Sequence record: MN850645.1
Reading direction: 5' to 3' (one strand)
DNA from: Escherichia phage outra
DNA length: 64,000 bases
In this document: in pieces, positions 1 to 64,000 of the stretch
Numbering within the stretch: the first letter of the stretch is position 1
How the letters are laid out: each line of letters starts with the position of its first letter
Made by a program: the position numbers and the translations under genes
Notes under the pieces: generated by a model
Seen by the model: the letters and a program-made list of their open reading frames with translations, nothing else
Told to the model about the DNA's origin: nothing
Database searches by the model: none

Positions 1-1
1 T

Positions 2-208
2 ATGATGATACCTGGTTGTACTTCTGGTAGAGGTGTAACGAGTAAAGTATTAGTTGGTGGTGTTGATGCTCGTGAAATTGATCGTGTCAACAGTGATCCT
101 AATTCAGTAAATGGTTTAGGTGGTGTTGGTAGTGTAGATCGACACACGAGAAATATCAAGTATGCCAGAAACTATGGCCCCATTGGTTACTACAGAAGGG
201 ATAAATAA
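2..208 (+). CDS. 3' end of a gene that starts upstream of the window (probably virion-related); partial
   Basis: Open frame from the window edge to TAA at 206-208; the stop overlaps the next ATG (TAATG), indicating coupling with the structural operon. Confidence 0.35.
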   Translation: MMIPGCTSGRGVTSKVLVGGVDAREIDRVNSDPNSVNGLGGVGSVDRHTRNIKYARNYGPIGYYRRDK

Positions 209-696
209 TGAAATGTGAGATCACACGTGGCGATGATATGTCGTTAGATGAATACTTTAGTAAAATGCTGGCTCTAGATAATATAGAAATAGATGCTGGT
301 TTTCTTACTGCTGTTCGCCATCCAGAATCAGATCTCACTATCCCTGCAATTGCTGCCATACAACAGTTTGGTAATGAAACAAACAATACTCCTGCACGTC
401 CGTTTTTAACGGACGGTGCAGTCCACGCCAGTAAAGAAATACCTAAGCATTTTGATGAAGTGTTTAGAAATTATTTACTTCGTGGAAGGGGTTTAGCTGC
501 CTTTGAACCTATTGCAAAAGTTTCACGAGAATCTATTGCTAAAGCGATTGCTCTGCAACGTTATAGACCGCTATCTCCTGTGACTATTAAAATCCGTAGA
601 GATAAAGGTAACTACTCTTCTCATATTCTTATTGATACTGGACACTTAATTAACAGTATTGAATCAGAAATCAAGAAGGGTCGTTCTAAAAAATAA
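208..696 (+). CDS. hypothetical virion morphogenesis protein (head-tail joining region)
   Basis: 162 aa ORF coupled to the upstream gene, located just before neck/sheath genes; no motif recognised. Confidence 0.45.
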   Translation: MKCEITRGDDMSLDEYFSKMLALDNIEIDAGFLTAVRHPESDLTIPAIAAIQQFGNETNNTPARPFLTDGAVHASKEIPKHFDEVFRNYLLRGRGLAAFEPIAKVSRESIAKAIALQRYRPLSPVTIKIRRDKGNYSSHILIDTGHLINSIESEIKKGRSKK

Positions 697-697
697 C

Positions 698-726
698 TTG
701 CAATAAGTCTGTTTTTGATGTATACT
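698..726 (+). promoter_or_regulatory. candidate sigma70-like promoter (TTGCAA-17 nt-TATACT)
   Basis: Hexamers at 698-703 and 721-726, immediately upstream of the RBS of the gene at 741. Confidence 0.4.
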
Positions 727-740
727 AAAAAGGAGATACA

Positions 741-1157
741 ATGCTATTAGACCAATTTACTCTCCTTGATCTAACAACGTATCAGGGTCGTAAAAGAACC
801 TATGTTCAAGATCCTGATTCGCCAATTTCCAATATGGGTAATACAGTAGCATACGAAGACTTTACAATAGAGGCTGCAAGTTTGCAACCAATATCAGGTA
901 GAACACTTCAAGCACTGCCAGAAGGATACAGATCTAAGGCACAATATAGCTTCTGGACAAAAACAGAAATCAGAGGCATCCAGCAAGGATCAGATCAATT
1001 ATCTGACCAAATACTAATAGATGGACAATGGTTTTCCATTTATTCTTTGAAAGACTGGACAAGAACATCTTTCTTAAGACACACACATTGTGTTGCTATT
1101 CTAGATGACCAGAATAACACCTATTCATATTCTGAGGAGGGTGGTAATTTTGGCTAA
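741..1157 (+). CDS. hypothetical structural protein (neck / tail completion candidate)
   Basis: 138 aa ORF with RBS AAAAGGAGA 7 nt before the ATG; position upstream of the sheath gene. Confidence 0.45.
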   Translation: MLLDQFTLLDLTTYQGRKRTYVQDPDSPISNMGNTVAYEDFTIEAASLQPISGRTLQALPEGYRSKAQYSFWTKTEIRGIQQGSDQLSDQILIDGQWFSIYSLKDWTRTSFLRHTHCVAILDDQNNTYSYSEEGGNFG

Positions 1158-1806
1158 TATCTATGAACAAATTGAATTGTATGAAAATACGATATTATTA
1201 AATATCGCTAAGTTCTTACAAAGACTAGTGGGGCTTCCGGTTTATGTTATGGATAAACCATTTGTTAAACCAACAACCCCATATCTGACATTACGTATTG
1301 TATCATCTGATGATTCAGGTGGTTGGTCACAAAAATATTCTTTTAGTGAAGATGCGTTTTCATATCTAATGGACAATAAGTATGAAATAGAACTTATGGC
1401 TTTTAGAGGAAGACCAATGACACTTTTAAGTTATGTTCTTGCGGCACTTCGTGGTGCAGATGAATTAAAATACCAGTATCTTTATTCCAAAGGTATTAGC
1501 TTTCTATCTGCAACAAATGTTGCACAAGCTAACACTGTTCTGGATGGAGATAAAACTGAACAAAGAGCGAGAATATTTCTTACATTCAATACTACGATGG
1601 TTATTGAGGATTTAGTAACTACCGAAATTGAAGCAATTAATATGAACATTCATTCGTTCAGAGATGATTACGATGATCCTACTCCAATAGATCTTCCTTT
1701 GGATAAGATTTACATTGTTGCTCACAGAAGTAAAACTTATTACTTTACGACGACTGATGATGGATCATTAATTAAGTATATCCCAACGGATAATTCATTG
1801 GAATAA
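1150..1806 (+). CDS. hypothetical structural protein (tail completion / sheath-proximal candidate); probable TTG start
   Basis: The ORF track starts at ATG 1105 with no RBS; an in-frame TTG at 1150 sits 9 nt after a strong GAGGAGG (1134-1140). Overlaps the end of the previous gene. Confidence 0.4.
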   Translation: MANIYEQIELYENTILLNIAKFLQRLVGLPVYVMDKPFVKPTTPYLTLRIVSSDDSGGWSQKYSFSEDAFSYLMDNKYEIELMAFRGRPMTLLSYVLAALRGADELKYQYLYSKGISFLSATNVAQANTVLDGDKTEQRARIFLTFNTTMVIEDLVTTEIEAINMNIHSFRDDYDDPTPIDLPLDKIYIVAHRSKTYYFTTTDDGSLIKYIPTDNSLE

Positions 1807-1826
1807 AGTTTCTAACAGGAGCATAA

Positions 1827-3233
1827 ATGGCAACTTTTCGTGATAAGGTAGTTTCCGTAACCCTTACCTACGGTGCTACTTCAATTAGTGAAACACAGTT
1901 TGATATCCCTCTAATTCTTACAGGGCATAACGTTACTGGCAATCTTGTAGATTATTTCACTTCTTCAGACGCACTTCTGCAAGCAGGTTTTGGCACTGCC
2001 GATCCAGCTTATAAAATGGCAAAACTACTATTTGACGGTCTGTTCGCACCAGAACAAGTTATCGTCGGTAAGCGTGATGTTTCTAAAACAACTCTAACTC
2101 CAGTAGTTGAAGATAGTGCAACTTACGTTATCACTATTAAAGCAAATTCAAAAAGCAAGGACTTCAAGTTTGTTGCCGATGATACTGCAACTGCTCAAGA
2201 GATTGTTGTTGGTTTAACAGAAATGATCAACGCAGACGTAGTGTATAAAGAATTTTTCACTGTGTCAAACGATGGTAGTGTTATCACTGTAACCCCAGTT
2301 GCAGGTAAATACGCTACTATGGATAGTTCAGGATTCACAACTAACGTAGAATATGCAAATGATATCTTAGAAGATATTGCTAAAATTGCAGACTATGAAA
2401 ACAGTTGGTTCTGGTTACTATCTGATTCTCACGCAGAACAAGATATTATCGATCTAGCAGGTTATGTAGAAGAGCACGATAAAGTGTATTTCTTCTCTAC
2501 CTCACAACCAGGTGTTCTAACTAAAGAAGAAGATAACATTCTAGAACGCTTAGGTGATATGGGCTACAATAACACTTGTATGGCATTGTGGATGACTAAC
2601 GCTGACACAGTGTTCCCAGAGGCTGCTGTAGTTGGTTCTATCTGCTCTGCAACACCAGGTACTACTACCCTGCATGGTAAAACCCTTGTTGGTATCGAGA
2701 TTGAAAAACTTGGTCAGACAGCAGAAAACTTTATCGTTCAACAGAATGGTAATATTTACCGTAAAGAACACGGTGTTCTGTTCTACCGTGATGGCTTCAT
2801 GGTTAGTGGTTTCTATGTTGACTATGTGGTACACGCTCTGTGGTTCAAAGCTCGCGTAGAAGAATCTCTGTTCGCTCTATTCAAACAGCAATCTATGCTT
2901 GGTAGTGGTGTTAGAGCAACTTCTGCTGGTCTTGCTTTGATTCGTCAAGCTGTTACTGCAAACCCAATCCAAGTAGGTATTAACAATGGTTCTATTGCCA
3001 ATGAGGTAGTAACTTCAGAGGAAACAGGACTTCTGGTAAGCCTTAAACCTACTATCTATATCCCATCTCGTGCAGATATGACTGATGCTCAAATCAATGC
3101 ACGTTTGGTTGATGGTATGGTTATTGAATACGTATATGCTGGATTCTTCCACTATGTTAAAGTGCAGGTAAACGTTCTGACGAACCGCACTGCAAATAGC
3201 CAGAATTCCAATAGCTCTACTGTATCTTCATAA
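1827..3233 (+). CDS. tail sheath protein
   Basis: 468 aa, RBS ACAGGAG; size, composition and position directly upstream of a ~160 aa tube gene are typical of contractile-tail sheath proteins; followed by a hairpin. Confidence 0.8.
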   Translation: MATFRDKVVSVTLTYGATSISETQFDIPLILTGHNVTGNLVDYFTSSDALLQAGFGTADPAYKMAKLLFDGLFAPEQVIVGKRDVSKTTLTPVVEDSATYVITIKANSKSKDFKFVADDTATAQEIVVGLTEMINADVVYKEFFTVSNDGSVITVTPVAGKYATMDSSGFTTNVEYANDILEDIAKIADYENSWFWLLSDSHAEQDIIDLAGYVEEHDKVYFFSTSQPGVLTKEEDNILERLGDMGYNNTCMALWMTNADTVFPEAAVVGSICSATPGTTTLHGKTLVGIEIEKLGQTAENFIVQQNGNIYRKEHGVLFYRDGFMVSGFYVDYVVHALWFKARVEESLFALFKQQSMLGSGVRATSAGLALIRQAVTANPIQVGINNGSIANEVVTSEETGLLVSLKPTIYIPSRADMTDAQINARLVDGMVIEYVYAGFFHYVKVQVNVLTNRTANSQNSNSSTVSS

Positions 3234-3241
3234 TTAAAAGC

Positions 3242-3259
3242 AGCGGGGGAAACCCCGCT
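3242..3259 (+). terminator. GC hairpin after the sheath gene (AGCGGGG-GAAA-CCCCGCT); weak terminator or attenuator
   Basis: 7 bp stem with GAAA loop 9 nt after the sheath stop; poor T-tract, so likely partial termination. Confidence 0.45.
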
Positions 3260-3291
3260 TATATGAAAAGTAGTATAAAAGGAGATCCACT

Positions 3292-3771
3292 TTGGATAAA
3301 ATGCTTACTGGCGTAATGGCCTATGATCCTTCTCAAGTAATCCTGTCTTTGGGTGGTTGGGAACCTTGGGGTTTCGCCGCAGATACCAAAATTGTTATTA
3401 ACAAAACTAACGATATCATCAACCCATATTCAGGTACTGATGGTGACGTTTCCTTGGCTCTTAGTCGTAACCGTTTAGGTACGCTAACAATGTCACTGCA
3501 ACGTACTTCCCCAGCAAACGAAGTTCTTGCTGCTTATGCACAAACGATGTATTCTACTCGTCAAGTAGCATTTAGCGTATATCTAGAAGACCCTCGCGGA
3601 TATTATATCAGCACAATTGGTTGGATTCAAAGCCAACCGGACGACACTATTGGTGAAACTATTCAAGAAAACCAATGGGTAATTGGTCTTAAAGATGCAA
3701 GCCTACTTCGTTCTACTGTAGGTGTTGGTGTTAACGCACTTAACTCTATTAGTGCTCTAACTATTCAGTAA
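3292..3771 (+). CDS. tail tube protein
   Basis: 159 aa ORF immediately after the sheath gene; TTG start 7 nt after AAAAGGAGA; followed by a strong rho-independent terminator. Confidence 0.65.
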   Translation: MDKMLTGVMAYDPSQVILSLGGWEPWGFAADTKIVINKTNDIINPYSGTDGDVSLALSRNRLGTLTMSLQRTSPANEVLAAYAQTMYSTRQVAFSVYLEDPRGYYISTIGWIQSQPDDTIGETIQENQWVIGLKDASLLRSTVGVGVNALNSISALTIQ

Positions 3772-3774
3772 TAA

Positions 3775-3800
3775 AAAGGGCAGAAATGCCCTTTATTTTT
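3775..3800 (+). terminator. rho-independent terminator after the tail tube gene
   Basis: 8 bp stem AAAGGGCA-GAAA-TGCCCTTT followed by ATTTTT. Confidence 0.7.
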
Positions 3801-3814
3801 AAAGAGAGGAAATA

Positions 3815-4297
3815 ATGGAACAACAAAAAGATAATACTATTGCAAAATTTGCTCGTCCAGAAGTAATGGTTGAAATTGATCTGGATGAAGGACGCAGTGT
3901 AAAATTTAGAGTTCTCAAGTGGAGTCCAACTAAAGTTTTTGAAAGGATTCCAGAACTAGGTAGTGTACTAGCTGTTCCTATGACAATGTATAATACTGCT
4001 CTTATGTCAGCAGATGAAGATCTAGAAGCTCGTATTGCTATGGCGCTGATCCAGTTATTCAGTGGTCTGGAAGAAAAAAACTTAGCCGCATTCTTACGTA
4101 AAATTTTAGATGAAGTTTACACAGAAGCAGGTCATAGTGTTTCCGATAATTTTGATGAATTGTTTTTTGCTCACCCAGAATTAGTTGTTGATTTAGCTGC
4201 AAAAGTTCTTGAGGTGAACTATGCCCCTTTTTTCAAACGAGGTTTCGGAAAACTGTTGACCCAATTTCAAGGAATAGAGACTCTAGCGAAGAGTTAA
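3815..4297 (+). CDS. tail assembly chaperone (G-like, short product)
   Basis: 160 aa acidic protein between the tube and tape measure genes; RBS AGAGAGG; contains the slippery heptamer T_TTT_TTC at 4228-4234. Confidence 0.6.
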   Translation: MEQQKDNTIAKFARPEVMVEIDLDEGRSVKFRVLKWSPTKVFERIPELGSVLAVPMTMYNTALMSADEDLEARIAMALIQLFSGLEEKNLAAFLRKILDEVYTEAGHSVSDNFDELFFAHPELVVDLAAKVLEVNYAPFFKRGFGKLLTQFQGIETLAKS

Positions 4298-4572
4298 GTC
4301 CGGCAATTAAATCAGCAATTGAAATTGCCTCACAAACCCTTAGCTTGACATGGTATGAAGTAATTCTTTGTAAGGTAGTTAAGAATACCTCCGAAACCTT
4401 GTCCTCGTTAGATAATTACGGTGTAGATTATCTACTTAAAATTTATGAATATTTAACATTTGAAGACTATGTACAAGATCTTCACGTTAAAGATGCGGAT
4501 ATTAAACGTGGTCAACAGAGAACAATAAGAGAACTGGATACGGCTATGAAAAAATTAATTCCAGATTCATAA
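3815..4572 (+). CDS. tail assembly chaperone, predicted -1 frameshift fusion product (GT-like)
   Basis: The -1 frame is open from 4213 to 4572 and overlaps the end of the 0-frame ORF; slippery TTTTTTC at 4228-4234 lies in the overlap; conserved G/GT arrangement upstream of tape measure genes. Confidence 0.5.
4228..4234 (+). promoter_or_regulatory. putative -1 programmed ribosomal frameshift slippery site (T TTT TTC)
   Basis: X_XXY_YYZ heptamer in the 0 frame of the chaperone ORF, inside the window where the -1 frame is open. Confidence 0.5.
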
Positions 4573-4591
4573 GTAATACGGAGGATTACCC

Positions 4592-6571
4592 TTGTTAGAA
4601 ATTAACACTTCCAAGATTAAGAATACAGTAACGTTTACTGTAGATAAAGACAGTTTAAAAAATACTAAAGACGCAATTAAAAACCTTAAAACTTTTACAG
4701 AATCTATTGAACCATCTTTAAATATGACTAAAATGCGTCGTCAGTTTAAAAGTATGGAAGAGTATGCTAAAAGAATAAGGCAGCAAATGTCAGGTCTTGG
4801 CGGCGGTAATCCTCCACCAATCCCACCAACCGGAGGTTCAAGTGGTGGTGGAAAAGGAGGAAGTGGCAGAGGTGGTTCTGGATCTTCTGGAGGACGTAAG
4901 ACACCGGAGGAAAGAGCCGCAGAAGCCGCCGCTAAACGTGCAGCACTTGCTAATATGAAGCAAGACGATTTTAGTTTTAAAGCTATGCCTTTTACAAAAG
5001 CAGACAGTAGAATTCTAGAAAAATCTAAAAAGATTGTAGAAGAAACTGTTGAACTTTATCGTAAAGGCGTGATTACTAGCCAACAAATGAACAATACTTT
5101 GGCTAGACAGTTAGAAGAACTACGCAGATCTCATAGAGAGAAGAATGCACAACTTCTTGATGAAGAGAGAGCTAGACGTAGAATTGCCCGTCTGCAAGAA
5201 GCAGAAGATAAAAGAAGACAGCGTGTTCGAGAAAGAGAAAGAAAGGAGTTCGAACGTCAGCAAAGGAGGGAAAAAGAAGCAAGACAGCGAGATAGACAAC
5301 GTAAGTTATCTGGTGTAGGTAATGCTGCTATTGCTCTTAACCCTGCTATGTTTGGTGCTGCTCTTTTAGGTGCTGGTTTATATCAAGGCATAAGCAAAAT
5401 AGCTGAAAGCATCACAACTGCGGCAGAACGTATTAATATGGTTAGTAAAGGTGGTCAGAACGTACAGGTAAACCCTAATGCAATTTTAACAATGCGTACT
5501 TGGGGTGAGATGAACGGTGTAGACTCTGCCAGCATTATTAAAGCCATTGACAATATTAAAGACGTTCGTGAACGTTTAGGTAATACTGTACTCCACTCTG
5601 AATTTGATGAAAAATCAGGTAAATGGAAAGGTGGAGATAGTGGTATTAATGAAATCATGAACCAATTTGGTTGGTCGAAAGAAGATGTTGCTAAATTCCA
5701 GAACAGACCTTTAGACTTTGTTCAAGCACTTGTTAATGAAGGTCAAAAAAGAGGAATGAACTCCGCGCAAATTGGTCGTTTGATGGAAAACCTTGGTGAT
5801 GACTTAATGCACTACCAACGTATGTTTTTGGATAACGGTAAAGAGTACATGAAAGTCTTGGATATGTTAAAAAATTCAGGAGCCACTCTTAACGATGAAA
5901 ACATCAAAGCAGCACAAGATTTTGTTAAGCTAAGAGCACAAATTAGTGCAGCAGGAGAAGGTTTTACCAATAACTTACTTATAGGATTTATGGATGGTTT
6001 AAAATCTGCACCAGATTTTGCAGAGAATATGAAAACTTTCCAAGAAGCTGCTCGTGGTCTTGGTGAAATGTCTGGTAGTATTGTAAGTAGCCTTGCAAAA
6101 ATTGCGAAATATTTCCTTGATTTTTCAAATAAGGTTGGGCCAAAAAACAATACTAAAGAAGCTGTAAGAGATTATTATAATGGTACGCAGTATGGGTACG
6201 ATGCACAGGTTGGTGGTAATCCTTGGGCTTATTGGCCTATTGGAAGAGATCAACATCTGCCTGAAAATCAACCTTTAGGTAACTTTGATAGTAGTTTCTT
6301 AACTAGTGCCTTAAATCCAAGTGCTTCTAGTATTGGTTACAATAGACCTGATTTAACAGCATCTATGCTAACACCACGCCAAGGTGTTCCAGTACCGTTA
6401 AGTGTAGAGAATACGGTTGTTATCCCAGACAACGCATTCCAGATTAATGTTATTCCAGATGGCTATGGTTTTAGTAATTATCTAGATGCGACAATGAATA
6501 CCAGTTTTAGTAACTTCTCACAAGGTTTAACTCTTCAGTTAAGCAGTGGACAATCTTCTACTGGTGGTTAA
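4592..6571 (+). CDS. tail tape measure protein
   Basis: 659 aa; TTG start 6 nt after GGAGGA; Gly/Ser-rich low-complexity segment, long Arg/Glu-rich coiled coil, hydrophobic central segment; located after the chaperone frameshift pair. Confidence 0.7.
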   Translation: MLEINTSKIKNTVTFTVDKDSLKNTKDAIKNLKTFTESIEPSLNMTKMRRQFKSMEEYAKRIRQQMSGLGGGNPPPIPPTGGSSGGGKGGSGRGGSGSSGGRKTPEERAAEAAAKRAALANMKQDDFSFKAMPFTKADSRILEKSKKIVEETVELYRKGVITSQQMNNTLARQLEELRRSHREKNAQLLDEERARRRIARLQEAEDKRRQRVRERERKEFERQQRREKEARQRDRQRKLSGVGNAAIALNPAMFGAALLGAGLYQGISKIAESITTAAERINMVSKGGQNVQVNPNAILTMRTWGEMNGVDSASIIKAIDNIKDVRERLGNTVLHSEFDEKSGKWKGGDSGINEIMNQFGWSKEDVAKFQNRPLDFVQALVNEGQKRGMNSAQIGRLMENLGDDLMHYQRMFLDNGKEYMKVLDMLKNSGATLNDENIKAAQDFVKLRAQISAAGEGFTNNLLIGFMDGLKSAPDFAENMKTFQEAARGLGEMSGSIVSSLAKIAKYFLDFSNKVGPKNNTKEAVRDYYNGTQYGYDAQVGGNPWAYWPIGRDQHLPENQPLGNFDSSFLTSALNPSASSIGYNRPDLTASMLTPRQGVPVPLSVENTVVIPDNAFQINVIPDGYGFSNYLDATMNTSFSNFSQGLTLQLSSGQSSTGG

Positions 6572-6576
6572 TGCAT

Positions 6577-6606
6577 AAAGCCTCGCTTCGGCGGGGCTTT
6601 TTATTT
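6577..6606 (+). terminator. rho-independent terminator after the tape measure gene
   Basis: 10 bp stem (one G-U pair) AAAGCCTCGC-TTCG-GCGGGGCTTT followed by TTTTTATTT. Confidence 0.7.
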
Positions 6607-6609
6607 GTC

Positions 6610-6639
6610 TTGACAAAGAGTTGTTTTTCGTGATAAAAT
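6610..6639 (+). promoter_or_regulatory. sigma70-like promoter with extended -10 (TTGACA-18 nt-TGaTAAAAT)
   Basis: Perfect -35 TTGACA at 6610-6615; TGa plus TAAAAT at 6631-6639; about 45 nt upstream of the gene at 6687. Confidence 0.6.
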
Positions 6640-6686
6640 GAGTGATAAGGGAGAATGTTTCTTATCACATTAAGAGGTAAAATTAT

Positions 6687-7397
6687 ATGGCAGCAAACAC
6701 TCCAGAACAACACGTTCAAGCGGTTTATAAAGCGGAACAAGATATAAATTCTACAAAAAACACAAATAACTCTGCCTCTACTGTGAAAGGGGAGAATGGT
6801 TTTTGTATTTTAGCAAGTGTTTACAATAGTGCAAGTGATCAATATATTCAAAACTACCAAGCTATAGTTTTTGATGCTGTTCCAAATATCGGTGTAAAAC
6901 GTCAAGCAGATGTTACTAGCTATCCTGTAGAAAATGGTGCTAATGTATCGGATCACGTTCAAGTTAAGAATAATACTTTCTCTTTATCAGGAATGATTAC
7001 AGAGACACCTGTAAGATTGATGCGAGATATGCTATATAGTGCTGGTGTTAACGGTACTCGTATCAGTCAAGCAATTACTTATTTAGATAAAATATTTGAT
7101 GAAAGACAGCCTATCATCTTAATAACAGAACATAAAGTTTATGAGAATGTTATTTTGAAAGGTATTTCTTATGAATATCAAACAGAATATGCAATGCAAT
7201 TTGACTTGGAATTTGAACAAGTAAGATTAGTTTCTTACGGGGAAACAAATGCTATTGCACTTAAGACAAAACCAAATAAGAATACAGGTGTTAAAAACAA
7301 GAAAGGTACTAGTCCAGATGCTGATTTGGATGCAAGAACAGGGAAAGCAACTGGTACAGAACATCTTAGTGATCACAGTGCAGATGGTAAAAAATAA
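6687..7397 (+). CDS. hypothetical tail/baseplate protein (first gene after tape measure)
   Basis: 236 aa; RBS AAGAGG; preceded by a terminator and a sigma70-like promoter (6610-6639). Confidence 0.4.
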   Translation: MAANTPEQHVQAVYKAEQDINSTKNTNNSASTVKGENGFCILASVYNSASDQYIQNYQAIVFDAVPNIGVKRQADVTSYPVENGANVSDHVQVKNNTFSLSGMITETPVRLMRDMLYSAGVNGTRISQAITYLDKIFDERQPIILITEHKVYENVILKGISYEYQTEYAMQFDLEFEQVRLVSYGETNAIALKTKPNKNTGVKNKKGTSPDADLDARTGKATGTEHLSDHSADGKK

Positions 7398-7408
7398 GGA
7401 GAAAATTT

Positions 7409-7828
7409 TTGGCTATTTCATCTTATTCAAAGATCAGTAGAAGCACATCTAATAGTGGCTACAATGCAGTATTTATTGATCGAAATTTAGGTTATTATTC
7501 TTGGTACTTACCTACAGAACAGTACCCAGACCAAACATATACAGTAACTCTCGATGGAGTAGATTATGATATACGTTTGAGATGGAATACAAGAGATCAA
7601 GCGTGGCAAATGCAATTAGGGTTATCAGGAGACAACCCTAGTGTAACTTTTAAAGTAACCAATGGTTTAGATCTTCTAGAACCATATAAGTATATAGAAT
7701 CTGTGCCGGATGGTCAACTTTATTTGGTAGATACTGTTAAAATAAATGGTAGACCTAATTACTATGACACAGGTGTAGATAAAAGATTTGCTTTGGTTTA
7801 TATCGACGCTCTTCCATATCAAGCATGA
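7409..7828 (+). CDS. hypothetical baseplate protein
   Basis: 139 aa; TTG start 6 nt after AAGGAGAAA; within the baseplate gene run. Confidence 0.4.
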   Translation: MAISSYSKISRSTSNSGYNAVFIDRNLGYYSWYLPTEQYPDQTYTVTLDGVDYDIRLRWNTRDQAWQMQLGLSGDNPSVTFKVTNGLDLLEPYKYIESVPDGQLYLVDTVKINGRPNYYDTGVDKRFALVYIDALPYQA

Positions 7829-7844
7829 TAAAAGGAGTTTTTAA

Positions 7845-8855
7845 ATGGCAGAAGAAAGAAATTACACAAAAGCTCCTGCACCCAATCTAAACAGAGCATA
7901 CAAACTGTTAATAGGTACAGCTACTAATACTAAAGAAAAAAGGACAAAAAATTCCTCTTTCAAATCTACAGTAGACTTAGATACTAAACTAGGGGATGCT
8001 AAAAAATCAACCCCTAATTTGTATGTTATTACGGAGCACCAAATATCTTTCACAATAAGAAAAGATAATAATAAAGATCCTAATCAAGCCGAGATAACTA
8101 TTTATAACCTAAGTGATGATACTGTTAATTATATTAACAAAGGTATTCGTAACAACTTGGCTGTTGCTTTGGCAGTAGGTTATGAAGGTCAAGAGTTAAT
8201 TATGATCTTTAAGGGAACGGTGCAATGGGTGAGTGATACTTTTAACAATACAGACAGACGTACAGTGTTACATTGTCTGGATGGTGGTATTAACATCTCC
8301 GAAGCAAGGACAAGCAGAAGTTATCCGAAAGGTACAAAAGTAAGTAAGGTTGTTAAAGATTTAGTTAAAGATTTAGGTACTACAGAAGGTAATATTCACG
8401 TAGACACAGAGAAAACTTTATCATCTGCAACAGCTATGTGTGGTAACACATCACATTACTTAGAAAGTATCTGTAAAGGTATTGATCATAATGTGTCAAT
8501 ACAAGATGGATCTGTTTACGTAACACCAAGATCACAAATGTCTAGTGCAAGATGCGCATATATTAGTGCAGAAACAGGTTTAATTGGTAGTCCAGAACCT
8601 TTCCACAACGATATTAAACCGACACAAAAAGTAACTAAATCTTCTAAGAAAGCTAAAAAGCCTACTGATGGTGTTAAGTTCAGATGTGAAATGAACGGTG
8701 CTATCTTACCAGAAAAAACTGTTTGGCTCAAGAGTCATAACTATGATGGTGGTTTTAAGGTGGTGTCTGTTGTTCATACAGGAGATAGGGAAGGTAAAGA
8801 CTGGACAACTGAAGTAGAGTCTGTATCTGTATCTGCAATTATTAAGAAGGGCTAG
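7845..8855 (+). CDS. baseplate hub protein candidate (gpD / Mu gp44-like position)
   Basis: 336 aa; RBS AAAAGGAG; lies immediately upstream of the spike gene as in Mu/P2-type baseplate operons; assignment by gene order only. Confidence 0.45.
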   Translation: MAEERNYTKAPAPNLNRAYKLLIGTATNTKEKRTKNSSFKSTVDLDTKLGDAKKSTPNLYVITEHQISFTIRKDNNKDPNQAEITIYNLSDDTVNYINKGIRNNLAVALAVGYEGQELIMIFKGTVQWVSDTFNNTDRRTVLHCLDGGINISEARTSRSYPKGTKVSKVVKDLVKDLGTTEGNIHVDTEKTLSSATAMCGNTSHYLESICKGIDHNVSIQDGSVYVTPRSQMSSARCAYISAETGLIGSPEPFHNDIKPTQKVTKSSKKAKKPTDGVKFRCEMNGAILPEKTVWLKSHNYDGGFKVVSVVHTGDREGKDWTTEVESVSVSAIIKKG

Positions 8856-8857
8856 AA

Positions 8858-9595
8858 ATGGATGCTTTAAATTTTGTAACAGCAATCCGTGGATTAATCA
8901 ACGAACAAGTTGCGGAAGTACATACATCTTTACCTGTAAGGGTAATTGGTGTAGATTATGGATCTAAGACAGTAACTTTAGAATCTATCGTAAAAAATAC
9001 CAGATCTACTGAAGATGAAATAGATTACCCAACATTCCACGATGTTCCTTTTATGGTAAATGGTGGTGGTACAGGTAGAATTTCATTTCCAATTAAAGCA
9101 GGAGATATTGGTGTTGTTGTCTTTTCAGAAAGAGATCCGTCGAATGCTTTCCAGACAGACGGAGATACAGCCAGCAGCGGAACATTAATTCAACCTTGTG
9201 GTTTGTATCCAGCCTGTTTTATTCCTAAGATAGCAACAGCTACAGATTCTTCTGAAGAAGTAGACTCTGAAAAAGTTGTTATCTCAAATAATAAGCAAAC
9301 TTACGCTTCGTTTGATCCTAACGGTAATATATCTGTGTACAACACACAAGGTATGAAAATAGATATGACACCAAACAGTATCGTTCTTACTGATGCAGGA
9401 GGAGGAAAACTTACACTGCAAGGTGGGACTATGACATATAAAGGTGGTACTGTAAATTTAAACGGTTTAACAATCACACCTGACGGTCGTATGAAAGATA
9501 GTGGTGGCATTGGTTTACACACACATACACACCCTGTACGCGGTGTTGAAACTGGTGGTAGCACTGTTACTTCCGACAAACCAAATGGAGGTTAA
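8858..9595 (+). CDS. baseplate central spike protein (gpV / gp5-like)
   Basis: 245 aa; Gly-rich beta-repeat C-terminal half ending in GLHTHTHPV, an HxH metal-binding apex motif known from phage spike tips. Confidence 0.6.
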   Translation: MDALNFVTAIRGLINEQVAEVHTSLPVRVIGVDYGSKTVTLESIVKNTRSTEDEIDYPTFHDVPFMVNGGGTGRISFPIKAGDIGVVVFSERDPSNAFQTDGDTASSGTLIQPCGLYPACFIPKIATATDSSEEVDSEKVVISNNKQTYASFDPNGNISVYNTQGMKIDMTPNSIVLTDAGGGKLTLQGGTMTYKGGTVNLNGLTITPDGRMKDSGGIGLHTHTHPVRGVETGGSTVTSDKPNGG

Positions 9596-9598
9596 CAG

Positions 9599-10234
9599 AT
9601 GGGAATACCATTTGATTTAAAACTTGATGGTTCTAACGATTTAGTAATGGTGGATGGTGATTTAACACTAACCACAACTAAAAGTGAAATTGCAGCACAG
9701 ACGCTTGGAATAACACTTAGAACTTTCCGTGGAGAATGGTTCCTCAACTCTAATTTTGGGGTTCCATATCTGCAAGAGATTATTGGTGTTGCCAAGAAGA
9801 AAGAGATTGTTGATCGCATTTTCTTATCAACTATCGCAAGTAATGTTTATATAGATAATATCAATTCCTACACATCCTCTTATGATAGAGATGATAGGTA
9901 TTACTCAATGAATGTTACTGTTACAGTTGGTGAACAAGTTGTTAGTGCTCTATTCAGTACACAGCCGTCTGAAGAATATATCTATCCAGAAGCTGGTGAT
10001 GATAATGCAGCAATCACTTGTGAAGCATTTGAAATTGTTGAATCTGCAAATAGACTCTATCGCTTTATTAACATTGTTGGTCTTCCTAAAGATACTTATT
10101 CTACTTGGTGGAATGAGTGGTCTAACGAGGCATTGATTGAAAAATACCTTGTTAACGAAGCCAATAAAGGTCTTGCAACCAATTACAACTATGCTATAAC
10201 AGCAACAATGGGAGCTACAAATAATAATGGCTGA
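9599..10234 (+). CDS. baseplate wedge protein, gp25 / GPW-like N-terminal domain
   Basis: N-terminal region (DGDLTLTTTKSEIAAQTLGITLRTFRGEWFLNSNFGVPY) resembles the conserved gp25/W core; carries a ~90 aa C-terminal extension. Confidence 0.55.
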   Translation: MGIPFDLKLDGSNDLVMVDGDLTLTTTKSEIAAQTLGITLRTFRGEWFLNSNFGVPYLQEIIGVAKKKEIVDRIFLSTIASNVYIDNINSYTSSYDRDDRYYSMNVTVTVGEQVVSALFSTQPSEEYIYPEAGDDNAAITCEAFEIVESANRLYRFINIVGLPKDTYSTWWNEWSNEALIEKYLVNEANKGLATNYNYAITATMGATNNNG

Positions 10235-10700
10235 TTTAACTACAATCAAGGTGTCTGATCTACCTGTAACAACATCTGTTTCAGACACAGATTATTTTGT
10301 AACAGATCAATCAGGCATCACTAAGAAAACATCCTTACGTGTTCTTCTTGCGGGTGCTGGTGTTACACGAAATCGTCTTTCTGCAAGGGGTACTGTTACA
10401 AATACCCTAGCTTTAGATATTAGCACGGCAGAGTATTTCTCTGCCACTTTATCTAGTCCAACTTGCAGTATTTCATTTAGTAATGTTCCAGTTACAACTA
10501 ACATTGTTCAAAACTTTACGCTATCCCTACGTCAAGGCAGTGGAGCAAATAAAGTAACGTGGCCTCAATCTGTTAAATGGAGTTTTGGTCGCGCTCCTGT
10601 TTTGAGTTATAAGCAGGGAGCTACAGATATTTTTGAATTTGTTAGTTATGATAATGGAGCTACCTGGATAGGTAGTTTAGTGATGGCAGGAGTGATTTAA
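10227..10700 (+). CDS. hypothetical baseplate protein
   Basis: 157 aa ORF overlapping its neighbours by 8 nt and 1 nt. Confidence 0.4.
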   Translation: MADLTTIKVSDLPVTTSVSDTDYFVTDQSGITKKTSLRVLLAGAGVTRNRLSARGTVTNTLALDISTAEYFSATLSSPTCSISFSNVPVTTNIVQNFTLSLRQGSGANKVTWPQSVKWSFGRAPVLSYKQGATDIFEFVSYDNGATWIGSLVMAGVI

Positions 10701-13576
10701 TGTCAAGAATTAAGCACAGAATTGACAATGTTTTTCAACTGATCGATGGACATATTCAGTTCTTAGATCGTAATACAGGTTTAACTGTAGATCCTACAGT
10801 GCAACACTATGTATTAAACCCACAAAACGTTCTAGCTAATAACAGACACTTTATAAACTGGACTGCTCAAGAAGGGCAACCAAACGGGGATGCTACAACA
10901 GAAGGTCAATCCGTGCTTATTCTTGGTTGCGCTTATGCATACCTAGCTTCCGGCGATACAAAGTATTTAGACTCTGCTAAAAAATATTGGCAAGCCTATA
11001 TAGATTACTTCTTTGGTGGTCAACCTATCCCAGATCCGCCAGCAAAGTATCGCCCTAACTGGATTATTAACGGTAAAGAACCACGTCTTGCACATTATCC
11101 TCTTACAGATGATGGCTACCCTACACACGGAGGTTTTAAGGGTAGCTTAATGACGTGGACTAACGGTAGAACAGTTATTCCTCATGGTGCTCCACATTGG
11201 GGAGAATACCTTGATAAAGCATGGTTTGCTTTTAATGGTAATCTAGGATGGAACTCTGTAAACGCTACAGTATATGCTGTTAATGCAGATGGTACAACAG
11301 ATTGGTCTAAGAAGGGAGATCAATGGGATGTTGATTGGATCATTGATCGTCTAGGACGTAAAGTTGATTGGGATGGAAATATCTTAGAAGAAGGTTTTCC
11401 AACATCTCAATACGGAACAGTTCAACTAAAAAATACTTCTGTAAATGGTACATATAAATTTAACTATGCGACTTGTAACCCTGTTGAACACGGTGGTTAT
11501 TTAATGGAGCGTAACACTATGTGGCATAACAGACCAGTTAACGTTCCGGTAGAAATGGGCTTTCAGGATAATGCGTCAGATGCCGAAACTTGGTGGTGTG
11601 ATGCTAATTACCTGATGTACCAAATTACAGGAGAAAGAAAATATTGGCTATGCTGGCAGTCTTCACTGTTAGTGTGTCAAGATTATTCAAACATTGATAT
11701 GTTTGATAAATTCTTCCGTAAGTCTACATATGCAACTATCCCGTTTACAGATGGCATCTCTTACGATTATTCGTATCCATCTACAGCAATACCTAAATAT
11801 TCAAGAGATACTTTAGGTTATATTGTTATTAGACAAGATGTTGCTGCTCAAACAACATTAGAACAGCAATCTATTTGGTTTAAAGTTGATCAGAACTCTA
11901 AGTTACGAGTTCAGTTCCAAGGCGTAGATGACGCAGGACATGGTATTCTTTTCCGTCCAGAATTGGAGCTAAGTAAGACCAAAGATGAAAATAACACAGT
12001 AACTTACCGTTGTGGCTTACCATTAGGTACAGCTAATATGACAAGCATGGATATTCCATTATCCAGCTTTATGAGAAGTACCCCTCCGAATGGTGGAACA
12101 TATATTATCGCAGATCCGCGAATTATTGTTGACTGGGGTGACAATACTGTGGTACAATTTAAGTATGTAACAGGTATTGCTGGAACTAATAATGACCAGA
12201 TTGTTACTGCATCAATGGATACGGATGGTGGTGTCACTGTTGGTTTTTGGTTAACTCCTACATCAAAAGCTAATGTTAAGTCTATTACATATAGAACATA
12301 TGAAGATGACTTTAACATGACTATCACGGATGCTCAAGGTTGGAGATGGTGGGCTATGCTGCCTAAAACGCAAGGAGCATGGAGTACGAAGACTTTATCA
12401 GCTTCTGATTTTCAGTTAAGTGCTTACCAGCCTAATCATCCAGATACAGATCCTAAACCTTCAGCAATAAATCTTACTGCGGTAGATCAGGTAAATTTAG
12501 TTCTTGATACGGCTCCTGTCAATGGTTTAACAGGAACAATAGATTTCTATTGTATTAATGATGTACCTGAAAGATATTCGTCATCTTCTGGTGATGATTA
12601 TACCATGTACTTCCGTATTACTGTACAGGCTTCAAGTCCTCATACTGCTAAGTTAGGTGATTGTACTATTATTGACTATAAGTTAAATAGTCTTAATTAC
12701 ACACCAGGAATAATTCCATTCTCTAATATCAGTGACCCAAACACTGCATTATACGATGGATGGCGTGGTATTCCATACCCAGGATACCAGTATCCTTCCT
12801 TATACTGCTTCGCAGGTAGGGATATTGATTGGACACGTTTAAACAACAGTATTGATTTCTTGTATGATGCTCAAATGTGGTTTTATAACACGTTTGATCC
12901 TGTGATGCCTGGGCCTATGGCACAAGCATATGTGTGGGATCGTTGGGATGCAAGAAAATACGGTGAACCTAATACGTTTACAATGAAACACTGGAATGAA
13001 AAAGCGTGGGATGGTTATGAAGCTCGTGCATTCTACTGTGCTTGTCATGCTGTATACGAACTTGTACAAAGAGGAGAAACACCTCCTGAAAAACTAGTAA
13101 CTGTTTGTAAAAATTGGATCAACTACCTTAAATGGTTCCAAGACAATAATGATGGAAGAACACCAACTATCTTTAACCCAGATGGTACAGTTCTTGCGCC
13201 TATAGATGACTTTACTAGTCATATGTCTGCACTGTTTATGGCGGGTTGTTCAATCATGGGCTTGGCAGGTTATGATTCACAAATTCCAAACATTGGTATT
13301 GTAGCAGACAGATGTTTTGATCTGATTCAGCAAAACTATATTGTGCTCTCCCCTAACCATCCAATGAATGGTTGCTGGAGTGTTGCACCGCGTCCAGATT
13401 CAGATAACGGAATGTTCTTTGGTTTCCATGCTGGAGAACTATTACGTGGTTTTGGTTTATATGCTTTATATCGTAAACTAAATCCTCAAAACGCCTTACC
13501 AATTTTGGACAATAGTAACATACCGACACTAACTGTTCTAACTATGAATGATATTAGTGTTGATGTAACCAAATAA
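10700..13576 (+). CDS. large baseplate wedge / tail structural protein (958 aa), possibly carbohydrate-interacting
   Basis: Start coupled to the previous stop (TAATG); Trp/Tyr-rich; inserted between the W-like and J-like genes; function not recognisable by eye. Confidence 0.45.
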   Translation: MSRIKHRIDNVFQLIDGHIQFLDRNTGLTVDPTVQHYVLNPQNVLANNRHFINWTAQEGQPNGDATTEGQSVLILGCAYAYLASGDTKYLDSAKKYWQAYIDYFFGGQPIPDPPAKYRPNWIINGKEPRLAHYPLTDDGYPTHGGFKGSLMTWTNGRTVIPHGAPHWGEYLDKAWFAFNGNLGWNSVNATVYAVNADGTTDWSKKGDQWDVDWIIDRLGRKVDWDGNILEEGFPTSQYGTVQLKNTSVNGTYKFNYATCNPVEHGGYLMERNTMWHNRPVNVPVEMGFQDNASDAETWWCDANYLMYQITGERKYWLCWQSSLLVCQDYSNIDMFDKFFRKSTYATIPFTDGISYDYSYPSTAIPKYSRDTLGYIVIRQDVAAQTTLEQQSIWFKVDQNSKLRVQFQGVDDAGHGILFRPELELSKTKDENNTVTYRCGLPLGTANMTSMDIPLSSFMRSTPPNGGTYIIADPRIIVDWGDNTVVQFKYVTGIAGTNNDQIVTASMDTDGGVTVGFWLTPTSKANVKSITYRTYEDDFNMTITDAQGWRWWAMLPKTQGAWSTKTLSASDFQLSAYQPNHPDTDPKPSAINLTAVDQVNLVLDTAPVNGLTGTIDFYCINDVPERYSSSSGDDYTMYFRITVQASSPHTAKLGDCTIIDYKLNSLNYTPGIIPFSNISDPNTALYDGWRGIPYPGYQYPSLYCFAGRDIDWTRLNNSIDFLYDAQMWFYNTFDPVMPGPMAQAYVWDRWDARKYGEPNTFTMKHWNEKAWDGYEARAFYCACHAVYELVQRGETPPEKLVTVCKNWINYLKWFQDNNDGRTPTIFNPDGTVLAPIDDFTSHMSALFMAGCSIMGLAGYDSQIPNIGIVADRCFDLIQQNYIVLSPNHPMNGCWSVAPRPDSDNGMFFGFHAGELLRGFGLYALYRKLNPQNALPILDNSNIPTLTVLTMNDISVDVTK

Positions 13577-13584
13577 GGAAAATA

Positions 13585-15660
13585 ATGAAACAGGCTATTT
13601 TTACTGTAACTCGAAATACGAGAGTAAATGCCAGTTCATTCAGCTATAAGACCGTCGATGGAACGGCGGTCGCTGGTAGAGATTATGTAGCTAAACAGGG
13701 AACAGTAACGTTCCCTTCTGATGCAGATTCTGCTACTGTAGTGGTTGATGTATATGAACGTCCGGCAAACTCTTTAGATCTTTATTTTACTCTTGAGATT
13801 ACTAGCATAAGTCAAAATAACATGATGATCAACGAAGAAATTCGTTGTGTTATTACGACTGATCAATCGAATACAACCCCGCTAACTTGGCCTGTTGTGA
13901 AGTCTAGAATGTTTGATCCTAAGTTTTGGACAATAGATTCTCAAGCAACAGAAAGTTGTTCTATTATCTCTAATGGTGATTCTTTCACAGCAAGAATGGT
14001 TAATAGGACAGTGGCTGGTCTTGCTGGGATTATTTGGTCAACTTACGATAAATATGATCACAAAGGATTAGGCTACCAAGAACATTCTGACTTAAGTAAA
14101 GAGAAACTTTGGTTTAAAATGGAACTTAGTCAAGGTGTTCCTGGATTAAAAGAAGAAAAATTAATGCCATCCTTAACAGTGACACTGAAGGATGAAACAG
14201 TTCATTATGTATCTCTAAACTTTTATGCAGAAGAAGTTTCAGAGGACGGTAAAACAGCAATAATCAAATTAGATTTCTCAAATTTAAAATCTGGGCCAGA
14301 AAATGATATTGTTGTTGACACTACACAGATAGATAACATGTTCTTCTCCTTGATTTCCGCAAGGTATCAAGAAATTGAAGATGTTATACCAGTAGACAAT
14401 ATAGATCTTTCCTTTAAGTTTACCATACTAGAGCCTGATACTGGTTACAGTATGATGAATATGGGTAATTTAAATGTTCCGGCGCACACCATAAGAATGT
14501 GTACATCTTATGATGATATGTATAACCTAACACCAGAGCGAGTTATTTCTAACACCTATAGATTAGGTTATAGAGATATGATTAACCATTATAATGGTAT
14601 GTCACACTATTATCAATTTAGTTGGGATGCCGGATCTAATAAATGGGCTTTGAATAGAACAGAATATTTAAACCCAGCAACAGAAGCCTGGTTTGATAAT
14701 TTCCACGCTAATGCAAAAGCTATGGGCTACACAGTAATGAACTCCTTAAGTTTTGAACTTATGAGTACAGTGTGTCCTGTAGAATGGGTACAACATACTT
14801 GGAATGATGATCTGGCTGCTACAGGTTATGAGCCACCAAGTTATGTTTTATCTCCTTCAATTGATGAAGGGATGAATTATTTACAAGGTGTAATAAATAA
14901 GATAGCTTCTATATCCGCTGCCAATGATCTTCCTGTTATTATTCAGGTTGGTGAACCGTGGTGGTGGTATAACACAGCTACCAATCTACCGTGTATCTAT
15001 GATTATACAACCAAAGTTGCATTTAATAATGAAACTGGGTTATATGCACAAGATGTTGGTACAGTTAAGAATTATAAAACTGGTACACCATATGATGAAT
15101 ATTATGCATTCCTATCTAAAACATTAGGACTGCGTGTTGCTAAATTTGCAACAGATACTAAATTAGCCTATCCTGGAGCTAAAGTTACATTATTACCATT
15201 TGTGCCATCCATTTTAGGTAACGGTATGATGGAGTTTGTTAACTTCCCTAAAGATCATTATATCCCAGAAAACTTTGACTTTTATTGTTCAGAATGTTAT
15301 GACTGGTTGTTGGAAGGTCAGATGGAAAGATCTTTCGACGCTATCAAAATACCTAATGAGCAACTAGGTTTTAGTTATGATAAGATACATTATCTTGCAG
15401 GGTTTGTTCCAGATGCAACTCTAGCACCATTATATGGCTTTGATCCTGAATCAGACTACAGAACATATTTGTGGAAAATGATTATAGGTAATATTGTATT
15501 GAATGACCAGAAGTTTGTTGGTTTGTATCAATACATATGGGCTTATCCACAAATTATGGCAGATTCATTAACTGTTCTTAATTCAAAATCCCAAGTTTTT
15601 TATATGGGTAACGTACCTCTGAATGTCTTTTTACAAGATACAGTATATGTTTCTTCTTAA
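13585..15660 (+). CDS. large baseplate / tail structural protein (691 aa)
   Basis: RBS AAGGAAAA; long ORF in the baseplate operon; no motif recognised. Confidence 0.45.
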   Translation: MKQAIFTVTRNTRVNASSFSYKTVDGTAVAGRDYVAKQGTVTFPSDADSATVVVDVYERPANSLDLYFTLEITSISQNNMMINEEIRCVITTDQSNTTPLTWPVVKSRMFDPKFWTIDSQATESCSIISNGDSFTARMVNRTVAGLAGIIWSTYDKYDHKGLGYQEHSDLSKEKLWFKMELSQGVPGLKEEKLMPSLTVTLKDETVHYVSLNFYAEEVSEDGKTAIIKLDFSNLKSGPENDIVVDTTQIDNMFFSLISARYQEIEDVIPVDNIDLSFKFTILEPDTGYSMMNMGNLNVPAHTIRMCTSYDDMYNLTPERVISNTYRLGYRDMINHYNGMSHYYQFSWDAGSNKWALNRTEYLNPATEAWFDNFHANAKAMGYTVMNSLSFELMSTVCPVEWVQHTWNDDLAATGYEPPSYVLSPSIDEGMNYLQGVINKIASISAANDLPVIIQVGEPWWWYNTATNLPCIYDYTTKVAFNNETGLYAQDVGTVKNYKTGTPYDEYYAFLSKTLGLRVAKFATDTKLAYPGAKVTLLPFVPSILGNGMMEFVNFPKDHYIPENFDFYCSECYDWLLEGQMERSFDAIKIPNEQLGFSYDKIHYLAGFVPDATLAPLYGFDPESDYRTYLWKMIIGNIVLNDQKFVGLYQYIWAYPQIMADSLTVLNSKSQVFYMGNVPLNVFLQDTVYVSS

Positions 15661-15671
15661 GGATCTCTAGT

Positions 15672-15917
15672 ATGAGAAAATTTTTAATAGGTATGTTTTG
15701 TACATATCCTGATAATAAAGTCAGTTCTACTAAAGTTTGGAATGCTATTGGTATGATTGTTATGTCCAGTATGTTTATTTATTTGGGAATTGATAAAGAA
15801 ATTCCTGAATGGATGGGCTGGGCTTTTGTTTTTATGATCACACCATCCAGACTAATGAAGAATTTAATAGATTTACGTTGGGGCAGATCACCTGCCCCTG
15901 ATAAGGAGGATAACTAA
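15672..15917 (+). CDS. small membrane protein (two predicted TM helices)
   Basis: 81 aa with two hydrophobic stretches (IGMIVMSSMFIYLGI and WMGWAFVFMITP); its stop overlaps the J-like start (TAATG). Confidence 0.4.
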   Translation: MRKFLIGMFCTYPDNKVSSTKVWNAIGMIVMSSMFIYLGIDKEIPEWMGWAFVFMITPSRLMKNLIDLRWGRSPAPDKEDN

Positions 15918-17404
15918 TGGCAGATTATGGTTTAACAGATGCTGGTTTTGTCATTCCAACGTTTGATGATATTCTAAATAATTATATGACAGCATTGAAA
16001 AACACTTTCGGTGCAGATACAGCTACATCTGAAGATACTGTCTTTGGTCAACTGTTTCGTATTATTGCATATACAGATTACACCCTTTGGGAAGGTATGC
16101 AAGGTGTTTACAATACCCAAACCTTAGATGGTGCAGAAGGTATTTACCTTGATGAAATTTTCTCTAAGAGAGGTTTTTATCGTAAGGCAGCTTCTGCTGG
16201 TAGTGGTTATGCTTATGTTAAATCTAACAATAAGGCAGCTTGGACTTATGAACTAAGCACCGATGTTTATTTTAATGCCGATAACGATTTGACATATTAT
16301 GTCAGTGCACCAACAATGTTGAATGCTAAGATTGGAGCATATACCATTTCTAAAGCAAACGCAACAGCTTCTGGTGAAACTTCTATTACTTTCTACATTC
16401 AAAGTGCTATTGATGGTGGTCTTAACAGTAAAACACTAAGTCCTAGCAATACAAACTTTATTTTAGATCTCACGAATTTCATTAAAGCTAACGTATCAAC
16501 AACAGATCGTGCTTTAGTATGGAATGATGCCAGTAATGTTTACATGGGTTATAATCCAGAAGATAATGTTAACCCAATAGGTCTAGTAACACCAGTGAAA
16601 TTTTACGCATCTATTGCAATTGGTACAAAATGGAGTGAAATCCCAGTTACGTGTTCAGACGTTGGTTATAATCCAGTAGGTACAGAAAGTATTACAGGTA
16701 TTTCTTCAACGTTTACAGGCTTTTTAGATACAGGTAACTTCTATCCATTCTCTCCAGGTACGGATGTTGAAACAGATGCAGAATTCCGTTCTCGTTTCAA
16801 TGATAATATGGATGAAGCTAATGCTGCTACTCGTGCTGCTATTGTTAAAGCTCTGCTACTGACAGATGGTGTGACAAAGGTTAAGATTTATGATAACCCT
16901 ACACTACATGATCAGGAACATGCTCCAGCTATGACATTCCAGACTATTGTGTATGGCGGTACAGCAGAAGAAGTTGCACAGGTTATTTATAATACTAAGC
17001 CTATTAACACCTTAACCTATGGTACAACAGCAATTACTATCGTAACAGAAGATGGCGGTCAAGAAGTAATTCGTTTTTCTCCTGGTGACAATGCTGAATA
17101 TTCACTTAAACTAGTATATCAAACTGGCAATGGTAGTGTATTAAGTACAACAGAAAGAGAAAATATTGTTTCTGCTCTTTCAAATCTACAGGCTTATTTT
17201 GAGTTAGGTTCAACAGTAACTAACGATCAGATAAAAGGTGTAATTTATTCTGCACTTGCGTTCGGACGCTTGACTTCTCTCCGTGTTTATGTTAAACTTA
17301 ATACTGAGGATGACAGTAAATATAATGAGGGAGATATCACTCCAGCGTACAATGTTGTACCATCCTTTGACCTTGATAATATTTCCTACGAGTACGGAGT
17401 CTAA
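15917..17404 (+). CDS. baseplate J-like protein
   Basis: 495 aa; RBS AAGGAGGA; size and N-terminal region resemble the baseplate J (gpJ / Mu gp47 / T4 gp6-like) family; followed by I-like, fiber and assembly genes. Confidence 0.7.
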   Translation: MADYGLTDAGFVIPTFDDILNNYMTALKNTFGADTATSEDTVFGQLFRIIAYTDYTLWEGMQGVYNTQTLDGAEGIYLDEIFSKRGFYRKAASAGSGYAYVKSNNKAAWTYELSTDVYFNADNDLTYYVSAPTMLNAKIGAYTISKANATASGETSITFYIQSAIDGGLNSKTLSPSNTNFILDLTNFIKANVSTTDRALVWNDASNVYMGYNPEDNVNPIGLVTPVKFYASIAIGTKWSEIPVTCSDVGYNPVGTESITGISSTFTGFLDTGNFYPFSPGTDVETDAEFRSRFNDNMDEANAATRAAIVKALLLTDGVTKVKIYDNPTLHDQEHAPAMTFQTIVYGGTAEEVAQVIYNTKPINTLTYGTTAITIVTEDGGQEVIRFSPGDNAEYSLKLVYQTGNGSVLSTTERENIVSALSNLQAYFELGSTVTNDQIKGVIYSALAFGRLTSLRVYVKLNTEDDSKYNEGDITPAYNVVPSFDLDNISYEYGV

Positions 17405-17406
17405 AA

Positions 17407-18036
17407 ATGGCAGTGAGTGTTGACCATGTGACAACGTGGGATAGTATCAATGAAGATGTTAAAGACCTACTGATTGAAGATTTTAAATCTTCTCCGAACA
17501 TTGTCAAACTACTCTATATCATTTCTAGCGAAAAACAAAAGATAGATCAGGCAATGATCTATCTTGCCAAACACCGCTTAATCTCTACTGCAACTGGTAA
17601 GTATTTAGATCTTATTGGTGAAGAGATGGGGATGGAAAGAAATGGTGCTACAGATGAAGAGTATCGTACAATATTAAAAATCAGGGCTTATCGTGTTGCG
17701 TCTTCTGGTACGCGAGATGATATCATTGATATGTTCGCTCGTTTTACAGGAACAGAAAAAGAAACGATTAATACATACGTTGGATTAAATAAAACATTCG
17801 ACGTATTCTTTTATAATTTGTGTCTACAATCCGATCAGGCAGTAGCACAGTTACTTAACGTTTTCCCGATCCTAAGTAGTTATCGCTTAGGTGCGAAAGC
17901 GGGTGCAGCCTTTGGTTTCACTTCCTATTATGCCACAACTCCACCTCATGGTATAGGTGGTTTAGGTTCTCTTTACACAGAGGCTGAAGGAGATGATACA
18001 GGGCGAATGACTATGCTGATAGCTCAAATAGAATAA
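17407..18036 (+). CDS. baseplate / tail protein I-like
   Basis: 209 aa gene directly after the J-like gene and before the tail fiber, as in P2/Mu operons. Confidence 0.5.
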   Translation: MAVSVDHVTTWDSINEDVKDLLIEDFKSSPNIVKLLYIISSEKQKIDQAMIYLAKHRLISTATGKYLDLIGEEMGMERNGATDEEYRTILKIRAYRVASSGTRDDIIDMFARFTGTEKETINTYVGLNKTFDVFFYNLCLQSDQAVAQLLNVFPILSSYRLGAKAGAAFGFTSYYATTPPHGIGGLGSLYTEAEGDDTGRMTMLIAQIE

Positions 18037-18049
18037 GGAGTTACTCTTA

Positions 18050-19033
18050 ATGGCAAAGCCACAATACTACCCTGACTGGGCGACACAAACAGTAACCCTC
18101 CCAGGAACGGGAAACACAAACAAGATTAGACCAAAAGAAACCATCCGTAATGTTGGTATGGACTTTGGTCAGATTATGACTTGTGAAGAAATGAACTGGA
18201 TCTTAAACAATATTGGGTCTTGGATTCGCTATATGCAAGATGAATTCTTCCCAACATTGCCTACTACATATCTTCCTATAGTCGGTACTAAAATTACAAT
18301 GGCAGGTGATGCTACAGGTGAAGTCACATGGAATGGTAATGCTGCTGTAACATTATCTATTCAAGTAGTAGATAACAGCCATAATCACTTATCAGCTAAC
18401 ATTACAGACGCAACATCAAACCAAGTTGTAGGGAATGTCCTTGTTAAGCGTGATAATGGTGGTGCTATCTATGCAGGTGATATTTACACTTGTGGTACAG
18501 GTGCTACAGATCCTGCAACATTATTTTTTAGAAACTACAACGGACAAACAGTAGGTAATATGTCCTCTGAACCAGGTGCAGGTGGTCAACTCTATATTTA
18601 TAGAATGAACCCATCAACTGGAGGAACATCTTGTGCAGTCCGTTTATATGATGCAGGTTATGTTTTAATAGACAACCCTCGTTCTAATTCTGGTCAAGAT
18701 ACTGGTAATGGTAATGCTCTTGTAAGATTAGACTATCTTAACTCCAGACTAAACTCATTGCAAAGCACACTGCAAAATAATATTAACAACGTTAATAGTA
18801 ACTTGCAAGGCCAAATTAATAGCATTAACAATAGAGTTTCTTCTGTTGTGTCTGCTATCCGTCTTGGAACACGTATCCAAGCTGGTGTATCTGAGTCTCG
18901 TTTCTATGCTGGTCACGTGATCACAGGTTGGGGTTTTGGTGACAAGAAAGAACTTCGTGGTGCTTGGTATTGGTCAGCCCCGCTACAATATTATATTAAT
19001 GGTAGCTGGATAACAGTAACCAACGTTTCGTAA
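18050..19033 (+). CDS. tail fiber protein
   Basis: 327 aa; RBS AAGGAG; Gly/Asn/Thr-rich beta-type sequence; followed by a tail fiber assembly gene. Confidence 0.6.
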   Translation: MAKPQYYPDWATQTVTLPGTGNTNKIRPKETIRNVGMDFGQIMTCEEMNWILNNIGSWIRYMQDEFFPTLPTTYLPIVGTKITMAGDATGEVTWNGNAAVTLSIQVVDNSHNHLSANITDATSNQVVGNVLVKRDNGGAIYAGDIYTCGTGATDPATLFFRNYNGQTVGNMSSEPGAGGQLYIYRMNPSTGGTSCAVRLYDAGYVLIDNPRSNSGQDTGNGNALVRLDYLNSRLNSLQSTLQNNINNVNSNLQGQINSINNRVSSVVSAIRLGTRIQAGVSESRFYAGHVITGWGFGDKKELRGAWYWSAPLQYYINGSWITVTNVS

Positions 19034-19042
19034 GGAGAGTCT

Positions 19043-19594
19043 ATGAAAAAAGACGTTATTTTTACAGGTTTTGAATTGTATGAACCAGAATTAACAGAAG
19101 AAAATATTCTTTATCTTTCTGTTGGTGGTGGTTTTTTGCAAGACAAAGATGGTAACGACTGGTATCAGCTTCAAAAAACTTTGATGGTAGAATATCCCGA
19201 CGCTTATTTTATTACCTTAGATGATAATAATATTGTACGTGGTGCTACTAAAGATGTTACTACCTATTTCCCTGCCGGACAATCTATTTTAGTTACATAT
19301 AATGTACCAGATAAAATAGAAGATGAAAGTAACATTGGCTCTTGGCAATATGTTGAAGGTAAGTTTGTTCCTCACAATAATCTTGCTATTGAAGATGCTA
19401 CTCTTAAGTTAGAAAAGGAGCTAACTTGGGCTACGAATCAAGTGTCTGCGATTCAAGATTTAGAGGAATTACAAGGTTTATCTGAAGAACAAAAAGATTG
19501 GTTAGGAAAAGTTAAACTCTATCGTGCAACATTAATTCAAATTAACGTTGAAGATGCACCTAATATAACTTGGCCTACAAGACCTAAGAAATAG
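19043..19594 (+). CDS. tail fiber assembly protein (Tfa / gpG-like)
   Basis: 183 aa; C-terminal LYRATLIQINVEDAPNITWPTRP resembles the conserved Tfa-family C-terminal signature; located after the fiber gene. Confidence 0.7.
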   Translation: MKKDVIFTGFELYEPELTEENILYLSVGGGFLQDKDGNDWYQLQKTLMVEYPDAYFITLDDNNIVRGATKDVTTYFPAGQSILVTYNVPDKIEDESNIGSWQYVEGKFVPHNNLAIEDATLKLEKELTWATNQVSAIQDLEELQGLSEEQKDWLGKVKLYRATLIQINVEDAPNITWPTRPKK

Positions 19595-19603
19595 GGGCAA
19601 TGT

Positions 19604-19945
19604 ATGGAGCTAACAGAAGTATGGGATATCGCTAAAGAGGCGATTATCCCTCTTATTGGCGTAATCTGGGTGGTCTTCAAACAGAAGATAGATGATATGG
19701 CAAGTGATTTGGATAAAATGGAAGACAAATACCGCGAACTAGAAAAGAAGTTGGTGTTTGTTGAATCCACTTATGCTACCAAAGCAGAACTTGCTCAAAT
19801 GCTTAACCAGATCAACTCTACATTAATGGCAAATAATACTGCCTTAGAACAGAAGATTGAAAAAATAATGGATTTAAAAAATGCTCCTGTTCAATTAATG
19901 CTAGAGGAGATTACAAAGCGCACACAAAGTAAGGACAAAAATTAA
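19604..19945 (+). CDS. hypothetical protein with N-terminal TM segment and coiled coil
   Basis: 113 aa; hydrophobic IIPLIGVIWVVF then a heptad-rich charged region; stop overlaps the tailspike start (TAATG). Confidence 0.4.
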   Translation: MELTEVWDIAKEAIIPLIGVIWVVFKQKIDDMASDLDKMEDKYRELEKKLVFVESTYATKAELAQMLNQINSTLMANNTALEQKIEKIMDLKNAPVQLMLEEITKRTQSKDKN

Positions 19946-22359
19946 TGGCGAATTTTCCAACATATCCTGCTACGACACTAGAACAAGGTGTTGATCTGGT
20001 TATATTCTCGTCTAACCAGATGCATGATGTTATTAATGGAGATGCTACAGCAACTGTAGAAACCGAAACAGGTTTAATACCTACACTGCGTAAAGCACTT
20101 GTTGATAACTTCTTCTTTAAGAGTCCTGTTGCTTGGTCAGCAGGATCAACTGAAACTGTATTTAACCAGTTACGTTATTTTGAAAACGGTATCTTGAGTG
20201 GGTACTATTATGCCCCATCTGCCACTACTGCTAACCCTGTACCTATGCAGGGCACACCTGTAGGGGATAGTAACTGGACTCTGTACGCTCTTAAAACTGA
20301 ACAGTTAGCTTCAGATGTGTATCCTTGGTATTTTAAAGGTGCTACAGGATATGAAACAGAAATCAGTCCTCCTTATATCTTTGATAATGCTATTGTCACC
20401 ATTAACGGTGTAATTCAGATTCAAGGTGAAGCATTTACTATCAAAGATAGTAAAATTATTCTGGCAGAACCATTAGGTTTAGATCCGTCTACTGGTCTAC
20501 CTAACAAATTGTTTGCTTTTATTGGTAAAACAACAGCCTCTACTTCTTACGTAGAGAAAAACCTTTTGTCATCCACCACTGGTGCAGCAATGGTTGGTCT
20601 TCCATCTGGAGGCAACCTGTTACAAGCTCAATACTTTGTAACGCCTGAGCAGTTTGGTGCAATTGGTGATGGAGTTACCGATGATACTCAAGCAATTTTA
20701 AAAACCATTACTTTCGCTAACACGAATAACATTCAAGTACGTGCAGATAAGAATTATAGATTCACAAGCTCAATTGCTATGTCTGGTATTCGTTGGTATG
20801 GTGGTACATTCACTGGTAACGGTGGAACAATGATTTCTACTGTGTCCTGTTGGATGGAAAACGTTCGCTTTGAAAAATGTTATGTTAAGATGTTAGGTGG
20901 TGATTGCCGATTCTATCGTAATATCTTCTCCAACGCAACATCTACAGCAGCATTCTTAATGCAAGCAATGACAAGTGAAGGTACGTTGGACTTCAGTTAC
21001 AACGAAATGTATGGTTGTAAATATGCGATCCTGCAACAAGGTACTGGAGAAGTAATGACCTACGGGCGTTACTCTAACAACTATATTCACGATATTAAAG
21101 GTGATGCTATTGAACTTAACGTAGTTCAAAAACACTACACTGAAGGTTTGATTATCGAGAATAACCACATTGCTAACGTAGATGCTTCTGGACAAGGGGC
21201 AAACTGGGGTATTGGTATTGGTGTAGCAGGTAGTGGCCCATATGGTGTTGATGTTCCTGACTCACAATATGTACGTAATTTCAGTATCGTTGGGAATAGG
21301 GTTTACAATTGCCGTCAATGTCTACACGTTGAAATGGGTAAAAACTTCACAATACGTGATAACGAAGTTTATCCTAACACAGCAGTTTCAACAGGTACAG
21401 GTTTAACTACTTGTGGTGTTGCATTATACGGATGCCAAGATTTTGAAGTTGATGGTTTAACTGGTTATCTGCTTAATGATCCGTCTGTTTCAACACGCAT
21501 GGTCTTTATTGACTGGGGTGTTAACAGTGGAAGATATGCGGGGCCACCAATTAACTTTACAATTAAGAATTTGGATATTCCAGAATCTTCAATTGAGATT
21601 GCAACGGCTGGATCAGATGCCTGGGAAAACTCTACAATTGTTAGTAACATCAATTGTAATGTTTTTAAATGGCGTGGGCTACCATCTAGCTCTACCTTTA
21701 ATAATATTCGTTGCCGTAGTATTGACTTTATTGGTCAACACGGAAGCGGAGAAGGAAGTGGTGGCGGTTTCTATACTCGCAGCCAATTCACGTATATGAA
21801 GTGGGTAGGATGTACAGCACTTAGCGGAGATGAAACAACAGTTTCTTTTGCTAAAATCTACACTGATCGTTGCGATCAGGTTGGAAATAACTTTGGTGTT
21901 CCAACTGCTGTTGATGGTACAGGTCATCGTGGGCCAGTTTTAACTACTATTTCTGAACAATATTTTACAGCTTATGATGAATTCCCAGGTGGGCGTGAAT
22001 TCCCTACTGGAACAGTTATTCATTGTGCAAGCGGTAAAAAACATGTTGTTACAGTAGGTGGTGCTTTCTTTAGTGCCAACGAGAAAATAAAAGCAACTGT
22101 TACAGGTCAAACCTATCTACAGTCTAATGCTTTAAACTGGGCTAGTAATGGCTACGCTAAAGCAGCAGGTACTAAGATTGTTATTCCAGGTGCAGGTGCA
22201 AATGGCGGCGATCTTGTGACAACTATAGCACGTGCTACATACGTGACAAATAGTTTGTACACAATAGATATTGCAGATCCAATTGTAACACCTACAGCAG
22301 AGAATACACAAATTAAAGCTCTGAATCCTGTTACTTTTGTTACTGTCAATAATGCTTAA
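19945..22359 (+). CDS. tailspike protein with pectate-lyase-like beta-helix (putative polysaccharide depolymerase)
   Basis: 804 aa; PEQFGAIGDGVTDDTQAILKTI matches the N-terminal signature of pectate-lyase-fold depolymerases; Gly/Asn-rich parallel beta-helix-type sequence. Confidence 0.65.
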   Translation: MANFPTYPATTLEQGVDLVIFSSNQMHDVINGDATATVETETGLIPTLRKALVDNFFFKSPVAWSAGSTETVFNQLRYFENGILSGYYYAPSATTANPVPMQGTPVGDSNWTLYALKTEQLASDVYPWYFKGATGYETEISPPYIFDNAIVTINGVIQIQGEAFTIKDSKIILAEPLGLDPSTGLPNKLFAFIGKTTASTSYVEKNLLSSTTGAAMVGLPSGGNLLQAQYFVTPEQFGAIGDGVTDDTQAILKTITFANTNNIQVRADKNYRFTSSIAMSGIRWYGGTFTGNGGTMISTVSCWMENVRFEKCYVKMLGGDCRFYRNIFSNATSTAAFLMQAMTSEGTLDFSYNEMYGCKYAILQQGTGEVMTYGRYSNNYIHDIKGDAIELNVVQKHYTEGLIIENNHIANVDASGQGANWGIGIGVAGSGPYGVDVPDSQYVRNFSIVGNRVYNCRQCLHVEMGKNFTIRDNEVYPNTAVSTGTGLTTCGVALYGCQDFEVDGLTGYLLNDPSVSTRMVFIDWGVNSGRYAGPPINFTIKNLDIPESSIEIATAGSDAWENSTIVSNINCNVFKWRGLPSSSTFNNIRCRSIDFIGQHGSGEGSGGGFYTRSQFTYMKWVGCTALSGDETTVSFAKIYTDRCDQVGNNFGVPTAVDGTGHRGPVLTTISEQYFTAYDEFPGGREFPTGTVIHCASGKKHVVTVGGAFFSANEKIKATVTGQTYLQSNALNWASNGYAKAAGTKIVIPGAGANGGDLVTTIARATYVTNSLYTIDIADPIVTPTAENTQIKALNPVTFVTVNNA

Positions 22360-22363
22360 TTAA

Positions 22364-22383
22364 AAAGGGGCGAAAGCCCCTTT
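22364..22383 (+). terminator. terminator hairpin after the tailspike gene
   Basis: 8 bp stem AAAGGGGC-GAAA-GCCCCTTT, 5 nt after the stop; short U-tract. Confidence 0.5.
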
Positions 22384-22400
22384 ATAAAAGGAGTAGTAAA

Positions 22401-24362
22401 GTGATTTTAACACGTCCAAATAGTGCCATTGCAGACATGGTAGAGTCTCGCTATAGAAAGCGTAGAAGTTTTGCAAGTGGTTTTACCTTAAGAGATGCTC
22501 GTGAAGCATTGCTCTTTGAAACTGACGGTAACTACTATCAGTGGAAAGGTTCTCTACCTAAAGTTGTACCTGCTAACTCTACTCCTACATCTACTGGAGG
22601 TATTTCAGATACAGCTTGGAAAAATGTGGGTAATGCAGATGACATTGCTCAAATAGAATCAGAATTAGATGCTATTGAAGCTGAAATTGAAGATCTTAGA
22701 GAATCCATTCCAGAAGCTGGTAAATCAGCTTACCAGATTGCCGTAGACAATGGTTTCCAAGGTACTGAGACAGAGTGGTTGGCTTCTTTAAAAGGTGATC
22801 CAGGTGCTCCATTAAAGCTGCTAGGGACGCTATCTAATACCAACCAATTACCTACAACTGGAAACAATGCAGGAGATGCATGGATTGTAGGCGAGAATAT
22901 GTATGCTTGGGATGGTACTGCTTGGAGAAAAGTAAACTCACAGGGGCCAGAAGGTAAATCAGCTTATCAAGTTTGGCTTGCAGCAGGAAACCAAGGTACA
23001 GAACTAGATTATCTTGCTTCAATTAAAGGTGATAAAGGGGAGCCTGGCCCAGAGGGGCCACAAGGTGTACCAGGTAACAATGCTAATGGTTTTGATTACC
23101 AAGGTGCAGCTAATTCCGTTTCAGATCTTCCTTCTGCATCTCCTGGAAACACATCTCAAGCATGGAGTATTGGTACATATCTATACGTGTCAAACGGTGT
23201 AGAATGGATCAATATGGGTGCTATAGTGGGGCCAAAAGGAGATAAAGGCGACAAAGGAGATAAGGGTAACACTGGTGATTCAGCTTATCAAGTCTGGTTA
23301 AACGCTGGTAACGTTGGTACTATTGACGAATATATTGCCTCTCTGAAAGGAGAAAAAGGTGATAAGGGAGACAAGGGTGATCAAGGTGAGCAGGGTATAC
23401 AAGGCTTGACGGGGCCAACTGGTGCAGGGTTGACCATTATTGATATTCTGACTGACACTTCTGAACTACCACAAACTGGAGAAGATGGTGATGGTTATCT
23501 GATCAATAATGAACTTTGGGTTTGGTTGCAAGGAGCCACACAGTGGACAAATGTTGGTCGTTTAGCTGGTACTCCAATCACTGCAAAAGGACACGTTGCG
23601 TCTGCAAGTGCACTTCCTCCTACATCCAATTACGGTGATGCTTATCTAACGGAAGACACAGGTCATCTTTACATTTACACCTATGATGAACAAACTCAAA
23701 CTGCTGAATATGTAGATATGGGCAGTTTGAAAGGTGATAAGGGTGAGAAAGGTGACGCTGGTACTAACGGTACAGACGGTGCAACTTGGATTGTTAAAAC
23801 AACAGATCCAATCTCTAGTGATGGTAAACAAGGGGATTATGCCTTTAATATCTCCACTGGCGAGGTGTTCTTAAAAACATCTGCAACTGTCTGGACTTCT
23901 CAAGGTACACTACCTAGCATTACAGATGCACCTAGTGACGGTAAGATCTATGCTCGTAAAGATGGAGCATGGGAAGAACTCACCAGTTCTGTAGATGGTC
24001 AAGATATAGTTCCAACAAAAGTAACAACTAATTTTATAGAGGTTACAGCATATACCAACAACTCTGTTACAGGTGACTGGACACCTCCAGGAACACATAA
24101 CATGAATGTGTTGAATCTTACTGGTAACTCTACTATAAAAGCATGGCCTGGTGTCGAAGATAGCACAAAACCTAAACCATTCTCTGCAATAGTTTATCTT
24201 ATCCAAGATGCCACTGGAGGTCGTACTGTTACTTTAGATCCATCTTATAAAGTAATTGGTTCTAGTGATATTAATACAGATCCTAACGGAGTAACAATAC
24301 TACAACTAACATATTGTGGTGTTGGTGATTACGTGGATGCTATTGTTGCTAAACGCACATAA
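22401..24362 (+). CDS. tail fiber protein with phage-fibre repeats and collagen-like Gly-X-Y repeats
   Basis: 653 aa; GTG start after AAAGGAG; three copies of a SAYQ...GxQGTE...(W/Y)LASLKG repeat; several GDKGDKGDKG-type collagen-like runs. Confidence 0.7.
   Translation: MILTRPNSAIADMVESRYRKRRSFASGFTLRDAREALLFETDGNYYQWKGSLPKVVPANSTPTSTGGISDTAWKNVGNADDIAQIESELDAIEAEIEDLRESIPEAGKSAYQIAVDNGFQGTETEWLASLKGDPGAPLKLLGTLSNTNQLPTTGNNAGDAWIVGENMYAWDGTAWRKVNSQGPEGKSAYQVWLAAGNQGTELDYLASIKGDKGEPGPEGPQGVPGNNANGFDYQGAANSVSDLPSASPGNTSQAWSIGTYLYVSNGVEWINMGAIVGPKGDKGDKGDKGNTGDSAYQVWLNAGNVGTIDEYIASLKGEKGDKGDKGDQGEQGIQGLTGPTGAGLTIIDILTDTSELPQTGEDGDGYLINNELWVWLQGATQWTNVGRLAGTPITAKGHVASASALPPTSNYGDAYLTEDTGHLYIYTYDEQTQTAEYVDMGSLKGDKGEKGDAGTNGTDGATWIVKTTDPISSDGKQGDYAFNISTGEVFLKTSATVWTSQGTLPSITDAPSDGKIYARKDGAWEELTSSVDGQDIVPTKVTTNFIEVTAYTNNSVTGDWTPPGTHNMNVLNLTGNSTIKAWPGVEDSTKPKPFSAIVYLIQDATGGRTVTLDPSYKVIGSSDINTDPNGVTILQLTYCGVGDYVDAIVAKRT
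22700..23800 (+). repeat. intragenic tandem repeat region (three phage-fibre repeats and three collagen-like Gly-X-Y blocks)
   Basis: Protein repeats at about aa 108-135, 187-215 and 293-320; Gly-X-Y runs near nt 23230-23280, 23350-23410 and 23730-23780. Confidence 0.6.
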
Positions 24363-24365
24363 TCA

Positions 24366-24390
24366 AAGCCCCTTCGGGGGCTTATTGTTT
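24366..24390 (+). terminator. rho-independent terminator after the collagen-like fiber gene
   Basis: Stem AAGCCCC-TTCG-GGGGCTT followed by ATTGTTT. Confidence 0.6.
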
Positions 24391-24401
24391 AAGGAGATTA
24401 A

Positions 24402-26288
24402 ATGTATCCTATTCCTTTATTTATGTCAACAACATCAGCTTCAGTAGTAACAGCTACATCTATAACCACTTCCTCTATTGGCATTGCAATAGTTGGTAGT
24501 AAAAAACAACTGACATATACAGTTACACCCGAAGATGGTGCGTTATTTGATATAGCTTTTTCATCTTCAGATAATACCAAAATGGTTATAGATAATAATG
24601 GTATGATGGAGTTTGTTGCTGAAGGTGGTTTTGATGCAATAATGACAGCTAAAAATAATTTAGGTGCTGTCTTAACTGATCAATCTGGTGGTTATGCTTC
24701 AGAATTAAGTGTGTACACTGAAAGTCTATCGGCTATGGATGTAGGCACTACTCAACAGTTGGTTGCTACAATCAGTCCAGAAGGTGCTAAAGACCTTCCA
24801 GATATGGTAATTACATACACCACAACAGATCCAGAAGTAGCTACTGTAAGCCCTACAGGATTAATAACTGCTCTTAAAGATGGCAATTGCCGTATAGGTT
24901 GTACTGCAACGTATCAAGGAACAGTTGTGGCCTCTGATAGTTCTTATTTAGGTGTTAATGCTATTCCTGTTATTTCTAATGTAACAGCCGTGGCAAACAG
25001 TTATGGAGACGTTCGTGTTGCTTGGGATGTAACTGATCCACTAGACGGTGATACTTATACTGTAGAAGTATTAGATTTAAGTGATAATAGTGTTCAGTGG
25101 ACTACAACAACCACGAATACTTACGCTTACTTTGATATCTCTGACTCTATTCCTCTTTATGGGTTTGCTCCAACATACCTTAAAATTAGCGTTAAGAGCA
25201 CCAAAGCAGCAGCCGTTATCTTTAATAACTCAATAGCTACAGATGATTCGTTCATTAAAGAAGTTATTGTCTTTGCTGGACAAGATAACGTAAATGCACA
25301 CTTTACAGAATTATCTGGTGCAAATAAAGCAGTAATGAGTAGCACAACAACCCGTAATGCATATGCTACGCAACGTGGTTTAGCAAATGCTGAAGTTCTT
25401 CCGTTAAATACAGCTTCTGGATCATCAGCAGCAGATAAATATGCTGACGATAAAGCTGGAACAGGTACACCAGACAACTACTGGTATGATCTGGATAACA
25501 CAGCAGATGGGCCATGCTTAACTAACTTTATCACTAAAGTCACACCTTATGCAAGTAAGGTTAAAGCAATTATTTGGGGACAAGGTGAAAATGATGCTGT
25601 ATCAGCATCTTCGACTGTTGCAGGTAGGTACAGTAACACTACACGTTACCATGATGCTACGATAGCTATCTTTGATAAGATGCGTACAATAGTTCCTGCT
25701 TCTCAAGCAAAAATTGTTTGGCAGATCCTAGGACGTTCTTATTTATATGGTGTAGAAGTTAATGGTGTGGATTGGCAGAAGTACAGAAATGTACAAAGAA
25801 CCATCTCTACAGCACGTGATGATGTTATCATTGGTTCTTGGGTAGATGGTGCTGAACGTTACAGTGGTTATGTTTATGAAGAAGGTATTGATGGTCGTAT
25901 CCATTATATTTCTTCTGTATATCAAACAGCAGCTACAAAACTTGCTAAATCAGCAGCAGACGGTACAGATTTAACATCAACACCACCTGTTTGGGTTGAT
26001 ATGTCTGTTCCAACAGGAGGAGCCGCTGTAAGACAAGCTAACCAAGATGCAATTATTTCTTGGGAACCAGCAGGATATACCAAACATTACTTCCGAAATG
26101 TAAACGTCCTCACAGCAGCAATTCTTACAGAACAAACTCTTGATACTAACACTTACACATTTACTTATGCAGATCAGGTTGAACAATACGGGTTTGCAGC
26201 AGGTACAGCAGTGTTTGATGTTGCACACTATGATGCTGATAATGACGTGTTATCACCTCTTGTCAGATTTACAGTCAATGTTACATAA
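24402..26288 (+). CDS. tail fiber/spike with SGNH/SASA-type carbohydrate esterase domain
   Basis: 628 aa; RBS AAGGAGA; motifs VIVFAGQDNV, IIWGQGENDA and DGRIHY resemble the GQSN / QGExD / His blocks of sialate-O-acetylesterase-type esterases. Confidence 0.6.
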   Translation: MYPIPLFMSTTSASVVTATSITTSSIGIAIVGSKKQLTYTVTPEDGALFDIAFSSSDNTKMVIDNNGMMEFVAEGGFDAIMTAKNNLGAVLTDQSGGYASELSVYTESLSAMDVGTTQQLVATISPEGAKDLPDMVITYTTTDPEVATVSPTGLITALKDGNCRIGCTATYQGTVVASDSSYLGVNAIPVISNVTAVANSYGDVRVAWDVTDPLDGDTYTVEVLDLSDNSVQWTTTTTNTYAYFDISDSIPLYGFAPTYLKISVKSTKAAAVIFNNSIATDDSFIKEVIVFAGQDNVNAHFTELSGANKAVMSSTTTRNAYATQRGLANAEVLPLNTASGSSAADKYADDKAGTGTPDNYWYDLDNTADGPCLTNFITKVTPYASKVKAIIWGQGENDAVSASSTVAGRYSNTTRYHDATIAIFDKMRTIVPASQAKIVWQILGRSYLYGVEVNGVDWQKYRNVQRTISTARDDVIIGSWVDGAERYSGYVYEEGIDGRIHYISSVYQTAATKLAKSAADGTDLTSTPPVWVDMSVPTGGAAVRQANQDAIISWEPAGYTKHYFRNVNVLTAAILTEQTLDTNTYTFTYADQVEQYGFAAGTAVFDVAHYDADNDVLSPLVRFTVNVT

Positions 26289-26291
26289 ACA

Positions 26292-26313
26292 AAAAGGAGC
26301 CAATAGGCTCCTT
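26292..26313. terminator. bidirectional rho-independent terminator between convergent modules
   Basis: Hairpin AAAGGAGCC-AAT-AGGCTCCTTT with T-rich flanks on both strands; lies between the last + gene (ends 26288) and the last - gene (ends 26324). Confidence 0.65.
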
Positions 26314-26323
26314 TTCTTTTATC

Positions 26324-26755
26324 TTAATCAGTGAAAATTACGCTCACATCTTCTTTAGAGAAGAGTTTATGATCTTCACCTTTTGTCTCAAGAGTTTCAT
26401 ACAGGTTAAGAAGTTCTGAAACATCTTTCTCTACTAGTTTCTTCAATGTTGCAATTTTCTGTTTGCGATTTTTAATACGTTCAGCTACAACCTTACGTTG
26501 GTATCCGGCAGTACGATAACCTGAGAAAGTTACACCAGTGAGACTTGCAGTTACAGGATCGTAATGACGTTCAATCTGAAATTTATTAAAAGGTACAGCG
26601 TCATCACGAATAATCTTACCGCCATTACTTACTTGACGAAGACCAGTAACTTGTTCTAGTCGTGCCATAGAAATCTTTGGAGACAGACCAGAGTCCAGGT
26701 TCATACCGTTGTTAATCAGTGCTTTCAGGGTGATTTTGCTGTTCAGTGTACTCAT
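26324..26755 (-). CDS. hypothetical protein co-transcribed downstream of the DNA methyltransferase
   Basis: 143 aa; GGAGGA 9 nt upstream; start lies 44 nt inside the 3' end of the MTase gene; no motif recognised. Confidence 0.4.
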   Translation of the reverse strand: MSTLNSKITLKALINNGMNLDSGLSPKISMARLEQVTGLRQVSNGGKIIRDDAVPFNKFQIERHYDPVTASLTGVTFSGYRTAGYQRKVVAERIKNRKQKIATLKKLVEKDVSELLNLYETLETKGEDHKLFSKEDVSVIFTD

Positions 26756-27443
26756 TTAGTCGTTCCTCCGCTTGCTTAAAAATATTTACATCGGCTTCAC
26801 AGCCTAAGTATTCTCTACCTGTTAAAAGTGCCGCAACTTGTGTTGTTGCACTTCCAGAGAAGAAGTCTAAGACTACATCTCCTTCGTTGGTATGTATATT
26901 AATAAGGTCACAAAACAAAGTCAAGTGTTTTTGTGTCGGATGAAAACGATCTGCTCCTTGATAGATAGGATACTCAAACACACCCTTGTGGTAGGAGGCA
27001 TTGAAGGTTGGCTTAGAACCTTTAACACAAACAATAGCCATCTCTTTAGCGTTACTAAGGTAGTTAACACCACTGTTGATGGGTACAGGGTTTGTTTTAA
27101 TCCATTCAATAGTACGGAACATACGAAAACCAAGCGGTTCAAGGATTTCACGTAGCTCCTGGATCTTCCAGATATCATACCAAACTATGCAAGTACCACC
27201 TTTTCTAAGCACCCTATAGGCTTCTTTGAATACTTCTTTAAAGTAAGGAATATCTACAACATCCCAATCCCCAAAGTTGTAAGATACACGGAATCTATCT
27301 GTATCTTTTCCAGTAGGCTCTCCAGATTGAAAATTTGTGTCACGAGAAATAGCATATGGTGGGTCAGTAAGAATCAAATCTACACTATTGCTTTCGAGGG
27401 TTTGCAGGTAGTTTAACGCGGTGTTGTTTACAAATTCGCTCAT
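26712..27443 (-). CDS. DNA methyltransferase (amino-MTase, beta-class; N6-adenine or N4-cytosine)
   Basis: 243 aa; DPPY (motif IV) near the N-terminus and FFSGSATT (motif I, AdoMet binding) near the C-terminus; RBS GAAGGAG. Confidence 0.8.
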   Translation of the reverse strand: MSEFVNNTALNYLQTLESNSVDLILTDPPYAISRDTNFQSGEPTGKDTDRFRVSYNFGDWDVVDIPYFKEVFKEAYRVLRKGGTCIVWYDIWKIQELREILEPLGFRMFRTIEWIKTNPVPINSGVNYLSNAKEMAIVCVKGSKPTFNASYHKGVFEYPIYQGADRFHPTQKHLTLFCDLINIHTNEGDVVLDFFSGSATTQVAALLTGREYLGCEADVNIFKQAEERLNEYTEQQNHPESTD

Positions 27444-27455
27444 TATATCTCCTTC

Positions 27456-27481
27456 AAAGAAAAGGAGCCGTTAGGCTCCTT
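27456..27481 (-). terminator. rho-independent terminator after the SSB-like gene
   Basis: Hairpin AAGGAGCC-TAAC-GGCTCCTT followed on the minus strand by TTTCTTT; about 90% identical to the hairpin at 26292-26313. Confidence 0.6.
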
Positions 27482-27503
27482 ATATTTACACAATATTTAA
27501 CTA

Positions 27504-28451
27504 TTAGAAACAGTGCAGGAAGTTTCGACCATACTGCAAACCAATAGGAGCAAATGGGATATCATCATCGAAATCTTGAACAACAGGTTCTGGTTCTTTC
27601 GGTGCTGGCTCTTTCTTCTCTACTTTTTTAGTTTCTTTCTTAACTTCTTGTACTGGGGTAGACATTCCACGGATAGCAGCAGCTACTTTATCAGACAAAG
27701 CAAGAACTTCACGAGCAGCTTCAATAATCTCTTCTGCCGTTACAGTTTTACCTGTATGATCACGACAAGCGTTAAGAATTGCGTGTCCAACTGAAGCACC
27801 AAGATCATAGTCAGTCACATCAACGCCACGATCTTTAGCAATTTCTGCTTTCAGAGTAACAGTTGCAGATTGTACCACACCAGCCAAGTCGAAAGCATCA
27901 CCTTTCACACCAGCACGTAGAAGCTCCAGAGCGCCGTTTACAGCGTGTCCTGTTTCAATCCCTACGGTATCACGTTTTTTGTAGTTAGGCTTGCTACCTT
28001 CGTTATTAGATGGCTTATTTCCACCTTTTGAAGAAGATTGTGCTTGCTGAACACCTTCTGTTGAAAGAATAGTGATTTTACCTTTAGAGGAATTGTAGTA
28101 TGTTTTGCCATTCCATTCAGAAGGTTTAACATCCATAGTTAGTTCTACACCTTTTTCGATAGTAACCCACTTGTCACCATCTTTAACTTGCAGGTTTTCA
28201 TGTTCTGGATGCAGTTTAACTTCACCTAGGCTAACCCAAACACCTTTATCATCAGCACTAGCACCTTTCTCTTTAATAAGCAGAGATGCTTTGTGAGTTG
28301 ATTCAATTTTCTTATCTGGCTGACCTGCAACCTTAATATAAGAGACTTTCATTTCATCAAACTTATCCAGTTTGACATATTCAACGATACCTTCAGCCCA
28401 GAATGCTTCTTTTTTAGTACGACGGTCGATTTCAGAATTAATTACTGGCAT
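27504..28451 (-). CDS. single-stranded DNA-binding protein-like
   Basis: 315 aa; beta-rich N-terminal region; Lys/Glu/Pro linker and acidic DFDDDIPF motif (SSB tail signature) 15 aa before a C-terminal Phe; RBS GAGGAG. Confidence 0.55.
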   Translation of the reverse strand: MPVINSEIDRRTKKEAFWAEGIVEYVKLDKFDEMKVSYIKVAGQPDKKIESTHKASLLIKEKGASADDKGVWVSLGEVKLHPEHENLQVKDGDKWVTIEKGVELTMDVKPSEWNGKTYYNSSKGKITILSTEGVQQAQSSSKGGNKPSNNEGSKPNYKKRDTVGIETGHAVNGALELLRAGVKGDAFDLAGVVQSATVTLKAEIAKDRGVDVTDYDLGASVGHAILNACRDHTGKTVTAEEIIEAAREVLALSDKVAAAIRGMSTPVQEVKKETKKVEKKEPAPKEPEPVVQDFDDDIPFAPIGLQYGRNFLHCF

Positions 28452-28467
28452 AAATTCTCCTCTATAA

Positions 28468-28866
28468 TTACATTACTTTAACACAAAACTCTCGTAAAAG
28501 AGTAGCGTCAGTTTCTTCCAACAGGTATTTACCAAGACCAATACCAAATCCTATTTCACCACTTTCGAAATGGAGGATTTGTATCTTTTCTCCACCAAGG
28601 TTAATTACTTTTGCTTTTCCAGGATTATCCAAAACATCTCGTATTGTATCCTGTAGTAACATAAGCTCACGTTTTGTGATAGTGGTTTCAGATATCTCTT
28701 TGTTTTCTACCCGCACTGTTAAACGGTTGTATCCACCAAAGAGACATAGTATTTGAATAAAAAAGGTATTATCTTGAGGTTCAACATCTTTTTTAGTTAG
28801 CTCAAGACGGTTAGTTTCCCTACTGTAGAACGTCTCGACTAAGATTTTAGAACGATTATCTGTCAT
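28468..28866 (-). CDS. hypothetical protein
   Basis: 132 aa ORF with GAGGA RBS. Confidence 0.4.
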   Translation of the reverse strand: MTDNRSKILVETFYSRETNRLELTKKDVEPQDNTFFIQILCLFGGYNRLTVRVENKEISETTITKRELMLLQDTIRDVLDNPGKAKVINLGGEKIQILHFESGEIGFGIGLGKYLLEETDATLLREFCVKVM

Positions 28867-28909
28867 TCAAGTCCTCATAATAACACATAATTATAATGTT
28901 TGTCAACAC

Positions 28910-29503
28910 TTAAATCTTAAATTCTTCGTTGTTAAATGAATCCAGTGTACGTACTTCTGGTTCTTTGGGAATGAAAACGTCTTTTACAAAGCGGAACATA
29001 GGGAAACGTTCTGCCATTTTACGGACGTGTGCTTCCTTACCTGTGTATCGGTGATTAATAGTACAAATATTAGTTTTCAGTGCAAATTCAAAGTCTGGAT
29101 GATATACATAATTTTGACCATCCCAGTAACACAGGCAAATAGCCACATCAAAGTTCCATACGATTTCACTGCGTACACCCTCTTCCATGATCATAAAGTT
29201 AAACTTAAGATCTTTATAGTATGCTTCAAATACCCATTTCAAATGTGGTAGTTCGGCATAAGTGTGTTCTGTTTGCTTAGTAAGTTGTTTAACATTACGT
29301 GCACCAACACCCAACATCAAAAATTTCTCTACTAGTACGAGTGTATTGTGGTTAGGCATACGCAAGTAAATGTCAATATCTTGCGCAGGTTTCTCTAATC
29401 GCCAATCACGTACAGCGCCGCCAGCTACAATTGCAAACGGATCTACCAGTTGGCACATACGTAATACTTCTAAAGCTCGTACTTTTTGATCTTCAATATT
29501 CAT
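28910..29503 (-). CDS. nucleotidyltransferase, CCA-adding / poly(A) polymerase head-domain type (Pol-beta superfamily)
   Basis: IVAGGAVRDWRL...DIDIYL matches the GGAVRD-DxD catalytic signature of class II CCA/PAP enzymes; only ~197 aa. Start revised to the ATG at 29503 (AGGAGA 5 nt upstream); the track's start at 29524 is a GTG within that RBS. Confidence 0.55.
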   Translation of the reverse strand: MNIEDQKVRALEVLRMCQLVDPFAIVAGGAVRDWRLEKPAQDIDIYLRMPNHNTLVLVEKFLMLGVGARNVKQLTKQTEHTYAELPHLKWVFEAYYKDLKFNFMIMEEGVRSEIVWNFDVAICLCYWDGQNYVYHPDFEFALKTNICTINHRYTGKEAHVRKMAERFPMFRFVKDVFIPKEPEVRTLDSFNNEEFKI

Positions 29504-29537
29504 ATTTTCTCCTATCGTGTCCACTCTTTGTGTTGTT

Positions 29538-29660
29538 CTACATACTCAAGCATTTCATTATATAGTGCTTTTTCATATAATGCGGCGTTAGTTTCTTACT
29601 ACCAGGTAGCGTACTCTCGCCTTCCAAATCATTAATACCTTCACCATATACGGTAAGCAT
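29538..29660 (-). CDS. possible small ORF (40 aa) in an apparent intergenic gap
   Basis: ATG at 29660 with AAGGAG 5 nt upstream, TAG at 29540-29538; below the ORF-track size cut-off. Confidence 0.25.
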   Translation of the reverse strand: MLTVYGEGINDLEGESTLPGSKKLTPHYMKKHYIMKCLSM

Positions 29661-29687
29661 AAAAACTCCTTTAAAATCAAAGAGATG

Positions 29688-32267
29688 TCAGTGACAAGAC
29701 GCCCATGAGTTACCAACATCGTAACCAGCAGTGAGAGGTACATTAAGATTGTAATACTCACCAGCTTTATTAACAGCGATAGATGCTAATTCTCCAGCAC
29801 GACTGTAGGCTGTAAACCAACCACCTTTCGGAGATTCATGTACGTTAGCCCAAATCTTGCCAGTACGTTTCTCTTCCTCTTCTTTCCAGGCATTAACTTT
29901 ATCCAAACATTCTTTATCAATTTTCTTTTGTTCTTCTGGATCATCAACTTGAGTCCAACCTAAAGATTCTTTAGAGAACCATTTAAAATGCACCAGATCA
30001 CGAGTTACTTCAAGCTGTGCTTCATCGTGATATGCAATCATTTGTTGAACGAATGACTTATTTTTCCAGTCATCAACAAAAAAGTCAACAGCTAATCCTT
30101 CTTCTTCGATAAGATCGTCGTAGATAACCATTGCTCTTTTTGCACAAATAACACCACCACTCTGGAACAGAGAGTTAAGTATTGCGTGTGCAGATCGTGT
30201 AGGTACTTTCCTACCATCAATACCCAGAATGTATTTCTTACCTGTTTTAACCCAAAAGTCATGCAGACGTTCTTTAAGAAGCGCAAGAGGTTTTGCAGCT
30301 TCCCAGAAAGCATCGTATACAAGCTGTCCTGTATACATATCACTACCTATAGTTTTTGCTACTTTTGCAGCTTGAGCACCATAAGTAATACCATACTTAA
30401 CAGATTTAGCAGGGCTTCGTTCAAACTTACGACCAATAGTGTCAGAAATACGTCGAGCCATCATTGTATGAACGTCATTAGGTTTTTCCAATAACAGAGC
30501 ATTACAATATTCGTGTGGTTCCTGCTCGTACCGCCAACAGTAGTGTGATTCTATTTTTGCCTCAAGAGAATCAAAGTCATAACCAATTTGGAAGTATTTT
30601 GGAACTTCTACACCAAATAAGTTACGCATTTCATATCCGTACAGAGATGTTACACGTGGGATATTTGCTACTAGCCTATGTTTCATACGAGACGTAGCTG
30701 CATCACACGTTGCAGCAGGAGTTGGTATACGACCATCAGCCCTTACTGCTGCCAGATAACCTTTATCGTAATCCTCTTCATCTTCTTCCCAATCAGCACC
30801 ACCCCCTAGAATAGAGTTCCTACGGTGTTTATACGTAAGATACTGCACAATCTGCGTAGCATAAGGAAACTTTTCACCTAGTGCTTCCAAGTTAGGACAA
30901 ATATCTTTCTCTTGCCCTTTTGTAAAGGAAGGGTTCGTAAGCACTTTAACACCACGACCTTTAGCTTTAGCAATACGATCTCTTAGTTTCCATTCCAAAG
31001 TTTCTGGTGTGCACTCCAGATGATCACATCTGTCCTGGCAGAAGTTAGATGCTAATGTTTGATCAACATAGTCACGAATAGCTTTCTCCATTTGTGCTTC
31101 ATCTTTCTTAATCTTAGTGCCAGATTTAAGAGTGATATCTTTATCTTTATATTCAGATGGACTCCAACCTAAACCAACTAACCAGTTTTTAATATGTGTA
31201 GTGTCGTCTAAAGTAGCAGGTACTGTAGGATCACAAATAGGTTCTTCTGCTGGAATAGGTAGTTTAAACTCTTTACCTAATGCAAATAGCCACCAACCAT
31301 CTTCTTTTTGTACAAGTTCACCAGAATGTTTCTCTGCAAACTTTATCATGTTACTTGAAGGTTCACCATTCTTTTTAAACTGTAGTTTAGGTGGAATGAA
31401 TGATTTCAAATAACCTTTAGTAGCAGGTTTAGGAGGTAGCACAGGTTCTGCCTCTAAACGACATGCTTCCATTCGAGCATCCAGATCACGAATATTATCT
31501 TCTGCTTGTTTCATATTGAAAGCAAAGCCACGGTGCTCTTGACGTGTAATAATATCAGCTACACGTTGTTCTAAGTTAAATGGTTCAGACCACTTGTTAT
31601 AATCACCCCACTCTTCCATCAAATAACGGAACACTGCGGTGTTAGCTTTGTTATCGTAAATACAGTAATACAGCATATCTGCTGCAAATGTTTTAAATCT
31701 TTCAGTTTCAGGAATGTTTTTTCTAAAATCAATTTTAACATCCCCTCCAGCTTTCTTAGATAACTCTGCCAGACTATGACCACCGAAGCGATCAGGGTTT
31801 AGTGTCTTACTTAAGATCATAGTATCACAAATTTCAATGTTACTATTACCCCAAGTATTGTACTTAATACTGTAGTTGAGTTTAAAAAATAATTTAATTG
31901 CCAGTAAGTCAAAGTTAATGATGTTATGTCCAACTACTTTGGTAATTTTATAGTTTGAATTACCTTTAAATTTACCTGTTCCATTTACAAAATCAGGAAA
32001 ATCTTTAAGAGGGAAATGGGTATATTCTAAATGCTCATATTCCTCCAGTCGGTATTCATACTTTCCGTCAGTCTCAACATACGGACGACCATCGAAAAGA
32101 TATTTATCACCATCATGGAAAGCAATAATCTCTCCAGTATCATGACTTTCGCACACAATACAGTGCATTGCAAAACTATCTTTTAAACGATATGGACTTG
32201 CCAAGTAATCTACACTTTCGTCATTAAGCAAGTTGTTACTTTCAATGTCGAAAGTAAAAGCTCCCAT
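29688..32267 (-). CDS. DNA polymerase, family A, with 3'-5' exonuclease domain
   Basis: 859 aa; N-terminal FTFDIESNNL (Exo I DxE); motif A DFDSLEAKI, motif B RSPAKSVKYGITYG, motif C AYHDEAQLEV; RBS AAGGAGGG. Confidence 0.85.
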   Translation of the reverse strand: MGAFTFDIESNNLLNDESVDYLASPYRLKDSFAMHCIVCESHDTGEIIAFHDGDKYLFDGRPYVETDGKYEYRLEEYEHLEYTHFPLKDFPDFVNGTGKFKGNSNYKITKVVGHNIINFDLLAIKLFFKLNYSIKYNTWGNSNIEICDTMILSKTLNPDRFGGHSLAELSKKAGGDVKIDFRKNIPETERFKTFAADMLYYCIYDNKANTAVFRYLMEEWGDYNKWSEPFNLEQRVADIITRQEHRGFAFNMKQAEDNIRDLDARMEACRLEAEPVLPPKPATKGYLKSFIPPKLQFKKNGEPSSNMIKFAEKHSGELVQKEDGWWLFALGKEFKLPIPAEEPICDPTVPATLDDTTHIKNWLVGLGWSPSEYKDKDITLKSGTKIKKDEAQMEKAIRDYVDQTLASNFCQDRCDHLECTPETLEWKLRDRIAKAKGRGVKVLTNPSFTKGQEKDICPNLEALGEKFPYATQIVQYLTYKHRRNSILGGGADWEEDEEDYDKGYLAAVRADGRIPTPAATCDAATSRMKHRLVANIPRVTSLYGYEMRNLFGVEVPKYFQIGYDFDSLEAKIESHYCWRYEQEPHEYCNALLLEKPNDVHTMMARRISDTIGRKFERSPAKSVKYGITYGAQAAKVAKTIGSDMYTGQLVYDAFWEAAKPLALLKERLHDFWVKTGKKYILGIDGRKVPTRSAHAILNSLFQSGGVICAKRAMVIYDDLIEEEGLAVDFFVDDWKNKSFVQQMIAYHDEAQLEVTRDLVHFKWFSKESLGWTQVDDPEEQKKIDKECLDKVNAWKEEEEKRTGKIWANVHESPKGGWFTAYSRAGELASIAVNKAGEYYNLNVPLTAGYDVGNSWASCH

Positions 32268-32335
32268 TCTCCCTCCTTAAAATATTTCTAAAGTCTTAAT
32301 TTGTTAATACTGTACCACAAATTAATTGTTTTGTA

Positions 32336-32353
32336 AAGGGGCTTTCGCCCCTT
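32336..32353. terminator. GC-rich hairpin AAGGGGC-TTTC-GCCCCTT between two minus-strand genes
   Basis: 7 bp G/C stem; same element as the hairpin at 22364-22383 in inverted orientation; the downstream U-tract is weak on the minus strand and better on the plus strand. Confidence 0.45.
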
Positions 32354-32357
32354 CTTG

Positions 32358-32753
32358 TTATTTATTGTCAGCACTTAGTTGTACTTTAATAAGGCAATTA
32401 GGGACACCATTGGTATTTCTCAAGCCTACACGTTCAATTTTAACAGTGCCTGTCAAACCATTAAAAGTGGAAACAATGTTATTAATGTTTTCATCCTTAC
32501 TAGTGATATCAAGAATAACTTTATCACTGACATTTTTCAACATACGATCTACAAGCTCTCCCACAAAACCACTGGTAGTTTGAATGAGAAGGTATAGACA
32601 ACCATCCTCAAACCACAAATGTTCACCATAAGCATAACCGTATGGTTCTAATTCTGATCCGTCTTGAAATTTAAACTTAGCAATAGTTTTCGTATAATCA
32701 TACGCTAAAGCAGAAGGGCATACCCCATAGAGGATGTTTTCGTTGTCTTTCAT
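32358..32753 (-). CDS. hypothetical protein (start revised to internal ATG)
   Basis: The ATG at 32753 has AAGGAG 6 nt upstream and sits right after the primase-helicase stop; the longer track ORF (to 32882) would overlap that gene by 119 nt. Confidence 0.45.
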   Translation of the reverse strand: MKDNENILYGVCPSALAYDYTKTIAKFKFQDGSELEPYGYAYGEHLWFEDGCLYLLIQTTSGFVGELVDRMLKNVSDKVILDITSKDENINNIVSTFNGLTGTVKIERVGLRNTNGVPNCLIKVQLSADNK

Positions 32754-32763
32754 ATTTTTCTCC

Positions 32764-34536
32764 TTAATAAGAACCAGCAGAGATGTTCTCTGGGTTACTT
32801 GTGTATTGATCGTAATCGTGAAGTGTAGCTGTTTTAATCTCATAGAAGAAACTACCTGCTGCACCAGTCTCTGAGAACTCACGGTTCTTTAGAATGTAGC
32901 AATATGTGCGGTTACGTTCCATAGGATCTTCAGCTTGTTTATCACGCTCCAGCGCAATTGTGATACCAGCACCTTTAGCAAGGAAGCTACTACCCATTGC
33001 ATCATCTTCTACAATATGTTCATTACTATTGTTAGAAGACTTTTTAACGTGTGAAATTACAACAATGGTTATTGCATACTCTTTCATAATGCGTTTCAGC
33101 CACGTCGCAAGTTCCTCTTGTTGTGACACGTCCATACCAGAAAGCAAATCAGAATAAGGGTCGATAACAAGAATGGTTACTCCGAAATAAATAATCATTT
33201 CCAGAACCTTCTCTTTAATCACATCTACGTTAGCTCCACGATCATCACAAACATAGAAACGTGGTGTTCCATCTTCTCGTTCGTAAAAATCACGAATCTT
33301 TTCTTCATTATCTTTTAAAATCTTTTCCTTCTCTTCTTTCGTTTTACGGTGAAGAGGGATATGCAAGAATGAAGACAGTAAGTTACGAGAATACTTCTTA
33401 TACGTTGCCTCCAAAGATAAAATACCAAGAGTATGTTCTGGATGTGCAAGAATAATGTGCTTTGTAATCTCGTTAACCAACAGTGTCTTACCAATACTTG
33501 TTTTTGCAAGTATAACAGTAATTTCTTCTTCTACCAAGCCTCCACCTAACATATTAGAAGCAACACGCATGAATGGAGGAAGGGTGATCATTTTAGCTTC
33601 CAGGCATTCCAAGGCTGCTTCATACAGTACGTTAGAAGCGTAAACACCAGCAGGTGTGTACAATTTAGCTTTGAAAAAGCGATCAATAAAATGATCAATT
33701 TTTCCTTCTACTAGTGCCTGGTTAGGATCTTTAACATCCGTTAGTTCCATCACGTAAACTTTATTACGTGGTAAGATTTTAACACATTTCTCAACTGCTG
33801 CACGTCCAGCTTCATCATTATCCATACATAGAACAATCTTTTTAAATTGATCTAAGAATTTATAACGATGTTGAAGCTGCTTATGCAGAGATGTTTCGCC
33901 ACAAGTACCAGATACTACAGCAGGAACAGGATATTTACCACCCTTGTTATAATCTTTTAGCATCTGTGTTGCAGCCAGCATATCGTGTTCACCACCAACG
34001 ATTAGAATAGTACCGCTGTGGTTACGATATTTAAACTCCCCAAAAAGATCACAATCCTTTCCTGTTTCACCGATAGGATGCGAGAAATCTTTTGGATCGA
34101 TACGTTGTTTATACCCAGCAATATTGTAATCTTTAGTTGTAGGGTATAGTGTTGAAATTACTTCGCCAGTAGCTTCATCGTACATATAACGTACACCGAA
34201 AGGCTTAGAGATATCTTCACGAATACCGCGATAACCTTTTGGATTAGTTCCAGTGCTGGCTTTTAGTTTATCATGTACTTCTGGATTAAACTCACTACCC
34301 AAGATATCCTCCTCTTCAATTTCTTCGCCGTGTGCATTTAACCATTTTTGATCAGGGATAGTAAAGCCACAAGAAAAACAATGTGCGCCTCGATGGTCTT
34401 CATCGGCATCTAAGCCATATACCATCAAATTGTTTTGTGATCGATCACGCCCTCCTTTCATACAACGAGGACACCCAGTATGTCCTTCTTGACTTAGATC
34501 AATGTTATACCCATATTTATTTACAACATAAGACAC
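32764..34536 (-). CDS. DNA primase / helicase (T7 gp4-like)
   Basis: 590 aa; N-terminal zinc ribbon (CPRCMKGG...CFSCGF), central TOPRIM-like region, C-terminal DnaB-type helicase with Walker A (AKTSIGKT); GTG start after AGGAG. Confidence 0.8.
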   Translation of the reverse strand: MSYVVNKYGYNIDLSQEGHTGCPRCMKGGRDRSQNNLMVYGLDADEDHRGAHCFSCGFTIPDQKWLNAHGEEIEEEDILGSEFNPEVHDKLKASTGTNPKGYRGIREDISKPFGVRYMYDEATGEVISTLYPTTKDYNIAGYKQRIDPKDFSHPIGETGKDCDLFGEFKYRNHSGTILIVGGEHDMLAATQMLKDYNKGGKYPVPAVVSGTCGETSLHKQLQHRYKFLDQFKKIVLCMDNDEAGRAAVEKCVKILPRNKVYVMELTDVKDPNQALVEGKIDHFIDRFFKAKLYTPAGVYASNVLYEAALECLEAKMITLPPFMRVASNMLGGGLVEEEITVILAKTSIGKTLLVNEITKHIILAHPEHTLGILSLEATYKKYSRNLLSSFLHIPLHRKTKEEKEKILKDNEEKIRDFYEREDGTPRFYVCDDRGANVDVIKEKVLEMIIYFGVTILVIDPYSDLLSGMDVSQQEELATWLKRIMKEYAITIVVISHVKKSSNNSNEHIVEDDAMGSSFLAKGAGITIALERDKQAEDPMERNRTYCYILKNREFSETGAAGSFFYEIKTATLHDYDQYTSNPENISAGSY

Positions 34537-34548
34537 AGGATTCTCCTA

Positions 34549-34818
34549 CTAAAATGATTCGTTTGTCTCCATAATATATTGCATTTCCAAATCTTCCATA
34601 TGTTTCTTAAATTGGTAAACAATTTCCGATGGGGAAATATCTATATCAAAAAGTTCTTTTGTACCAGAATAAAACCTAATACCATCAACAATAAGACCAC
34701 CATAATAATCCCAATCACTTTCTCGTGAGAAAGGGTTAGGTTCTTCATAATAGTAATCTACTTCAACAATAATAGGTTCTTTATTATCTTGTTTATACTC
34801 AAAATCAAAAGTGTTCAT
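34549..34818 (-). CDS. hypothetical protein
   Basis: 89 aa acidic ORF coupled to the upstream gene (TAATG overlap). Confidence 0.4.
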   Translation of the reverse strand: MNTFDFEYKQDNKEPIIVEVDYYYEEPNPFSRESDWDYYGGLIVDGIRFYSGTKELFDIDISPSEIVYQFKKHMEDLEMQYIMETNESF

Positions 34819-35762
34819 TATAAATCCTCGATAAGCAGTCTGCGGGTTTCATTTAAATCATCAATATTGTAGTTATCTCTTACATACTTAGCAAGAGCCA
34901 ATCCTTTCTCAATACAAACATCAGGAGATTCGATTAAGTATTCTACAATATCTTTCCACTCTTTAACTGAATCAGCAAAGAAGATTAGATCTTTAAATTC
35001 TTCAGTATAATAGTTCTCTCGTGGCGAACAAACGAGTGGCAAACCTTTAGCACCAGCTTCAAGAATTTTTAAATTACTTTTGGCATTATTAAAATGATTA
35101 TTTACTAATGGAGCTATGGAGATTTGATGACCATCGTATGCTTCCATATAACACTCATAAGGACGAATACCTTCATAAACACAATCTGGTTGAATATCTT
35201 CTTTAATTTGCAACCATTGAGCACTACTTAACTCTTCGTGATCTCTACGAAATCCACATAAAGTTAAATCTTTACCAAAATCAGGAAGAATTGCTAAATC
35301 ATGTTTATGGGTTTCACTTCCCGCCCAAACCAGTGGACTTTTAGAATAACGATCTTTAGTAAGAACAAACTGTCCTTCATCAAAAGGTAGTCCGTTAGGC
35401 ACAATATGTACATTATCATTGTATTGGCTTAATTCAACCTTTAATGCCGGAGTTGTTGTAGTTACAAGATCGCTTCTTTCAAGAAACCATTTTAGGTCAT
35501 CTCGGATTTGATTTTCAAATAGTCCTTCAAGCATATGTCCTTCAGGAATAATTAAAGAATCATCCAGATCCATTACCAATTTAAACCCAAGTTGTTTAAG
35601 AGCCAGGAAACCTGGCTTTCCACGTGTTGGTACACCATTGAACACAAAAATATTATGCTTAGGATTAATGGTCAGTTTGCGTTTATATGGCAAAATGATT
35701 CTATGAAAATCACATACACTATACTTTTCATTTCCGCGTGTGTCAAGAATAATATTAGGCAT
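34818..35762 (-). CDS. glycosyltransferase-like protein, GT-B fold candidate (paralog 1)
   Basis: 314 aa; clear paralog of the next gene (shared blocks VDLDD, PxDEGQFxLTKDR, YDGHxIxIAPLVxNxFNNxKSNLKILEAGAKGLP); the last block resembles the GT-B donor-binding motif. Confidence 0.45.
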   Translation of the reverse strand: MPNIILDTRGNEKYSVCDFHRIILPYKRKLTINPKHNIFVFNGVPTRGKPGFLALKQLGFKLVMDLDDSLIIPEGHMLEGLFENQIRDDLKWFLERSDLVTTTTPALKVELSQYNDNVHIVPNGLPFDEGQFVLTKDRYSKSPLVWAGSETHKHDLAILPDFGKDLTLCGFRRDHEELSSAQWLQIKEDIQPDCVYEGIRPYECYMEAYDGHQISIAPLVNNHFNNAKSNLKILEAGAKGLPLVCSPRENYYTEEFKDLIFFADSVKEWKDIVEYLIESPDVCIEKGLALAKYVRDNYNIDDLNETRRLLIEDL

Positions 35763-35773
35763 ATAACTCCTTG

Positions 35774-36787
35774 TTAAAGACTTTCAATAACTTGACGACG
35801 CAGTTCATTGGCATCTGCAAGATTATAATTAAGACGAACGTGTTCTGCAAGCATCATACCACGATCTTCTGTGTATCTAGGGTTCCTCATTAGCTTGACA
35901 ACTTCATAATGCCAAGATGCTTTAGAGTCTGCATAGATAACAGCCTTTGCATCTACCGGATTGAAGTACGGCAGCACAGGAGAACAGATAATAGGAAGAC
36001 CCTTTGCACCTGCTTCCAAAATCTTCAAATTGCTTTTACAGTTGTTGAAGTCATTATCTACCAGGGGAGCAATTGCAATGCTGTGACCGTCATACACAGA
36101 CATATACTCACCTAAATTTTTAATAGCTGGTTTATACTGTGCATTTGGAATTTTACGTTTTATTTTAACCCACTCCGCAGTAGTTAGATACTGACTGTTA
36201 TTTCCAACAGGTGCAGAAGGATACACTTCATACCCTGCAATTGTCAATAGTGTATCATCAAATGTATTAGCTACAAGAGATAAATCAGGCTCGTGGCTTG
36301 CTCCTCCAGCCCAGATAATAGGCGTGTCAGAATTACGGTCTTTTGTCAAAGTAAATTGACCTTCGTCGTAAGGTAGTGCGTTTCTAATTACGACAACATT
36401 ACGATTTAAATGACGAATTTTGTAAGCTAGGTATTCTGTTGTTACAGTAACAACATCTGCTAACTTAACCATCTCTACAATAGTCTTTGAATGATTAGTA
36501 AATACGCCAGCCATATAATGTTCAGGATTAAGTGAATAAAAGTCATCTAAATCAACAATAATCTTAACACCTTGTGCCTTCAGGCGTTTAACCTCGTCTG
36601 CTCCACGAGAATACACTCTATTAAAAACTAAAACGTCTTTCTTAGGTTTAAACGTATTTCCAGCAAATGGCATTACAATACGATGGTAATCACAACCACT
36701 GCCTAACTTATTATCACACTTAAGTACAGGAGTATTAGGATTTACCATATTTTTGAGCCTCCTCATAAGAGATAAAAGTTTTACCAT
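35774..36787 (-). CDS. glycosyltransferase-like protein, GT-B fold candidate (paralog 2)
   Basis: 337 aa; tandem paralog of 34818-35762. Alternative in-frame starts at 36766 and 36748, the latter with a GAGGAGG RBS. Confidence 0.45.
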   Translation of the reverse strand: MVKLLSLMRRLKNMVNPNTPVLKCDNKLGSGCDYHRIVMPFAGNTFKPKKDVLVFNRVYSRGADEVKRLKAQGVKIIVDLDDFYSLNPEHYMAGVFTNHSKTIVEMVKLADVVTVTTEYLAYKIRHLNRNVVVIRNALPYDEGQFTLTKDRNSDTPIIWAGGASHEPDLSLVANTFDDTLLTIAGYEVYPSAPVGNNSQYLTTAEWVKIKRKIPNAQYKPAIKNLGEYMSVYDGHSIAIAPLVDNDFNNCKSNLKILEAGAKGLPIICSPVLPYFNPVDAKAVIYADSKASWHYEVVKLMRNPRYTEDRGMMLAEHVRLNYNLADANELRRQVIESL

Positions 36788-37421
36788 TGCGAAGATCCTC
36801 CAAGGATTGTTTATATTGTTCCCAGTTTACACCAATCCCCTGTTCTTTCTCTTCTTTTGACAGATTCGCAAAAGGTAAAGGATTGTCTCCAAATACATCA
36901 TCAGGATGGATAAACGCCATAATTCGAATAGGACATGGCACGCCTTGAATACCTCGGTTCAAACCTGCCAGTGGAACGCGATGAATCCACTCTGCATCTT
37001 CATATCCATAACCGTGGGTGTATGAGCGGAAATAGCCAGCTTTCTCAATAACTGCACGGGAATACATACCAAACTGGCACATACCTAGTTCCCAAATAAC
37101 CACTTCCCCTTCAATACCTTTTACTTTATCTTTAAAGTATTCAGGCATACCAAAGAAATCCCAACCATTTTCCTTCGCCTGTTTTACAAAATATGTTTCC
37201 CAACCTTGAACAACAGGATAGCAATCATCATCAAAAATAAACCAGTAATCATACCCTTCATCATAAAACTTTTTCATCAGTTCATTACGAGCATATGCAA
37301 CACCTTTTCGCTCCCGATCATACTGTACAACAAAAGTAGCATTAGGATCAGTCACAAGATAATCTTTAAGAGGACGCTTACCTACAGTAATAACACCAAC
37401 ACCAATTTTTGTATTTTCCAA
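36735..37421 (-). CDS. glycosyltransferase, family 2-like (GT-A fold)
   Basis: 228 aa; TTG start after AAGGAG; N-terminal IGVGVITVGKR, then RKGVAYARNELMK and DxD motif FIFDDDCYP, as in GT2 enzymes. Confidence 0.65.
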   Translation of the reverse strand: MENTKIGVGVITVGKRPLKDYLVTDPNATFVVQYDRERKGVAYARNELMKKFYDEGYDYWFIFDDDCYPVVQGWETYFVKQAKENGWDFFGMPEYFKDKVKGIEGEVVIWELGMCQFGMYSRAVIEKAGYFRSYTHGYGYEDAEWIHRVPLAGLNRGIQGVPCPIRIMAFIHPDDVFGDNPLPFANLSKEEKEQGIGVNWEQYKQSLEDLRNGKTFISYEEAQKYGKS

Positions 37422-37430
37422 AATAACTCC

Positions 37431-37994
37431 TTAAATAATTTTATTCATGTCTTGACAATGTAAAAGGTGTGAAATAGCTTTTCTAGGATCATCATTACCT
37501 AAACGGTATGTGTGAAATAAATATAACCCACGTAGTAAACCTAGCCTTTTATTGTTAGCGTGCAATGCTTTAGAGAAAATTATATCAAACTGTATTGATC
37601 TTTCCTCAAAAGGGATTTCATTCCACAGACTCTTACGAAAGAGAAGAAAGAATCCTGCTAAGATAGCATCTGTAGGTACTTCCTCTATTGAGTTTCCCCA
37701 TTCTAGATGTGCTCTTTTTGCAATCTCAATGTGGTGTAGTATATTCGGATCTTCACTTCTTTCATTATTAAATAATTGATATGTTGATCCCAATCTATTA
37801 CAAGATGCACCAAGAACATCAAAATCAGGATTTGAACGGACTATTGATTCCAGCCAAGCAGGTTGTTCTGGAAGAAGAAACATTGTATCAATGTCTCTTA
37901 GGCAAATCCAACTATCTTCTGGTAAGACACTTATTGTGTCATTGATACCTTTTCCAATATCTCCAGAAAGATAGGGAGTTATGTGAAATATCAT
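37431..37994 (-). CDS. putative glycosyltransferase (DxD-containing), first gene of the GT block
   Basis: 187 aa; contains ICLRDIDTMF; GGAGGG RBS; assignment is weak and rests mainly on context. Confidence 0.3.
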   Translation of the reverse strand: MIFHITPYLSGDIGKGINDTISVLPEDSWICLRDIDTMFLLPEQPAWLESIVRSNPDFDVLGASCNRLGSTYQLFNNERSEDPNILHHIEIAKRAHLEWGNSIEEVPTDAILAGFFLLFRKSLWNEIPFEERSIQFDIIFSKALHANNKRLGLLRGLYLFHTYRLGNDDPRKAISHLLHCQDMNKII

Positions 37995-38022
37995 ACTCCC
38001 TCCGTATTATTACTTTAGCATT

Positions 38023-38042
38023 TTTAGACTAAAAAGTCTAAA
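38023..38042. promoter_or_regulatory. 20 bp perfect palindrome TTTAGACT-AAAA-AGTCTAAA (operator or weak terminator candidate)
   Basis: Lies in the 57 nt gap between the gene ending at 38052 and the first GT-block gene starting at 37994. Confidence 0.3.
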
Positions 38043-38051
38043 TGGTTTTAC

Positions 38052-38246
38052 CTATTGATTACGTTTTGCGAGTTCCATTTGGATAGCTAAACTGTGATCT
38101 CGTGCTTCCATATACTCTTTATACGTTTCATTAAGATGATCACGACAAACATCACGCAGTTTAATCAATTTATCTGTAGGGATACCACTAAGATCATCCC
38201 AAGATTTTACAACTTCGCCAGTATCATTGATCCCAATGGTTTTCAT
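38052..38246 (-). CDS. hypothetical small protein
   Basis: 64 aa; AAGGAGG 6 nt upstream of the ATG. Confidence 0.4.
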   Translation of the reverse strand: MKTIGINDTGEVVKSWDDLSGIPTDKLIKLRDVCRDHLNETYKEYMEARDHSLAIQMELAKRNQ

Positions 38247-38454
38247 CTACAACCTCCTTAATTGCTACAGCACAGTTTTTGCAGATACACTGCCCTTTAC
38301 CTTTAGAAATCTGGATGTAAGGTTCATTTTCATTTTCGCCCTTACGTGAGTCATATATTACAGAATTGAAGCACACAACGCAAATATTTTTTAAGATTGT
38401 ATACTTATCAACTTTCTTTTTTGTTTTAAAGTTAACTTCAATAACATCAGCCAT
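38224..38454 (-). CDS. small zinc-ribbon protein (start revised)
   Basis: Two Cys pairs (CVVC ... CICKNC); the ATG at 38454 overlaps the upstream stop (ATGA), so it is preferred over the RBS-less ATG at 38502. Confidence 0.4.
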   Translation of the reverse strand: MADVIEVNFKTKKKVDKYTILKNICVVCFNSVIYDSRKGENENEPYIQISKGKGQCICKNCAVAIKEVVDENHWDQ

Positions 38455-38732
38455 CAGTGTAACACTCCCAGTATGTTGCTTTGTGACATAACCATAGAAC
38501 ATTCAACATTATCGTGACTACGTGAAAAACGTTCCCAAACATCTTCATCGACTCGTAAAGCTATACAAGGATAGACGTTATCATTGATCATTTCAATTGA
38601 ATAAACATCCATATTGTCTTCGTCTTCGATGAACATCATTGCAAACTGTTCTAAATGTTTCCTAATGTAATGTACATCCTCTTCTGTAAGACCAATAACA
38701 AGATAACTTGCAACGATAACGCCATCTTTCAT
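38454..38732 (-). CDS. hypothetical protein
   Basis: 92 aa; AAGGAGA 6 nt upstream. Confidence 0.4.
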   Translation of the reverse strand: MKDGVIVASYLVIGLTEEDVHYIRKHLEQFAMMFIEDEDNMDVYSIEMINDNVYPCIALRVDEDVWERFSRSHDNVECSMVMSQSNILGVLH

Positions 38733-38742
38733 CTATATCTCC

Positions 38743-39252
38743 TTAGCGATAGAATTGATGTTCTTTGTAGCGGTACACTAGAACCATATCTTTTTCCCAG
38801 TGTGCTCTTATTGTAGATTTTTTAAAGTATAATGCTCCTTTTGTAATATCTAATGCAATTCGTAATTCTGGAAAATGCGTATCGAGATAAAGTAGACGTT
38901 CTGCTATAGTCTTAGCTTCCTTCCACTTATCACGTTCCATAACGTTGAATGTCTTTGTGTAAGAGAATTGTCCTTTTTGAAACAAAACTTCTTTTATAGT
39001 ATCAGGGAAATATGAATCTCTAGCCCTATTCAATACTACATTACCAACAGCAGACATACCTCGCTTTCCTTGATTACGACTTTCTGCATAGATTGCACAA
39101 GCTAATAGATTTTCTTTACTATCACGCTTTGTACACTTGTGAACTACTTTAGCAGTTTTTACGTTTGCAGCTTCGGCTTGCGCCACAACAGGTGTAAATG
39201 TAAAAGCAGTTAAGGATAGTAACGCAATTGCGACAAAGGTTTTTATTGACAA
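38743..39252 (-). CDS. secreted cell-wall hydrolase, SleB / Hydrolase_2-like
   Basis: N-terminal signal peptide (FVAIALLSLTAFTFTPVVAQA); core CAIYAESRNQGKRGMSAVGNVVLNRA resembles the SleB-type hydrolase signature; TTG start after TAGGAGG. Confidence 0.55.
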   Translation of the reverse strand: MSIKTFVAIALLSLTAFTFTPVVAQAEAANVKTAKVVHKCTKRDSKENLLACAIYAESRNQGKRGMSAVGNVVLNRARDSYFPDTIKEVLFQKGQFSYTKTFNVMERDKWKEAKTIAERLLYLDTHFPELRIALDITKGALYFKKSTIRAHWEKDMVLVYRYKEHQFYR

Positions 39253-39315
39253 ACTTGCCTCCTATTTTGTTAAACGAACTTTTATTGTAACACAGAAGAG
39301 GCTGTTTTGCAAGTG

Positions 39316-39334
39316 GAGGGGGATTATCCCCCTC
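39316..39334 (-). terminator. GC-rich hairpin (GAGGGGG-ATAAT-CCCCCTC); weak terminator or processing site
   Basis: Perfect 7 bp G/C stem between minus-strand genes; no clear U-tract. Confidence 0.35.
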
Positions 39335-39344
39335 TTACACCCTG

Positions 39345-39947
39345 TTAGATGTTGTAAACCTTTGTATGAGTTACTACACCATCTTCTACAAAATCAATAC
39401 GTTCTTGATCCGTAACTAGTGCAGACAATACTTTAAATTTAATTGTTACACGTTCAAAAGCTGGTTGACCATCTTTAAGATAATTATGTTCAGTTGTTAC
39501 TGTCTTGTTTACAAAATCAACTTTTGCTTTACCGTTTTCACGCAAGTGGAATGTTTTTCCTGCTTTATACACAATTTCAACATTACCTTCGAGAGTAATT
39601 CCTTCAAAAAGTTCACCCTCTTCTTCATTTTCTTCACTTTTGAACAGACGACGAAACTCTTCCATATCAAGATAAACAACATCTTCAGAATAACTATCAG
39701 TAAGGTATGTCTTACCATCCATTAACCCGAAATATTGCCAGATCGCAGAATAAACATCACTAGTTGATCCAAGGGTTTCTCTGAGTTTAGTTCCACGGAT
39801 TACTTCATAAACTTCAAAATTGAAACCAGACTGCAAAGCATTAAACAGTACATCACTAACTTCTAAAGCATAATCTTCATTGTTGTCAATATCCACAAGA
39901 AAATTACCGCTGCGAATAAGTTTTTGACCTTCTAAAGTAATACCCAT
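39345..39947 (-). CDS. hypothetical protein
   Basis: 200 aa acidic ORF; GAGGAGA 5 nt upstream; preceded by the terminator of terD. Confidence 0.4.
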   Translation of the reverse strand: MGITLEGQKLIRSGNFLVDIDNNEDYALEVSDVLFNALQSGFNFEVYEVIRGTKLRETLGSTSDVYSAIWQYFGLMDGKTYLTDSYSEDVVYLDMEEFRRLFKSEENEEEGELFEGITLEGNVEIVYKAGKTFHLRENGKAKVDFVNKTVTTEHNYLKDGQPAFERVTIKFKVLSALVTDQERIDFVEDGVVTHTKVYNI

Positions 39948-39960
39948 TGTTTTCTCCTCT

Positions 39961-39990
39961 TCTATTTAAAATATGCGCCCCGAAGGGCGC
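39961..39990 (-). terminator. rho-independent terminator after terD
   Basis: Hairpin GCGCCC-TTCG-GGGCGC followed on the minus strand by ATATTTTAAAT. Confidence 0.6.
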
Positions 39991-39999
39991 TATGATTTA

Positions 40000-40596
40000 T
40001 TACTCGAACCAATCGTCGCCAGCGCCAAACGCTTTAACTACATCATAAATGTCAAGTCCAGCTTTACCTACACCATATGCTTTCAGTTTCCATTCGCTAT
40101 CTTCCCGCACCAGGGAGGCAACGTGGCAAATGGTATTACCTGCAAGTTCTGGAGCCAAGAAGTCAAAATCCAGCAGTTCAACGTTACGTTCATCATCGAA
40201 GATTTTAAGGAAACCTTCGGTAGCGTGACCAAGGCGTTTCTTACCCGTTTCGTCATCAATAGTGATTACGAATGCAATTTCCTGTGCTTCAGCAGAGATA
40301 TTATCCAGTGTAACATCAATCTGCTCCATTTGTCCTACACCGTCACGAACATCTTCACCTGCAAAAGTAGAACGTTCAGGATCAAATTTCTGTGCGTAGC
40401 ATACCAGGTGGCGAGGAGACAACAGTTCCGGCAGACCAGATGCATTGTGTCGGCAAATCAGAGCACTAACATCCAGATCCAGTTTTTCGTTAGATTTCCA
40501 AGAGAATTCCAGACGAATGCGTTTCAGTGCTGGTGCAATCTTTTTCAGAGAAACTTTTTCGCTAGAACCTTTTTTCAGGGAAATTTTCTGAGTCAT
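40000..40596 (-). CDS. terD: TerD-domain protein (tellurite resistance / stress protein family)
   Basis: 198 aa; alignable by eye along its length to bacterial TerD (KISLKKGSSEKVSLKK / DLDVSALI / GEDVRDGVGQMEQIDVTLDNI / SEWKLKAYGVGKAGL), including the Ca-binding-type acidic motifs; RBS AAAGGAGA. Confidence 0.8.
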   Translation of the reverse strand: MTQKISLKKGSSEKVSLKKIAPALKRIRLEFSWKSNEKLDLDVSALICRHNASGLPELLSPRHLVCYAQKFDPERSTFAGEDVRDGVGQMEQIDVTLDNISAEAQEIAFVITIDDETGKKRLGHATEGFLKIFDDERNVELLDFDFLAPELAGNTICHVASLVREDSEWKLKAYGVGKAGLDIYDVVKAFGAGDDWFE

Positions 40597-40633
40597 AATT
40601 TATTATCTCCTTTGTTGTTAATTTACGTTGTCT

Positions 40634-40661
40634 ATTTTACTAATCTTTTCTACAAAGTCAA
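40634..40661 (-). promoter_or_regulatory. sigma70-like promoter upstream of terD (TTGACT-16 nt-TAAAAT)
   Basis: On the minus strand, -35 TTGACT (40661-40656) and -10 TAAAAT (40639-40634), about 35 nt upstream of the terD start. Confidence 0.5.
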
Positions 40662-40668
40662 GCGTTTT

Positions 40669-41463
40669 TTACGCTTTTGCTCCAAATTTTTTAACCCACT
40701 CGCCAAACTCTTCGGATAGCAGTTTATCGTAAAGTTCTTCGTCAGACAAGGACAAATCTGCAATACCGATAAAATCAACGTTATCGTATTCTTTTGCCAA
40801 GTCTTTCAGGAATTTAAAGTTTGCATTACCTACACCAACCATAAACCAGTAAACAGGAGTGTTGCGGTGTTTGTTCAGCAAACTACGTACTGCTGAAGTA
40901 TCCATGTTCTCCCCGTCAGTTTGGAAGAAAATCATTGCAGGAGTACGATCAACTTGTGCATCAGTATCTACAACCTGTTCTACAACAGTACGTGTAACTT
41001 CTACACGTTCTTTTTTACCAGTTAGTTTAGCAAGGAAACCCTTAGCCGGAACTTCTTCATACTCAACGACTTCGCGTGTAATATTTTTCATAGGTACACT
41101 ACCGAAGTATGTATCATAGATCTCTTGCATTACTGGAGCATAAGCTGTACCACCATTGATGCAAACATTAGACATACAAGAGCCGACATAATCATCATAT
41201 ACATCAGCCGTTGCAGGAGGCAGTTCAAAAGAAGAACTATTGAAAGCCCACATGTCAATCTGTGCATTATCATCAAACTTCATACCAAACGGCAGTAGCT
41301 TACCTACAAAATCACTAACAGTGCCATCACGATACAGCTCACACATACTACCCGAAATATCTAAGGCGCTACCGACACGAAGAACAACATCGTTAATCTT
41401 TTTCTTACGCAGAGATACGGTAAGAGTTTCTTGACGTTTTTTAAGACTGATTTTATTGGACAT
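40669..41463 (-). CDS. vWA-domain protein (TerY-like)
   Basis: 264 aa; MIDAS motif DISGSM near the N-terminus and later FQTDGEN; basic N-terminal KISLKKRQ; adjacent to terD and telA. Confidence 0.55.
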   Translation of the reverse strand: MSNKISLKKRQETLTVSLRKKKINDVVLRVGSALDISGSMCELYRDGTVSDFVGKLLPFGMKFDDNAQIDMWAFNSSSFELPPATADVYDDYVGSCMSNVCINGGTAYAPVMQEIYDTYFGSVPMKNITREVVEYEEVPAKGFLAKLTGKKERVEVTRTVVEQVVDTDAQVDRTPAMIFFQTDGENMDTSAVRSLLNKHRNTPVYWFMVGVGNANFKFLKDLAKEYDNVDFIGIADLSLSDEELYDKLLSEEFGEWVKKFGAKA

Positions 41464-41464
41464 A

Positions 41465-41734
41465 TTATTTCTCCTTTCTGAGTGTAATGTTAGTAACTTC
41501 TAAATCCACTTCTACCATTTCTGTATCATACGAAATACAGCTAAGTTGACCTCTTTGCGAACCGTTCAGACACATTGCTTGGTTTGTATTAACTTTAATA
41601 AACACTAAGTTTCTGAACGTATCTAAACCAGAATCTTGATAGGCAACATAATATACAAATGTATCACCTACGTCAAGTTCTCCAAAACATTTAGGTTCAT
41701 CTGATTTGTCGTCTTTGATATTAAATTTAAGCAC
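41465..41734 (-). CDS. hypothetical protein (GTG start)
   Basis: 89 aa; GTG at 41734 after AAGGAGGAG; overlaps the upstream gene by 8 nt. Confidence 0.35.
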   Translation of the reverse strand: MLKFNIKDDKSDEPKCFGELDVGDTFVYYVAYQDSGLDTFRNLVFIKVNTNQAMCLNGSQRGQLSCISYDTEMVEVDLEVTNITLRKEK

Positions 41735-42290
41735 TATCTCCTCCTTTACCTACTTTCCAACCTAAATAGAAAGCCTCTCTAGTGATTTTTTGCAACTCGT
41801 TTAAAGAGATAGTTACAACTAAATCATCTTCAATTTCTAGCTTTGAGTCTTCTTCTGTCTCAATGCAAGTATTATGCACTTTGTGGTAAGGATTGTCAAC
41901 ACGTTTAAATTTATTATTTTCAGTGTTGAAGAAGCAATCTGGATCTTCTTCTCCATCACCCCAACCCTGGTTAGGATCTTCTTCAGATCTTTCTGTTGGG
42001 ATCTCACCTGTAAAGTGCTCTTCTAATACCAGAGCAATCCCATCTCCAAGATCGGAAGAGAACATCAAATTACAAACTTCTTCCCAAGGCATAGACCACT
42101 TAAATCTTTTACGATTGCCATGTTTATCTTCTTCGTTAGAGAAAACACTACCATAGCTATCATAATTCCCATACATCTCTTCGACAACCTTACCACCTTT
42201 CAAAAGAAATAGGTAGCAAGGAGAGCCATCAAAAGAGGTAGAAAGAGCAGCATTACCAGACTCTTTGCACAAGAAACTAAAACACCCCAT
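41727..42290 (-). CDS. hypothetical acidic protein
   Basis: 187 aa; start coupled to the upstream stop. Confidence 0.4.
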   Translation of the reverse strand: MGCFSFLCKESGNAALSTSFDGSPCYLFLLKGGKVVEEMYGNYDSYGSVFSNEEDKHGNRKRFKWSMPWEEVCNLMFSSDLGDGIALVLEEHFTGEIPTERSEEDPNQGWGDGEEDPDCFFNTENNKFKRVDNPYHKVHNTCIETEEDSKLEIEDDLVVTISLNELQKITREAFYLGWKVGKGGDSA

Positions 42291-42490
42291 TATACACCAG
42301 CCTTAAGATCAATTAAAGCCAAAGTTGTTTCAGAGTGTGTTTGCTCGTCTACAGGTGCAGTCATATGATAATACAAAAAATCTTCGGCATCATACCAATC
42401 TGATTCTTGACCTTGTTTCCAACCATCAATGAAAGCATCTTCCATAATGGTTTGCAATTCTTCACGAGTTAAGTGAATATCTTTACTCAT
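42290..42490 (-). CDS. hypothetical small protein
   Basis: 66 aa; translationally coupled on both sides. Confidence 0.4.
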   Translation of the reverse strand: MSKDIHLTREELQTIMEDAFIDGWKQGQESDWYDAEDFLYYHMTAPVDEQTHSETTLALIDLKAGV

Positions 42491-42696
42491 TACACATTCT
42501 CCTCTTTTACCAATTCCATCGTTGAATTGTCAAAACCATCTTTAGAAGAATAGGTATAGACAGAACGTAGTTCTCGCAGGACAGTGAATACATTAGGATC
42601 ATCTAACCAAGCATCCTGGAGGAGAACATAACGATCTTCATTATCATACTGAACAGCAATCATAGAACCAGACAGTTTGTAAATTTTAATATTCAT
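42490..42696 (-). CDS. hypothetical small protein (start revised)
   Basis: The ATG at 42696 has AAGGAGA 8 nt upstream and lies after the telA stop; the track start at 42723 is a GTG inside that RBS. Confidence 0.4.
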   Translation of the reverse strand: MNIKIYKLSGSMIAVQYDNEDRYVLLQDAWLDDPNVFTVLRELRSVYTYSSKDGFDNSTMELVKEENV

Positions 42697-42709
42697 AATA
42701 TATTTCTCC

Positions 42710-43813
42710 TTAAAGTAGACCACGTTTAACAGTTTGAATCATACCATCTTCAAGAGATTGCACTTCTTGAATGTAATCAATACGAGCAGCACGGGCTTCA
42801 GTGTTGATTCGGTTAGTTTCTTCCAACATTTTAACCAAGTTTTCTTGATCACGACGTAATGTTTCAATATCCAATACTTGACGATTAGCAAGTTGTGTAG
42901 CTTCAATTTGGTTTTGTGCAGCCAAATCACTACCCATTGCAATCGCAGCATTAAATTCATTTAGTACATTGTTCTGTGTATCGGCTGCTTTCTTCTGGCG
43001 TAGACTTTCAATATACATAGAAAAGTTTGCAGAGTAAGCAGGGATAACATTATTCACAATATTACGGGCTGATCGCATCAAACTTGCAGATACTTTCTGC
43101 ATACTTTGTACACGTGGCCCCATCTGAACACATAGTAAGCGTAAGGCTTTCAGGTCTGCAATACGAATTTCAAGCAGATCCATAGTATCACGAGTACGTT
43201 GACGCTCTTCTACCTCATTTTCAGGCAGTGTATTAAGGCGAATTTCTTCTTTTTCATAAGTAGCTGTTAGAAGCTCTATATCCCTGTTTAAACTAAGGGC
43301 ATATTTTGCAATAGCCTCTTCTAAACGTTGCAGATATCGTAAAGAATCTTCTTCTTTTTTCAAGTCTGTTTGGAGTGTCTTTACCAAACCTTCAATACGG
43401 TTATTGATGGTGTCAAATTCTCCAAACAAATCTTCTTTCATACCTAAAACTTTCTTAACTAGTTTACCTAAACCTTTAGATTGTTTAATAGAGTTAGGAT
43501 CAAGTTGCTTTGCTTGCTTAATAAGCGCAGTTAAACGTTCACTCATTTCATCTCCCTGAGATGAACGCTGGTGTTTAAGCACTTCAGCATTAAGGTTACG
43601 AAGAGTAAGTCCTGCATCAGCACCAACCTGTTCAATCTCTTCACGAGACATTGGAGGCAGCATTTGTACAGGTCGTGCAACAGCAGGGGCATATACAGGA
43701 CTTGCATCCATAGCAGTTGGAGCAAACAAAGACTTACTTTTTTCTGTTGTTGCCGTGAATACACTCATTTCAGACGGTTTGCTTTTTACGGCACTGATAA
43801 AAGGACTGGACAT
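42710..43813 (-). CDS. telA: TelA-like toxic-anion-resistance protein
   Basis: 367 aa, predominantly helical coiled-coil with the size and architecture of TelA/KlaB/YaaN-family proteins; GGAGGAAA RBS; flanked by terD/vWA and terC. Confidence 0.5.
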   Translation of the reverse strand: MSSPFISAVKSKPSEMSVFTATTEKSKSLFAPTAMDASPVYAPAVARPVQMLPPMSREEIEQVGADAGLTLRNLNAEVLKHQRSSQGDEMSERLTALIKQAKQLDPNSIKQSKGLGKLVKKVLGMKEDLFGEFDTINNRIEGLVKTLQTDLKKEEDSLRYLQRLEEAIAKYALSLNRDIELLTATYEKEEIRLNTLPENEVEERQRTRDTMDLLEIRIADLKALRLLCVQMGPRVQSMQKVSASLMRSARNIVNNVIPAYSANFSMYIESLRQKKAADTQNNVLNEFNAAIAMGSDLAAQNQIEATQLANRQVLDIETLRRDQENLVKMLEETNRINTEARAARIDYIQEVQSLEDGMIQTVKRGLL

Positions 43814-43861
43814 TCAATTTCCTCCATATTCTTTAGTAGATGGTGATACTTCTATACCACC

Positions 43862-43889
43862 ATCATAACACAAGTTAAGTATTAAACAA
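43862..43889 (-). promoter_or_regulatory. candidate sigma70-like promoter upstream of telA (TTGTTT-16 nt-TATGAT)
   Basis: -35 at 43889-43884 and -10 at 43867-43862 on the minus strand, about 45 nt upstream of the telA ATG. Confidence 0.35.
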
Positions 43890-44733
43890 ACATATCTAAA
43901 TAATTTGTAGTAATAAATGCTCCATCTGCTTCCAGATTAACATAACCCGTGGTATTAGCAGTTAAGAAATCCAGATCGAAGGACTCTTTAACACCCCGTA
44001 CCTCAACACGAGAGATATCGAATACAGGTAGTGTAACAGCCTCTTCGTGCAATACCGTACCTTTGTAGGTTGCCTTAATGATAAACTTGATATTACCCGT
44101 TCCAGCATCATACAAAACACTTTCAAACCCTTTGAGAGTATATTTATCACCAGAAGTGAAGTGCAAAGTTGCTTTGTTTACAGTACGTTTTTTACGAGGA
44201 GTTCCTTTCACACGTTTATGATCACTACGTTTTTTGTATTTAGGAATGAATACAAACGATACACTCTCAAGAAAGGTATCAACATCAAGGATTTTAATAT
44301 CCTCTGTTGCAGCAAATTTTGAAGTCGTTGCATCAAAATGCTTTTCCCTGCGATCATACATAAAGATATCAAACCGATCTTCTAAATCAAACAAATTATG
44401 TATTTTAATTTCAGAATGCTTGCGCATTGCAGCAACCTTGAACTCTTCAAAACGTGGGTGTTCTACAAGTTCTTCAAGTTTTACACCAAAGACAGTATAT
44501 TGCTTCGAAGTCTTTTCTGGTGTTGGCATTACAGAAGCATAATCACCGATTGCGCTCTTAAAGCAAAATTGTTCTTGACCTGTATTTTTACCAACGAATT
44601 TACAGTATTCGTCATTGTGCATACTTTCCTTGGTAGTACCAACAAACTCAAAACCATCTTTATTCTTCTCAAGAATTTCTTGATTAAAGATCCAACCTTC
44701 CAGGCGATACACTTTACCAACTTCTAGTTTCAT
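43882..44733 (-). CDS. hypothetical protein
   Basis: 283 aa; AAGGAGA 5 nt upstream; no motif recognised. Confidence 0.4.
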   Translation of the reverse strand: MKLEVGKVYRLEGWIFNQEILEKNKDGFEFVGTTKESMHNDEYCKFVGKNTGQEQFCFKSAIGDYASVMPTPEKTSKQYTVFGVKLEELVEHPRFEEFKVAAMRKHSEIKIHNLFDLEDRFDIFMYDRREKHFDATTSKFAATEDIKILDVDTFLESVSFVFIPKYKKRSDHKRVKGTPRKKRTVNKATLHFTSGDKYTLKGFESVLYDAGTGNIKFIIKATYKGTVLHEEAVTLPVFDISRVEVRGVKESFDLDFLTANTTGYVNLEADGAFITTNYLDMFV

Positions 44734-44768
44734 CTGTTTCTCCTTCTTATTTAATCTGTATTAAATTA

Positions 44769-45359
44769 TTAACGACGACGTGAGCTACTAAAACTACGTT
44801 TCGACGAAGAATAACTTTTCGAAGACTTACTATAAGAGCTAATAGGACTTGAGTAAGACTTACGAGCAGAGTAATCACTATTCACTTTTGTTGTTGATGG
44901 GCGTGAATACGTTTGTACACTTTGCTGCTTAATTGTGTTTTGTTTAGTGGTTGTATATGTATTCCCTTGTTTATCATAAAACCTATGCTTTTGTGTTGTA
45001 TATGCTTTACTATTAGTTGTAGGAGCAGCGTTGTTATTGATAATTGTTGTATTGCTACCGCCATCTCTATAACCACCACCGCCACTATTACCACTCAACA
45101 TATGACCAAGAAGCATACCTGTAGCAAACTCACCTACGCCAGAAGAACCACTGCCGCCTCCTTGCACAACAACTGTTGAAGGTTGTGCAGGTGCTGCTTG
45201 AACAACTTGAGGTGCAGGCTGATTTACATATTGTTCATCTACCATCTGATTTGGTGTTTGTTGGTAACGTTGATTTTGTACATTTTCAGAATCATCACAA
45301 CCTACCAGCAATGCACTACCTAAAACAACTGCAACAATAAAAGATTTAATGTTTTTCAT
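44769..45359 (-). CDS. lipoprotein with glycine-zipper motif and Ser/Tyr/Lys-rich basic C-terminus
   Basis: Start revised to the ATG at 45359 (GAGAGGG 7 nt upstream); signal peptide with lipobox LLVGC; GGGSGSSGVGEFATGMLLGHMLSGNSGGGG resembles glycine-zipper outer-membrane lipoproteins. Confidence 0.5.
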   Translation of the reverse strand: MKNIKSFIVAVVLGSALLVGCDDSENVQNQRYQQTPNQMVDEQYVNQPAPQVVQAAPAQPSTVVVQGGGSGSSGVGEFATGMLLGHMLSGNSGGGGYRDGGSNTTIINNNAAPTTNSKAYTTQKHRFYDKQGNTYTTTKQNTIKQQSVQTYSRPSTTKVNSDYSARKSYSSPISSYSKSSKSYSSSKRSFSSSRRR

Positions 45360-45552
45360 TTGTAACCCTCTCATTTAAAATCTCAACACAATTTTTAAAA
45401 TCCCTAGAGAAACAATACATCTGTTCTCCGTTCCTGTTGATAGTAATTGTATGGTTATCAATATATGTTGTCAAGATAAAAATCAAACAAAACAAACCTA
45501 GAGCAAAACAAATATTTTCAAACAGAATCCAAAGAACACGTAAAACCACCAT
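45346..45552 (-). CDS. small membrane protein
   Basis: 68 aa; one strongly hydrophobic N-terminal helix; GAGGTG RBS just downstream of the terC terminator. Confidence 0.35.
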   Translation of the reverse strand: MVVLRVLWILFENICFALGLFCLIFILTTYIDNHTITINRNGEQMYCFSRDFKNCVEILNERVTNEKH

Positions 45553-45561
45553 CAGATCACC

Positions 45562-45583
45562 TCAATAAAGCCCCCGAAGGGGC
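45562..45583 (-). terminator. rho-independent terminator after terC
   Basis: Hairpin GCCCC-TTCG-GGGGC followed on the minus strand by TTTATTG. Confidence 0.55.
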
Positions 45584-45591
45584 TTAATGAA

Positions 45592-46569
45592 TTAAGCAAC
45601 AGCCTGGTCTTCTTTTTCAGGGAAGATTAAACTTGCAAGAACACCCAGCCCAAGAGTACCTAACACAATATACATACTGATCGTCGGGTCAATGTGTGCT
45701 GGCAGGAAACTCACTTTTGCGTGCAGAGTTTCTGCAAACGGGTGATACATCAGTTTTACACCCACAAACACCAGGACTACGATAACTGCTTTCTCCAGAT
45801 GAACCAAATACTTCAGTGCAACACTAAGAACAAAGAACAGAGCACGTAAACCTAAGATTGCACAGAGCATCGAAGAGAACACCAGCAGAGGTTCTTGTGT
45901 CACTGCAATTACTGCTGGAACAGAGTCTACTGCAAAGATTACGTCAACCATTTCCATTACAAACACACAAACCAGAGCCGGAGTTGCTACACGAACACCA
46001 TTTTTGATTGTGAAGAACTTCTCACCATCCATCTGATCAGATACAGGGAACAGCTTACGAACAATGCGAGTAGCCCAGTGTTTAGAGTAATCAACTTCTG
46101 CATCATTATCTCCAGCGAATACCATTTTAGCCGCACAGAAAAGGATGACAGCACCGAAGAAGATATTAACATACCAGCCCAAACTCAACAAGTAAGTACC
46201 TACTGCTACAAACACACCTCGGAAGACAATCGCACCTGCAATACCCCAAAGTAGAATCTTGTGCTGCAAGTGTGTGCTTTTAATACCAAAACTTGCGAAT
46301 ACTGCTACAAATACTACTAAGTTATCTACAGAAAGAGATTTCTCCAACACATACCCACTCAAGAACAAGCTCGCAAAATCAGCACCGTGTTGGAAGTATA
46401 CAAAACCATAGTAGGCTAATGATACCCCAATCCAGAAAATTGACCAGCCAATTGCAGATTTAAATGAAATTTCTTTGTTTTCTCTGTGTCCAAAGAAGTC
46501 AATACAAATCGACAAGACTAAAATACCCACTAAAACAACCACATCAATAATTGGGAAACCCAGTTGCAT
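45592..46569 (-). CDS. terC: TerC-family integral membrane protein
   Basis: 325 aa; multiple TM helices; EKSLSVDNLVVFVAVF matches the TerC-family signature; RBS AAAGAGGAG. Confidence 0.75.
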   Translation of the reverse strand: MQLGFPIIDVVVLVGILVLSICIDFFGHRENKEISFKSAIGWSIFWIGVSLAYYGFVYFQHGADFASLFLSGYVLEKSLSVDNLVVFVAVFASFGIKSTHLQHKILLWGIAGAIVFRGVFVAVGTYLLSLGWYVNIFFGAVILFCAAKMVFAGDNDAEVDYSKHWATRIVRKLFPVSDQMDGEKFFTIKNGVRVATPALVCVFVMEMVDVIFAVDSVPAVIAVTQEPLLVFSSMLCAILGLRALFFVLSVALKYLVHLEKAVIVVLVFVGVKLMYHPFAETLHAKVSFLPAHIDPTISMYIVLGTLGLGVLASLIFPEKEDQAVA

Positions 46570-46587
46570 TCTTTTCTCCTCTTTAAT

Positions 46588-46606
46588 GCGGAGGACAATC
46601 CTCCGC
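46588..46606 (-). promoter_or_regulatory. stem-loop in the terC 5' leader (GCGGAGG-ATTGT-CCTCCGC)
   Basis: Perfect 7 bp G/C stem between a predicted promoter and the terC RBS; no U-tract. Confidence 0.4.
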
Positions 46607-46618
46607 TCTATGTCTTAT

Positions 46619-46646
46619 ACTATAAACTGTTTTTAAAGAAAGTCAA
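46619..46646 (-). promoter_or_regulatory. sigma70-like promoter upstream of terC (TTGACT-16 nt-TATAGT)
   Basis: -35 at 46646-46641 and -10 at 46624-46619 on the minus strand. Confidence 0.45.
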
Positions 46647-46895
46647 CTAGTTCAGTTCTGTAATTTTAAGTTTATCTTCTTTGTTAATGACAGGGAAAGC
46701 TACAGCATCACCTACGTCATCAATAAAGCAAATAGCAAGACCACCTTCCACTTTGCTGATTTGACCATTAAAGGCGTGATACGGGGCAGGAACTTGATCT
46801 CCATCTTCAAGGAGAATAGCCTCGTAAACCTTGCCGATAGTACAATCACGAGTGTTTCTAAATTTTTCAAGCACTTCAACATTTACTTTACGCAT
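46647..46895 (-). CDS. hypothetical protein
   Basis: 82 aa; GAGAGGA 8 nt upstream. Confidence 0.4.
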   Translation of the reverse strand: MRKVNVEVLEKFRNTRDCTIGKVYEAILLEDGDQVPAPYHAFNGQISKVEGGLAICFIDDVGDAVAFPVINKEDKLKITELN

Positions 46896-46909
46896 ATAAA
46901 AATCCTCTC

Positions 46910-47116
46910 TTATTTGTTAGATTGAAAGATACCACGAAGTACCGCAAGAATGAACGTCACACAGACTACACTCCAAAACGTTACAGGAACATGATGCCAG
47001 TCTAAGCCGATAATGTCAATCATATAGTTGTATGCTAAAAGCAGTAGCCAACTAGGGATTAACACAATCAAAAACACAACAATAAAACAACCTAATACTG
47101 CTAAAACACCTGCCAT
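46910..47116 (-). CDS. small membrane protein (two TM helices)
   Basis: 68 aa; AAGGAGA 5 nt upstream; two hydrophobic helices. Confidence 0.45.
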   Translation of the reverse strand: MAGVLAVLGCFIVVFLIVLIPSWLLLLAYNYMIDIIGLDWHHVPVTFWSVVCVTFILAVLRGIFQSNK

Positions 47117-47125
47117 ACTTTCTCC

Positions 47126-47842
47126 TTATTTCAGTTTGTAAACAATTACATTTAAACCTTTGTTTACTAGAGTTTCTTCGATCATAAGTTTTACAATACT
47201 CCAAGAACCTCCAGCCAAACCACAACCAAGCATTGGTAAACCTACAATTTTACCGCCTGAAGATACAACATCGTCTCCCATACTATCTAACGCATTGTAG
47301 ATAGCTTCATAATTCAGGTCACGCTTACCTTCCTCACGACGACTATAACCATATTGTCCATATAAATTATAAATTGTCAAATTGTTTTCTATATATTTGG
47401 TAAACGTACCTAATTTTTTATAATCACCATGTTTAGTGGCACAATCTGCTTTAAACGCACCAGGCCACTTGCTTTTAATTTTTGGTGCAATACCACTACC
47501 CATAGTGCAAAAACAGTTACAGCAGTGTGCTATAGCGTCTATATCGCCTCTCTCGGCTGCTGCTAAAAGATCACCGTATACCTCAATGATACCTGCCGGA
47601 TAACTTGTTACAATTTCATCTTCCCAATACATTTTCTCTACACCACCGATCAGTGCAAAGTTTTGTGTAATGCGATCATCAATATAGTTAAGACCTGAAA
47701 CATACACAGCATATTCATCCTGTGCTGTAATACCTTGTACACGAATTCTTAAGACACCATCTTTATCTGTTGCTACACGCCCAAAATCTTTTTCTGTAAT
47801 ATTGGTGATAGGATCTCCGAAAGTCATTACTTTATTAGACAT
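47126..47842 (-). CDS. macrodomain protein, TARG1/DarG-type ADP-ribosyl hydrolase candidate, with extra N-terminal domain
   Basis: C-terminal ~150 aa match TARG1-type macrodomains (GDLL...AIAHCCNCFCTMGSGIAPKIKSKWP ... LGCGLAGGSWSIVKLMIEE ... VIVYKL). Start revised to the ATG at 47842 (AAAGGGG 6 nt upstream, overlapping the upstream stop). Confidence 0.7.
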   Translation of the reverse strand: MSNKVMTFGDPITNITEKDFGRVATDKDGVLRIRVQGITAQDEYAVYVSGLNYIDDRITQNFALIGGVEKMYWEDEIVTSYPAGIIEVYGDLLAAAERGDIDAIAHCCNCFCTMGSGIAPKIKSKWPGAFKADCATKHGDYKKLGTFTKYIENNLTIYNLYGQYGYSRREEGKRDLNYEAIYNALDSMGDDVVSSGGKIVGLPMLGCGLAGGSWSIVKLMIEETLVNKGLNVIVYKLK

Positions 47843-48692
47843 AATAATCCCCTTTAACATTAGATTTGTTGATAATGTTGCTTTCAAAAAATTGACGTAG
47901 GAAATCAAAGTTCTCTTTATATTTTTCAATGTTATTGTAGCCTTCTGCAAGGCAACCAAAGAACAGTTGTTCTACATAATACAAAGGAAGCTGTGAAAGT
48001 GCAATTTTAAAATCAACTTCGCTTTGACTCATTAGATACTTAATAGGACGAACCAAACATTTAGCATCAGTTTCTTGTTTAATCATTTTAATAAAAGCTG
48101 CCAGGTTATTGATATAGTTGAAGTTAAGTGCAGCTTCGGTATTGGCTTCTGTACCTTCATACTTTGCAAAGTACAGGAAAAACGTATCGTTTTCAACACC
48201 TTCTTTGTCTAAAATTTCAATAAGTTTTTCTTCGTGCGTTCCTGTAATATTAACATCATCAATGAAAATCAGAGTTTTATTACCCCAGAAATCACGATTG
48301 ATAGAGAAAGTGTCACCATCGATCAAAGCCTTACGATCTTCTTTGCTAAGAAATCCATAATCATTGATATAGCTCACTTTACGATGAACGATATCCCACT
48401 CCACTGCTTTACCTCCTTTGATAGAGATTAGGTAGTTGAGGTGATCTACAAAATGTTCAGATAACACTGTAGCTGCATTTTTCACATAGTTATATGGAGA
48501 TGGAATAACAACAAAACTTTCATTTACCAGTCGTTCTTCATACTTGGAAAAGAAACTTTCAGCCAGAATGCGCCCCATTCTTTTTGCTGCCTGGTTACTA
48601 CCAAACTTTAGCTTGGAATAATCTGCAATGTTAAATTTTGCTTCCTTCAGGTTAGTAAAAGTATTAGCAAAATGTTGAATTTGATTACGCAT
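47835..48692 (-). CDS. phosphoribosyltransferase (PRTase type I fold) protein with C-terminal extension
   Basis: 285 aa; PRPP-binding-loop-like motif LIFIDDVNITGTHE; AAGAGGAA RBS; start overlaps the HAD gene by 8 nt. Confidence 0.55.
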   Translation of the reverse strand: MRNQIQHFANTFTNLKEAKFNIADYSKLKFGSNQAAKRMGRILAESFFSKYEERLVNESFVVIPSPYNYVKNAATVLSEHFVDHLNYLISIKGGKAVEWDIVHRKVSYINDYGFLSKEDRKALIDGDTFSINRDFWGNKTLIFIDDVNITGTHEEKLIEILDKEGVENDTFFLYFAKYEGTEANTEAALNFNYINNLAAFIKMIKQETDAKCLVRPIKYLMSQSEVDFKIALSQLPLYYVEQLFFGCLAEGYNNIEKYKENFDFLRQFFESNIINKSNVKGDYYV

Positions 48693-49341
48693 TAATAAGT
48701 TCCTCTTTTTTAAGTTTAGCCAACAAGTCTTCTGGATTAATAATATGACAGAACTTCATCCCTATGTCAACAGCTTTTCCATCATAGATCAAACTATCTC
48801 CAACGTGTAAGATCTCCTCTGGTGCGAGATCAAACGTTACCATTTCATCAAAAGAGAGTTTAAAAAACCTAGGATCTGGTTTACACAAGCAAAACTCGTC
48901 AGAAAAATGCATAAAGTCGAATGGTAATTTTGTCAAGCCAGAATATACAGCTAAAAAACTACCAGGTACAAAATTAGTATTGCTTTTAATACTCAAAGAA
49001 TAGGTTGAACTTAGCTCTTCCAACTTCTTGCAAAGTTCAGGGTTTAATGTTGGAGGATGTTTTATAAACATTGCTAAACAGTCTCTTTTTAACCCATCTA
49101 CTTTATCAAGATCAATGTTCAAACGAGCAGAAAGTGTTTCCCAAGCATTTCTAGATGTTCCACAAATGCCTTTTTCTGCTTTTAAATCCAGGAGAGTTTT
49201 TACCTCTTTATATACGGTAGCTGCTTCTACCTCAGAACAAGAGGCATACTCGGCAATAACCTTGTTGCGTTCTTCTGCATACAAAGGATTAGCAGTAATA
49301 AGAGTATTCCATACATCAAAAGAAATATGCTTAACAGTCAT
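48685..49341 (-). CDS. HAD-superfamily hydrolase (phosphatase / nucleotidase-like)
   Basis: Start revised to the ATG at 49341 (GGAGGA 6 nt upstream); motif I FDVWNTL (Asp+2 replaced by Trp) and motif IV HVGDSLIYDGKAVDIGM. Confidence 0.5.
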   Translation of the reverse strand: MTVKHISFDVWNTLITANPLYAEERNKVIAEYASCSEVEAATVYKEVKTLLDLKAEKGICGTSRNAWETLSARLNIDLDKVDGLKRDCLAMFIKHPPTLNPELCKKLEELSSTYSLSIKSNTNFVPGSFLAVYSGLTKLPFDFMHFSDEFCLCKPDPRFFKLSFDEMVTFDLAPEEILHVGDSLIYDGKAVDIGMKFCHIINPEDLLAKLKKEELINA

Positions 49342-49510
49342 TTTTAATCCTCCGTCCAAAAGAATATCATCTGCTTAATTTTATTGATCTCTTGATGTAG
49401 TAACTTTCCAGCATGTGATTGATCTTTAATATTGACAGCAAGAATTTCAAGTTCCGTTAGTTTTTCTTGGATAGCTTTATATTCATCATCTGTAAGCATT
49501 TTCTTCCCCT

Positions 49511-49702
49511 TTAGAATGGTAATCTTTGTATGTCACTTATCCCCACACCAAGAAGTCTAGCAATATCCTTATCTAAAAGCAACTCTTTTTGTTCTAAAAT
49601 GTTAATCAGATCTCCTAATACTTCTTTAATGTCACGATCATTTTTAGCAACGTGACCACCTGCGGTATCAACTTTATCTTTAAAAACAAAATAATGATCC
49701 AT
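49511..49702 (-). CDS. hypothetical small protein
   Basis: GGAGGG RBS 4-5 nt before the ATG at 49702; preceded by a terminator hairpin. Confidence 0.35.
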   Translation of the reverse strand: MDHYFVFKDKVDTAGGHVAKNDRDIKEVLGDLINILEQKELLLDKDIARLLGVGISDIQRLPF

Positions 49703-49711
49703 AATACCCTC

Positions 49712-49743
49712 CATACAAATAAAGGAGGCTTTCGCCTCCTTTT
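49712..49743 (-). terminator. rho-independent terminator after the AAA+ ATPase gene
   Basis: Hairpin AAAGGAGGC-GAAA-GCCTCCTTT followed on the minus strand by ATTTGTAT. Confidence 0.55.
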
Positions 49744-49748
49744 ATCAC

Positions 49749-50909
49749 TTAGTAAGAACGACCACCAAACACATACTCTGTGTAGTTTTTACGTTCTTTG
49801 TTTTTAATAACAACTTCAATGTTGTTACCTTTATCATCGGTGAACATAAAGTGATAACCGTCACCGCCCATTGTACGGATGTGTTTTTCATCATACGTCA
49901 GCAAGATACGGTCTACACCCCAGTAGTAGTCACCTTCTTCGTCTTTATCTTCTACGGTAACGACTCCTTCCATTTCAGGAAGATGCTCTTCTCCTAGCTT
50001 ATGGTCTACAGCTACAACATAACGATTACCGCTAAACAAACCCTGTGCTGTCATACCGTCAATATCGGTATCTGCCGAAACATCTCCTGTACGATCTACA
50101 CCGTTAACTTTCAGAAGTTTAACTTCTTTTGCAGCATAGCGGTGTTCAGTAATACTGATACCCATTAATGCAAGTGCATCAGAGAATTTGTCATTAGGGT
50201 AACGGTTAAGTTCTTCTACTAATGACTGAACAATATCAAAGTTCAAGTCCACGGACAGATTATAAAGCGTTTCAAAATCTGGTAAAAAGGCTTTGTTCTC
50301 CAGATTTTTAGCCAGATAATCATCCATAGTAGCTTTAGGTAGTTTCTTATAGCTAAAGCTGTAGAAAATACGGCTAGGGCGATTACGCAAAAATTCTGAT
50401 ACATAACCATCATTTTTAGTCAATACAAACAGCTTGTCATAGCCACCAACACCATCCAGCAGGGTAAGCAAACCATCCTGTGCATCTTTTTCAGCATACA
50501 GTTTATCAAATTCATCGATCATAATCATCACAGGTTGTGTGATTTTAGACATAAAATTGATAAAGCCTTCACCATTAAAAGCACTACCGATAGAAATAGT
50601 AGGAATACCCATTTCACGAAGAGCAGAAGACAGCATTTTAGCTTGCAAAGTTTTACCGCTACCCTTCGTACCCTCAAGGAGAACACCTGTGTTTTTACCT
50701 TTGCGGCTAAGGAACGTCTTGATAATACGTTCTGATTTATCATCAGTATCACCGTATGTTACTGAAGGGACTTCCATATCGTTTTTAGGATACAGGAAGA
50801 ACTCGCCACTTTGAGTAACACCTACACCAAAAGTTCCTGCTGGAATTTCTTCAATATCTGTACCAGACTTCTGACGCAGGAAGATTTGATTGCCGAATAC
50901 TGTAAACAT
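49749..50909 (-). CDS. AAA+ ATPase
   Basis: 386 aa; Walker A LLEGTKGSGKT and Walker B VMIMIDEFDK; GAGGAG RBS. Confidence 0.6.
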   Translation of the reverse strand: MFTVFGNQIFLRQKSGTDIEEIPAGTFGVGVTQSGEFFLYPKNDMEVPSVTYGDTDDKSERIIKTFLSRKGKNTGVLLEGTKGSGKTLQAKMLSSALREMGIPTISIGSAFNGEGFINFMSKITQPVMIMIDEFDKLYAEKDAQDGLLTLLDGVGGYDKLFVLTKNDGYVSEFLRNRPSRIFYSFSYKKLPKATMDDYLAKNLENKAFLPDFETLYNLSVDLNFDIVQSLVEELNRYPNDKFSDALALMGISITEHRYAAKEVKLLKVNGVDRTGDVSADTDIDGMTAQGLFSGNRYVVAVDHKLGEEHLPEMEGVVTVEDKDEEGDYYWGVDRILLTYDEKHIRTMGGDGYHFMFTDDKGNNIEVVIKNKERKNYTEYVFGGRSY

Positions 50910-50929
50910 AGTTTTCTCCTCTATTTAAT

Positions 50930-51400
50930 TTAGTCAGATTCCCAAATGTTGTCTTTCTTAACCCACATTCGTTGATTATCTGAACCTCTATAACGTTTCG
51001 TTGTTGGTTGAGTCATATCATACTTACCATCTATTACTATGTCAACCAGTTTTTTAATTTTCTCTGGAATTTCTTCAAAAAGATATCCTGTATATAAGAC
51101 AATATCTTTTTTGTTTCTAAAACAATCTCTTACCTTCTCAAGAACATACTCTACAGTGTCAATGTTCTCTTTGTCAAGAGGTTCACCACCTAAAACTGTT
51201 AATCCTTTAATGAAAGGTCGAGATAAATCTTTCAAGATAAGATCTAATGTTTCAGTAGTGAACTCTTGTCCGTAGTTATACGACCAGGCTTTCTGGTTAA
51301 AGCAGCCACGGCAACCGTGGCTACAACCGCTCACCCACAAAGAGCATCTTACACCATCACCGTTGAGCATGTCAACAGGTTCATATCCGGCGTAATTCAA
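50930..51400 (-). CDS. nrdG: anaerobic ribonucleotide reductase activating protein (radical SAM)
   Basis: 156 aa; CSHGCRGC radical-SAM cluster motif; N-terminus MNYAGYEPVDMLNGDGVRCSL matches T4 NrdG; TTG start overlapping the nrdD stop. Confidence 0.8.
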   Translation of the reverse strand: MNYAGYEPVDMLNGDGVRCSLWVSGCSHGCRGCFNQKAWSYNYGQEFTTETLDLILKDLSRPFIKGLTVLGGEPLDKENIDTVEYVLEKVRDCFRNKKDIVLYTGYLFEEIPEKIKKLVDIVIDGKYDMTQPTTKRYRGSDNQRMWVKKDNIWESD

Positions 51401-53196
51401 AAATGTTTCTCCCTTTCTAATACCTCTTGCATTTTACCTTTATTATAAGGGCGAGAGTTAGGGGCAGACAGGTATCCTGACACTCTTCTGATTACAGATA
51501 TAGATTCTTCCTCATGATTGCCACAACTTGGACACTCGAAGCCTTTAGCTGTTGCCTTAAATTCACCATGAAAACCACATTTGAAACACTGATCTACAGG
51601 TTGGTTCACGCCAAAATAAGGAATTTTGTTGTAGGCATAATCTACAAGGGTTTCCAGTGCTTGCAAGTTATTTTTAAGGTTTGGTGTTTCTACATAGCCT
51701 ATGTTCCCACCATTACTGATTTGTGCAAAACCTTCCTCATAATCCCACTTTTGGAACGGGGTAGTGTGCATCCACACAGGTTGATGGAAAGAGTTTGTCA
51801 AGTAGTCACGATCAATAGAACCAGGATAGCGATCATTTAATGCTTTGGCAAATTTATAACACAAGGATTCTGCTGGTGTTCCATACAAACTAAAAGCTAA
51901 ACCAGAACGTTCTTTAAATGTGCCACAGATATCCTTCATATATTGAAGGATGTTTTTACCCATTGCTTTTGGATTGGTGTTACCTGGGTATAAAATCTCC
52001 ATAGCTTCTGCTAAACCTACATAACCGATACTAATAGAGGCATAACCACCTTCGAATAGCTTACCAATCTCTTCATTAGCTTCTAGTCGAGCTAAAGCCC
52101 CTTCCATAAACAATGTAGGGTTTTGAGATGCTTTGGTATGTCTAATACGGTTAACACGTAGCATATGTGCCTTATACGCCATCTCCATATGTTGTTCCAA
52201 CAGTTCAGTAAATAAGATGCCCTTTTCACGGGACTCTGCTGCAATGATAGGTAAGTTTAAAGAAACTACGCCTAAGTTGAAACGACCATCATATTTTTCA
52301 CCTTGCTCTGTTGCATAGTATGACAAGAAGCTACGGCAACCCATGCTTGTGACGCGACCATCTGAAGATCCTGTAACTTCTTTGTTTAAAGGTACAGAGA
52401 TAAAATCAGGATAAATGCGTTCAGCACAACACTCCATTGCCAGTTGCTTCAAATCATAATTTGGATCGCCAGCTTTCATGTTAACACCATCTTCCAAGAA
52501 GAAGATAACTTTAGGAAACACAGGAGTTACCCTATCTTTTCCCAATCCTTGTTTGTGCACCATTAGGTAGTTTTTAGTGATCATTCTACCAAAAGCAGAG
52601 GTATCCAAACCTAAACTAATTGTTATAAAAGGTGACTGACCATTTACACTCATTAGAGTGTTCACCTGGTAGATTAAAGTTTGCATTGCATCATAGACCT
52701 GTTTATCTACCATACGCATAGCAATATCATAATCGCCAACATCGGCATATATTTTATTAAAACTTGCTTTAACGTATTGACTAAGCCCAGTATCAACATG
52801 TGCACAAGTTTGTCCACCATATTGGCTAGAAGCTACTGCTTGAATAATTTGAGTTAGGACAGTAGTCGCTACACCGATAGATTTTGGTTTTTCAATATGT
52901 GCATTACCAATACGGAAACCGTTCTCAAGCATATCTTGGTAATTTACCAGGCAACAATTAGTTAAAGGTGAGAGTAAATAATCTAAATCGTGAATGTGAC
53001 CATACCCACTTTTATGCCATTCTGCCAGATCTTCCGGTAAAATATGGGTCATTGCCATGTGCTTGCTTAGGATACCTGCTAGTAAGTCTCGGTGAGTATT
53101 AACAATCATTGCAGGTTTGTTTGCATTTTCACGAGTAAATTCTTCGGATGTTTGTTCGAGGAATCCGATTACATCCTCATATAGTTTTTGGGTCAT
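51397..53196 (-). CDS. nrdD: anaerobic ribonucleoside-triphosphate reductase
   Basis: Near-collinear by eye with T4 NrdD (NCCLVNYQDMLENGFRIGNAHIEKPKSIGVAT; C-terminal zinc ribbon CFKCGF...CPSCGN; glycyl-radical motif RRVSGYL). Start revised to the ATG at 53196 (GGAGGA RBS), which matches the T4 N-terminus; the track start is 53226. Confidence 0.85.
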   Translation of the reverse strand: MTQKLYEDVIGFLEQTSEEFTRENANKPAMIVNTHRDLLAGILSKHMAMTHILPEDLAEWHKSGYGHIHDLDYLLSPLTNCCLVNYQDMLENGFRIGNAHIEKPKSIGVATTVLTQIIQAVASSQYGGQTCAHVDTGLSQYVKASFNKIYADVGDYDIAMRMVDKQVYDAMQTLIYQVNTLMSVNGQSPFITISLGLDTSAFGRMITKNYLMVHKQGLGKDRVTPVFPKVIFFLEDGVNMKAGDPNYDLKQLAMECCAERIYPDFISVPLNKEVTGSSDGRVTSMGCRSFLSYYATEQGEKYDGRFNLGVVSLNLPIIAAESREKGILFTELLEQHMEMAYKAHMLRVNRIRHTKASQNPTLFMEGALARLEANEEIGKLFEGGYASISIGYVGLAEAMEILYPGNTNPKAMGKNILQYMKDICGTFKERSGLAFSLYGTPAESLCYKFAKALNDRYPGSIDRDYLTNSFHQPVWMHTTPFQKWDYEEGFAQISNGGNIGYVETPNLKNNLQALETLVDYAYNKIPYFGVNQPVDQCFKCGFHGEFKATAKGFECPSCGNHEEESISVIRRVSGYLSAPNSRPYNKGKMQEVLEREKHF

Positions 53197-53206
53197 TAAT
53201 CCTCCG

Positions 53207-53238
53207 TGGAAAATAAAAGCCAGCATTAAGCTGGCTTT
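53207..53238 (-). terminator. hairpin (AAAGCCAGC-TTAAT-GCTGGCTTT) with U-tract immediately upstream of nrdD
   Basis: Perfect 9 bp stem followed on the minus strand by TATTTTCC, then the nrdD RBS; may terminate or attenuate read-through from the upstream gene. Confidence 0.45.
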
Positions 53239-53285
53239 AGGGTGGATCTTTATTTTAAATCTTTTTCGTAAGATTGTCCTTGATC

Positions 53286-54236
53286 TTAGTCAAGGTTTTT
53301 GGTAATACGTGTACAACCATCAGAAGTCAAACCGTCAACTTGAGTTTCCCAAGTGCCATGAATATTTCGGAACAATGTTGTTACACCTTTTGGTTCATTA
53401 ATAATGATTGCCATAACAAGTTTAGGATCGATAACAGACATAATCTTTTCCTCAATACCCTCTGTAATAACATTATTACGCACAATATTAATTACATCTT
53501 CTTGTACAGAAAGGGTACTTACGTTCTTAAGAGTATATACCTGCTGCGTAGTGTAAATGATACGAACATAACTTACAGAACGAGTAGGCACAGGTTTACG
53601 CGGTCGGCGAAAACGTGGTTTTGGTGAAGATTCAGTCTTACTTTCATTTTTTGAATAATACTCCTCAAACAGTTTAGTAAATGTTTTTACATCAACTACA
53701 AACCGATCTTTCCTATATGGAGAATTCTTATGTGCACCATTAATACCACTGTTTTCATCGAAGAAAGTAATGTTTTCTTCAGTTGAATATGTTAGATAAT
53801 GGTCTGCATCTTTCCAATGTGGTTGTGGACAATGCGGATTACAAACGGAAAGCAGATAACTAATATCTTCTTCCGTTGCACTAGTATCCAGGAAACACGT
53901 ATTGTGCACAGTCAGTTGTACTTTTGCAACCATATCCATTTCTTTATCCTCGTTGGCAAGATATTCAGTACGAATAATTTCCAGAAAACCTTCAGGTGTT
54001 ACTTCCATAAATGTGTATTCAGGGTGAAGTTCCATATATTCAAATCCACAACCATCTAATTGCTGTAGGAAGTTAGGATAGAAGAACAAGTCATTAACAC
54101 TATGAATCAGATCATTGATTTCTGCTTCAGATGTGTAACCAAAACTTTTGTGAATTGCTTCATTAAGAATATGCAGGATACCCATCTCTTCTGCTGCTTT
54201 TTTAACTTCCAGTTTATTAGCGTAAAATGCAATCAT
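53286..54236 (-). CDS. hypothetical protein
   Basis: 316 aa; GAAGGAGAA 5 nt upstream; no motif recognised. Confidence 0.45.
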   Translation of the reverse strand: MIAFYANKLEVKKAAEEMGILHILNEAIHKSFGYTSEAEINDLIHSVNDLFFYPNFLQQLDGCGFEYMELHPEYTFMEVTPEGFLEIIRTEYLANEDKEMDMVAKVQLTVHNTCFLDTSATEEDISYLLSVCNPHCPQPHWKDADHYLTYSTEENITFFDENSGINGAHKNSPYRKDRFVVDVKTFTKLFEEYYSKNESKTESSPKPRFRRPRKPVPTRSVSYVRIIYTTQQVYTLKNVSTLSVQEDVINIVRNNVITEGIEEKIMSVIDPKLVMAIIINEPKGVTTLFRNIHGTWETQVDGLTSDGCTRITKNLD

Positions 54237-54253
54237 TATGTTCTCCTTCTAAA

Positions 54254-54688
54254 TTAGTTTAAAATTTCTTTGGCAATGGTAGAAGCAAGTTTTCCATCAT
54301 ATTGATTAGGATACTCTGCTTTAAGGTGTTTCATCATATCTGGCATTTTCTTGCCTGTCAAGGCAAATTCTTCAGCAATCGCTCGAAGGTCATCTTCAGA
54401 TAGCATTTCTGGCAAATATTTTTCCAGAGTGGTGATATCACGCATAGCTCGCTCACATTTGCTAATGGAAGCATTAACTTTCTTAAGTGAGTCTAGCTCC
54501 TCTTTAGCGTGTGCAATACCAATCTTAACAATGTTAATCATAATATCATCTTCTGATTTATTTAGATTTGCCTTTTGAGTACGCGCAAGGTCAAACTCAC
54601 CAATAATATTAGTTAACAAAGCAAAAGCACCCTTATCGGTTGTACGTGCTAAGATACGATCTGCTTTCATTTGTGTCACAATAGACAT
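54254..54688 (-). CDS. GatB/YqeY-domain protein
   Basis: 144 aa; resembles stand-alone YqeY proteins (LEKYLPEMLSEDDLRAIAEEFALTG...MKHLKAEYPNQYDGKLASTIAKEIL); AAGAGGAGA RBS. Confidence 0.55.
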   Translation of the reverse strand: MSIVTQMKADRILARTTDKGAFALLTNIIGEFDLARTQKANLNKSEDDIMINIVKIGIAHAKEELDSLKKVNASISKCERAMRDITTLEKYLPEMLSEDDLRAIAEEFALTGKKMPDMMKHLKAEYPNQYDGKLASTIAKEILN

Positions 54689-54700
54689 TCTATTCTCCTC

Positions 54701-55273
54701 TTATTTGCTAATGCTTTGAGTCTTGTTTACAACACGGTTTATTGCCAGTGAAGCCCTAGGCTCTGCAATACCTGTTGCATAGATATAAGGATGACCTTTT
54801 GGAGACTCCCTCATACCGAATGAACCTAATTCTAAACCATATTCATCCTCTACGTCAACCCCAATATTAGTGGGTACTAAATATGTTTTAACTCCATAAT
54901 AAGTAGAGAAGAAACAGCGCATAGAGTTAGCATACTCTTCAATTGTAGCATCAGGGTAGAACTCAATCAACTCCAATTTCAAGAAAATATTAAAATGGGT
55001 ATCATCTAAATTTTCTTCTGTGCGGTAACATGGTGTTAGTGCCATATACGGATTACCTACTGCAAATTCAAAACCATCCTTCTCCATTTGCAGGAAAGAT
55101 TGTTCTGCACTAGCTACATAGTATTTACCGTTAGGATGCCCTAATGGGCGATCCTCTTTATTTTCTGGTAGTGTATACGCCAGTATATCAGCATCCACGA
55201 GATATGGAACTTCCAACATTTGTGCAAATCGACCATAGTAATCAATAGCTTGAGCTATTACTGCAACATTCAT
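54701..55273 (-). CDS. hypothetical protein with class II aminoacyl-tRNA-synthetase-like core motifs (tentative)
   Basis: 190 aa; motif-2-like CYRTEE and motif-3-like GIAEPRASLAI; GGAGG RBS; coupled (ATGA) to the next gene. Confidence 0.3.
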   Translation of the reverse strand: MNVAVIAQAIDYYGRFAQMLEVPYLVDADILAYTLPENKEDRPLGHPNGKYYVASAEQSFLQMEKDGFEFAVGNPYMALTPCYRTEENLDDTHFNIFLKLELIEFYPDATIEEYANSMRCFFSTYYGVKTYLVPTNIGVDVEDEYGLELGSFGMRESPKGHPYIYATGIAEPRASLAINRVVNKTQSISK

Positions 55274-55521
55274 GATCGACCTCCATTGCGGAATGCACGT
55301 TTAGTAATGTTTGACATAGTGATCAAATCTTGAAGCGTCATACCAGGAAAATGCTGTTCAAGAACACCTTCAACAGCGCCTACAATATCTGATAACTCAA
55401 TAAGTTGCATCAGCTTGCAATCTTGATCAATAGCATCTTGAAGTTCATAAAGCTCTTCTTGAATCTTAGCAACAGAACCATATTCCTCTTTGCTAATCTC
55501 CTTCAAATGATACCCTGCCAC
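55270..55521 (-). CDS. small all-alpha protein, MazG/HisE-like NTP pyrophosphohydrolase candidate (tentative)
   Basis: 83 aa; acidic helical pattern KIQEELYELQDAI...IELSDIVGAVEGVL; GTG start after AAGGGGGGG. Confidence 0.3.
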   Translation of the reverse strand: MAGYHLKEISKEEYGSVAKIQEELYELQDAIDQDCKLMQLIELSDIVGAVEGVLEQHFPGMTLQDLITMSNITKRAFRNGGRS

Positions 55522-55533
55522 TTTAACCCCCCC

Positions 55534-57270
55534 TTAGTTTACCAGTTTATTTATATCTGGTAAAAGATTTATTTCACCTAAGAAATCACCTTCACCTTCC
55601 TCTAGCCAACTCTCATATGCTTGTGCATGATTATAGTTACCATCAAAAGAATCTGCAACAAATTTTTCTACAGTTTTTCGAGATGTGCCAGCGCCAAATA
55701 CACCAAGTTTAATACCATTGATCGGTAAAGTGGTACTTGTGGGTACTTTCTCTGTTGCAACACGGTTGATATCTATAATCTCCTGTACGGTTGTGTTCCA
55801 TTGTAAGCATTTAACACAACGGGTATGCGCTACATACAGTAGGTTTCGCTCTGCCTCTTCCAGTCCTACCCATTCACCAGTCTTTTTATCATAGTTGGAA
55901 GGAAAATCATTAGCAACAATAACCTGATCCCACTCCAAACCTTTAGACTTGTGTGCTGTAGTCAGTGTGACTTTTGCTGTAGGAGAATTTCTATGCGTTC
56001 TAAGTGTATGTGCTATAGTGTTTGCCTTACCAGAAACTACGATGTTTAACAAGCGTTTAGCATCTGGATCAGCCTCTGCACACTCAACAAATTCATCCCA
56101 GTCTGCGTAAGGTAATACAGTTTCATGTTTTACTTTCTCAATATCTCCTCTCCGAAGAGCATTAACACTATCTACCATAGAGATAAAATCCCTGGTATCT
56201 ACGTTAATAATAATTTCTTCCCCATCTGCAATACGATCCATTGCCTCCATAAGCAAGGTTAAATTCTTGCGAAAGATGATAGTGTAAGGTTTTGTATAGT
56301 CTACAACATCTGATTTGTAGCTACCTACTACAGTATCAAAACCTTTACCAACCAAAGGATGACGCAAAGGTTCTTTATCGCTTAAAATCATATTGGCAAT
56401 GTTTGCCACTTTGGGGCCAAAACGGAAGCAAGCAGTTAATGGAAGCTCTGCCCCATATGTAGAGGTTTCCTTCATCATATTTTGGCTTCCACGGAACTGG
56501 TAGATGCTCTGATATTCGTCACCCACCACTACTACTTGTTTTGCAGATTTAGCATTTCGCAGAATAGACAAGAATGCAGGGTTAACATCCTGGAATTCAT
56601 CACCAAAAATAATATCATAACCAAGATCAGCACCAGATAATTCAAACAATTTTACATAGGTGTCATGCGTCATCAAAGTATCTGTGTTAGGATCGATGCG
56701 CTCTCGCCACAATTGTTTTGCATACTTAACTACTTCTGTAATTAGTTTGTGTTCGTTAATACCTTTTCTTTTAATATCTGCAAGATGTACACTAGGAAAA
56801 TGTTTACGGCTGATAAAAGGATCATCCGAAAATTCAAACTTACCTACGGTTTGCTTGATCATTAAACCGATCATAGCACGAGTTAAAAGTGTTTTCCCTC
56901 GTTTATCAATAAGATTATTAATCTTAAATTTCTTTGCTATCTCACTACCTGTACCTGCAACGTTAACATACTGTCCTTCTGGTCGTGACAGTTTTGCACG
57001 TAAACGATGATCCAGGAATTGATAGCAAATAGAATGCAATGTACGGCATTCTACATTTAGTGGCATCTTACGTCGTGCTTCTTCTGCCATGCTTTTATTG
57101 AAAGCTAAGTAAAGAATGCGATCTTCTGTACTGTTAGCCAGCAAATAAAGTGTTGACGTTTTGCCTGATCCAGATTTAGCTTGGATAGTTAAAAAGCGAT
57201 GGTCTGGAAAAGCCTCCTTAATAGCTGTCTGCTCTTCTGTTGGAGTGAAGCTCAACTCTTTCTTAGCCAT
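55534..57270 (-). CDS. superfamily 1 DNA helicase (UvrD/Rep-like)
   Basis: Walker A AKSGSGKT, motif II FGDEFQDV, motif III VVGDEYQSIYQFRG; start revised to the ATG at 57270 (GAGAGG upstream); the track start is 57309. Confidence 0.75.
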   Translation of the reverse strand: MAKKELSFTPTEEQTAIKEAFPDHRFLTIQAKSGSGKTSTLYLLANSTEDRILYLAFNKSMAEEARRKMPLNVECRTLHSICYQFLDHRLRAKLSRPEGQYVNVAGTGSEIAKKFKINNLIDKRGKTLLTRAMIGLMIKQTVGKFEFSDDPFISRKHFPSVHLADIKRKGINEHKLITEVVKYAKQLWRERIDPNTDTLMTHDTYVKLFELSGADLGYDIIFGDEFQDVNPAFLSILRNAKSAKQVVVVGDEYQSIYQFRGSQNMMKETSTYGAELPLTACFRFGPKVANIANMILSDKEPLRHPLVGKGFDTVVGSYKSDVVDYTKPYTIIFRKNLTLLMEAMDRIADGEEIIINVDTRDFISMVDSVNALRRGDIEKVKHETVLPYADWDEFVECAEADPDAKRLLNIVVSGKANTIAHTLRTHRNSPTAKVTLTTAHKSKGLEWDQVIVANDFPSNYDKKTGEWVGLEEAERNLLYVAHTRCVKCLQWNTTVQEIIDINRVATEKVPTSTTLPINGIKLGVFGAGTSRKTVEKFVADSFDGNYNHAQAYESWLEEGEGDFLGEINLLPDINKLVN

Positions 57271-57271
57271 T

Positions 57272-57748
57272 TCAACCTCTCTTAATTTGTTTAACAAGCA
57301 TAGGAACAAAATCTCGTTTTAAAATTTGTTCAATAATGTGATCAGGTAGCTGTTGGAAATTATAATTAAATGCTACTGTCTCACCTTTAGGTGTTTCTAC
57401 CCGCACATATAACATGTTACGAAGTTTATCCACTTGTGCTGTATATTCTAAACCATGTAATTGATGCATTGCAAACATCAAATCATCAGTTTCAGTTTGG
57501 AATCTATCATTTGCTTGCATCAAGGACAAGGTAAAAGGTAGATTTTCCCTAAGAGCCACCTTCTTAGGAACTAGTGAAGGAAAATACTCACCAATAACTT
57601 CCTGTGTAAGCTGGATACACTCTTTTTCAAGTTGGTTTTGTTCCTTGAGTTCACAAACACTTTTTTGTAAAGTGTTAACCTCTTTTTGCAAAGCTGCTAG
57701 TTGAGCACTTAACTTTCTTTTTTGATTACGACCAAAACGTTTAGACAT
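57272..57748 (-). CDS. hypothetical protein (basic N-terminus, coiled coil)
   Basis: 158 aa; AGGGGGGAA RBS. Confidence 0.4.
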   Translation of the reverse strand: MSKRFGRNQKRKLSAQLAALQKEVNTLQKSVCELKEQNQLEKECIQLTQEVIGEYFPSLVPKKVALRENLPFTLSLMQANDRFQTETDDLMFAMHQLHGLEYTAQVDKLRNMLYVRVETPKGETVAFNYNFQQLPDHIIEQILKRDFVPMLVKQIKRG

Positions 57749-57757
57749 ATTTCCCCC

Positions 57758-58273
57758 CTAGTAAAACCCTTTAACAATCTGTATTAACTCGGCACAACGG
57801 TTGACCAACTTTTCCTCATACAATACACGTTGTGGCATATGTTGTATAATATACTCCATTTGCTCATGCCATGTCCACTTCTCTTTTTTGTCTGGGATAA
57901 CATCACTAGCACGAGAATTATCTTTTAATGTTTGTATAATCCAATTGCTTGGAAAGTGCTCTCCACCTTTCTTAAATGGTTTATAGTGGCCTAGAGTAAA
58001 TTGAGAATCCCCTGTTAGAGCACCCAATTTATTTAGATGGATAATCAAACTACGAAACACGTAGTATTCATAGATGTTATCCACCGTATAGCAAGCATAA
58101 TATTTCAAGATGCCCTTATCTCGCGGATACTTACCAACATCCAGATTGCACCAGTTAACATTTTCTGGATCATAGTGGTGTTCCTTAAGCCATATTTCTC
58201 TTTCATCAAAGTCTGGATATATTACCGCCCTGCTTACAGAGTCAACAAGTGGAGATTGAGCATCAAAAAACAT
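57758..58273 (-). CDS. hypothetical protein
   Basis: 171 aa; AAGGAAA 6 nt upstream. Confidence 0.4.
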   Translation of the reverse strand: MFFDAQSPLVDSVSRAVIYPDFDEREIWLKEHHYDPENVNWCNLDVGKYPRDKGILKYYACYTVDNIYEYYVFRSLIIHLNKLGALTGDSQFTLGHYKPFKKGGEHFPSNWIIQTLKDNSRASDVIPDKKEKWTWHEQMEYIIQHMPQRVLYEEKLVNRCAELIQIVKGFY

Positions 58274-58294
58274 TATATTTTCCTTATTGGTTTG

Positions 58295-58657
58295 TTAAAC
58301 GTTTTCTAAATCTTTTAAGGCATTACCCAACGTTAGAACAATAACATCGTTTGCTGCCTCTTCCCCATTGATATTGGTGAAATTTGGTGTGACAAAAGTA
58401 ACCATATAAAACTCGTCCACCTGGAAGACAGCAATAACACCATCCATCTTAACATCTTGACGAAAGGAAAAACCAATCATCTTCTCTTGCAAAGGCATAT
58501 CCCCTTCCTTCATTACCGCCAGGGAGTTTTCAGGAATGTTATATTTATCTGATCCGATGTAGATGTACGTAATGTTATCTTTATCGTGATGATACAGGGT
58601 TGCTTTTTCCATATCTAAACCTGACAGATCAAATACGTTAATTTCTTGTGTAGTCTT
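58295..58657 (-). CDS. hypothetical protein (start revised)
   Basis: The ATG at 58657 has GGGAGGA 4-5 nt upstream; the longer track ORF (to 58735) would overlap the upstream gene by about 100 nt. Confidence 0.4.
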   Translation of the reverse strand, partial: KTTQEINVFDLSGLDMEKATLYHHDKDNITYIYIGSDKYNIPENSLAVMKEGDMPLQEKMIGFSFRQDVKMDGVIAVFQVDEFYMVTFVTPNFTNINGEEAANDVIVLTLGNALKDLENV

Positions 58658-59048
58658 CATAAATATCCTCCCAAATCCAATAATCATCTGTGTAAGTAGG
58701 ATGCCTTTTATCCCACTCTGCTCTAGCCCAAGCAACCGCTGCTACCAACACATCACCATGACAAGGTTGAGGTGCGCAGAAGCAAACTAAGTCTTTCCCT
58801 TCTAATTCTAACAAATCCTCAAGAGTGATTTTACCACAACGAATTTGTTCCCACAACCACTCTTTATATCTTTGTATAGTTGACCCTCGTGGTTCATCAT
58901 CCTTTAACTTAAAAGGATTTGCAAACTTTGAGGCTTTTAACCCCATATGAGGCATAGCTCTGCCAATGTAAACTGCACCTTCAGGTATTACTTTACCTAA
59001 GTGGTAAAAATTTAATACTTTCATATTAACCCAAACACATCTGTGCAA
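58638..59048 (-). CDS. DUF4326-like protein
   Basis: Conserved block GKDLVCFCAPQPCHGDVL; the track start is a TTG at 59048, and an ATG at 59024 directly after the upstream stop is an alternative. Confidence 0.45.
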   Translation of the reverse strand: MHRCVWVNMKVLNFYHLGKVIPEGAVYIGRAMPHMGLKASKFANPFKLKDDEPRGSTIQRYKEWLWEQIRCGKITLEDLLELEGKDLVCFCAPQPCHGDVLVAAVAWARAEWDKRHPTYTDDYWIWEDIYEDYTRN

Positions 59049-59376
59049 TCAAGCCCTGTATAAATTTATTAGCTTCTTTACTGTCGTAGTCAGTCTCTTC
59101 TGGATATCCATCTTCATCGTACACAACTGTACCTTCAATATACCCTGCCTCAATTAAGGCGCGGATCATATCAAATTGCCAGCATGAGTTACCAAATGGA
59201 CGTTTACCATTAAAACACTCTTCTTCTCTCCATAACGTAGAGAGTAGTTGTCGGAAATATTCCCGTACAGTGACAGTACCAAGATCTGAATCCTCAAACA
59301 TAACATCCAGGGCATCAGGATTGCTTTTCTCTACGTAAGGAATATATTTAACACCATTAATAGTTACATCAAGCAT
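59026..59376 (-). CDS. hypothetical protein
   Basis: 116 aa ORF, start adjacent to the upstream stop. Confidence 0.4.
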   Translation of the reverse strand: MLDVTINGVKYIPYVEKSNPDALDVMFEDSDLGTVTVREYFRQLLSTLWREEECFNGKRPFGNSCWQFDMIRALIEAGYIEGTVVYDEDGYPEETDYDSKEANKFIQGLIAQMCLG

Positions 59377-59739
59377 TTATTTCTCCTTATCATCATATTC
59401 TAGGAACATATCTGCACGATATGCTTTACGCTCTTCAAACTTAGCAGGATCTACAACAATAAGCAATACAAGGTTAACATCTAAATACTTTTTAACAAAT
59501 AGAAATAAATCTTTTCCACAGTTAAAACCTACACCAGTATAGGCATCCCCATATTGATCTACTGATTTAATCTTCTTACTAACCGTACATTCTATGCTAT
59601 TCTTTTCTTCTTGGTATAAGGCTTTCCCACCCCAATATGTAAAGAATTTAGTACCGTCAGCACCAAGTTTAAAACCTTCTGTTGCATGTCCAGCAAATGA
59701 AAGTAAACATAACCAAGTAATCATCAGGTACTTTAGCAT
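59377..59739 (-). CDS. secreted protein with signal peptide (start revised)
   Basis: The ATG at 59739 lies 1 nt after the upstream stop; N-terminus MLKYLMITWLCLLSFAGHA looks like a cleavable signal peptide. Confidence 0.4.
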   Translation of the reverse strand: MLKYLMITWLCLLSFAGHATEGFKLGADGTKFFTYWGGKALYQEEKNSIECTVSKKIKSVDQYGDAYTGVGFNCGKDLFLFVKKYLDVNLVLLIVVDPAKFEERKAYRADMFLEYDDKEK

Positions 59740-59740
59740 T

Positions 59741-60223
59741 TTAACCACCCAATTGCAAATGTTTAGAAAGAACAATATCCCACTGATCACCACAACCATT
59801 ATCTATGCGGAACATAATGTACGTATCATCTTCTTCTACGACATATAATACCTCATAGGAATTACAACAGCCTTCCCAATTTTTAACAGCCTCTGGTGTA
59901 TGATGTGTAAGGATTTCATTACCATCATATGACCAAAACAAAGGGGTAAGGTTTTCGAAGGTCAGTGAAGTAGGGTTTACTTCATCTTTAACTGCTTCCT
60001 CATATTCTTTATGCGTTTGTACTGCTTTAGTTAGTGTACTCATGTCTATCTCCTTTTCTCCTTCTTGACTATGGAGGATAGCGAACTCTCTAAACTCCAC
60101 CTCACGCCATGTTTTCAGGTAGTGCTTTATAATTTGATCAACATCTACCTGTTCAACGTTACTTTTCAAGCAATAGTAGTCATGGTCTTCACCCATTCTA
60201 CCCCATATGCTATACATTGTCAT
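59741..60223 (-). CDS. hypothetical protein
   Basis: 160 aa; GAAGGA 8 nt upstream. Confidence 0.4.
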   Translation of the reverse strand: MTMYSIWGRMGEDHDYYCLKSNVEQVDVDQIIKHYLKTWREVEFREFAILHSQEGEKEIDMSTLTKAVQTHKEYEEAVKDEVNPTSLTFENLTPLFWSYDGNEILTHHTPEAVKNWEGCCNSYEVLYVVEEDDTYIMFRIDNGCGDQWDIVLSKHLQLGG

Positions 60224-60491
60224 CTGATTGATCCTTCACATTGTTCTTGGCATACACAGGAATAACATCATGGTGATCTTTATTACTTTCGTCTGTTAAA
60301 GCCCAAAACAACTTACCTGCCGGATGTTTAAAGATGTAAGCAATAGGTTCCTCTTCCTGTGCTTCTTTGCTACGGATGCCATCCCGCCAGGCAAGCCAAG
60401 TGTAGATCATCATCTCTTGACGTTCTTCTTCATTAGGCCACAGATGGGGTAGAAAGTTTTTATCAAACCATTGCTTAAACTCTTCAGTCAT
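60210..60491 (-). CDS. hypothetical protein
   Basis: 93 aa; AAGGAG 7 nt upstream. Confidence 0.4.
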   Translation of the reverse strand: MTEEFKQWFDKNFLPHLWPNEEERQEMMIYTWLAWRDGIRSKEAQEEEPIAYIFKHPAGKLFWALTDESNKDHHDVIPVYAKNNVKDQSDDNV

Positions 60492-60501
60492 AATCTACTC
60501 C

Positions 60502-60666
60502 TTAGCGTACAAAGTTAACTTCTGCTTCTTTCAGCTTTGACACTTCTACATAACCACCATGATCATCTTTAATCCATTCTTTTCCTTTTCGGATGATAAC
60601 AGGGTAGGTAGAGTGAGTAAGTTTAGGTACAGATCTTTTTGTTTTAGTGATAGAAATGTTTTGCAT
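60502..60666 (-). CDS. small basic protein (54 aa), not in the ORF track
   Basis: ATG at 60666 with AAGGAGA 6 nt upstream; TAA at 60504-60502; Lys-rich; fills an otherwise 235 nt gap. Confidence 0.35.
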   Translation of the reverse strand: MQNISITKTKRSVPKLTHSTYPVIIRKGKEWIKDDHGGYVEVSKLKEAEVNFVR

Positions 60667-60694
60667 AGTAGTCTCCTTAGTAAATTTTACATAG

Positions 60695-60723
60695 AATCTA
60701 GATTATTTAGTAGGTAGAGTCAA
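60695..60723 (-). promoter_or_regulatory. candidate sigma70-like promoter (TTGACT-17 nt-TAGATT)
   Basis: -35 at 60723-60718 and -10 at 60700-60695 on the minus strand, upstream of the small ORF at 60502-60666. Confidence 0.35.
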
Positions 60724-60726
60724 TAA

Positions 60727-60993
60727 CTAATTACTGTTAGATCTGTACTCTGTCTTCCATTCACAATGGTAAACTTCAACAGGTTCTAACTTCCAGTGTT
60801 CAGGAACTAGTTCAGGACAATATCTACAAAAGAGAAATAGATAGATAACTAAGACAGGTATTAAATAGTAAAATGGTATACGATCATAACCATACTTACG
60901 AGATAACATGTAGACATATAGATAGGGTATAACAATTAATCCTATAACTATAAGTAAGAAGAGAAGTATAAACCTTAGTGTAGTAACATCCAT
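60727..60993 (-). CDS. small membrane protein (two TM helices)
   Basis: 88 aa; AGGAGA 5 nt upstream; hydrophobic LRFILLFLLIVIGLIVIPYLYVYM and LIPVLVIYLFLF. Confidence 0.45.
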   Translation of the reverse strand: MDVTTLRFILLFLLIVIGLIVIPYLYVYMLSRKYGYDRIPFYYLIPVLVIYLFLFCRYCPELVPEHWKLEPVEVYHCEWKTEYRSNSN

Positions 60994-61070
60994 AGTATTC
61001 TCCTATACAGTAATATACTCTGTTCCTGCCCCTCCATGAGTGACAGGAACAATATCTATAGAGAATACTA
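60994..61070 (-). promoter_or_regulatory. nested RNA secondary structure enclosing the RBS of the downstream membrane-protein gene
   Basis: 9 nt inverted repeat AGTATTCTC (60994-61002) / GAGAATACT (61062-61070) enclosing a 7 bp hairpin GTTCCTG...CAGGAAC (61011-61039); on the mRNA the 3' arm contains the Shine-Dalgarno region. Confidence 0.35.
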
Positions 61071-61157
61071 ACTCGCTTCGCTCGTCACCTTTCAGGTTTA
61101 GGGTAGCATGTTTTTCTGAAAAAGTCAATACTCTCCACAAAACTTTACAAAATACTT

Positions 61158-61430
61158 TTACATAGGTACAACAGAGTCTGTTTTGAAGTCGTACATATGA
61201 TTTACACCTGTGATTTTTGACATAGAGATTGCACGTTTAGCACCTGCAATTACCTGGTCTGTCTTCTTAATCTCTTCACGGAACTTACGTACAGTTAAAG
61301 AGAAGAAACGATGATCCATCCATTGACGATTCACACGATCACGCTTGAAGTGACGGAAATCTTCAATCTGCTTATTGCGCAATCGGCGCAGTACATGCAA
61401 TAGTTGATAGTAAGGGTGTTTATTTTTCAT
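61158..61430 (-). CDS. hypothetical basic protein (possible nucleic-acid binding)
   Basis: 90 aa, Arg/Lys-rich; GGAGAA 6 nt upstream. Confidence 0.4.
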   Translation of the reverse strand: MKNKHPYYQLLHVLRRLRNKQIEDFRHFKRDRVNRQWMDHRFFSLTVRKFREEIKKTDQVIAGAKRAISMSKITGVNHMYDFKTDSVVPM

Positions 61431-61433
61431 AAA

Positions 61434-61862
61434 TTATTCTCCAAATCGAAAATCGTCAATATCATCAAACCATACACAATGGCGAGTCCTTTCTTTTTCT
61501 GTTGCAGACATTGTTTCAACAGCTTTAGGACTAAGCACAACAGGAGTGTAACGAATAGGTCGTTCATAATAGTAGCCATACTTTTCTGTATTAGCTGCCT
61601 CAAAGACTTTACGGCGTTCTTCAAGATCTTCTATGGTGAATCCTACCATATAGCCATCATATTTGCTACCCCATCCTTCCTCGCTTTCAACAATCGGGAT
61701 ATAAAAGCCGTTACGCGTCCCTAACGCTGGTTTTTCTTGAGCCTGAAGGCAAGCCTCCCATCCTGCTTTAAAGACGTTATAGAGCGATTTACGCACGTTA
61801 TGAGTGCCGCTTTCGCTTGCTGGATAGAGTTCATTAAATTTATCTTGGATTTGTTGTGTCAT
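61434..61862 (-). CDS. hypothetical protein
   Basis: 142 aa; AAGGGG 6 nt upstream; start overlaps the stop of the upstream small ORF (ATGA). Confidence 0.4.
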   Translation of the reverse strand: MTQQIQDKFNELYPASESGTHNVRKSLYNVFKAGWEACLQAQEKPALGTRNGFYIPIVESEEGWGSKYDGYMVGFTIEDLEERRKVFEAANTEKYGYYYERPIRYTPVVLSPKAVETMSATEKERTRHCVWFDDIDDFRFGE

Positions 61863-62005
61863 ACTCGCCCCTTAGTGATTATTTGACCAGCTAAACAAAT
61901 AGCTTGTAGTACAATAAAGAAGTAGCCTAATTTTACACTACCCAATACCCAGAATGCAATGTTTGCAAACAAACAAAAAGCAATATTAAGTCTAAAGAAT
62001 AACAT
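61859..62005 (-). CDS. small hydrophobic membrane protein (48 aa), not in the ORF track
   Basis: ATG at 62005 after AAGGGG and right after the upstream stop; translation MLFFRLNIAFCLFANIAFWVLGSVKLGYFFIVLQAICLAGQIITKGRV; its stop overlaps the next ATG (ATGA). Confidence 0.45.
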   Translation of the reverse strand: MLFFRLNIAFCLFANIAFWVLGSVKLGYFFIVLQAICLAGQIITKGRV

Positions 62006-62206
62006 TTAATCCCCTTCATATTTAGGTAAAGGCATATATGCCACAATAGGAGGGTAATCAAAGTGAAAATGATGGTTCACCACAATAATCTTACCAGACA
62101 TACTTTTATGCACTTCACAATACCCTTTTTCACCATCTTCCATTACCACCACATACTCACCTAGTGGGATATCGTATGGATCTTCTACTTTTACCCATTC
62201 TGTCAT
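62006..62206 (-). CDS. hypothetical small protein
   Basis: 66 aa; 4 nt overlap (ATGA) with the upstream gene. Confidence 0.4.
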   Translation of the reverse strand: MTEWVKVEDPYDIPLGEYVVVMEDGEKGYCEVHKSMSGKIIVVNHHFHFDYPPIVAYMPLPKYEGD

Positions 62207-62472
62207 TTTGGAAATACCTCTTGTCCATCTTCATGCATTTGTAGTAAAGTTTCACAGATTTCATACACATCTTGGTATGTTACAACTGAGAGATCAGATT
62301 CTTGATCTTCGACAAGCATAGCACAAAGAGCTTTAATGTCAATACCTTTACAATGTTCCGTAGCTACACGGTACATTTCACCATCCTCCCAAACAATTGG
62401 TTGCGGGAGCAAAACATCTGTACCATCTTCACAAGTTACAATGTAGTCTGCAATATTATCACGAATTTTCAT
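62203..62472 (-). CDS. hypothetical small acidic protein
   Basis: 89 aa; 4 nt overlaps with both neighbours. Confidence 0.4.
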   Translation of the reverse strand: MKIRDNIADYIVTCEDGTDVLLPQPIVWEDGEMYRVATEHCKGIDIKALCAMLVEDQESDLSVVTYQDVYEICETLLQMHEDGQEVFPK

Positions 62473-62726
62473 TGTACTACCCCCTTAAATCCAGATGTAC
62501 TGCCAGTTTTAACTTTTGCTTTAAGAGGTTCCAACTCTACCATAGGTGTTGCTACTTGTATAGGATTTTCCTCAACCTCATAAATATAATATTCATAATA
62601 AGCATACTTACCAATAGAGTGCAGATACTTAATTGCATGTTCAGGTGAATCTGCTTCAACATACCCCAAATCTTTTGTAGTGCGGCCTTCACAGTCGCCT
62701 TCTGTAGTTACGTGATAAAGTGTCAT
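62469..62726 (-). CDS. hypothetical small protein
   Basis: 85 aa; 4 nt overlaps with both neighbours. Confidence 0.4.
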   Translation of the reverse strand: MTLYHVTTEGDCEGRTTKDLGYVEADSPEHAIKYLHSIGKYAYYEYYIYEVEENPIQVATPMVELEPLKAKVKTGSTSGFKGVVQ

Positions 62727-63046
62727 AAAACCTCCTTCTTGTTGGCTGCTTCAATCATAGCGTTAAGAGTCTCCATACCACTGTCAACTGCTTGAGCAAT
62801 CTCTTGGAACACCGTTTTCTTAAAGATGTATAAAGATCCTGCCTGTAAGCGTTGCACACAGCATAAGATGGTTTGGTGATCCATAACAAAATCACCATAA
62901 GCACAATCAATTTTCCCTGTGATTGGGTTGTCTCGTGAGCGAGGATCGTATTCTAATGTGATATGCGTTACACCAGGTAAAGTAACAAACTGACAACGGA
63001 TATTGACACGTGGTGCAATTGACACGCTAAACAGACTGTTTGACAT
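62723..63046 (-). CDS. hypothetical protein
   Basis: 107 aa; GAGGAGG 5 nt upstream; ATG directly after the stop of the small ORF at 63047-63193. Confidence 0.4.
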   Translation of the reverse strand: MSNSLFSVSIAPRVNIRCQFVTLPGVTHITLEYDPRSRDNPITGKIDCAYGDFVMDHQTILCCVQRLQAGSLYIFKKTVFQEIAQAVDSGMETLNAMIEAANKKEVL

Positions 63047-63193
63047 TTAAACCTCCTCATAGTAAGGTAAAGCCTTGATCAGTTGTTCTGAAGTGCCATT
63101 TTGCACCCACGTAACACCATTGTCAACAGAAACATACCCTTTTTTGTCAATAAATTTACGCAGACAGCCAGTGAACTTATTTTTGTAGATCAT
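63047..63193 (-). CDS. small ORF (48 aa), not in the ORF track
   Basis: ATG at 63193 overlaps the upstream TGA (ATGA); TAA at 63049-63047 abuts the next ATG; AAGGA about 9 nt upstream. Confidence 0.35.
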   Translation of the reverse strand: MIYKNKFTGCLRKFIDKKGYVSVDNGVTWVQNGTSEQLIKALPYYEEV

Positions 63194-63357
63194 TTCTTCT
63201 TTCCTTTTTGATTACACCCCCCATCACTCCCTTGCCAAACTTCCGATCTGAATTCCATCTCAAACCACTCACCACCGCAAAAACGGTTATGTTCAACACG
63301 TCTATCTTCCTTCATTGCTTCTTTAGCTTCGATAGAAGTTAGTTCGATGTTTTGCAT
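63190..63357 (-). CDS. small protein (55 aa); first gene of the leftward small-gene operon
   Basis: The ATG at 63357 has AGGAGA 8 nt upstream and lies just downstream of a TTGACA-type promoter; the 113 aa track ORF to 63531 would run into the divergent + gene. Confidence 0.35.
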   Translation of the reverse strand: MQNIELTSIEAKEAMKEDRRVEHNRFCGGEWFEMEFRSEVWQGSDGGCNQKGKKK

Positions 63358-63388
63358 TTGTTTTTCTCCTTTCATTTGGTATGCGCTA

Positions 63389-63416
63389 ATCTTAACAAAA
63401 TAAAAATGTATGTCAA
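63389..63416 (-). promoter_or_regulatory. sigma70-like promoter for the leftward operon (TTGACA-16 nt-TAAGAT)
   Basis: Perfect -35 TTGACA (63416-63411) and -10 TAAGAT (63394-63389) on the minus strand, about 30 nt upstream of the ATG at 63357. Confidence 0.5.
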
Positions 63417-63475
63417 TACTTGATTTGAAATTAGTTTCTGGTACTCTGTGGGTATCGTAACAAAAGAGGTTAGAT

Positions 63476-63766
63476 ATGAACATCACACTAGCAACTAAGA
63501 ATATTACAGAAACTTTTGATGGTTTTGGCATTATTATTGCTGTTCATGGGCATAACGAAAAATGGTTAGCCTCTTTTGAAGAGGACAAAGAACGCAATGT
63601 ACGTTTGAATGCACCAATCAAAGTTTTACACCAGGTAGGTGAGAATAAGAAACAATGGAGATCATACAAAGAGTGGAACATTACGAACGAGTTAATACAC
63701 AAACTTGACAAAGTGATAAACATGTTCGACAATGCACCAAGCAGTGCAAAACGTGTTTTACTATAA
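63476..63766 (+). CDS. hypothetical protein (first rightward gene after the divergent region)
   Basis: 96 aa; AAAGAGG 7 nt upstream of the ATG. Confidence 0.45.
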   Translation: MNITLATKNITETFDGFGIIIAVHGHNEKWLASFEEDKERNVRLNAPIKVLHQVGENKKQWRSYKEWNITNELIHKLDKVINMFDNAPSSAKRVLL

Positions 63767-63777
63767 AGGAGAGTGAT

Positions 63778-64000
63778 ATGAAAATTGTACACGATGAAAT
63801 TCAATTTGAAGAGAGTGATCTTCTTGATCTGGATGTGACACTAAGTAAACTGATCTACAACGCACTTTCTGCATATCGTGCAAAAGTGATAGCCACAAAC
63901 AATGTTAAAATTCCTAGCGGGTTACTTCGTCGGATGTACCCACACGCTAAAGGTGACTATCTACCTTATATGGAAGAACGAGCAGCAGAACACTGGTTAG
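63778..64000 (+). CDS. hypothetical protein, 5' partial (runs off the window end)
   Basis: ATG at 63778 preceded by AAGGAGAG; the frame is open to the end of the window. Confidence 0.4.
   Translation, partial: MKIVHDEIQFEESDLLDLDVTLSKLIYNALSAYRAKVIATNNVKIPSGLLRRMYPHAKGDYLPYMEERAAEHWL

Follow-up and report, generated by a model that had tools for sequence, protein, structure and literature searches.

The gene under study is a SleB/CwlJ-family (Hydrolase_2) coding sequence at positions 38743..39252 of the window, which comprises 64,000 nucleotides of the Escherichia phage outra record (MN850645.1). It lies on the minus strand, a detail absent from an earlier sequence-only reading of this DNA. 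The assignment draws on the open reading frame (ORF) list and on sequence, Pfam, PHROG, PDB, and fold matches. The predicted protein of 169 amino acids runs from a TTG start codon (39250..39252, minus strand) to a stop codon at 38743-38745. The TTG codon is identical in 9/9 aligned relatives (rV5 has GTG) and is preceded, with 5 nt in between, by a strong AGGAGG Shine-Dalgarno sequence (39258..39263, minus strand) that was read from the sequence and whose motif is likewise found in all nine. The source phage is a phi92-like coliphage of the genus Justusliebigvirus. Its block surrounding the gene is 99.7% identical to that of phage ESCO8, a close relative that differs from the window by a tail-spike swap and an indel. 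Exact look-up of the window protein returned no identical sequence on record, and the relatives P0001 and P0017 were used instead.

The gene resides in a strand block of replication and nucleotide metabolism genes. The sequence-only reading had described this block as early/replication; the location in a replication block holds, while "early" is a statement of position only. That reading had also placed the gene far from the structural module and without an adjacent holin. Both points agree with the present analysis: the closest tail gene extends to about 25,800, ~13 kb away and on the opposite strand, and the flanking ORFs on both sides contain no transmembrane segment. Small membrane ORFs elsewhere in the window (45346-45552, 46910-47116, 60727-60993, and 61859-62005) had been put forward, by size only, as holin or pinholin candidates; they do possess one or two hydrophobic segments, but none matched a holin family. 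Upstream of the gene are Ter-like neighbors (TerC, TelA, vWA-TerF, and TerD), and the order vWA-TerF, TerD, a 200-aa ORF, Hydrolase_2 is retained even in a relative of only 61% identity. The 200-aa ORF was considered as a diverged TerD paralog, and the similarity looked for was not found.

Profile, fold, and catalytic residue all place the protein in the Hydrolase_2/SleB-CwlJ family. Residues 61-168 matched positions 2-100 of the 100-position Pfam profile PF07486 (E=7.5e-20, 71.9 bits; curated cut-off, 27 bits). PHROG 938, labeled "endolysin," was also matched (E=2e-20), as were the sequences of the SleB catalytic domains 4F55 and 4FET. No other Pfam domain was matched outside Hydrolase_2 in the 169-aa sequence, giving a single-domain protein. 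The AlphaFold2 model had a mean pLDDT of 83.5, with values of at least 90 for 122 residues. When this model was compared with the PDB using Foldseek, SleB (4FET, 4F55) provided the only significant matches (probability 1.0; TM 0.73-0.77 on target length). Alignment to 4F55/4FET assigns the catalytic glutamate to E57 in YAESR (codon GAA, 39082..39084, minus strand), opposite the glutamate in YGESRGE of SleB; this residue is invariant in 18 relatives. The Bacillus SleB catalytic domain (4F55, 4FET) therefore shares the Pfam family, the fold, and the catalytic Glu within a Y-x-E-S-R motif. The two nonetheless share 23% identity, the N-terminal peptidoglycan-binding domain of SleB was not detected here, and ours is a protein from a phage of a Gram-negative host. 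An assignment as a SleB ortholog sensu stricto, i.e., a spore cortex-lytic enzyme, was rejected on the same missing domain and because a coliphage host is not a spore-former. By homology to SleB, the enzyme would be a lytic transglycosylase that cleaves glycan strands via Glu57. Given that SleB requires muramic delta-lactam and that the E. coli wall does not contain it, SleB substrate chemistry is not simply transferable, and the specificity must differ.

The N-terminus of the protein reads MSIK / TFVAIALLSLTAFTF / TPVVAQA|EA. Codons 1-26 (MSIKTFVAIALLSLTAFTFTPVVAQA; 39175..39252, minus strand) encode a predicted signal peptide of tripartite n/h/c organization ending in Ala-x-Ala, with cleavage predicted before E27. 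The n-region is positively charged, the hydrophobic core spans 15 residues (Kyte-Doolittle 12-residue means peak at 2.47), Pro stands at -6, and Ala-x-Ala occupies -3/-1. Gly in the hydrophobic core, a lipobox, and a twin-Arg motif are all absent from the N-terminus, and residues 1-32 are unstructured in the AlphaFold2 model (pLDDT <50). The call was made by sequence rules and family comparison. The same n/h/c and Ala-x-Ala pattern recurs in unrelated sequence in rV5 gp002 (VKIKIFAIILSAFLSLPVVA|AP) and T5-like S131 gp072 (…FSFSSQA|S), as well as in most top family representatives, and the core is unusually well kept within the subfamily as LLSLTAFTFTP. For the CB7_83 homolog, a signal peptide has been described, together with toxicity upon expression in E. 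coli ("data not shown") (PMC7344957). A study of the related O177 phages detected no signal peptides but offered no detail; other statements in that work look unreliable, and it was given no weight (PMC10698182). We thus predict a Sec/signal peptidase I signal peptide of textbook pattern and cleavable appearance. A preprotein would be made and then exported by Sec, and signal peptidase I would cleave after Ala26 (VAQA|EA) to leave a basic 16.8-kDa protein free in the periplasm. The predicted mature periplasmic enzyme (38746..39174, minus strand) comprises 143 amino acids with a pI of 9.7; Cys40 and Cys52 are nearly invariant and probably form a disulfide. Two proposals of the sequence-only reading are borne out by these results: a SleB/Hydrolase_2-type core, by the HMM search (PF07486, 71.9 bits) and the SleB fold match, and a cleavable-looking signal peptide, by the rule-based n/h/c pattern and Ala-x-Ala site across relatives.

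Upstream of the gene, a 92-bp region is conserved across nine relatives. It contains a sigma-70-type promoter (39284..39312, minus strand) composed of TTGCAA, a 17-nt spacer, and TACAAT; an extended -10 TG is found at 39291-39292, and transcription is predicted to start near 39277. The promoter is conserved as TTGCAA, 17 nt, and TAnAnT with the TG, and the positions that are invariant in the nine relatives are the functional ones, namely TTGCAA, the TG at -15/-14, T-12, A-11, and T-7. Since promoter and terminator scans showed no enrichment over shuffles in the region, the promoter call rests on this cross-phage conservation. The promoter resembles the hairpin-plus-extended -10 promoter that precedes the DNA polymerase gene, and sigma-70-like sites are present in both strand blocks of the window. 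Just past the upstream gene lies a GC-rich hairpin, GAGGGGGAtaaTCCCCCTC (39316..39334, minus strand), whose stem is kept in 8/9 relatives while its sequence differs. As no U-tract follows, the hairpin is probably a weak terminator or 3'-end stabilizer.

The promoter spacer carries an anti-Shine-Dalgarno segment, GCCTCTT (39296..39302, minus strand), with AGGAGGC as its predicted partner in read-through transcripts. This feature was assessed by RNA folds, shuffled spacers, and RNAalifold. Because MAFFT places the Shine-Dalgarno sequence one column out of register in two rows of the nine-relative alignment, each leader was folded separately. In the minimum-energy fold of 8/9 relatives, a CU-rich spacer segment (GCCUCU or CCUCC variants) base-pairs with the Shine-Dalgarno sequence. 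Across all nine, the Shine-Dalgarno sequence had an unpaired probability of 0.00-0.10 in read-through RNA versus 0.14-0.59 when the RNA began at the gene's own transcription start. The leader fold had a z-score of -3.75 versus shuffles, and the gene ranked first of 78 window genes in Shine-Dalgarno occlusion; shuffled-spacer tests of the anti-Shine-Dalgarno pairing were moderately significant only (p = 0.001-0.12). Both helices were retained in the RNAalifold consensus with 0 compensatory pairs; the Shine-Dalgarno sequence and start codon are invariant, so covariation lends the gate no support. An Rfam scan of the leader returned a sub-threshold chance match only. A second copy of the promoter/anti-Shine-Dalgarno pattern was sought in the window and not found, the full pattern occurring once only.

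Precedent for such an arrangement exists in phage T4, where the ribosome-binding sites (RBSs) of the lysozyme gene e, soc, 49, and I-TevI are hidden in a helix of upstream-derived transcripts, and a promoter within the 5' arm yields shorter, translatable transcripts (PMC3014915). The locus studied here shares with gene e, at the level of prediction, both an RBS occluded in read-through RNA and a promoter overlapping the 5' arm, and we predict a gate of the gene e type. The two systems differ in that the internal promoters in T4 are late and the gated enzyme is the cytoplasmic endolysin, whereas here a predicted gate would act on an exported enzyme behind a host sigma-70 extended -10-like promoter. 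A gate with the anti-Shine-Dalgarno embedded in the promoter itself appears not to have been reported previously. Read-through transcripts would fold with the Shine-Dalgarno sequence and start codon paired to the anti-Shine-Dalgarno and to the -35 region of the internal promoter. Transcripts from that promoter alone would lack the inhibitory arm and be translatable, from a weak TTG start. The dose of the exported enzyme would be limited at the RNA level in this way, given that a holin cannot hold back a wall-cutting enzyme that is exported.

Beyond the window, we examined the lysis genes of ESCO8, the closest complete genome. Next to its terminase, ESCO8 encodes a cytoplasmic T4-type lysozyme (Pfam Phage_lysozyme), which has no hydrophobic N-terminus, and an Rz/Rz1 spanin pair, in which Rz has an N-terminal transmembrane segment and Rz1 a lipobox. 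With that lysozyme present, the SleB-like protein counts as a second muralytic enzyme. Among GenBank phages with at least 95% nucleotide identity, the lysozyme was found in 55 records and the SleB-like gene in 54, with each gene tallied separately; the near-equal counts suggest that the two travel together in the genus. A pairing of two lytic enzymes is known in the literature for the subfamily (PMC12210895; PMC10793346), and the enzyme treated in the KPP-1 endolysin paper is the lysozyme-type rather than the SleB-like one.

A similar division is apparent in rV5-like phages. The rV5 gp002, CB7_83, and Bas54 bas54_0065 proteins share 34-41% full-length identity with the SleB-like protein. The rV5-like "cell wall hydrolase" resembles it in length (about 165-170 aa), signal peptide, H-x-C … L-A-C cysteine pair, and Hydrolase_2 core. 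Its gene also lies outside the lysis and structural modules and has a non-ATG start, and a separate lysozyme-type endolysin with spanins is encoded next to the terminase. The immediate contexts differ: an intrinsic terminator precedes the rV5 and Bas54 genes, which start with GTG, overlap the rIIA start, and have no embedded promoter, whereas the gene here follows Ter-like genes, starts with TTG, and has its own conserved promoter with an anti-Shine-Dalgarno. In CB7, a two-transmembrane holin-like ORF overlaps the SleB-like homolog (PMC7344957). The rIIA-start overlap in rV5 and Bas54 and the holin-like ORF overlap in CB7 are lysis links that suit a helper role.

Essentiality data are available for Bas54, in which bas54_0065 is equated with rV5 gp002 by annotation, length, and gene order. 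In published HIDEN-SEQ transposon data, bas54_0065, an rV5-like homolog ~40% identical to our protein, from another subfamily and with a different upstream region, was scored as "Non-essential," with 32/36 TA sites disrupted (bioRxiv 10.1101/2025.11.20.689424, supplementary file 9). The T4-type endolysin bas54_0202 was scored as "Essential," with 0/24 TA sites disrupted (bioRxiv 10.1101/2025.11.20.689424). In a supplementary resampling comparison from the same work, bas54_0065 showed no significant change (log2FC -0.88, p=0.50). A second phage Tn-seq preprint covers no phage of relevance here.

More broadly, the SleB-like family accounts for 1148 phage records; more than a thousand sequenced phages that infect Gram-negative bacteria have a member. 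T5-like and PaP1-like phages have a Hydrolase_2 family member among their early or middle genes, and T5-like phages possess a complete, separate lysis cassette. An earlier, non-lytic role is equally compatible with the sigma-70-type promoter in the replication block, the Ter-like synteny, and the occurrence of family members in T5-like phages. Our literature search found no enzymatic, export, or lysis experiment on any SleB-like enzyme of a Gram-negative phage.

The explanation that we tentatively favor, with confidence just short of even, is that the gene encodes an accessory, dispensable helper of the SleB family, exported by Sec and throttled at the RNA level, and not the main endolysin. 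The main endolysin role would fall to the cytoplasmic, holin-dependent T4-type lysozyme, acting with the Rz/Rz1 spanins encoded elsewhere. For the SleB-like enzyme, access to the wall would need no holin; its most likely action is to weaken the sacculus, or to help dismantle it, around the time of lysis.

A possible, though on balance unlikely, competitor to the helper role is a non-lytic periplasmic effector, in which the secreted lytic transglycosylase is produced in small amounts during the replication phase. Such an effector would introduce nicks into the sacculus or remodel it, liberate anhydro-muropeptides, or work with the neighboring Ter-like envelope module, and its effect may be specific to certain hosts or growth states. 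The location in the replication block, behind a sigma-70-type promoter resembling that of the DNA polymerase gene, speaks for this role, as do the Ter-linked gene order kept at 61% identity (vWA-TerF, TerD, 200-aa ORF, Hydrolase_2), the early or middle position of family members in T5-like and PaP1-like phages, and the dispensability of the Bas54 counterpart for plaque formation. However, we found no functional tie between Ter-like genes and wall hydrolases, and the rV5-like gene adjoins rIIA/rIIB rather than Ter-like genes. The hiding of the RBS in read-through RNA also resembles the T4 block on early synthesis of a lysis enzyme, and the CB7 homolog is both reported as toxic and overlapped by a holin-like ORF.

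The sequence-only reading had raised the prospect of holin-independent lysis timing, which would make the protein the principal secreted endolysin. A signal peptide on a muralytic fold, the "endolysin" label in many GenBank records, and the absence of an adjacent holin are what such an enzyme would present. The secreted endolysin Lys44 of oenophage fOg44 carries a cleavable signal peptide and is its phage's endolysin. Our protein is like Lys44 in having a cleavable Sec-type signal on a phage muralytic enzyme, and hence export without a holin, but unlike it in being accompanied by a separate cytoplasmic lysozyme and in having a dispensable Bas54 counterpart. With a soluble T4-type lysozyme and Rz/Rz1 in ESCO8, near-equal record counts of both enzymes, and a Bas54 counterpart that is non-essential where the T4-type endolysin is essential, holin-independent timing is unsupported as the main lysis route, and we regard it as improbable.

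Also improbable, and marginally more so, is the previously suggested signal-anchor-release (SAR) endolysin, in which the N-terminal helix would stay uncleaved and hold the enzyme, inactive, at the inner membrane until a pinholin dissipates the membrane potential. The SAR domains of P1 Lyz and phage 21 R21 are Gly/Ala-rich and uncleaved. What our protein shares with them is a hydrophobic N-terminal segment engaging Sec, and export that is independent of a holin. Thr, Ser, and Ala in the core (45% G/A/S/T), its unusual conservation as LLSLTAFTFTP within the subfamily, and the small membrane ORFs elsewhere in the window are also compatible with a SAR domain. Unlike SAR endolysins, however, the protein has no Gly in its N-terminus and has a conserved Ala-x-Ala site, and these differences make the assignment unlikely. 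Nearly all relatives keep both the Pro at -6, which breaks a helix, and a small-x-small site despite a variable c-region, and about 10-15 poorly structured residues lie between the cleavage site and the folded domain. A pinholin candidate was found neither next to the gene nor by match to a known family, and the G/A/S/T composition and hydrophobicity failed to separate SAR domains from ordinary signal peptides.

Use during entry, also entertained in the sequence-only reading, is highly improbable: a peptidoglycan hydrolase in a myovirus invites comparison with the tail lysins that such phages often carry to pierce the wall at DNA entry, but a Sec signal would remove the protein from the cytoplasm, where virions assemble, ~13 kb separate the gene from the tail module, which is on the opposite strand, a recent whole-virion phi92 structure paper never mentions hydrolase, lysozyme, or peptidoglycan, and Bas54 has a separate "cell wall hydrolase protein" annotated within its baseplate/tail-fiber module (bioRxiv 10.1101/2025.11.20.689424).

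The SleB-like protein is already annotated in relatives, and its signal peptide has already been noted for rV5-like relatives. The "endolysin" label that it carries in databases is probably misleading. Phages of the phi92-like and rV5-like groups are broad-host-range candidates for phage therapy whose lysis systems are scattered in the genome and poorly defined. Accessory status for this enzyme accordingly matters when genomes are annotated, when enzymes are chosen as enzybiotics, and when lysis timing is engineered. At the level of the family, it is conceivable, if rather unlikely, that these widespread, lab-dispensable, Sec-exported proteins are dosed periplasmic effectors rather than lysis enzymes, or that they are needed only where the T4-type lysozyme is insufficient, as in stationary-phase or encapsulated cells. 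Were they periplasmic effectors, the promoter-embedded anti-Shine-Dalgarno gate would set their dose and timing. The predicted gate, if true, would be a second independent case of the T4 lysozyme trick, this one in phages unrelated to T4 and governing an enzyme that is exported.

The protein encoded at 38743-39252 (minus strand; 169 aa) belongs to the Hydrolase_2 (SleB/CwlJ) family by profile, fold, and active-site residue. A search against the Hydrolase_2 HMM, proposed as a check in the sequence-only reading, returned a Pfam match at E=7.5e-20, and PHROG 938 ("endolysin") also matches the protein. The SleB catalytic domains 4F55 and 4FET match it by sequence and are the only significant PDB fold matches of its AlphaFold2 model (mean pLDDT of 83.5; below 50 for residues 1-32). 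The SleB Glu aligns with Glu57 of the YAESR motif, a residue that does not vary among 18 relatives. The SleB-type core anticipated earlier is thus borne out; strict orthology to SleB is not, owing to the lack of a peptidoglycan-binding domain and of a spore context. The TTG codon located 5 nt after AGGAGG is the only sensible start because the next in-frame Met is residue 66, past the active site.

The N-terminus reads MSIK, TFVAIALLSLTAFTF, and TPVVAQA, followed by EA at the putative cleavage site. It opens with a positively charged n-region, continues through 15 hydrophobic core residues, and carries Pro at -6 and an Ala-x-Ala motif at -3/-1; inspection of this segment found no Gly, lipobox, or twin-arginine motif. 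The Escherichia coli OmpA signal peptide likewise ends in VAQA. The strongest support for a signal peptide comes from comparing N-termini across the family: the same three-part pattern, in unrelated sequence, begins the rV5 homologue, a T5-like homologue, and most top family representatives. On this sequence pattern, the cleavable-looking signal peptide described in the sequence-only reading is confirmed. The predicted mature enzyme has 143 residues, a mass of 16.8 kDa, and a pI of 9.7, and its C40 and C52 are nearly invariant, consistent with an oxidizing compartment.

By megablast, the region matched Escherichia phage vB_EcoM_ESCO8 (ESCO8) and ~55 near-identical phages of Justusliebigvirus, which are phi92-like members of the subfamily Stephanstirmvirinae. 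Whole-window comparison identified a close relative of ESCO8 rather than ESCO8 itself, with 99.7% identity over 29571-64000 and 98.5% over 1-15640. At ~15640-15672, the window lacks ~2.5 kb holding one ESCO8 tail-spike gene (ESCO8 127867-130380), and a 449-bp indel lies at 29571; these differences indicate a separate phi92-like isolate with another set of receptor-binding proteins. Counterparts of the hydrolase gene are ESCO8_00218 ("putative cell wall hydrolase") and phi92 gp170; elsewhere, the gene is recorded as "endolysin" or "hypothetical protein."

ESCO8, the closest complete genome, encodes a canonical lysis set outside the region corresponding to the window, in which neither lysozyme nor Rz was found. 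The lysozyme, ESCO8_00075 (ESCO8 37222-37722; 166 aa; Pfam Phage_lysozyme), has an N-terminus like that of T4 lysozyme, with no hydrophobic segment. It is mislabeled "baseplate hub" in ESCO8 and ESCO32, evidently because of its likeness to the T4 gp5 lysozyme domain, and "endolysin" in the BASEL records; the ESCO8 gene is free-standing and far from the baseplate genes. Beside the ESCO8 terminase, an Rz-like i-spanin with an N-terminal transmembrane segment overlaps an Rz1-type lipoprotein bearing a lipobox. Matches of at least 95% identity number 55 phage records for the lysozyme gene and 54 for the SleB-like gene; these counts, compared as totals rather than as record lists, suggest that the two genes travel together in the genus. 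For the phi92-like group, annotations or publications already cover the gene, the family to which it is assigned, and its occurrence alongside a lysozyme, including the statement that phages of the subfamily carry two lytic proteins, Phage_lysozyme and Hydrolase_2 (PMC12210895; PMC10793346).

The SleB-like family is widespread, with tblastn retrieving 1148 phage records. Across their full length, signal region included, homologues from rV5-like phages are 34-41% identical to the hydrolase, whereas those from T5-like phages are ~35% identical over the core. Members also occur in PaP1-like phages of Pseudomonas and in other phages, and the closest clusters beyond the subfamily are likewise phage-derived. 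Hydrolase_2 is among the dominant catalytic domains of lysins from phages of Gram-negative hosts (PMC8223927), and our literature search turned up no biochemical work on any SleB-like enzyme of such a phage. For the sister subfamily, a signal peptide is already published: CB7_83 of Pectobacterium phage CB7, with homologues throughout the Vequintavirinae genera, is a SleB-like protein that carries one, is overlapped by a two-transmembrane holin-like ORF, and was toxic upon expression in E. coli ("data not shown") (Buttimer et al., PMC7344957).

The function of the family is addressed most directly by a HIDEN-SEQ transposon map made for the rV5-like phage Bas54 (bioRxiv 10.1101/2025.11.20.689424). 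Its SleB-like gene, bas54_0065, was disrupted at 32 of 36 TA sites and is classed as non-essential (supplementary file 9); the supplementary resampling table shows no significant shift for it (log2FC -0.88, p=0.50). The T4-type endolysin gene bas54_0202 was disrupted at 0 of 24 TA sites and is classed as essential (supplementary file 9). In rV5-like phages, the SleB-like gene directly follows an intrinsic terminator, has a GTG start, and shares 4 nt with the beginning of rIIA (rV5 3940-4500; Bas54 58858-59358), suggesting translational coupling to the rIIA/rIIB membrane-integrity genes. No gene is annotated as rIIA or rIIB in ESCO8.

Upstream of the hydrolase gene lies a 92-bp gap (39253-39344) that is conserved in Justusliebigvirus, Phapecoctavirus, and more distant metagenomic relatives, which encode proteins only 61-78% identical. 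On the minus strand, it contains a GC hairpin (39316-39334), whose stem is kept in eight of nine relatives while its sequence varies, and a sigma-70-type promoter (39284-39312; TTGCAA, 17 nt, TACAAT, with an extended -10 TG). The invariant promoter columns are exactly the functionally critical ones: TTGCAA, TG at -15/-14, T-12, A-11, and T-7. Within the promoter spacer is a CU-rich anti-Shine-Dalgarno segment, GCCTCT here and CCTCCCTCC or GCTCCTCC in relatives; the Shine-Dalgarno sequence AGGAGGC and the TTG start are identical in all nine. In the predicted fold of the read-through RNA (-34.7 kcal/mol; z-score of -3.75 versus shuffles), the spacer segment pairs with the Shine-Dalgarno sequence and the -35 hexamer with the start codon. 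The former pairing recurs in the minimum-energy fold of eight of the nine relatives and exceeds chance relative to shuffled spacers (p = 0.001-0.12 per sequence). The Shine-Dalgarno sequence is predicted to be unpaired with a probability of 0.00-0.10 in the read-through RNA versus 0.14-0.59 in RNA from the predicted start of the gene's own promoter, and this initiation region is the most occluded among 78 window genes. RNAalifold recovers both leader helices with no compensatory changes, since both the Shine-Dalgarno sequence and the start codon are invariant. A conserved translational gate thus appears to be embedded in the hydrolase promoter, a feature for which we found no earlier report. 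In T4, long early transcripts of the lysozyme gene e, soc, 49, and I-TevI hide the ribosome-binding site, and promoters inside the 5' arm yield translatable transcripts (Uzan and Miller 2010, PMC3014915). As predicted from folds, the hydrolase leader would follow the gene e design in its pairing and in the placement of its promoter. The rV5 homologue is arranged otherwise, with its terminator immediately upstream, but similarly avoids ATG.

The leader of the DNA polymerase gene (32279-32353, minus) shares this layout, with a GC hairpin followed by an extended -10 promoter (TTTACA, 17 nt, TACAGT, TG), but no anti-Shine-Dalgarno segment in the spacer. The TerC leader (46570-46646, minus) has a promoter-like TTGACT, 16 nt, TATAGT, then a perfect hairpin, GCGGAGGAttgTCCTCCGC, which holds Shine-Dalgarno-like and anti-Shine-Dalgarno-like sequences just before the real ribosome-binding site and may be another translational control element. 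A near-consensus sigma-70 promoter in the tail gene block (6609-6640, plus; TTGACA, spacer, TGaTAAAAT) directly follows an intrinsic terminator. Promoters of host type thus occur beyond the replication block as well, so their sequence by itself is no guide to when genes of this phage are expressed.

The hydrolase gene lies in a long minus-strand block shared with DNA polymerase, primase-helicase, and ribonucleotide reductases. Immediately upstream are a 200-aa ORF and a Ter-like module (~40000-48700, minus) of TerD, vWA-TerF, TelA, TerC, a Macro-domain protein, and PRTase_3. This is a tellurite-resistance-type envelope module, carried here by a virulent coliphage. Phapecoctavirus and a metagenomic relative with only 61% identity both retain the order vWA-TerF, TerD, (ORF), Hydrolase_2. 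In the same region, a 196-aa ORF (44769-45359, minus), beginning MKNIKSFIVAVVLGSALLVGC, has a lipoprotein signal with a lipobox and adjoins a small single-transmembrane ORF (45346-45552). Downstream of the hydrolase gene are three small soluble ORFs, then several glycosyltransferases; the 76-aa ORF two genes downstream (38224-38454, minus) has two C-x-x-C-type motifs (CVVC and CICKNC), suggesting a zinc-ribbon protein, and its sole match is a PHROG family of unknown function. No ORF flanking the hydrolase gene has a transmembrane segment, in agreement with the reported lack of an adjacent holin. The four small ORFs proposed as holin candidates (45346-45552, 46910-47116, 60727-60993, and 61859-62005) each have one or two hydrophobic segments, but searches of Pfam and PHROGs linked none of them to a holin family.

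The observed family, fold, catalytic residue, signal-peptide pattern, second lysis set, and upstream conservation frame a proposed mechanism. The preprotein would be exported by Sec and cleaved after Ala26; the basic mature enzyme would fold in the periplasm, probably with a C40-C52 disulfide, and cleave glycan strands as lytic transglycosylases do. Export puts the enzyme beyond the control of a holin; its dosage would be curbed by three other features, namely a weak or leaky terminator hairpin, translational silencing of read-through RNA, and the TTG start. The reported toxicity of the CB7 homologue is consistent with this.

We judge the role of the hydrolase to be accessory; our tentative preference, short of an even chance, is that it assists in taking the sacculus apart at about the time of lysis. 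Gating logic like that of T4, the rIIA overlap in rV5 and Bas54, the holin-like ORF overlap in CB7, and dispensability in Bas54 favor this reading. Its main rival, possible yet distinctly less probable, is a non-lytic periplasmic role in the replication phase, perhaps linked to the neighboring Ter-like module or needed only on certain hosts. The hydrolase may work as secreted signal-peptide endolysins do, but it is improbable as the principal enzyme of that kind: ESCO8 has a lysozyme and Rz/Rz1, and the Bas54 homologue is non-essential, so holin-independent lysis timing, advanced earlier as an implication, is not supported. A signal-anchor-release endolysin is slightly less probable still, the N-terminus not matching that class on sequence criteria. 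A virion lysin is very improbable. The "endolysin" label is probably a misnomer for the gene.

Follow-up and report, generated by a model that had tools for sequence, protein, structure and literature searches.

Identity and extent of the Ter block

Why should a virulent-type myovirus keep genes of tellurite-resistance (Ter) families beside its replication genes? We addressed this question in a 64,000-nucleotide stretch of Escherichia phage outra (MN850645.1; hereafter the window), in which a first-pass annotation had described a Ter-type neighborhood at positions 40000–46569. The TerD, vWA, TelA, and TerC genes lie where that annotation had placed them, and their products all match the corresponding families well above Pfam gathering thresholds (Table 1). 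The Ter-type gene set therefore stood, but its end at 46569 did not: the Macro gene and a linked HAD-PRTase_3 pair, which had been overlooked, also belong, so that the block runs from ~40000 to 49341. The family composition (HAD, PRTase_3, TerD, TelA, and TerC, plus a TerF-type vWA) is that of bacterial Ter operons, and we have little doubt that the block is a phage-encoded Ter system of a phi92-type E. coli phage. TerB was not found among the ORFs of the window tested by profile search. The ORF list used is partly overlong at gene starts; in the deposited annotation, the Macro protein has 238 aa, HAD 218 aa, and the lipoprotein 196 aa.

Table 1. Features of the Ter block and its borders, in order of position in the window.
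Feature	Position	Strand	Basis or remark
200-aa ORF, downstream of the TerD terminator-like site	39345..39947	-	phi92-genus only; all homologues at least 94% identical
Palindromic GC hairpin GCGCCC-TTCG-GGGCGC, terminator-like on both strands, just past TerD	39975..39990	.	terminator scan
TerD-domain protein	40000..40596	-	Pfam TerD 5.1e-28; PDB 2kxt 8.6e-15, 3ibz 3.3e-13
Sigma70-like promoter ahead of TerD, TTGACT-16-TAAAAT, within a 72-nt gap	40634..40661	-	promoter scan
vWA-TerF-like protein	40669..41463	-	Pfam PF10138 7.2e-39
89-aa ORF	41465..41734	-	1-nt gap upstream of vWA
187-aa protein, conserved N-terminal phage domain	41727..42290	-	294 homologues; alignment
Pair of short ORFs of 77/68 aa and 66 aa, lying between TelA and the 187-aa gene with translational coupling	42290..42723	-	ORF list, spacing
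TelA-family protein	42710..43813	-	Pfam TelA 7.9e-34; phrog_5890 'tellurite resistance'
283-aa ORF	43882..44733	-	phi92-lineage specific
Lipoprotein with lipobox LVGC, Gly-rich zipper-like stretch, Ser/Lys-rich tail	44769..45359 (ORF list 44769-45374)	-	sequence motifs
68-aa single-TM membrane protein	45346..45552	-	hydropathy
Terminator-like GC-rich hairpin GCCCC-TTCG-GGGGC then TTTATT, just past TerC	45564..45583	-	intergenic sequence
TerC/Alx-family integral membrane protein, multi-TM	45592..46569	-	Pfam TerC 1.2e-38; hydropathy
Intergenic region upstream of TerC	46588..46646	-	sigma70-like promoter and hairpin
82-aa ORF	46647..46895	-	phi92-lineage only; phrog_17459
68-aa two-TM membrane protein	46910..47116	-	hydropathy; phrog_16065
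Macro-domain protein, DarG-like macro domain, residues ~129-276 of a long ORF	47126..47842	-	Pfam Macro 1.6e-06
PRTase_3, ComF-like type I phosphoribosyltransferase, Ter-associated type	47835..48692	-	Pfam PF15610 1.1e-41
HAD-superfamily hydrolase, first gene of the biosynthetic pair	48685..49341	-	Pfam Hydrolase 7.2e-06; NCBIfam HAD-IA families

The block is a long-standing part of the phage lineage

The block is flanked by DNA polymerase/primase-helicase genes on one side and by NrdDG/UvrD on the other, and its description as contiguous phage DNA beside replication genes was borne out. It is 100% identical to that of Escherichia phage vB_EcoM_ESCO8 (Justusliebigvirus), and the 9.4 kb recur at full coverage, with 95–100% identity and in the same context, in at least 53 independent phage genomes. 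The block is syntenic in Phapecoctavirus, and in both Stephanstirmvirinae genera the full set stays together with its gene order unchanged. GC content is uniform (0.35–0.40) across the window, no plasmid TerD-family protein exceeds 32% identity to the phage TerD, and no close bacterial relative of the phage PRTase was found in 185,579 bacterial genomes. A bacterial contaminant or assembly chimera is refuted by these observations; we found nothing in its favor, and its probability is practically nil.

At 65–81%, identity between the two genera lies in the range of NrdD (80%) and NrdG (66%). TerD, vWA, TelA, TerC, and PRTase_3 have pN/pS ratios of 0–0.09, denoting strong purifying selection, and TerD differs from two relatives by 22 synonymous and 0 nonsynonymous changes. 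As judged from these genome comparisons, which show it clearly, the Ter block has long been resident in the Stephanstirmvirinae lineage and has been kept by purifying selection.

Core proteins and a possible role in metal handling

Relatives of the TelA protein occur in 244 phage records. The vWA protein, 26% identical to the TerF-like vWA of Pseudomonas phage phiPsa374, retains the MIDAS motif reported in the first-pass annotation, complete with D35-x-S37-x-S39, T106, and D183, and carries an insertion of ~55 aa. TerD matches solved TerD structures of the Ca-binding fold over its full length by sequence, with the acidic GDGDDE loop reduced to GVGQME, so that the Ca-binding loop has partly degenerated. 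TerC belongs to the Alx subfamily (NCBIfam TIGR03718, 2.1e-96; 322.9 bits versus a curated cutoff of 246.4). Alx is a riboswitch-controlled Mn2+ exporter, and the Alx subfamily of TerC proteins is now so regarded (PMC10197570); on that basis, the assignment favors metal handling over exclusion.

These features invite an explanation in which the block is a metal-homeostasis helper, adjusting divalent cations (Mn2+ through TerC/Alx, Ca2+ through TerD, and Mg2+/Mn2+ through the vWA MIDAS) so that phage enzymes and the dying host keep working, an auxiliary or stress-tolerance role. The adjoining anaerobic ribonucleotide reductase genes nrdD/nrdG are in keeping with it. However, it leaves TelA, vWA, and the nucleoside-making pair unexplained, the acidic loop of TerD is partly lost, and no riboswitch was found upstream of the phage TerC in an Rfam search (gathering threshold or E≤1, chance matches aside). 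We consider such a role unlikely.

The remaining membrane-associated genes include the glycine-zipper lipoprotein and the two small membrane proteins of the first-pass annotation, all of which were recognizable, the former by its lipobox and Gly-rich stretch and the latter by hydropathy. The lipoprotein has no Pfam match and shares 47% identity with Phapecoctavirus in its central Gly-rich part; Cys26 is followed by Asp-Asp, and these residues at +2/+3 predict retention in the inner membrane. The single-TM protein (49% identical in Phapecoctavirus) has a weak match to DUF6693 (2.4e-04, below cutoff), and the two-TM protein (60% identical) is kept between Macro and TerC in both genera.

The HAD-PRTase_3 pair and the Macro gene

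PRTase_3, for which we found 527 relatives, has an intact PRPP-loop (DDVxITGTHE) with invariant D145, D146, T150, G151, and H153, and its gene overlaps that of HAD by 8 nt. Motif I of the HAD protein is D-x-W, not D-x-D, and alignment places this unusual motif in bacterial Ter-linked HADs as well. HAD lies directly upstream of PRTase_3 in 78 of the 80 bacterial loci found with the PRTase, and within ~3 kb, 58 of them have a TerD gene and 16 a TerC gene (38–40% identity); HAD-PRTase_3 fusion proteins also exist. The macro domain is closest to that of DarG, with scores far below cutoff against the DarG models (PADLOC 6.4e-13, NCBIfam 1.4e-12). Macro adjoins PRTase_3 in Phapecoctavirus too (47% identity), and none of the bacterial PRTase_3 loci examined has a Macro gene; by this comparison, Macro is a phage-specific addition to the block.

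Does the pair work with the membrane genes at all? HAD-PRTase_3, again with HAD directly upstream, is also present in two phages that have no Ter genes next to it, Caulobacter phage CcrColossus and Rhizobium phage RHph_Y65 (in the latter it adjoins a gene annotated as NMN adenylyltransferase/Nudix), suggesting that the pair may act independently. The compact four-gene membrane core of phiPsa374 lacks PRTase_3, and its Macro gene adjoins a nicotinamide phosphoribosyltransferase gene. Together with the DarG-like macro domain and a promoter between TerC and the genes upstream, these observations would fit two or three independent modules that are merely adjacent, with HAD-PRTase_3 and Macro forming a nucleotide, NAD, or ADP-ribose pathway for counter-defense or nucleotide salvage, apart from a TelA/vWA/TerC/TerD membrane module. 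On the other hand, in most bacterial loci TerD comes directly after HAD-PRTase_3, and in some TelA and TerC follow as well, which argues for a functional link, and both Stephanstirmvirinae genera hold the set together. We regard independence of the modules as rather improbable.

Interspersed ORFs and transcription signals

The five interspersed ORFs called unannotatable in the first-pass annotation (89, 187, 66, 77, and 283 aa) indeed lack Pfam matches, and all fall in existing PHROG families. The 187-aa protein had been proposed as a divergent TerB or TerD; its AF2 model is confident (pLDDT 83.8) and has no TerD or TerB-like fold match, and we rejected this assignment. Its N-terminal ~138 aa are strongly conserved (invariant G2 C3 S5 C8 ... 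DPxQGWG ... P134 H136), its C-terminus shares a short helix motif with the 66-aa ORF, and in distant contigs its homologues lack adjacent Ter genes (4/4). In Phapecoctavirus, a paralogue of the 89-aa ORF lies on the downstream side of vWA. The 283-aa ORF (pN/pS 0.04–0.16) formed just 2 protein clusters in a search of 5.8 billion sequences, and only its residues 183–252 resemble a Phapecoctavirus protein. Upstream of TerC, the 82-aa ORF has no Pfam match and no homologue in L003; past TerD, the 200-aa ORF has neither a Pfam match nor a Phapecoctavirus counterpart, its AF2 model is unusable (pLDDT 38), and its membership in the block is uncertain.

We found no support for a separate promoter and terminator in every unit, as the first-pass annotation had proposed. 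Promoter-like sites (40 versus 36.0±6.3 in shuffles) are not enriched, terminator-like sites number 8 versus 6.2±2.1, and between TelA and vWA, both included, six genes are packed with overlaps or near-contact, their spacing being −14 to +1 nt. Near-consensus intergenic promoters within the block occur upstream of TerD and TerC only; the latter (TTGACT-16-TATAGT, 46646–46619) is followed by a GC-rich hairpin (46606–46588) without a T-run. The hairpin past TerC coincides with the equivalent place at which a terminator is annotated in Schickermooser.

Comparison with known Ter systems

Ter systems are known in Acinetobacter phage ME3 and Caulobacter jumbo phages (Iyer et al. 2021, PMC7824862), in phiPsa374 (PMC9796965), and in Klebsiella phages phiKp34 (PMC8386662) and ZCKP1 (PMC6141743), the last a Phapecoctavirus with the syntenic block. 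The novelty of the present one is low: its genes already carry GenBank annotation, and phage Ter systems were discussed in print between 2018 and 2022. The known systems and the phi92-type block have TerD, TerC, TerF-type vWA, and TelA in common, and ME3 also has PRTase and HAD (PMC7824862). The core of the unrelated phiPsa374 (TelA-x-vWA_TerF-TerC-TerD) keeps the same relative order with proteins just 23–26% identical, whereas in the phi92-type block lineage-specific ORFs (the 283-aa ORF, the lipoprotein, the 187-aa domain protein, and several small ones) break up the set, and Macro adjoins PRTase_3.

Of the bacterial Ter network (Anantharaman, Iyer & Aravind 2012, as summarized in PMC7824862), the locus of Pedobacter sp. 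KBW06 (L052; HAD-PRTase_3-TerD-TerD-TelA-x-TerC) resembles the phage in having the same six families, in its overlapping HAD-PRTase_3 arrangement with HAD directly upstream, in the D-x-W motif, and in a TerC of the Alx subfamily, 38–40% identical to that of the phage. The phage has one TerD copy versus two, adds TerF-type vWA and Macro, and differs in gene order and in its many inserted ORFs. Neither the Pedobacter stretch examined nor the phage has the ATP-grasp and TIM-barrel enzymes that complete the biosynthetic module in bacteria.

In plasmid RK2, kilA/telA/telB (klaABC) places TelA together with membrane partners, and B. subtilis yceCDEFGH unites TerD paralogues, TerC (YceF), and TelA (YceH) in one envelope-stress operon; neither is known to include a vWA protein or a PRTase/HAD pair. 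With terZABCDEF (IncHI2 plasmid R478, EHEC O-islands) the phage shares TerC, a TerD-domain protein, and a TerF-like vWA, but TerB, TerA, TerZ, and TerE are absent from the phage block, and TelA is not part of terZABCDEF. TerB is required for plasmid ter phenotypes.

Literal resistance to tellurite or another xenobiotic, with which the phage would equip its host as a fitness 'moron', is what the family names and the GenBank and PHROG labels would imply, and the idea has been raised for other phages (PMC11256456). Yet a cell infected by a virulent-type phage does not survive to benefit, and the block lacks both TerB and the several TerD paralogues found in terZABCDEF; the authors of the phiPsa374 study deemed resistance unlikely because components of this type were lacking (PMC9796965). 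We judge it highly improbable here.

A proposed role in envelope protection

Plasmid ter loci confer tellurite, phage-inhibition, and colicin-resistance phenotypes (cited in PMC9796965, PMC6141743, and PMC8386662), and the latter two motivate an exclusion hypothesis for the phage block. The first-pass annotation had offered an altered envelope, superinfection exclusion, or the countering of a host Ter-like defense as possible roles, and these ideas had already been published for related phages. Superinfection exclusion, published for phage Ter systems between 2018 and 2022 (PMC7824862, PMC6141743, PMC8386662, PMC9796965), is a functional guess for those systems as it is for this one, and our literature search found no experiment on any phage Ter gene. 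At the sequence level, a Ter reading is supported by the family matches, MIDAS motif, lipobox with Asp at +2, and TM segments, by the linkage to bacterial Ter operons and recurrence in phiPsa374, and by the coupled gene spacing and intergenic promoters. Against an exclusion mechanism stand the absence of TerB from the window, the missing ATP-grasp and TIM-barrel enzymes, the partly degenerate TerD loop, and the Alx-type TerC. Expression timing is inferred from consensus promoter matches that are not enriched over shuffles.

Given these considerations, we put forward superinfection exclusion through envelope protection as a tentative mechanism, somewhat short of an even chance. The block would be transcribed in a few units in a pre-late phase, from the sigma70-like promoters before TerC and TerD. 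TerC, the two small TM proteins, and the lipoprotein retained at the inner membrane would form or alter an inner-membrane site, on whose cytoplasmic face TelA, the MIDAS-containing vWA, and TerD may assemble as a divalent-cation-dependent complex. From PRPP and a base, HAD-PRTase_3 would make a nucleotide or nucleoside-like ligand by which this assembly is loaded or triggered. The infected cell would thereby change in envelope and ion state, so that secondary insults, such as superinfecting phage DNA or colicin-type toxins, are kept out until lysis, much as plasmid ter loci confer phage inhibition and colicin resistance. Taken as a whole, a resident Ter system that protects the envelope of the infected cell is the best explanation of the block, and we give it close to even chances.

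The Ter block is contiguous phage DNA

Escherichia phage vB_EcoM_ESCO8 (OM386653.1) matches the region from 40000 to 49400 (9.4 kb) at 100% identity, and more than 50 other phi92-like phages (Justusliebigvirus, Stephanstirmvirinae) align with the region over its full length at 95–99% identity. The GC content of the window is flat (0.35–0.40), with a single GC skew flip at the strand switch. The full-coverage match in more than 50 phages and the uniform GC identify the Ter block as contiguous phage DNA, and neither the GC profile nor the identity of the block to other phi92-like phages gives any sign of a chimera or of bacterial contamination. ORF coordinates carried over from OM386653.1 are offset by 3 nt near 61.4 kb and by ~450 nt near 28–29 kb, which points either to indels relative to ESCO8 outside the block or to the window being a very close relative. 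In MG065645.1 and four other “Campylobacter phage” records (C. jejuni label, ~146 kb), TelA and PRTase_3 are 99–100% identical to those of E. coli phi92-like phages; these records probably carry a wrong host label or represent contaminant phages.

Directly downstream of the block lie genes for a signal-peptide-bearing SleB/CwlJ-type cell-wall hydrolase and four glycosyltransferase-like proteins, which together with the Ter block apparently make up ~15 kb of envelope-directed genes within the replication region. Elsewhere on the minus strand, a DUF4326 protein belongs to a family predicted to link NAD-derived signalling with DNA modification (Iyer et al. 2021, PMC7824862).

Features of the window and of the comparison loci
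Feature	Sequence	Position	Strand	Basis or detail
Tail, baseplate and tail-fibre genes	window	1 to ~26000	+	
DNA methylase, DNA polymerase, primase/helicase, four glycosyltransferase-like genes, SleB/CwlJ-type hydrolase, Ter block, in this order	window	~26000 onward	-	
Cell-wall hydrolase and glycosyltransferase-like genes	window	34818-39252	-	
200-aa ORF	window	39345-39947		
TerD	window	40000-40596	-	PF02342, 5.1e-28, full length
Near-consensus promoter before TerD	window	40661-40634	-	TTGACT-16-TAAAAT, read from sequence
vWA, TerF/TerY type	window	40669-41463	-	PF10138, 7.2e-39
187-aa ORF	window	41727-42290	-	
TelA	window	42710-43813	-	PF05816, 7.9e-34, residues 57-362
Hairpin in TelA leader	window	43830-43860		strong, no T-run
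283-aa ORF	window	43882-44733	-	
TerC	window	45592-46569	-	PF03741, 1.2e-38
Hairpin between TerC promoter and start codon	window	46588-46606		strong, no T-run
Near-consensus promoter before TerC	window	46646-46619	-	TTGACT-16-TATAGT, read from sequence
Macro-domain protein	window	47126-47842	-	Pfam
PRTase_3, ComF-like phosphoribosyltransferase	window	47835-48692	-	PF15610, 1.1e-41
HAD hydrolase	window	48685-49341	-	Pfam; motif I D-x-W
GC-rich hairpin after TerC	window			read from sequence
GC-rich hairpin after TerD	window			read from sequence
GC-rich hairpin ahead of small ORFs upstream of HAD	window	49742-49721		read from sequence
AAA ATPase, nrdD/nrdG, tRNA-synthetase-like genes, UvrD helicase, many small ORFs, in this order	window	after Ter block	-	
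DUF4326 protein	window	58638-59024	-	1.5e-21
HAD, Pedobacter sp. KBW06	L052	9267-9968		motif I D-x-W
HAD, Rhizobium phage RHph_Y65	L008	4070-4762		motif I D-x-W
HAD-PRTase_3 pair, RHph_Y65	L008	4070-6406		no adjacent Ter genes
HAD, Caulobacter phage CcrColossus	L009	8316-8990		motif I D-x-W
HAD-PRTase_3 pair, CcrColossus	L009	8316-9849		no adjacent Ter genes
Macro homologue, phiPsa374	L004	3840-4346		35% identity

Core Ter proteins and their membrane partners

The first-pass annotation had read TerD, vWA, TelA and TerC proteins from the sequence; all four are real, with Pfam scores far over the curated cutoffs. The phage TerD aligns end to end with the solved TerD structures 2kxt and 3ibz, while no solved structures were found among relatives of TelA or of the TerF-like vWA protein. 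The metal-binding MIDAS signature of the vWA protein is complete (D35-x-S37-x-S39, T106 and D183). TerC falls within the Alx subfamily (TIGR03718, 322.9 bits versus an NCBIfam cutoff of 246.4), and a metal-homeostasis role for the block, which we consider unlikely, would build on this protein, TerC/Alx being described as a Mn2+ exporter (PMC10197570).

The glycine-zipper lipoprotein and two small membrane proteins noted earlier are likewise borne out. In the lipoprotein, Asp-Asp follows the lipobox (LVGC) and there is a Gly-rich, zipper-like segment; the two membrane proteins, each of 68 aa, have one and two transmembrane segments, respectively. In E. coli, Asp at position +2 keeps a lipoprotein in the inner membrane, so that the Asp-Asp of the block lipoprotein predicts its retention there. 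The full Ter biosynthetic module, as reportedly laid out by Anantharaman in 2012, also includes ATP-grasp and TIM-barrel/HpcH-type enzymes. Neither ATP-grasp nor TIM-barrel/HpcH (aldolase-type) enzymes gave a Pfam match, and TerB gave none at E ≤ 0.01, in the block or the other minus-strand ORFs of the window scanned (20 ORFs of at least 100 aa).

The block differs from two systems with related parts. The terZABCDEF loci (R478 type) are seven-gene sets with the TerD paralogues TerZ, A, D, E and F plus TerB and TerC, whereas in the phage these families are represented only by TerC, a single TerD-domain protein and a single TerF-like vWA protein. In the TerY-P anti-phage defence, a PP2C phosphatase and a Ser/Thr kinase accompany a TerY vWA protein; in the phage block, PADLOC matched neither the vWA protein nor its neighbors to this system, and Pfam found no kinase or PP2C domain.

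The block extends to HAD and PRTase_3 genes whose homologues adjoin Ter genes in bacteria

The core genes of the proposed neighborhood stood, but its boundary at 46569 did not: on its transcriptionally upstream side the block goes on with Macro, PRTase_3 and HAD genes, with 8-nt overlaps between HAD and PRTase_3 and, as annotated, between PRTase_3 and Macro. A full HMMER search recovered 527 relatives of the phage PRTase, several of which carry a fused N-terminal HAD domain. Scanning bacterial genomes with the single phage PRTase sequence returned no close relative; loci were recovered only when an alignment of diverse PRTase relatives was run against one genome per bacterial species, from which we fetched 80 loci. 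In 78 of these 80 loci the gene immediately upstream of the PRTase encodes a homologue of the phage HAD, and 58 have a homologue of the phage TerD within ~3 kb of the PRTase, mostly as the very next gene. A TerC 38–40% identical to that of the phage follows a few kb further on in 16 of the 80. Pedobacter sp. KBW06 has the order HAD, PRTase_3, TerD, TerD, TelA, a 320-aa gene and TerC (Alx subfamily); the product of the 320-aa gene resembles neither the phage vWA protein nor the 283-aa protein.

The PRPP-binding loop DDVxITGTHE is invariant in the PRTase relatives compared, and motif I of the HAD protein is D-x-W rather than the phosphatase D-x-D in the phage, in Pedobacter and in two unrelated phages (see table). 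The usual general acid/base residue is thus absent, and the proposed pathway may have an atypical “phosphatase” step. Both Ter-linked enzymes of the “nucleoside-like metabolite” pathway, PRTase and HAD, are present in the phage, and the pair adjoins TerD, TelA and TerC in bacteria. Together, the bacterial neighborhoods, the common D-x-W motif and the invariant PRPP loop indicate that the block is made up like a bacterial Ter operon whose genes have been reordered and which carries insertions specific to the phage. This make-up agrees with the Ter network as summarised by Iyer et al. (PMC7824862).

An alternative, modular view takes HAD, PRTase_3 and Macro as a separate nucleotide or ADP-ribose pathway. 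It draws on the HAD-PRTase_3 pairs of the unrelated large phages RHph_Y65 and CcrColossus, which have no adjacent Ter genes, and on phiPsa374, which carries only a compact TelA-vWA-TerC-TerD core; set beside the 80 bacterial loci, we find this view doubtful. In RHph_Y65 the neighbor of the pair is annotated as an NMN adenylyltransferase/Nudix gene, a hint that HAD-PRTase_3 may be linked to NAD or nucleotide metabolism. The DarG-like Macro gene follows PRTase_3 in both Stephanstirmvirinae genera; its phiPsa374 homologue adjoins a nicotinamide phosphoribosyltransferase gene instead. The Macro protein could be an ADP-ribose-removing counter-defence factor. It was the sole match in the PADLOC defence-system scan. 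A DarTG toxin-antitoxin system needs an equivalog-level DarG macro domain with an adjacent DarT, whereas the phage Macro scores 47.6 bits against an NCBIfam DarG cutoff of 250 and has no DarT-like neighbor by Pfam or PADLOC. HAD, PRTase_3 (65% identity) and the start of Macro also occur in the phage order on a 13-kb contig (JAEZZU010000022.1) of a “Proteobacteria bacterium” MAG, which is most likely a piece of a Phapecoctavirus-like phage that was binned with a bacterial genome.

Interspersed ORFs

Five ORFs within the block (89, 187, 66, 77 and 283 aa) had been called unannotatable; they indeed lack a Pfam match, but all belong to existing PHROG families of unknown function. An all-against-all phmmer comparison found no paralogy within the block except for a short helix common to the 187-aa and 66-aa ORFs. 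The 187-aa protein, suggested to be a divergent TerB or TerD, is neither: a fold search of PDB and BFVD with its confident AF2 model (pLDDT 83.8) gave no match, neither to a helical bundle nor to a TerB-like fold. Its N-terminal 138-aa domain, which has no Pfam family, is 50–65% identical across ~290 clusters from uncultivated phage contigs and follows the pattern MGCFSFLCK...GNYDSYG...DPNQGWG...PxH, with invariant G2, C3, S5, C8, DPxQGWG, P134 and H136. The domain may represent an enzyme or a metal-binding fold that is not yet characterised; the only cultured phages that have it are Stephanstirmvirinae. In four of four distant contigs the family is surrounded by genes of replication or nucleotide metabolism, and Ter genes are missing from its vicinity; we treat the 187-aa protein as a passenger rather than a Ter component. 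Only phi92-like phages have the 283-aa and 200-aa ORFs; the former has only two clusters of relatives, and the AF2 model of the latter (pLDDT 38) is unusable.

Purifying selection and long residence in the phage lineage

Compared with two relatives at 98–99% DNA identity, the genes for TerD, TelA, TerC, vWA and PRTase_3 show synonymous:nonsynonymous differences of 22:0, 36:4, 28:3, 16:2 and 12:1, respectively (pN/pS 0 to 0.09), and are under purifying selection. Phapecoctavirus, the sister genus, keeps the block in synteny, and protein identities to that genus (TerD 81%, TelA 79%, 187-aa protein 76%, TerC 71%, vWA 67%, PRTase_3 65%) span the same range as those of NrdD (80%), NrdG (66%) and the helicase (58%). 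Against 2,246 plasmid TerD-family matches, the identity of the phage TerD never exceeds 32%. This distance, together with the lack of a close bacterial PRTase, argues for an old resident of the lineage rather than a recent capture.

Transcription signals

The proposal that each unit has its own sigma70-like promoter and terminator does not hold, because such sites are no commoner than in shuffled sequence (promoter-like, 40 versus 36.0±6.3; terminator-like, 8 versus 6.2±2.1) and the six genes running from TelA to vWA either overlap or lie end to end. The block thus probably comprises a small number of transcription units, with near-consensus promoters in the gaps before TerC and TerD. Bacterial Alx/TerC genes are often under riboswitch control. 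The phage TerC differs from those with a yybP-ykoY or PRE leader: no Rfam family, these included, reached its gathering score over the whole window, and the interval 46400–47000 gave only chance-level matches at E ≤ 1. The hairpins ahead of TerC and in the TelA leader, which match no Rfam family, could serve as RNA-processing or stability elements.

Prior descriptions and a possible mechanism

The phage Ter block is real, somewhat larger than first claimed, and already known, given its database labels and the published phage Ter systems with PRTase/HAD and an exclusion hypothesis. GenBank records of the genus use “tellurite resistance,” “TerC,” “VWA domain-containing protein,” “phosphoribosyltransferase,” “macrodomain protein” and “HAD-like,” and a Phapecoctavirus RefSeq record names the Pfam TerD, vWA-TerF-like, TelA, TerC and PRTase_3 domains explicitly. 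In 2015, phi92 gp172, gp173 and gp178 were given as TerD, TerD and tellurite-resistance proteins (PMC4690881). The ZCKP1 paper (2018) listed four tellurite-related genes and proposed superinfection protection (PMC6141743). Ter systems of phages, with PRTase and HAD among their parts, were described by Iyer et al. (2021), who proposed the same role and mentioned “certain other related smaller tailed phages” (PMC7824862), and the phiKp34 (PMC8386662) and phiPsa374 (PMC9796965) papers make similar statements. Our literature search for an experimental test of any phage Ter gene, including tellurite, phage or colicin resistance, found none. Added here are the neighborhood evidence tying HAD-PRTase_3 to bacterial Ter operons, the selection data and the negative results for the unknown ORFs.

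In a possible mechanism, TerC, the small transmembrane proteins and the lipoprotein would set up an inner-membrane site on which TelA, vWA and TerD would assemble in a cation-dependent manner, with HAD and PRTase_3 making a nucleoside-like ligand; the infected cell would then be shielded from secondary phages or colicins. The protective step is drawn by analogy from plasmid ter loci, its sole basis, for which old phage-inhibition and colicin-resistance phenotypes are on record (cited in PMC9796965, PMC6141743 and PMC8386662). A further form of this idea, which we regard as improbable, is a self-contained, small-molecule-controlled exclusion machine in which the nucleoside or nucleotide product of the D-x-W HAD and PRTase_3 would load TerD, TelA and vWA at a TerC-centred inner-membrane site, shutting out phage DNA or colicins.

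For phage therapy, a “tellurite resistance” label on one of these phages should not be taken to mean transferable resistance genes. How Ter proteins act has been a question since the 1990s, and a compact set that selection maintains in a virulent coliphage able to plate on K-12 offers a simple test system. The BASEL-phage records (EmilieFrey, PaulScherrer) give E. coli K-12 as host; if the exclusion machine is real, growth on this strain could make the phi92-like phages the most tractable system for the Ter metabolite and mechanism.

Follow-up and report, generated by a model that had tools for sequence, protein, structure and literature searches.

The window, a stretch of 64,000 nucleotides (64 kb) from Escherichia phage outra (MN850645.1), represents a genome of the Justusliebigvirus (phi92-like) type. 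Between its terC and telA genes lie two small genes, gp181 and gp180 (Table 1), in a region that matches Escherichia phage vB_EcoM_ESCO8 at 100% identity and phage Paula at 99%; the annotation of both phages relates the two genes to Phi92_gp180 and gp181 as homologues and calls the products "hypothetical protein". In the phi92 genome gp180/181 are found at nucleotides 112274–112759. Comparison with PHROGs assigned gp180 to phrog_21570 (E=8e-123) and gp181 to phrog_17591 (E=2e-44). The original prediction of two overlapping genes, with products of 196 and 68 amino acids, was confirmed by the ORF list, which places both on the minus strand with an overlap of 14 nt, and the terC gene placed next to them proved to be one by its PF03741 domain. 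The same overlap exists in loci L004, L011 and L015, and one of 59 nt in ESCO5. Both proteins retain their motifs in diverged homologues (42–60% identity), a conservation well above chance.

Table 1. Coordinates of the genes, signals and protein segments at the gp181–gp180 locus
Feature	Position in window	Strand	Description and basis
gp180 CDS	44769..45359	minus	196 aa plus stop, starts MKNIK; ORF list; annotated Phi92_gp180 homologue, phrog_21570
gp181 CDS	45346..45552	minus	68 aa, single-pass membrane protein; ORF list; phrog_17591
Overlap of gp181 end and gp180 start	45346..45359	minus	14 nt; ORF list
gp180 signal peptide and lipobox L-V-G-C (residues 1–21)	45297..45359	minus	PROSITE-type pattern; SignalP note in phi92 record
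Asp22-Asp23 (+2/+3), predicted Lol-avoidance signal	45291..45296	minus	Conservation and E. coli retention rule
Acidic Gln/Pro/Val-rich linker (residues 22–64)	45168..45296	minus	Net charge -4, ends in conserved V-V-V-Q strand-like motif; composition, conservation
Conserved core (residues 65–110)	45030..45167	minus	Gly-rich loop, helix GVGEFATGMLLGHMLSG, Gly-rich loop, TTIINNN; alignment
Ser/Thr/Tyr/Lys/Arg-rich polycationic tail (residues 111–196)	44772..45029	minus	Ends RRR; composition
Shine-Dalgarno GAGAGGG	45366..45372	minus	6 nt 5' of gp180 ATG; GAGG core invariant in five lineages
Candidate sigma-70-type promoter TTGACA-17-TACAAT	45446..45474	minus	Inside gp181 ORF, 115 nt 5' of gp180 start; 11/12 match
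Hairpin AAGCCCC-UUCG-GGGGCUU	45568..45585	minus	Between terC stop and gp181 ribosome-binding site
terC (upstream neighbour, outside the unit)	45592..46569	minus	PF03741, E=1e-38
Promoter-like site of terC's own	46646–46619	minus	Promoter scan

A candidate promoter precedes gp180 within the gp181 reading frame. The motif TTGACA-N17-TAnnnT occurs at the same position and is invariant in five lineages, in which gp181 is only 41–49% identical and synonymous sites nearby differ. The presence of a conserved sigma-70 motif of its own suggests that gp180 is probably expressed early, from this promoter and by the host RNA polymerase. The hairpin that follows terC appears in the minimum-free-energy fold; this fold is not significantly stable against shuffled sequences (z=-1.0) and the hairpin is not followed by a U-run, and it was rejected as a canonical terminator.

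Predicted properties of gp180 and gp181

Lipoprotein signals were assessed by the PROSITE PS51257-type rule, which comprises a basic n-region, an uncharged h-region and the pattern [LVI][ASTVI][GAS]C with the cysteine at positions 15–35. The gp180 lipobox, MKNIKSFIVAVVLGSALLVGC, fits this pattern, with Cys21 as the predicted lipidated N-terminus, and such a lipobox is present in gp180 and its 20 aligned homologues (21/21) as well as in 101 of 108 proteins of the wider family. No other credible lipoprotein gene was found within the 64 kb window. The lipoprotein signal claimed for the 196 aa product was therefore borne out, and we infer from the pattern that gp180 is lipidated at Cys21. In E. 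coli, Asp at +2 leads to retention of a lipoprotein on the inner membrane (Lol avoidance), an effect strengthened by Asp, Glu, Asn or Gln at +3. The mature gp180 begins Cys-Asp-Asp, and among gp180 and its close homologues Asp is found at +2 in 21/21 and at +3 in 20/21. Because of this conserved Asp, gp180 is predicted to stay anchored in the inner membrane, facing the periplasm and at a distance from receptors in the outer membrane or at the surface, which argues against the original proposal that the lipoprotein blocks the phage's own receptor; masking of a receptor by gp180 appears unlikely. Retention at the inner membrane is not a family-wide rule, since the Phapecoctavirus orthologue reads Cys-Glu-Asp, with Glu rather than Asp at +2, and in the wider family Asp occurs at this position in 55 of 101 proteins, roughly half. 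Lipoprotein sorting rules also differ outside the Enterobacterales.

The homologues of gp180 are of low-complexity composition, which makes alignments outside the core unreliable; within it, G74, G76, G81, G85, S89, T105 and N108 are invariant. The core helix contains the spacing G81xxxG85xxxS89 together with His86. A glycine zipper is reportedly defined by Kim et al. (2005) as (G/A/S)xxxGxxxG or GxxxGxxx(G/S/T) within a membrane-active helix. The strict GxxxGxxxG form is absent from gp180, though present in approximately half of its relatives, and the Pfam Gly-zipper models gave no match to gp180. With a 19-residue hydropathy maximum of 0.64, the core is too short and too weakly hydrophobic (polar) for a transmembrane helix that spans the bilayer. 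The only 19-residue hydrophobic peak of the protein is its signal peptide, and no hydrophobic segment exists at the C-terminus. The tail consists of 26% Ser, 14% Thr, 12% Lys, 9% Tyr and 8% Arg and carries a net charge of +15; the Ser/Tyr/Lys-rich tail described earlier is thus confirmed, and is rich in Thr and Arg as well. AlphaFold2, supplied with a 21-sequence alignment, returned a mean pLDDT of 45 and only a 4-residue helix in the core, and mature gp180 is predicted to be mostly disordered.

Gp181 possesses one strongly hydrophobic stretch (residues 9–27; Kyte-Doolittle 19-residue mean 2.5), in keeping with its prior description as a membrane protein. Across seven sequences C15, F16, G19, L27, T28, G42, C47, F48 and C55 are invariant. 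The domain following the transmembrane segment is approximately 38 residues long, without a coiled coil, and includes two invariant cysteines. From this conserved pair we infer an N-in/C-out topology, and the small periplasmic domain is probably disulfide-bonded. A word-indexed search with gp181 recovered three clusters only.

Distribution and genomic contexts of the gp180 family

Twenty-nine homologues of gp180 were found, and the family is recognizable by the signature PVIVQ / GDFATGMxLGHMxSGG / TTVxN / basic tail-RRR. A profile restricted to the 64 positions of the core, excluding the signal peptide and the tail, retrieved 89 cluster representatives at E<=1e-3 among 1.84 billion, that is about 90 clusters as defined at 50% identity. 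A strict lipobox was present in 54 of the 60 members examined, at least two of the last three residues were basic in 102 of 108 family proteins, and 52 of these end in RRR; the median charges were -3 for the linker and +10 for the tail. Since neither the lipobox nor the basic C-terminus formed part of the profile, their near-universal occurrence in the matches independently corroborates the homology. No member is assigned to a Pfam family.

The sequences derive from phages, prophages and unassigned metagenomic contigs, and the named bacterial matches lie in prophage-like regions. IMG/VR contributed 12 loci, and a pattern-limited scan, which gives a lower bound, detected at least three in 185,579 species-representative genomes. 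A tblastn search with gp180 yielded hits in Justusliebigvirus only; it missed the Phapecoctavirus orthologue, probably as a result of low-complexity masking, and this gene was recovered by synteny. A tblastn search of isolate phages with a member from Pantoea gave no match. Depending on the lineage, the gene is located in a Ter cluster, after a holin-endolysin-Rz/Rz1 cassette, in helicase-ligase replication modules or in amidoligase clusters. Such variation between lineages is typical of an autonomous accessory gene. These proteins constitute a widespread, previously undescribed family of small, predicted lipid-anchored periplasmic proteins without a studied member.

Comparison with known lipoproteins

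Scans of gp180 and gp181 against Pfam, NCBIfam and PADLOC gave only sub-threshold matches due to composition or signal peptides (YjbE, DUF2076, Lpp, entericidin, DUF6693). No similarity to a characterised exclusion protein (Llp, Cor, Ltp) was detected in Pfam, NCBIfam, PADLOC, the PDB or PHROGs, the last of which returned families of unknown function only. Searching PDB sequences with the family profile produced matches to signal peptides and one to SlyB, for which alone among solved structures the match extended past the signal peptide; at E=0.064 it was below significance. SlyB/Pcp and OsmB, of the Pfam clan Gly-zipper, resemble gp180 in being small lipoproteins with a small-xxx-small hydrophobic segment after the lipid anchor, and one of 60 family members matched Gly-zipper_Omp (E=0.005). 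SlyB has been linked to protection against envelope stress. SlyB and OsmB differ in their outer-membrane location and in possessing a pair of zipper helices and/or a folded domain. In gp180 there is a single short helix, together with Asp at +2 and a long polycationic tail, and no folded domain; homology of the family to SlyB is unsupported at this E-value.

By eye, gp180 also shares its order of elements with the DUF1190 proteins YgiB and YjfM, namely a lipobox, a hydrophobic Met/Gly motif (FWMPLMAGYMMGRLMGGG in YgiB, FATGMLLGHMLSGNSGGGG in gp180) and a tail rich in Ser, Thr, Gly and Arg. YgiB and YjfM are the partners of the ATP-grasp ligases YgiC and YjfC in E. coli, and amidoligase neighbours are common to ygiB/yjfM and some members of the gp180 family. 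The Cys-rich N-terminal domain of DUF1190 is, however, absent from gp180, which did not match the Pfam model (PF06693); two of 60 relatives did so at E=2e-4, below the standard of that family. In four profile comparisons with E. coli YgiB/YjfM, hhalign aligned the signal peptide only, or the motif at 6.6% probability, and homology to DUF1190 was set aside as unsupported.

Among phage proteins, Llp of T5, Cor of phi80/N15 and Ltp of Streptococcus phage TP-J34 are, like gp180, small lipoproteins expressed independently of the structural genes, and they act on the envelope, as is predicted for gp180. Llp and Cor are folded and act at the outer-membrane receptor FhuA, whereas gp180 is predicted to be disordered and retained at the inner membrane. 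Ltp, which blocks DNA entry and not adsorption, is attached to the cytoplasmic membrane on its outer side, the location predicted for gp180. The lambda Bor gene occupies the same slot, directly after Rz/Rz1, as the family gene in P21-like temperate phages. Its transcription is divergent and starts at a promoter of its own, and the product is an outer-membrane protein; Bor shows no homology to the family, whose temperate members have the same orientation as the lysis genes and, in the single case inspected, no promoter. As far as is known, the phage lipoproteins characterised to date have a fold, and those of Gram-negative hosts work at the outer membrane.

Possible roles at the cell envelope

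The idea of an envelope-directed accessory module was supported by the neighbouring genes. Besides gp180 and gp181, the cluster specifies TerC, a 68 aa transmembrane protein (46910–47116) and, 5.5 kb from gp180, a SleB-like hydrolase (Hydrolase_2) for which a cleavable signal peptide, and with it Sec export, is predicted. The gp180 family probably acts on the host cell envelope. The reading that we tentatively prefer, with somewhat less than even confidence, is that gp180 is a predicted inner-membrane lipoprotein and an autonomous envelope accessory factor that protects the infected cell after adsorption. The protein would be exported by Sec and lipidated at Cys21, after which Asp-Asp at +2/+3 would hold it at the inner membrane, facing the periplasm. 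Its short small-xxx-small helix, flanked by strand-like motifs, probably serves in self-association or interfacial membrane binding, and the polycationic tail could attach to anionic constituents of the envelope, for instance peptidoglycan or the head groups of phospholipids. Protection might consist in hindering the genome entry of superinfecting phages or, alternatively, in stabilising the inner membrane and the wall.

The main rival, which we consider rather unlikely, is that gp180 acts from the periplasmic face of the inner membrane as an accessory of lysis control, which would restrain or release a Sec-exported endolysin (with a signal peptide or of the SAR type), or would tune the pinholin or spanin, and so set the timing of lysis. 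In seven temperate-phage loci the family gene follows, by approximately 20 nt and on the same strand, a holin, an SAR/Phage_lysozyme endolysin and an Rz gene with embedded Rz1, and the Pantoea prophage member has no promoter of its own. For these P21-like temperate phages, in which the gene belongs to the late lysis transcript, a lysis role fits better than exclusion. However, lambdoid phages classically carry unrelated accessory genes, among them lambda bor, at this same place behind Rz. A Hydrolase_2 enzyme is encoded near the family member both in the phi92 cluster and in the distant relative L002, and that of the window carries the signal peptide noted above; yet in phi92-like phages 5.5 kb separate the two genes, the curated spanin genes are about 56 kb away (phi92 coordinates), and the promoter motif is of an early type. 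A look-alike lipoprotein lies two genes after the endolysin of phage GAP52. Other members of the gp180 family have no lysis genes near them and are part of replication or metabolic modules.

That gp181 and gp180 are dedicated partners of the Ter system, forming an inner-membrane complex with TerC, seems improbable. Such a complex might deal with a metal or metabolite that TerC exports, by means of Asp, His and Met residues conserved in the core, or might signal the state of the envelope to TelA/TerD. The order terC - gp181 - gp180 - ... - telA is preserved across both genera of the Stephanstirmvirinae and in metagenomic relatives, and the core of gp180 has conserved Asp/Glu77, His86 and Met82/87, but His86 and the Met residues are substituted in many relatives. 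Most family members are on contigs without Ter genes in the 5–6 kb flanks examined, and Ter co-occurrence is confined to Stephanstirmvirinae-like contigs. In L002 the lipoprotein gene lies approximately 7 kb from telA, and the 16.6 kb locus contains no terC. The Ter-carrying phages P778 and vB_CsaP_009 lack such a lipoprotein. The unrelated Ter-carrying podovirus GAP52 does encode a similarly organised one close to its Ter genes (gp025, with Cys-Asp-Asp, a Gly/Ala zipper and a tail ending in KKRK), but its homology to gp180 is not demonstrable and it was rejected as a family member. Domain searches found no Ter-family match (TerB, TerC, TerD/Z/E/F, TelA, vWA-TerF/TerY) for gp180 or gp181, and neighbouring genes match TerC, TelA, TerD and vWA-TerF-like strongly. 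A Hok-toxin preprint naming phi92 and "TERC" was irrelevant, one being a grant code and the other a citation. The varied contexts of the family mark the link to terC as lineage-specific: the position beside terC is an arrangement of this lineage within an envelope-directed cluster and does not count as evidence that gp180 belongs to the Ter system. This removes a tempting but wrong inference, the membership of gp180 in the still unexplained phage Ter clusters.

Although a transmembrane-protein gene overlapping a lipoprotein gene recalls the "overlapped" architecture of spanin genes, a two-component spanin is effectively refuted, since the phi92 pair lies elsewhere, at 55669–56336 of that genome (Kongari et al. 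2018, supplementary coordinates), and temperate relatives carry an embedded Rz1 besides the family lipoprotein; moreover, the short periplasmic part of gp181 has no coiled coil, Asp at +2 means that gp180 would not be targeted to the outer membrane, and a unimolecular spanin of the T1 gp11 type would need the C-terminal transmembrane segment that gp180 lacks.

Beyond the protective role preferred here for gp180, the family as a whole might, as a distinctly speculative proposal, be made up of periplasm-spanning effectors with a topology opposite to that of the known spanins, which would tether or coat envelope layers. An inner-membrane lipid anchor would be joined to a disordered spacer of 175 residues, long enough to cross the periplasm; the helix would self-associate and the RRR tail would grip either peptidoglycan or the outer membrane at its inner leaflet. 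Incoming phage genomes could in this way be blocked, or the envelope held together until programmed lysis, which would explain the presence of the gene both in early host-takeover regions and at the ends of lysis cassettes.

The few accessory genes proven to function in exclusion, serum resistance and lysis include those for phage lipoproteins. The design of the gp180 family differs from that of the characterised lipoproteins: its members combine near-complete disorder with a predicted anchor in the inner membrane, and have a single short helix that is conserved and a polycationic tail. Were the family to exclude phages at genome entry or to control lysis, it would provide a compact tool to probe the periplasmic step of infection, and it would be relevant to the design of phage cocktails, since phages of the phi92 and phAPEC8 types serve as agents against pathogenic E. 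coli.

The gp180/gp181 locus and its Ter-type surroundings

The 3 kb around gp180 and gp181, the genes for a 196 amino acid putative lipoprotein and a 68 amino acid membrane protein, show 100% identity to Escherichia phage vB_EcoM_ESCO8 and 98–99% identity to about fifty further genomes of Justusliebigvirus (phi92-like, Stephanstirmvirinae). In the annotation of phage Paula the pair are the homologues of Phi92_gp180 and Phi92_gp181, each a "hypothetical protein". Both are conserved far above chance level and are real genes, as originally predicted. Every gene of this region is on the minus strand.

Features of the gp180/gp181 region and of comparison loci (L numbers)
Feature	Position	Strand	Remarks
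PRTase_3 (ComF-like)	47835–48692	minus
Macro-domain protein	47126–47842	minus	Phi92_gp185 homologue, annotated "putative phosphatase"
68 aa TM protein	46910–47116	minus
82 aa protein	between 68 aa TM protein and TerC	minus
TerC	45592–46569	minus
ORF inside terC	45987–46103	minus	38 aa, out of frame
Hairpin AAGCCCC-UUCG-GGGGCUU	45568–45585	minus	C(UUCG)G tetraloop; between terC stop codon and gp181 ribosome-binding site
gp181	45346–45552	minus
Sigma-70-type site TTGACA-17-TACAAT	45474–45446	minus (coding strand)	11/12 match
gp180	44769–45359	minus
gp179	43882–44733	minus
TelA	42710–43813	minus
Several small genes	between TelA and vWA-TerF-like	minus
vWA-TerF-like	40669–41463	minus
TerD	40000–40596	minus
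gp171	between TerD and Hydrolase_2	minus
Hydrolase_2 cell-wall hydrolase	38743–39252	minus	SleB-like, Phi92_gp170 homologue; PF07486, E 7.5e-20
Embedded Rz1 o-spanin	L016 752–1345; L023 2210–2810		textbook type (…LAGCSTTRTVYVPAQCPALSPTLTAPVLVPLPPAP), +1 frame of Rz; temperate-phage relatives
GAP52 gp025, lipoprotein	L009 8438–8986		182 aa; two genes after endolysin, beside Ter cluster; unrelated podovirus

A complete phage-borne Ter-type cluster (38743–48692) runs from Hydrolase_2 through TerD, vWA-TerF-like, TelA, TerC and the macro-domain protein to PRTase_3, and in it the membrane- and stress-related components of bacterial Ter systems are combined with a PRTase, a macro domain and a hydrolase; by the Paula annotation a HAD-like hydrolase lies beyond it. 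Subsets of ter genes (terC, terD, terF-vWA, telA) have been seen in several virulent phages (PMC9796965, PMC8386662). One of these papers calls their part in infection unknown (PMC9796965), the other goes no further than suggesting possible anti-viral functions (PMC8386662), and both refer back to older work in which the R478 ter cluster was found to inhibit phages and to make cells resistant to colicins.

Several neighbours deserve mention in their own right. The SleB-like hydrolase has an N-terminal Sec signal peptide of the classical cleavable kind (MSIKTFVAIALLSLTAFTFTPVVAQA, followed by EA) and would be exported without a holin, raising the problem of what prevents it from damaging the wall too early. 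The macro-domain protein matches the PADLOC DarG antitoxin model (E 4e-13), and could be a phage counter to DarT-type DNA ADP-ribosylation or a part of Ter-linked nucleotide chemistry. The 68 aa hydrophobic protein (MAGVLAVLGCFIVVFLIVLIPSWLLLLAYNY…) is a conserved upstream neighbour of terC at every Stephanstirmvirinae-like locus seen (L004, L007, L014, L015, L018 and L020), and its likeness to PspB is very faint (E 0.33). The ORF inside terC has a lipobox-like start (MQKLITLNTGLLALFVSC…) and is most likely a chance ORF. Four GenBank records (MG065639, MG065645, MG065656 and MG065650; "Campylobacter phage A150/A145/C3/B15") show 98% identity in gp180 or 72–99% in TerC to E. coli phi92- and phAPEC8-like phages, and their host label, Campylobacter jejuni, looks doubtful.

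Features of gp180 and gp181

With Cys21, the N-terminus of gp180 (MKNIKSFIVAVVLGSALLVGC) satisfies the PROSITE-type lipobox rule, and those of 20/20 aligned homologues do likewise, bearing out the lipoprotein signal of the original prediction; it is the sole credible lipoprotein gene across the 64 kb window. Asp-Asp directly follows the predicted lipidated Cys, with Asp+2 in 21/21 and Asp+3 in 20/21 close homologues. In E. coli, Asp-Asp at this position is a Lol-avoidance signal which retains the lipoprotein in the inner membrane.

The mature protein comprises an acidic Gln/Pro/Val linker (net charge −4), a conserved core and a tail (residues 111–196). The core contains, in order, VVVQ, a Gly-rich loop, a helix, a second Gly-rich loop and TTIINNN. 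Its Gly-rich hydrophobic segment (GVGEFATGMLLGHMLSG) holds G81xxxG85xxxS89; the predicted glycine-rich stretch is present, with no strict GxxxGxxxG. The core lacks the length and the apolar character needed to cross the bilayer (19-residue hydropathy maximum 0.64). The tail, correctly described as Ser/Tyr/Lys-rich, is composed of 26% Ser, 14% Thr, 12% Lys, 9% Tyr and 8% Arg, and is polycationic (net charge +15) with RRR at its end. AlphaFold2, run on a 21-sequence alignment, predicted essentially no structure (mean pLDDT 45), the exceptions being a helix of four residues within the core and, at RFYDKQGNTY, a small hairpin.

Gp181, whose gene overlaps that of gp180 by 14 nt, possesses the single strong hydrophobic segment expected of the membrane protein originally called. 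Its homologues are found only beside the lipoprotein gene, in Stephanstirmvirinae-like contigs, and share invariant residues in the membrane segment (C15, F16, G19, L27, T28) and the C-terminal part (G42, C47, F48, C55). Judging by the conserved cysteine pair, the C-terminal domain of 38 residues may be disulfide-bonded and face the periplasm. In the domain libraries its sole match was a sub-threshold one to DUF6693 (21.7 bits against a cut-off of 31).

A sigma-70-type site lies within gp181, 115 nt upstream of the gp180 start. The gp181 proteins of four other lineages (L004, L007, L011 and L015) have 41–49% identity to that of the window, and in all five TTGACA, the spacing of 17 nt and, in the −10 element, TA...T are invariant (TTGACA-N17-TAnnnT) and at the same position; the GAGG ribosome-binding site is likewise invariant among the lineages compared. 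Around the motif synonymous sites vary, as do the amino acids encoded at the −10 element. Such a pattern speaks for selection acting on the DNA itself. In the putative promoter a regulatory signal clearly constrains a coding sequence, and host RNA polymerase could probably transcribe gp180 alone, besides any read-through from terC and gp181. The hairpin downstream of terC carries no U-run and is not significantly more stable than shuffled sequences (z = −1.0).

A family of predicted phage lipoproteins

A word-indexed search with gp180 returned 29 clusters, the longer contigs being phage-like and of 140–155 kb. Synteny showed that Phapecoctavirus (ESCO5, REC) also has the pair, flanked by terC and telA; there the lipoprotein has 145 residues (hhalign E 1e-26) and Cys-Glu-Asp replaces Cys-Asp-Asp. 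A profile of the core only (64 positions, signal peptide and tail left out), run against 1.84 billion cluster representatives, detected 89 proteins at E≤1e-3. Nearly all are 110–270 aa long with one layout: lipobox, Gln/Pro linker, PVIVQQ, (H)DSGxGDFATGMxLGHMxSGG, TTVVNKT and a Ser/Arg tail ending in RRR. A strict lipobox occurs in 54 of the 60 matches examined, and in 102/108 family proteins two or more of the final three residues are basic; because neither feature is in the profile, they corroborate homology independently. Median net charges are −3 for the part preceding the core and +10 for the part following it, and Asp+2 is found in 55/101 members. No Pfam family covers these proteins; the scattered weak matches among 60 members (SARAF 3, DUF1190 2, Gly-zipper_Omp 1) look compositional. 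No paper naming gp180, gp181 or the family was found in the literature.

Three loci were found in a pattern-limited scan of 185,579 species (one genome each) and twelve in IMG/VR. Members with a named source are "hypothetical proteins" of Robbsia, Pantoea, Enterobacter and Burkholderia, and the three neighbourhoods examined (Pantoea, Robbsia, Burkholderia) are all prophage-like. In Stephanstirmvirinae-like contigs the gene lies between terC and telA; in the remotest relative of the group roughly 7 kb separate it from telA, and the locus contains no terC. Seven temperate-phage loci have it at the end of a lysis cassette, about 20 nt after holin, SAR/Phage_lysozyme endolysin and Rz; as Rz there embeds a classical Rz1 (…LAGCSTTRTVYVPAQCP…PLPPAP) in the +1 frame, the lipoprotein is an extra gene and not the o-spanin. 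No promoter-like site was seen upstream of the Pantoea member of this type. In Burkholderia and Robbsia prophages it lies between a DnaB-like helicase and a DNA ligase, and at two loci among arrays of small unknown genes. Some contigs place it inside a phiEco32-type amidoligase cluster (Peptidase_C26, COOH-NH2_lig, Amidoligase_2, GATase, RimK), as with the 116–118 aa members of metagenomic contigs L029 and L010, where GATase_6/7 is included. These parallel E. coli ygiB-ygiC and yjfM-yjfC, in which a DUF1190 lipoprotein adjoins an ATP-grasp ligase; the invariant basic C-terminus might be a ligase substrate.

Other identities were discarded. Homology to DUF1190 was not demonstrable despite an eye-catching likeness to YgiB, nor was a relationship to SlyB/OsmB-type proteins. 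Neither homology nor consistent co-occurrence marks it as a Ter protein. Nor is it a spanin: the phi92 i-/o-spanin genes are at 55669–56336 (Kongari et al., PMC6139136) and gp180/181 at 112274–112759 (phi92 coordinates); gp181 lacks a long periplasmic domain, and gp180 has Asp+2 and no C-terminal TM segment. The Ter-carrying phages Yersinia P778 and Cronobacter vB_CsaP_009 have no gp180-type lipoprotein. Gp025 of Cronobacter phage GAP52 is laid out like gp180 (FLLGC-DDN, Pro/Val/Gln linker, Gly/Ala zipper, Lys/Ser/Thr/Tyr tail ending in KKRK); homology was not demonstrable, and the resemblance could be convergence or homology beyond detection.

Possible roles in the envelope

The sequence features point to gp180 being an accessory protein on the periplasmic face of the inner membrane, which would work without a conserved partner. 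This is argued from the lipobox, the Asp+2 of enterobacterial-phage members, disorder, charge polarity and one conserved short helix, together with the phage, prophage and metagenomic spread, the shifting contexts and, in phi92-like phages, an own early-type promoter.

The main rival, a role of the family in lysis control, is rather unlikely. It draws on the Sec-exported hydrolase within the Ter cluster and on the lysis-cassette position of the gene in temperate phages. A dedicated partnership with TerC is improbable, and conceivable for the phi92-like lineage only. The receptor masking first proposed is unlikely, because gp180 should not reach the outer membrane and because phi92-like phages recognise several surface glycans (PMC11984140). 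The original prediction was right in spirit in its envelope-directed accessory module; its favoured mechanism and the weight placed on terC did not stand.

As an inner-membrane-tethered accessory protein on the periplasmic side, gp180 would protect the envelope after adsorption, either by impeding the entry of superinfecting phage genomes or by making the inner membrane and wall more stable, a role which we put forward tentatively. The family is new to the literature and domain databases, yet it falls into a familiar category, the phage accessory lipoproteins.
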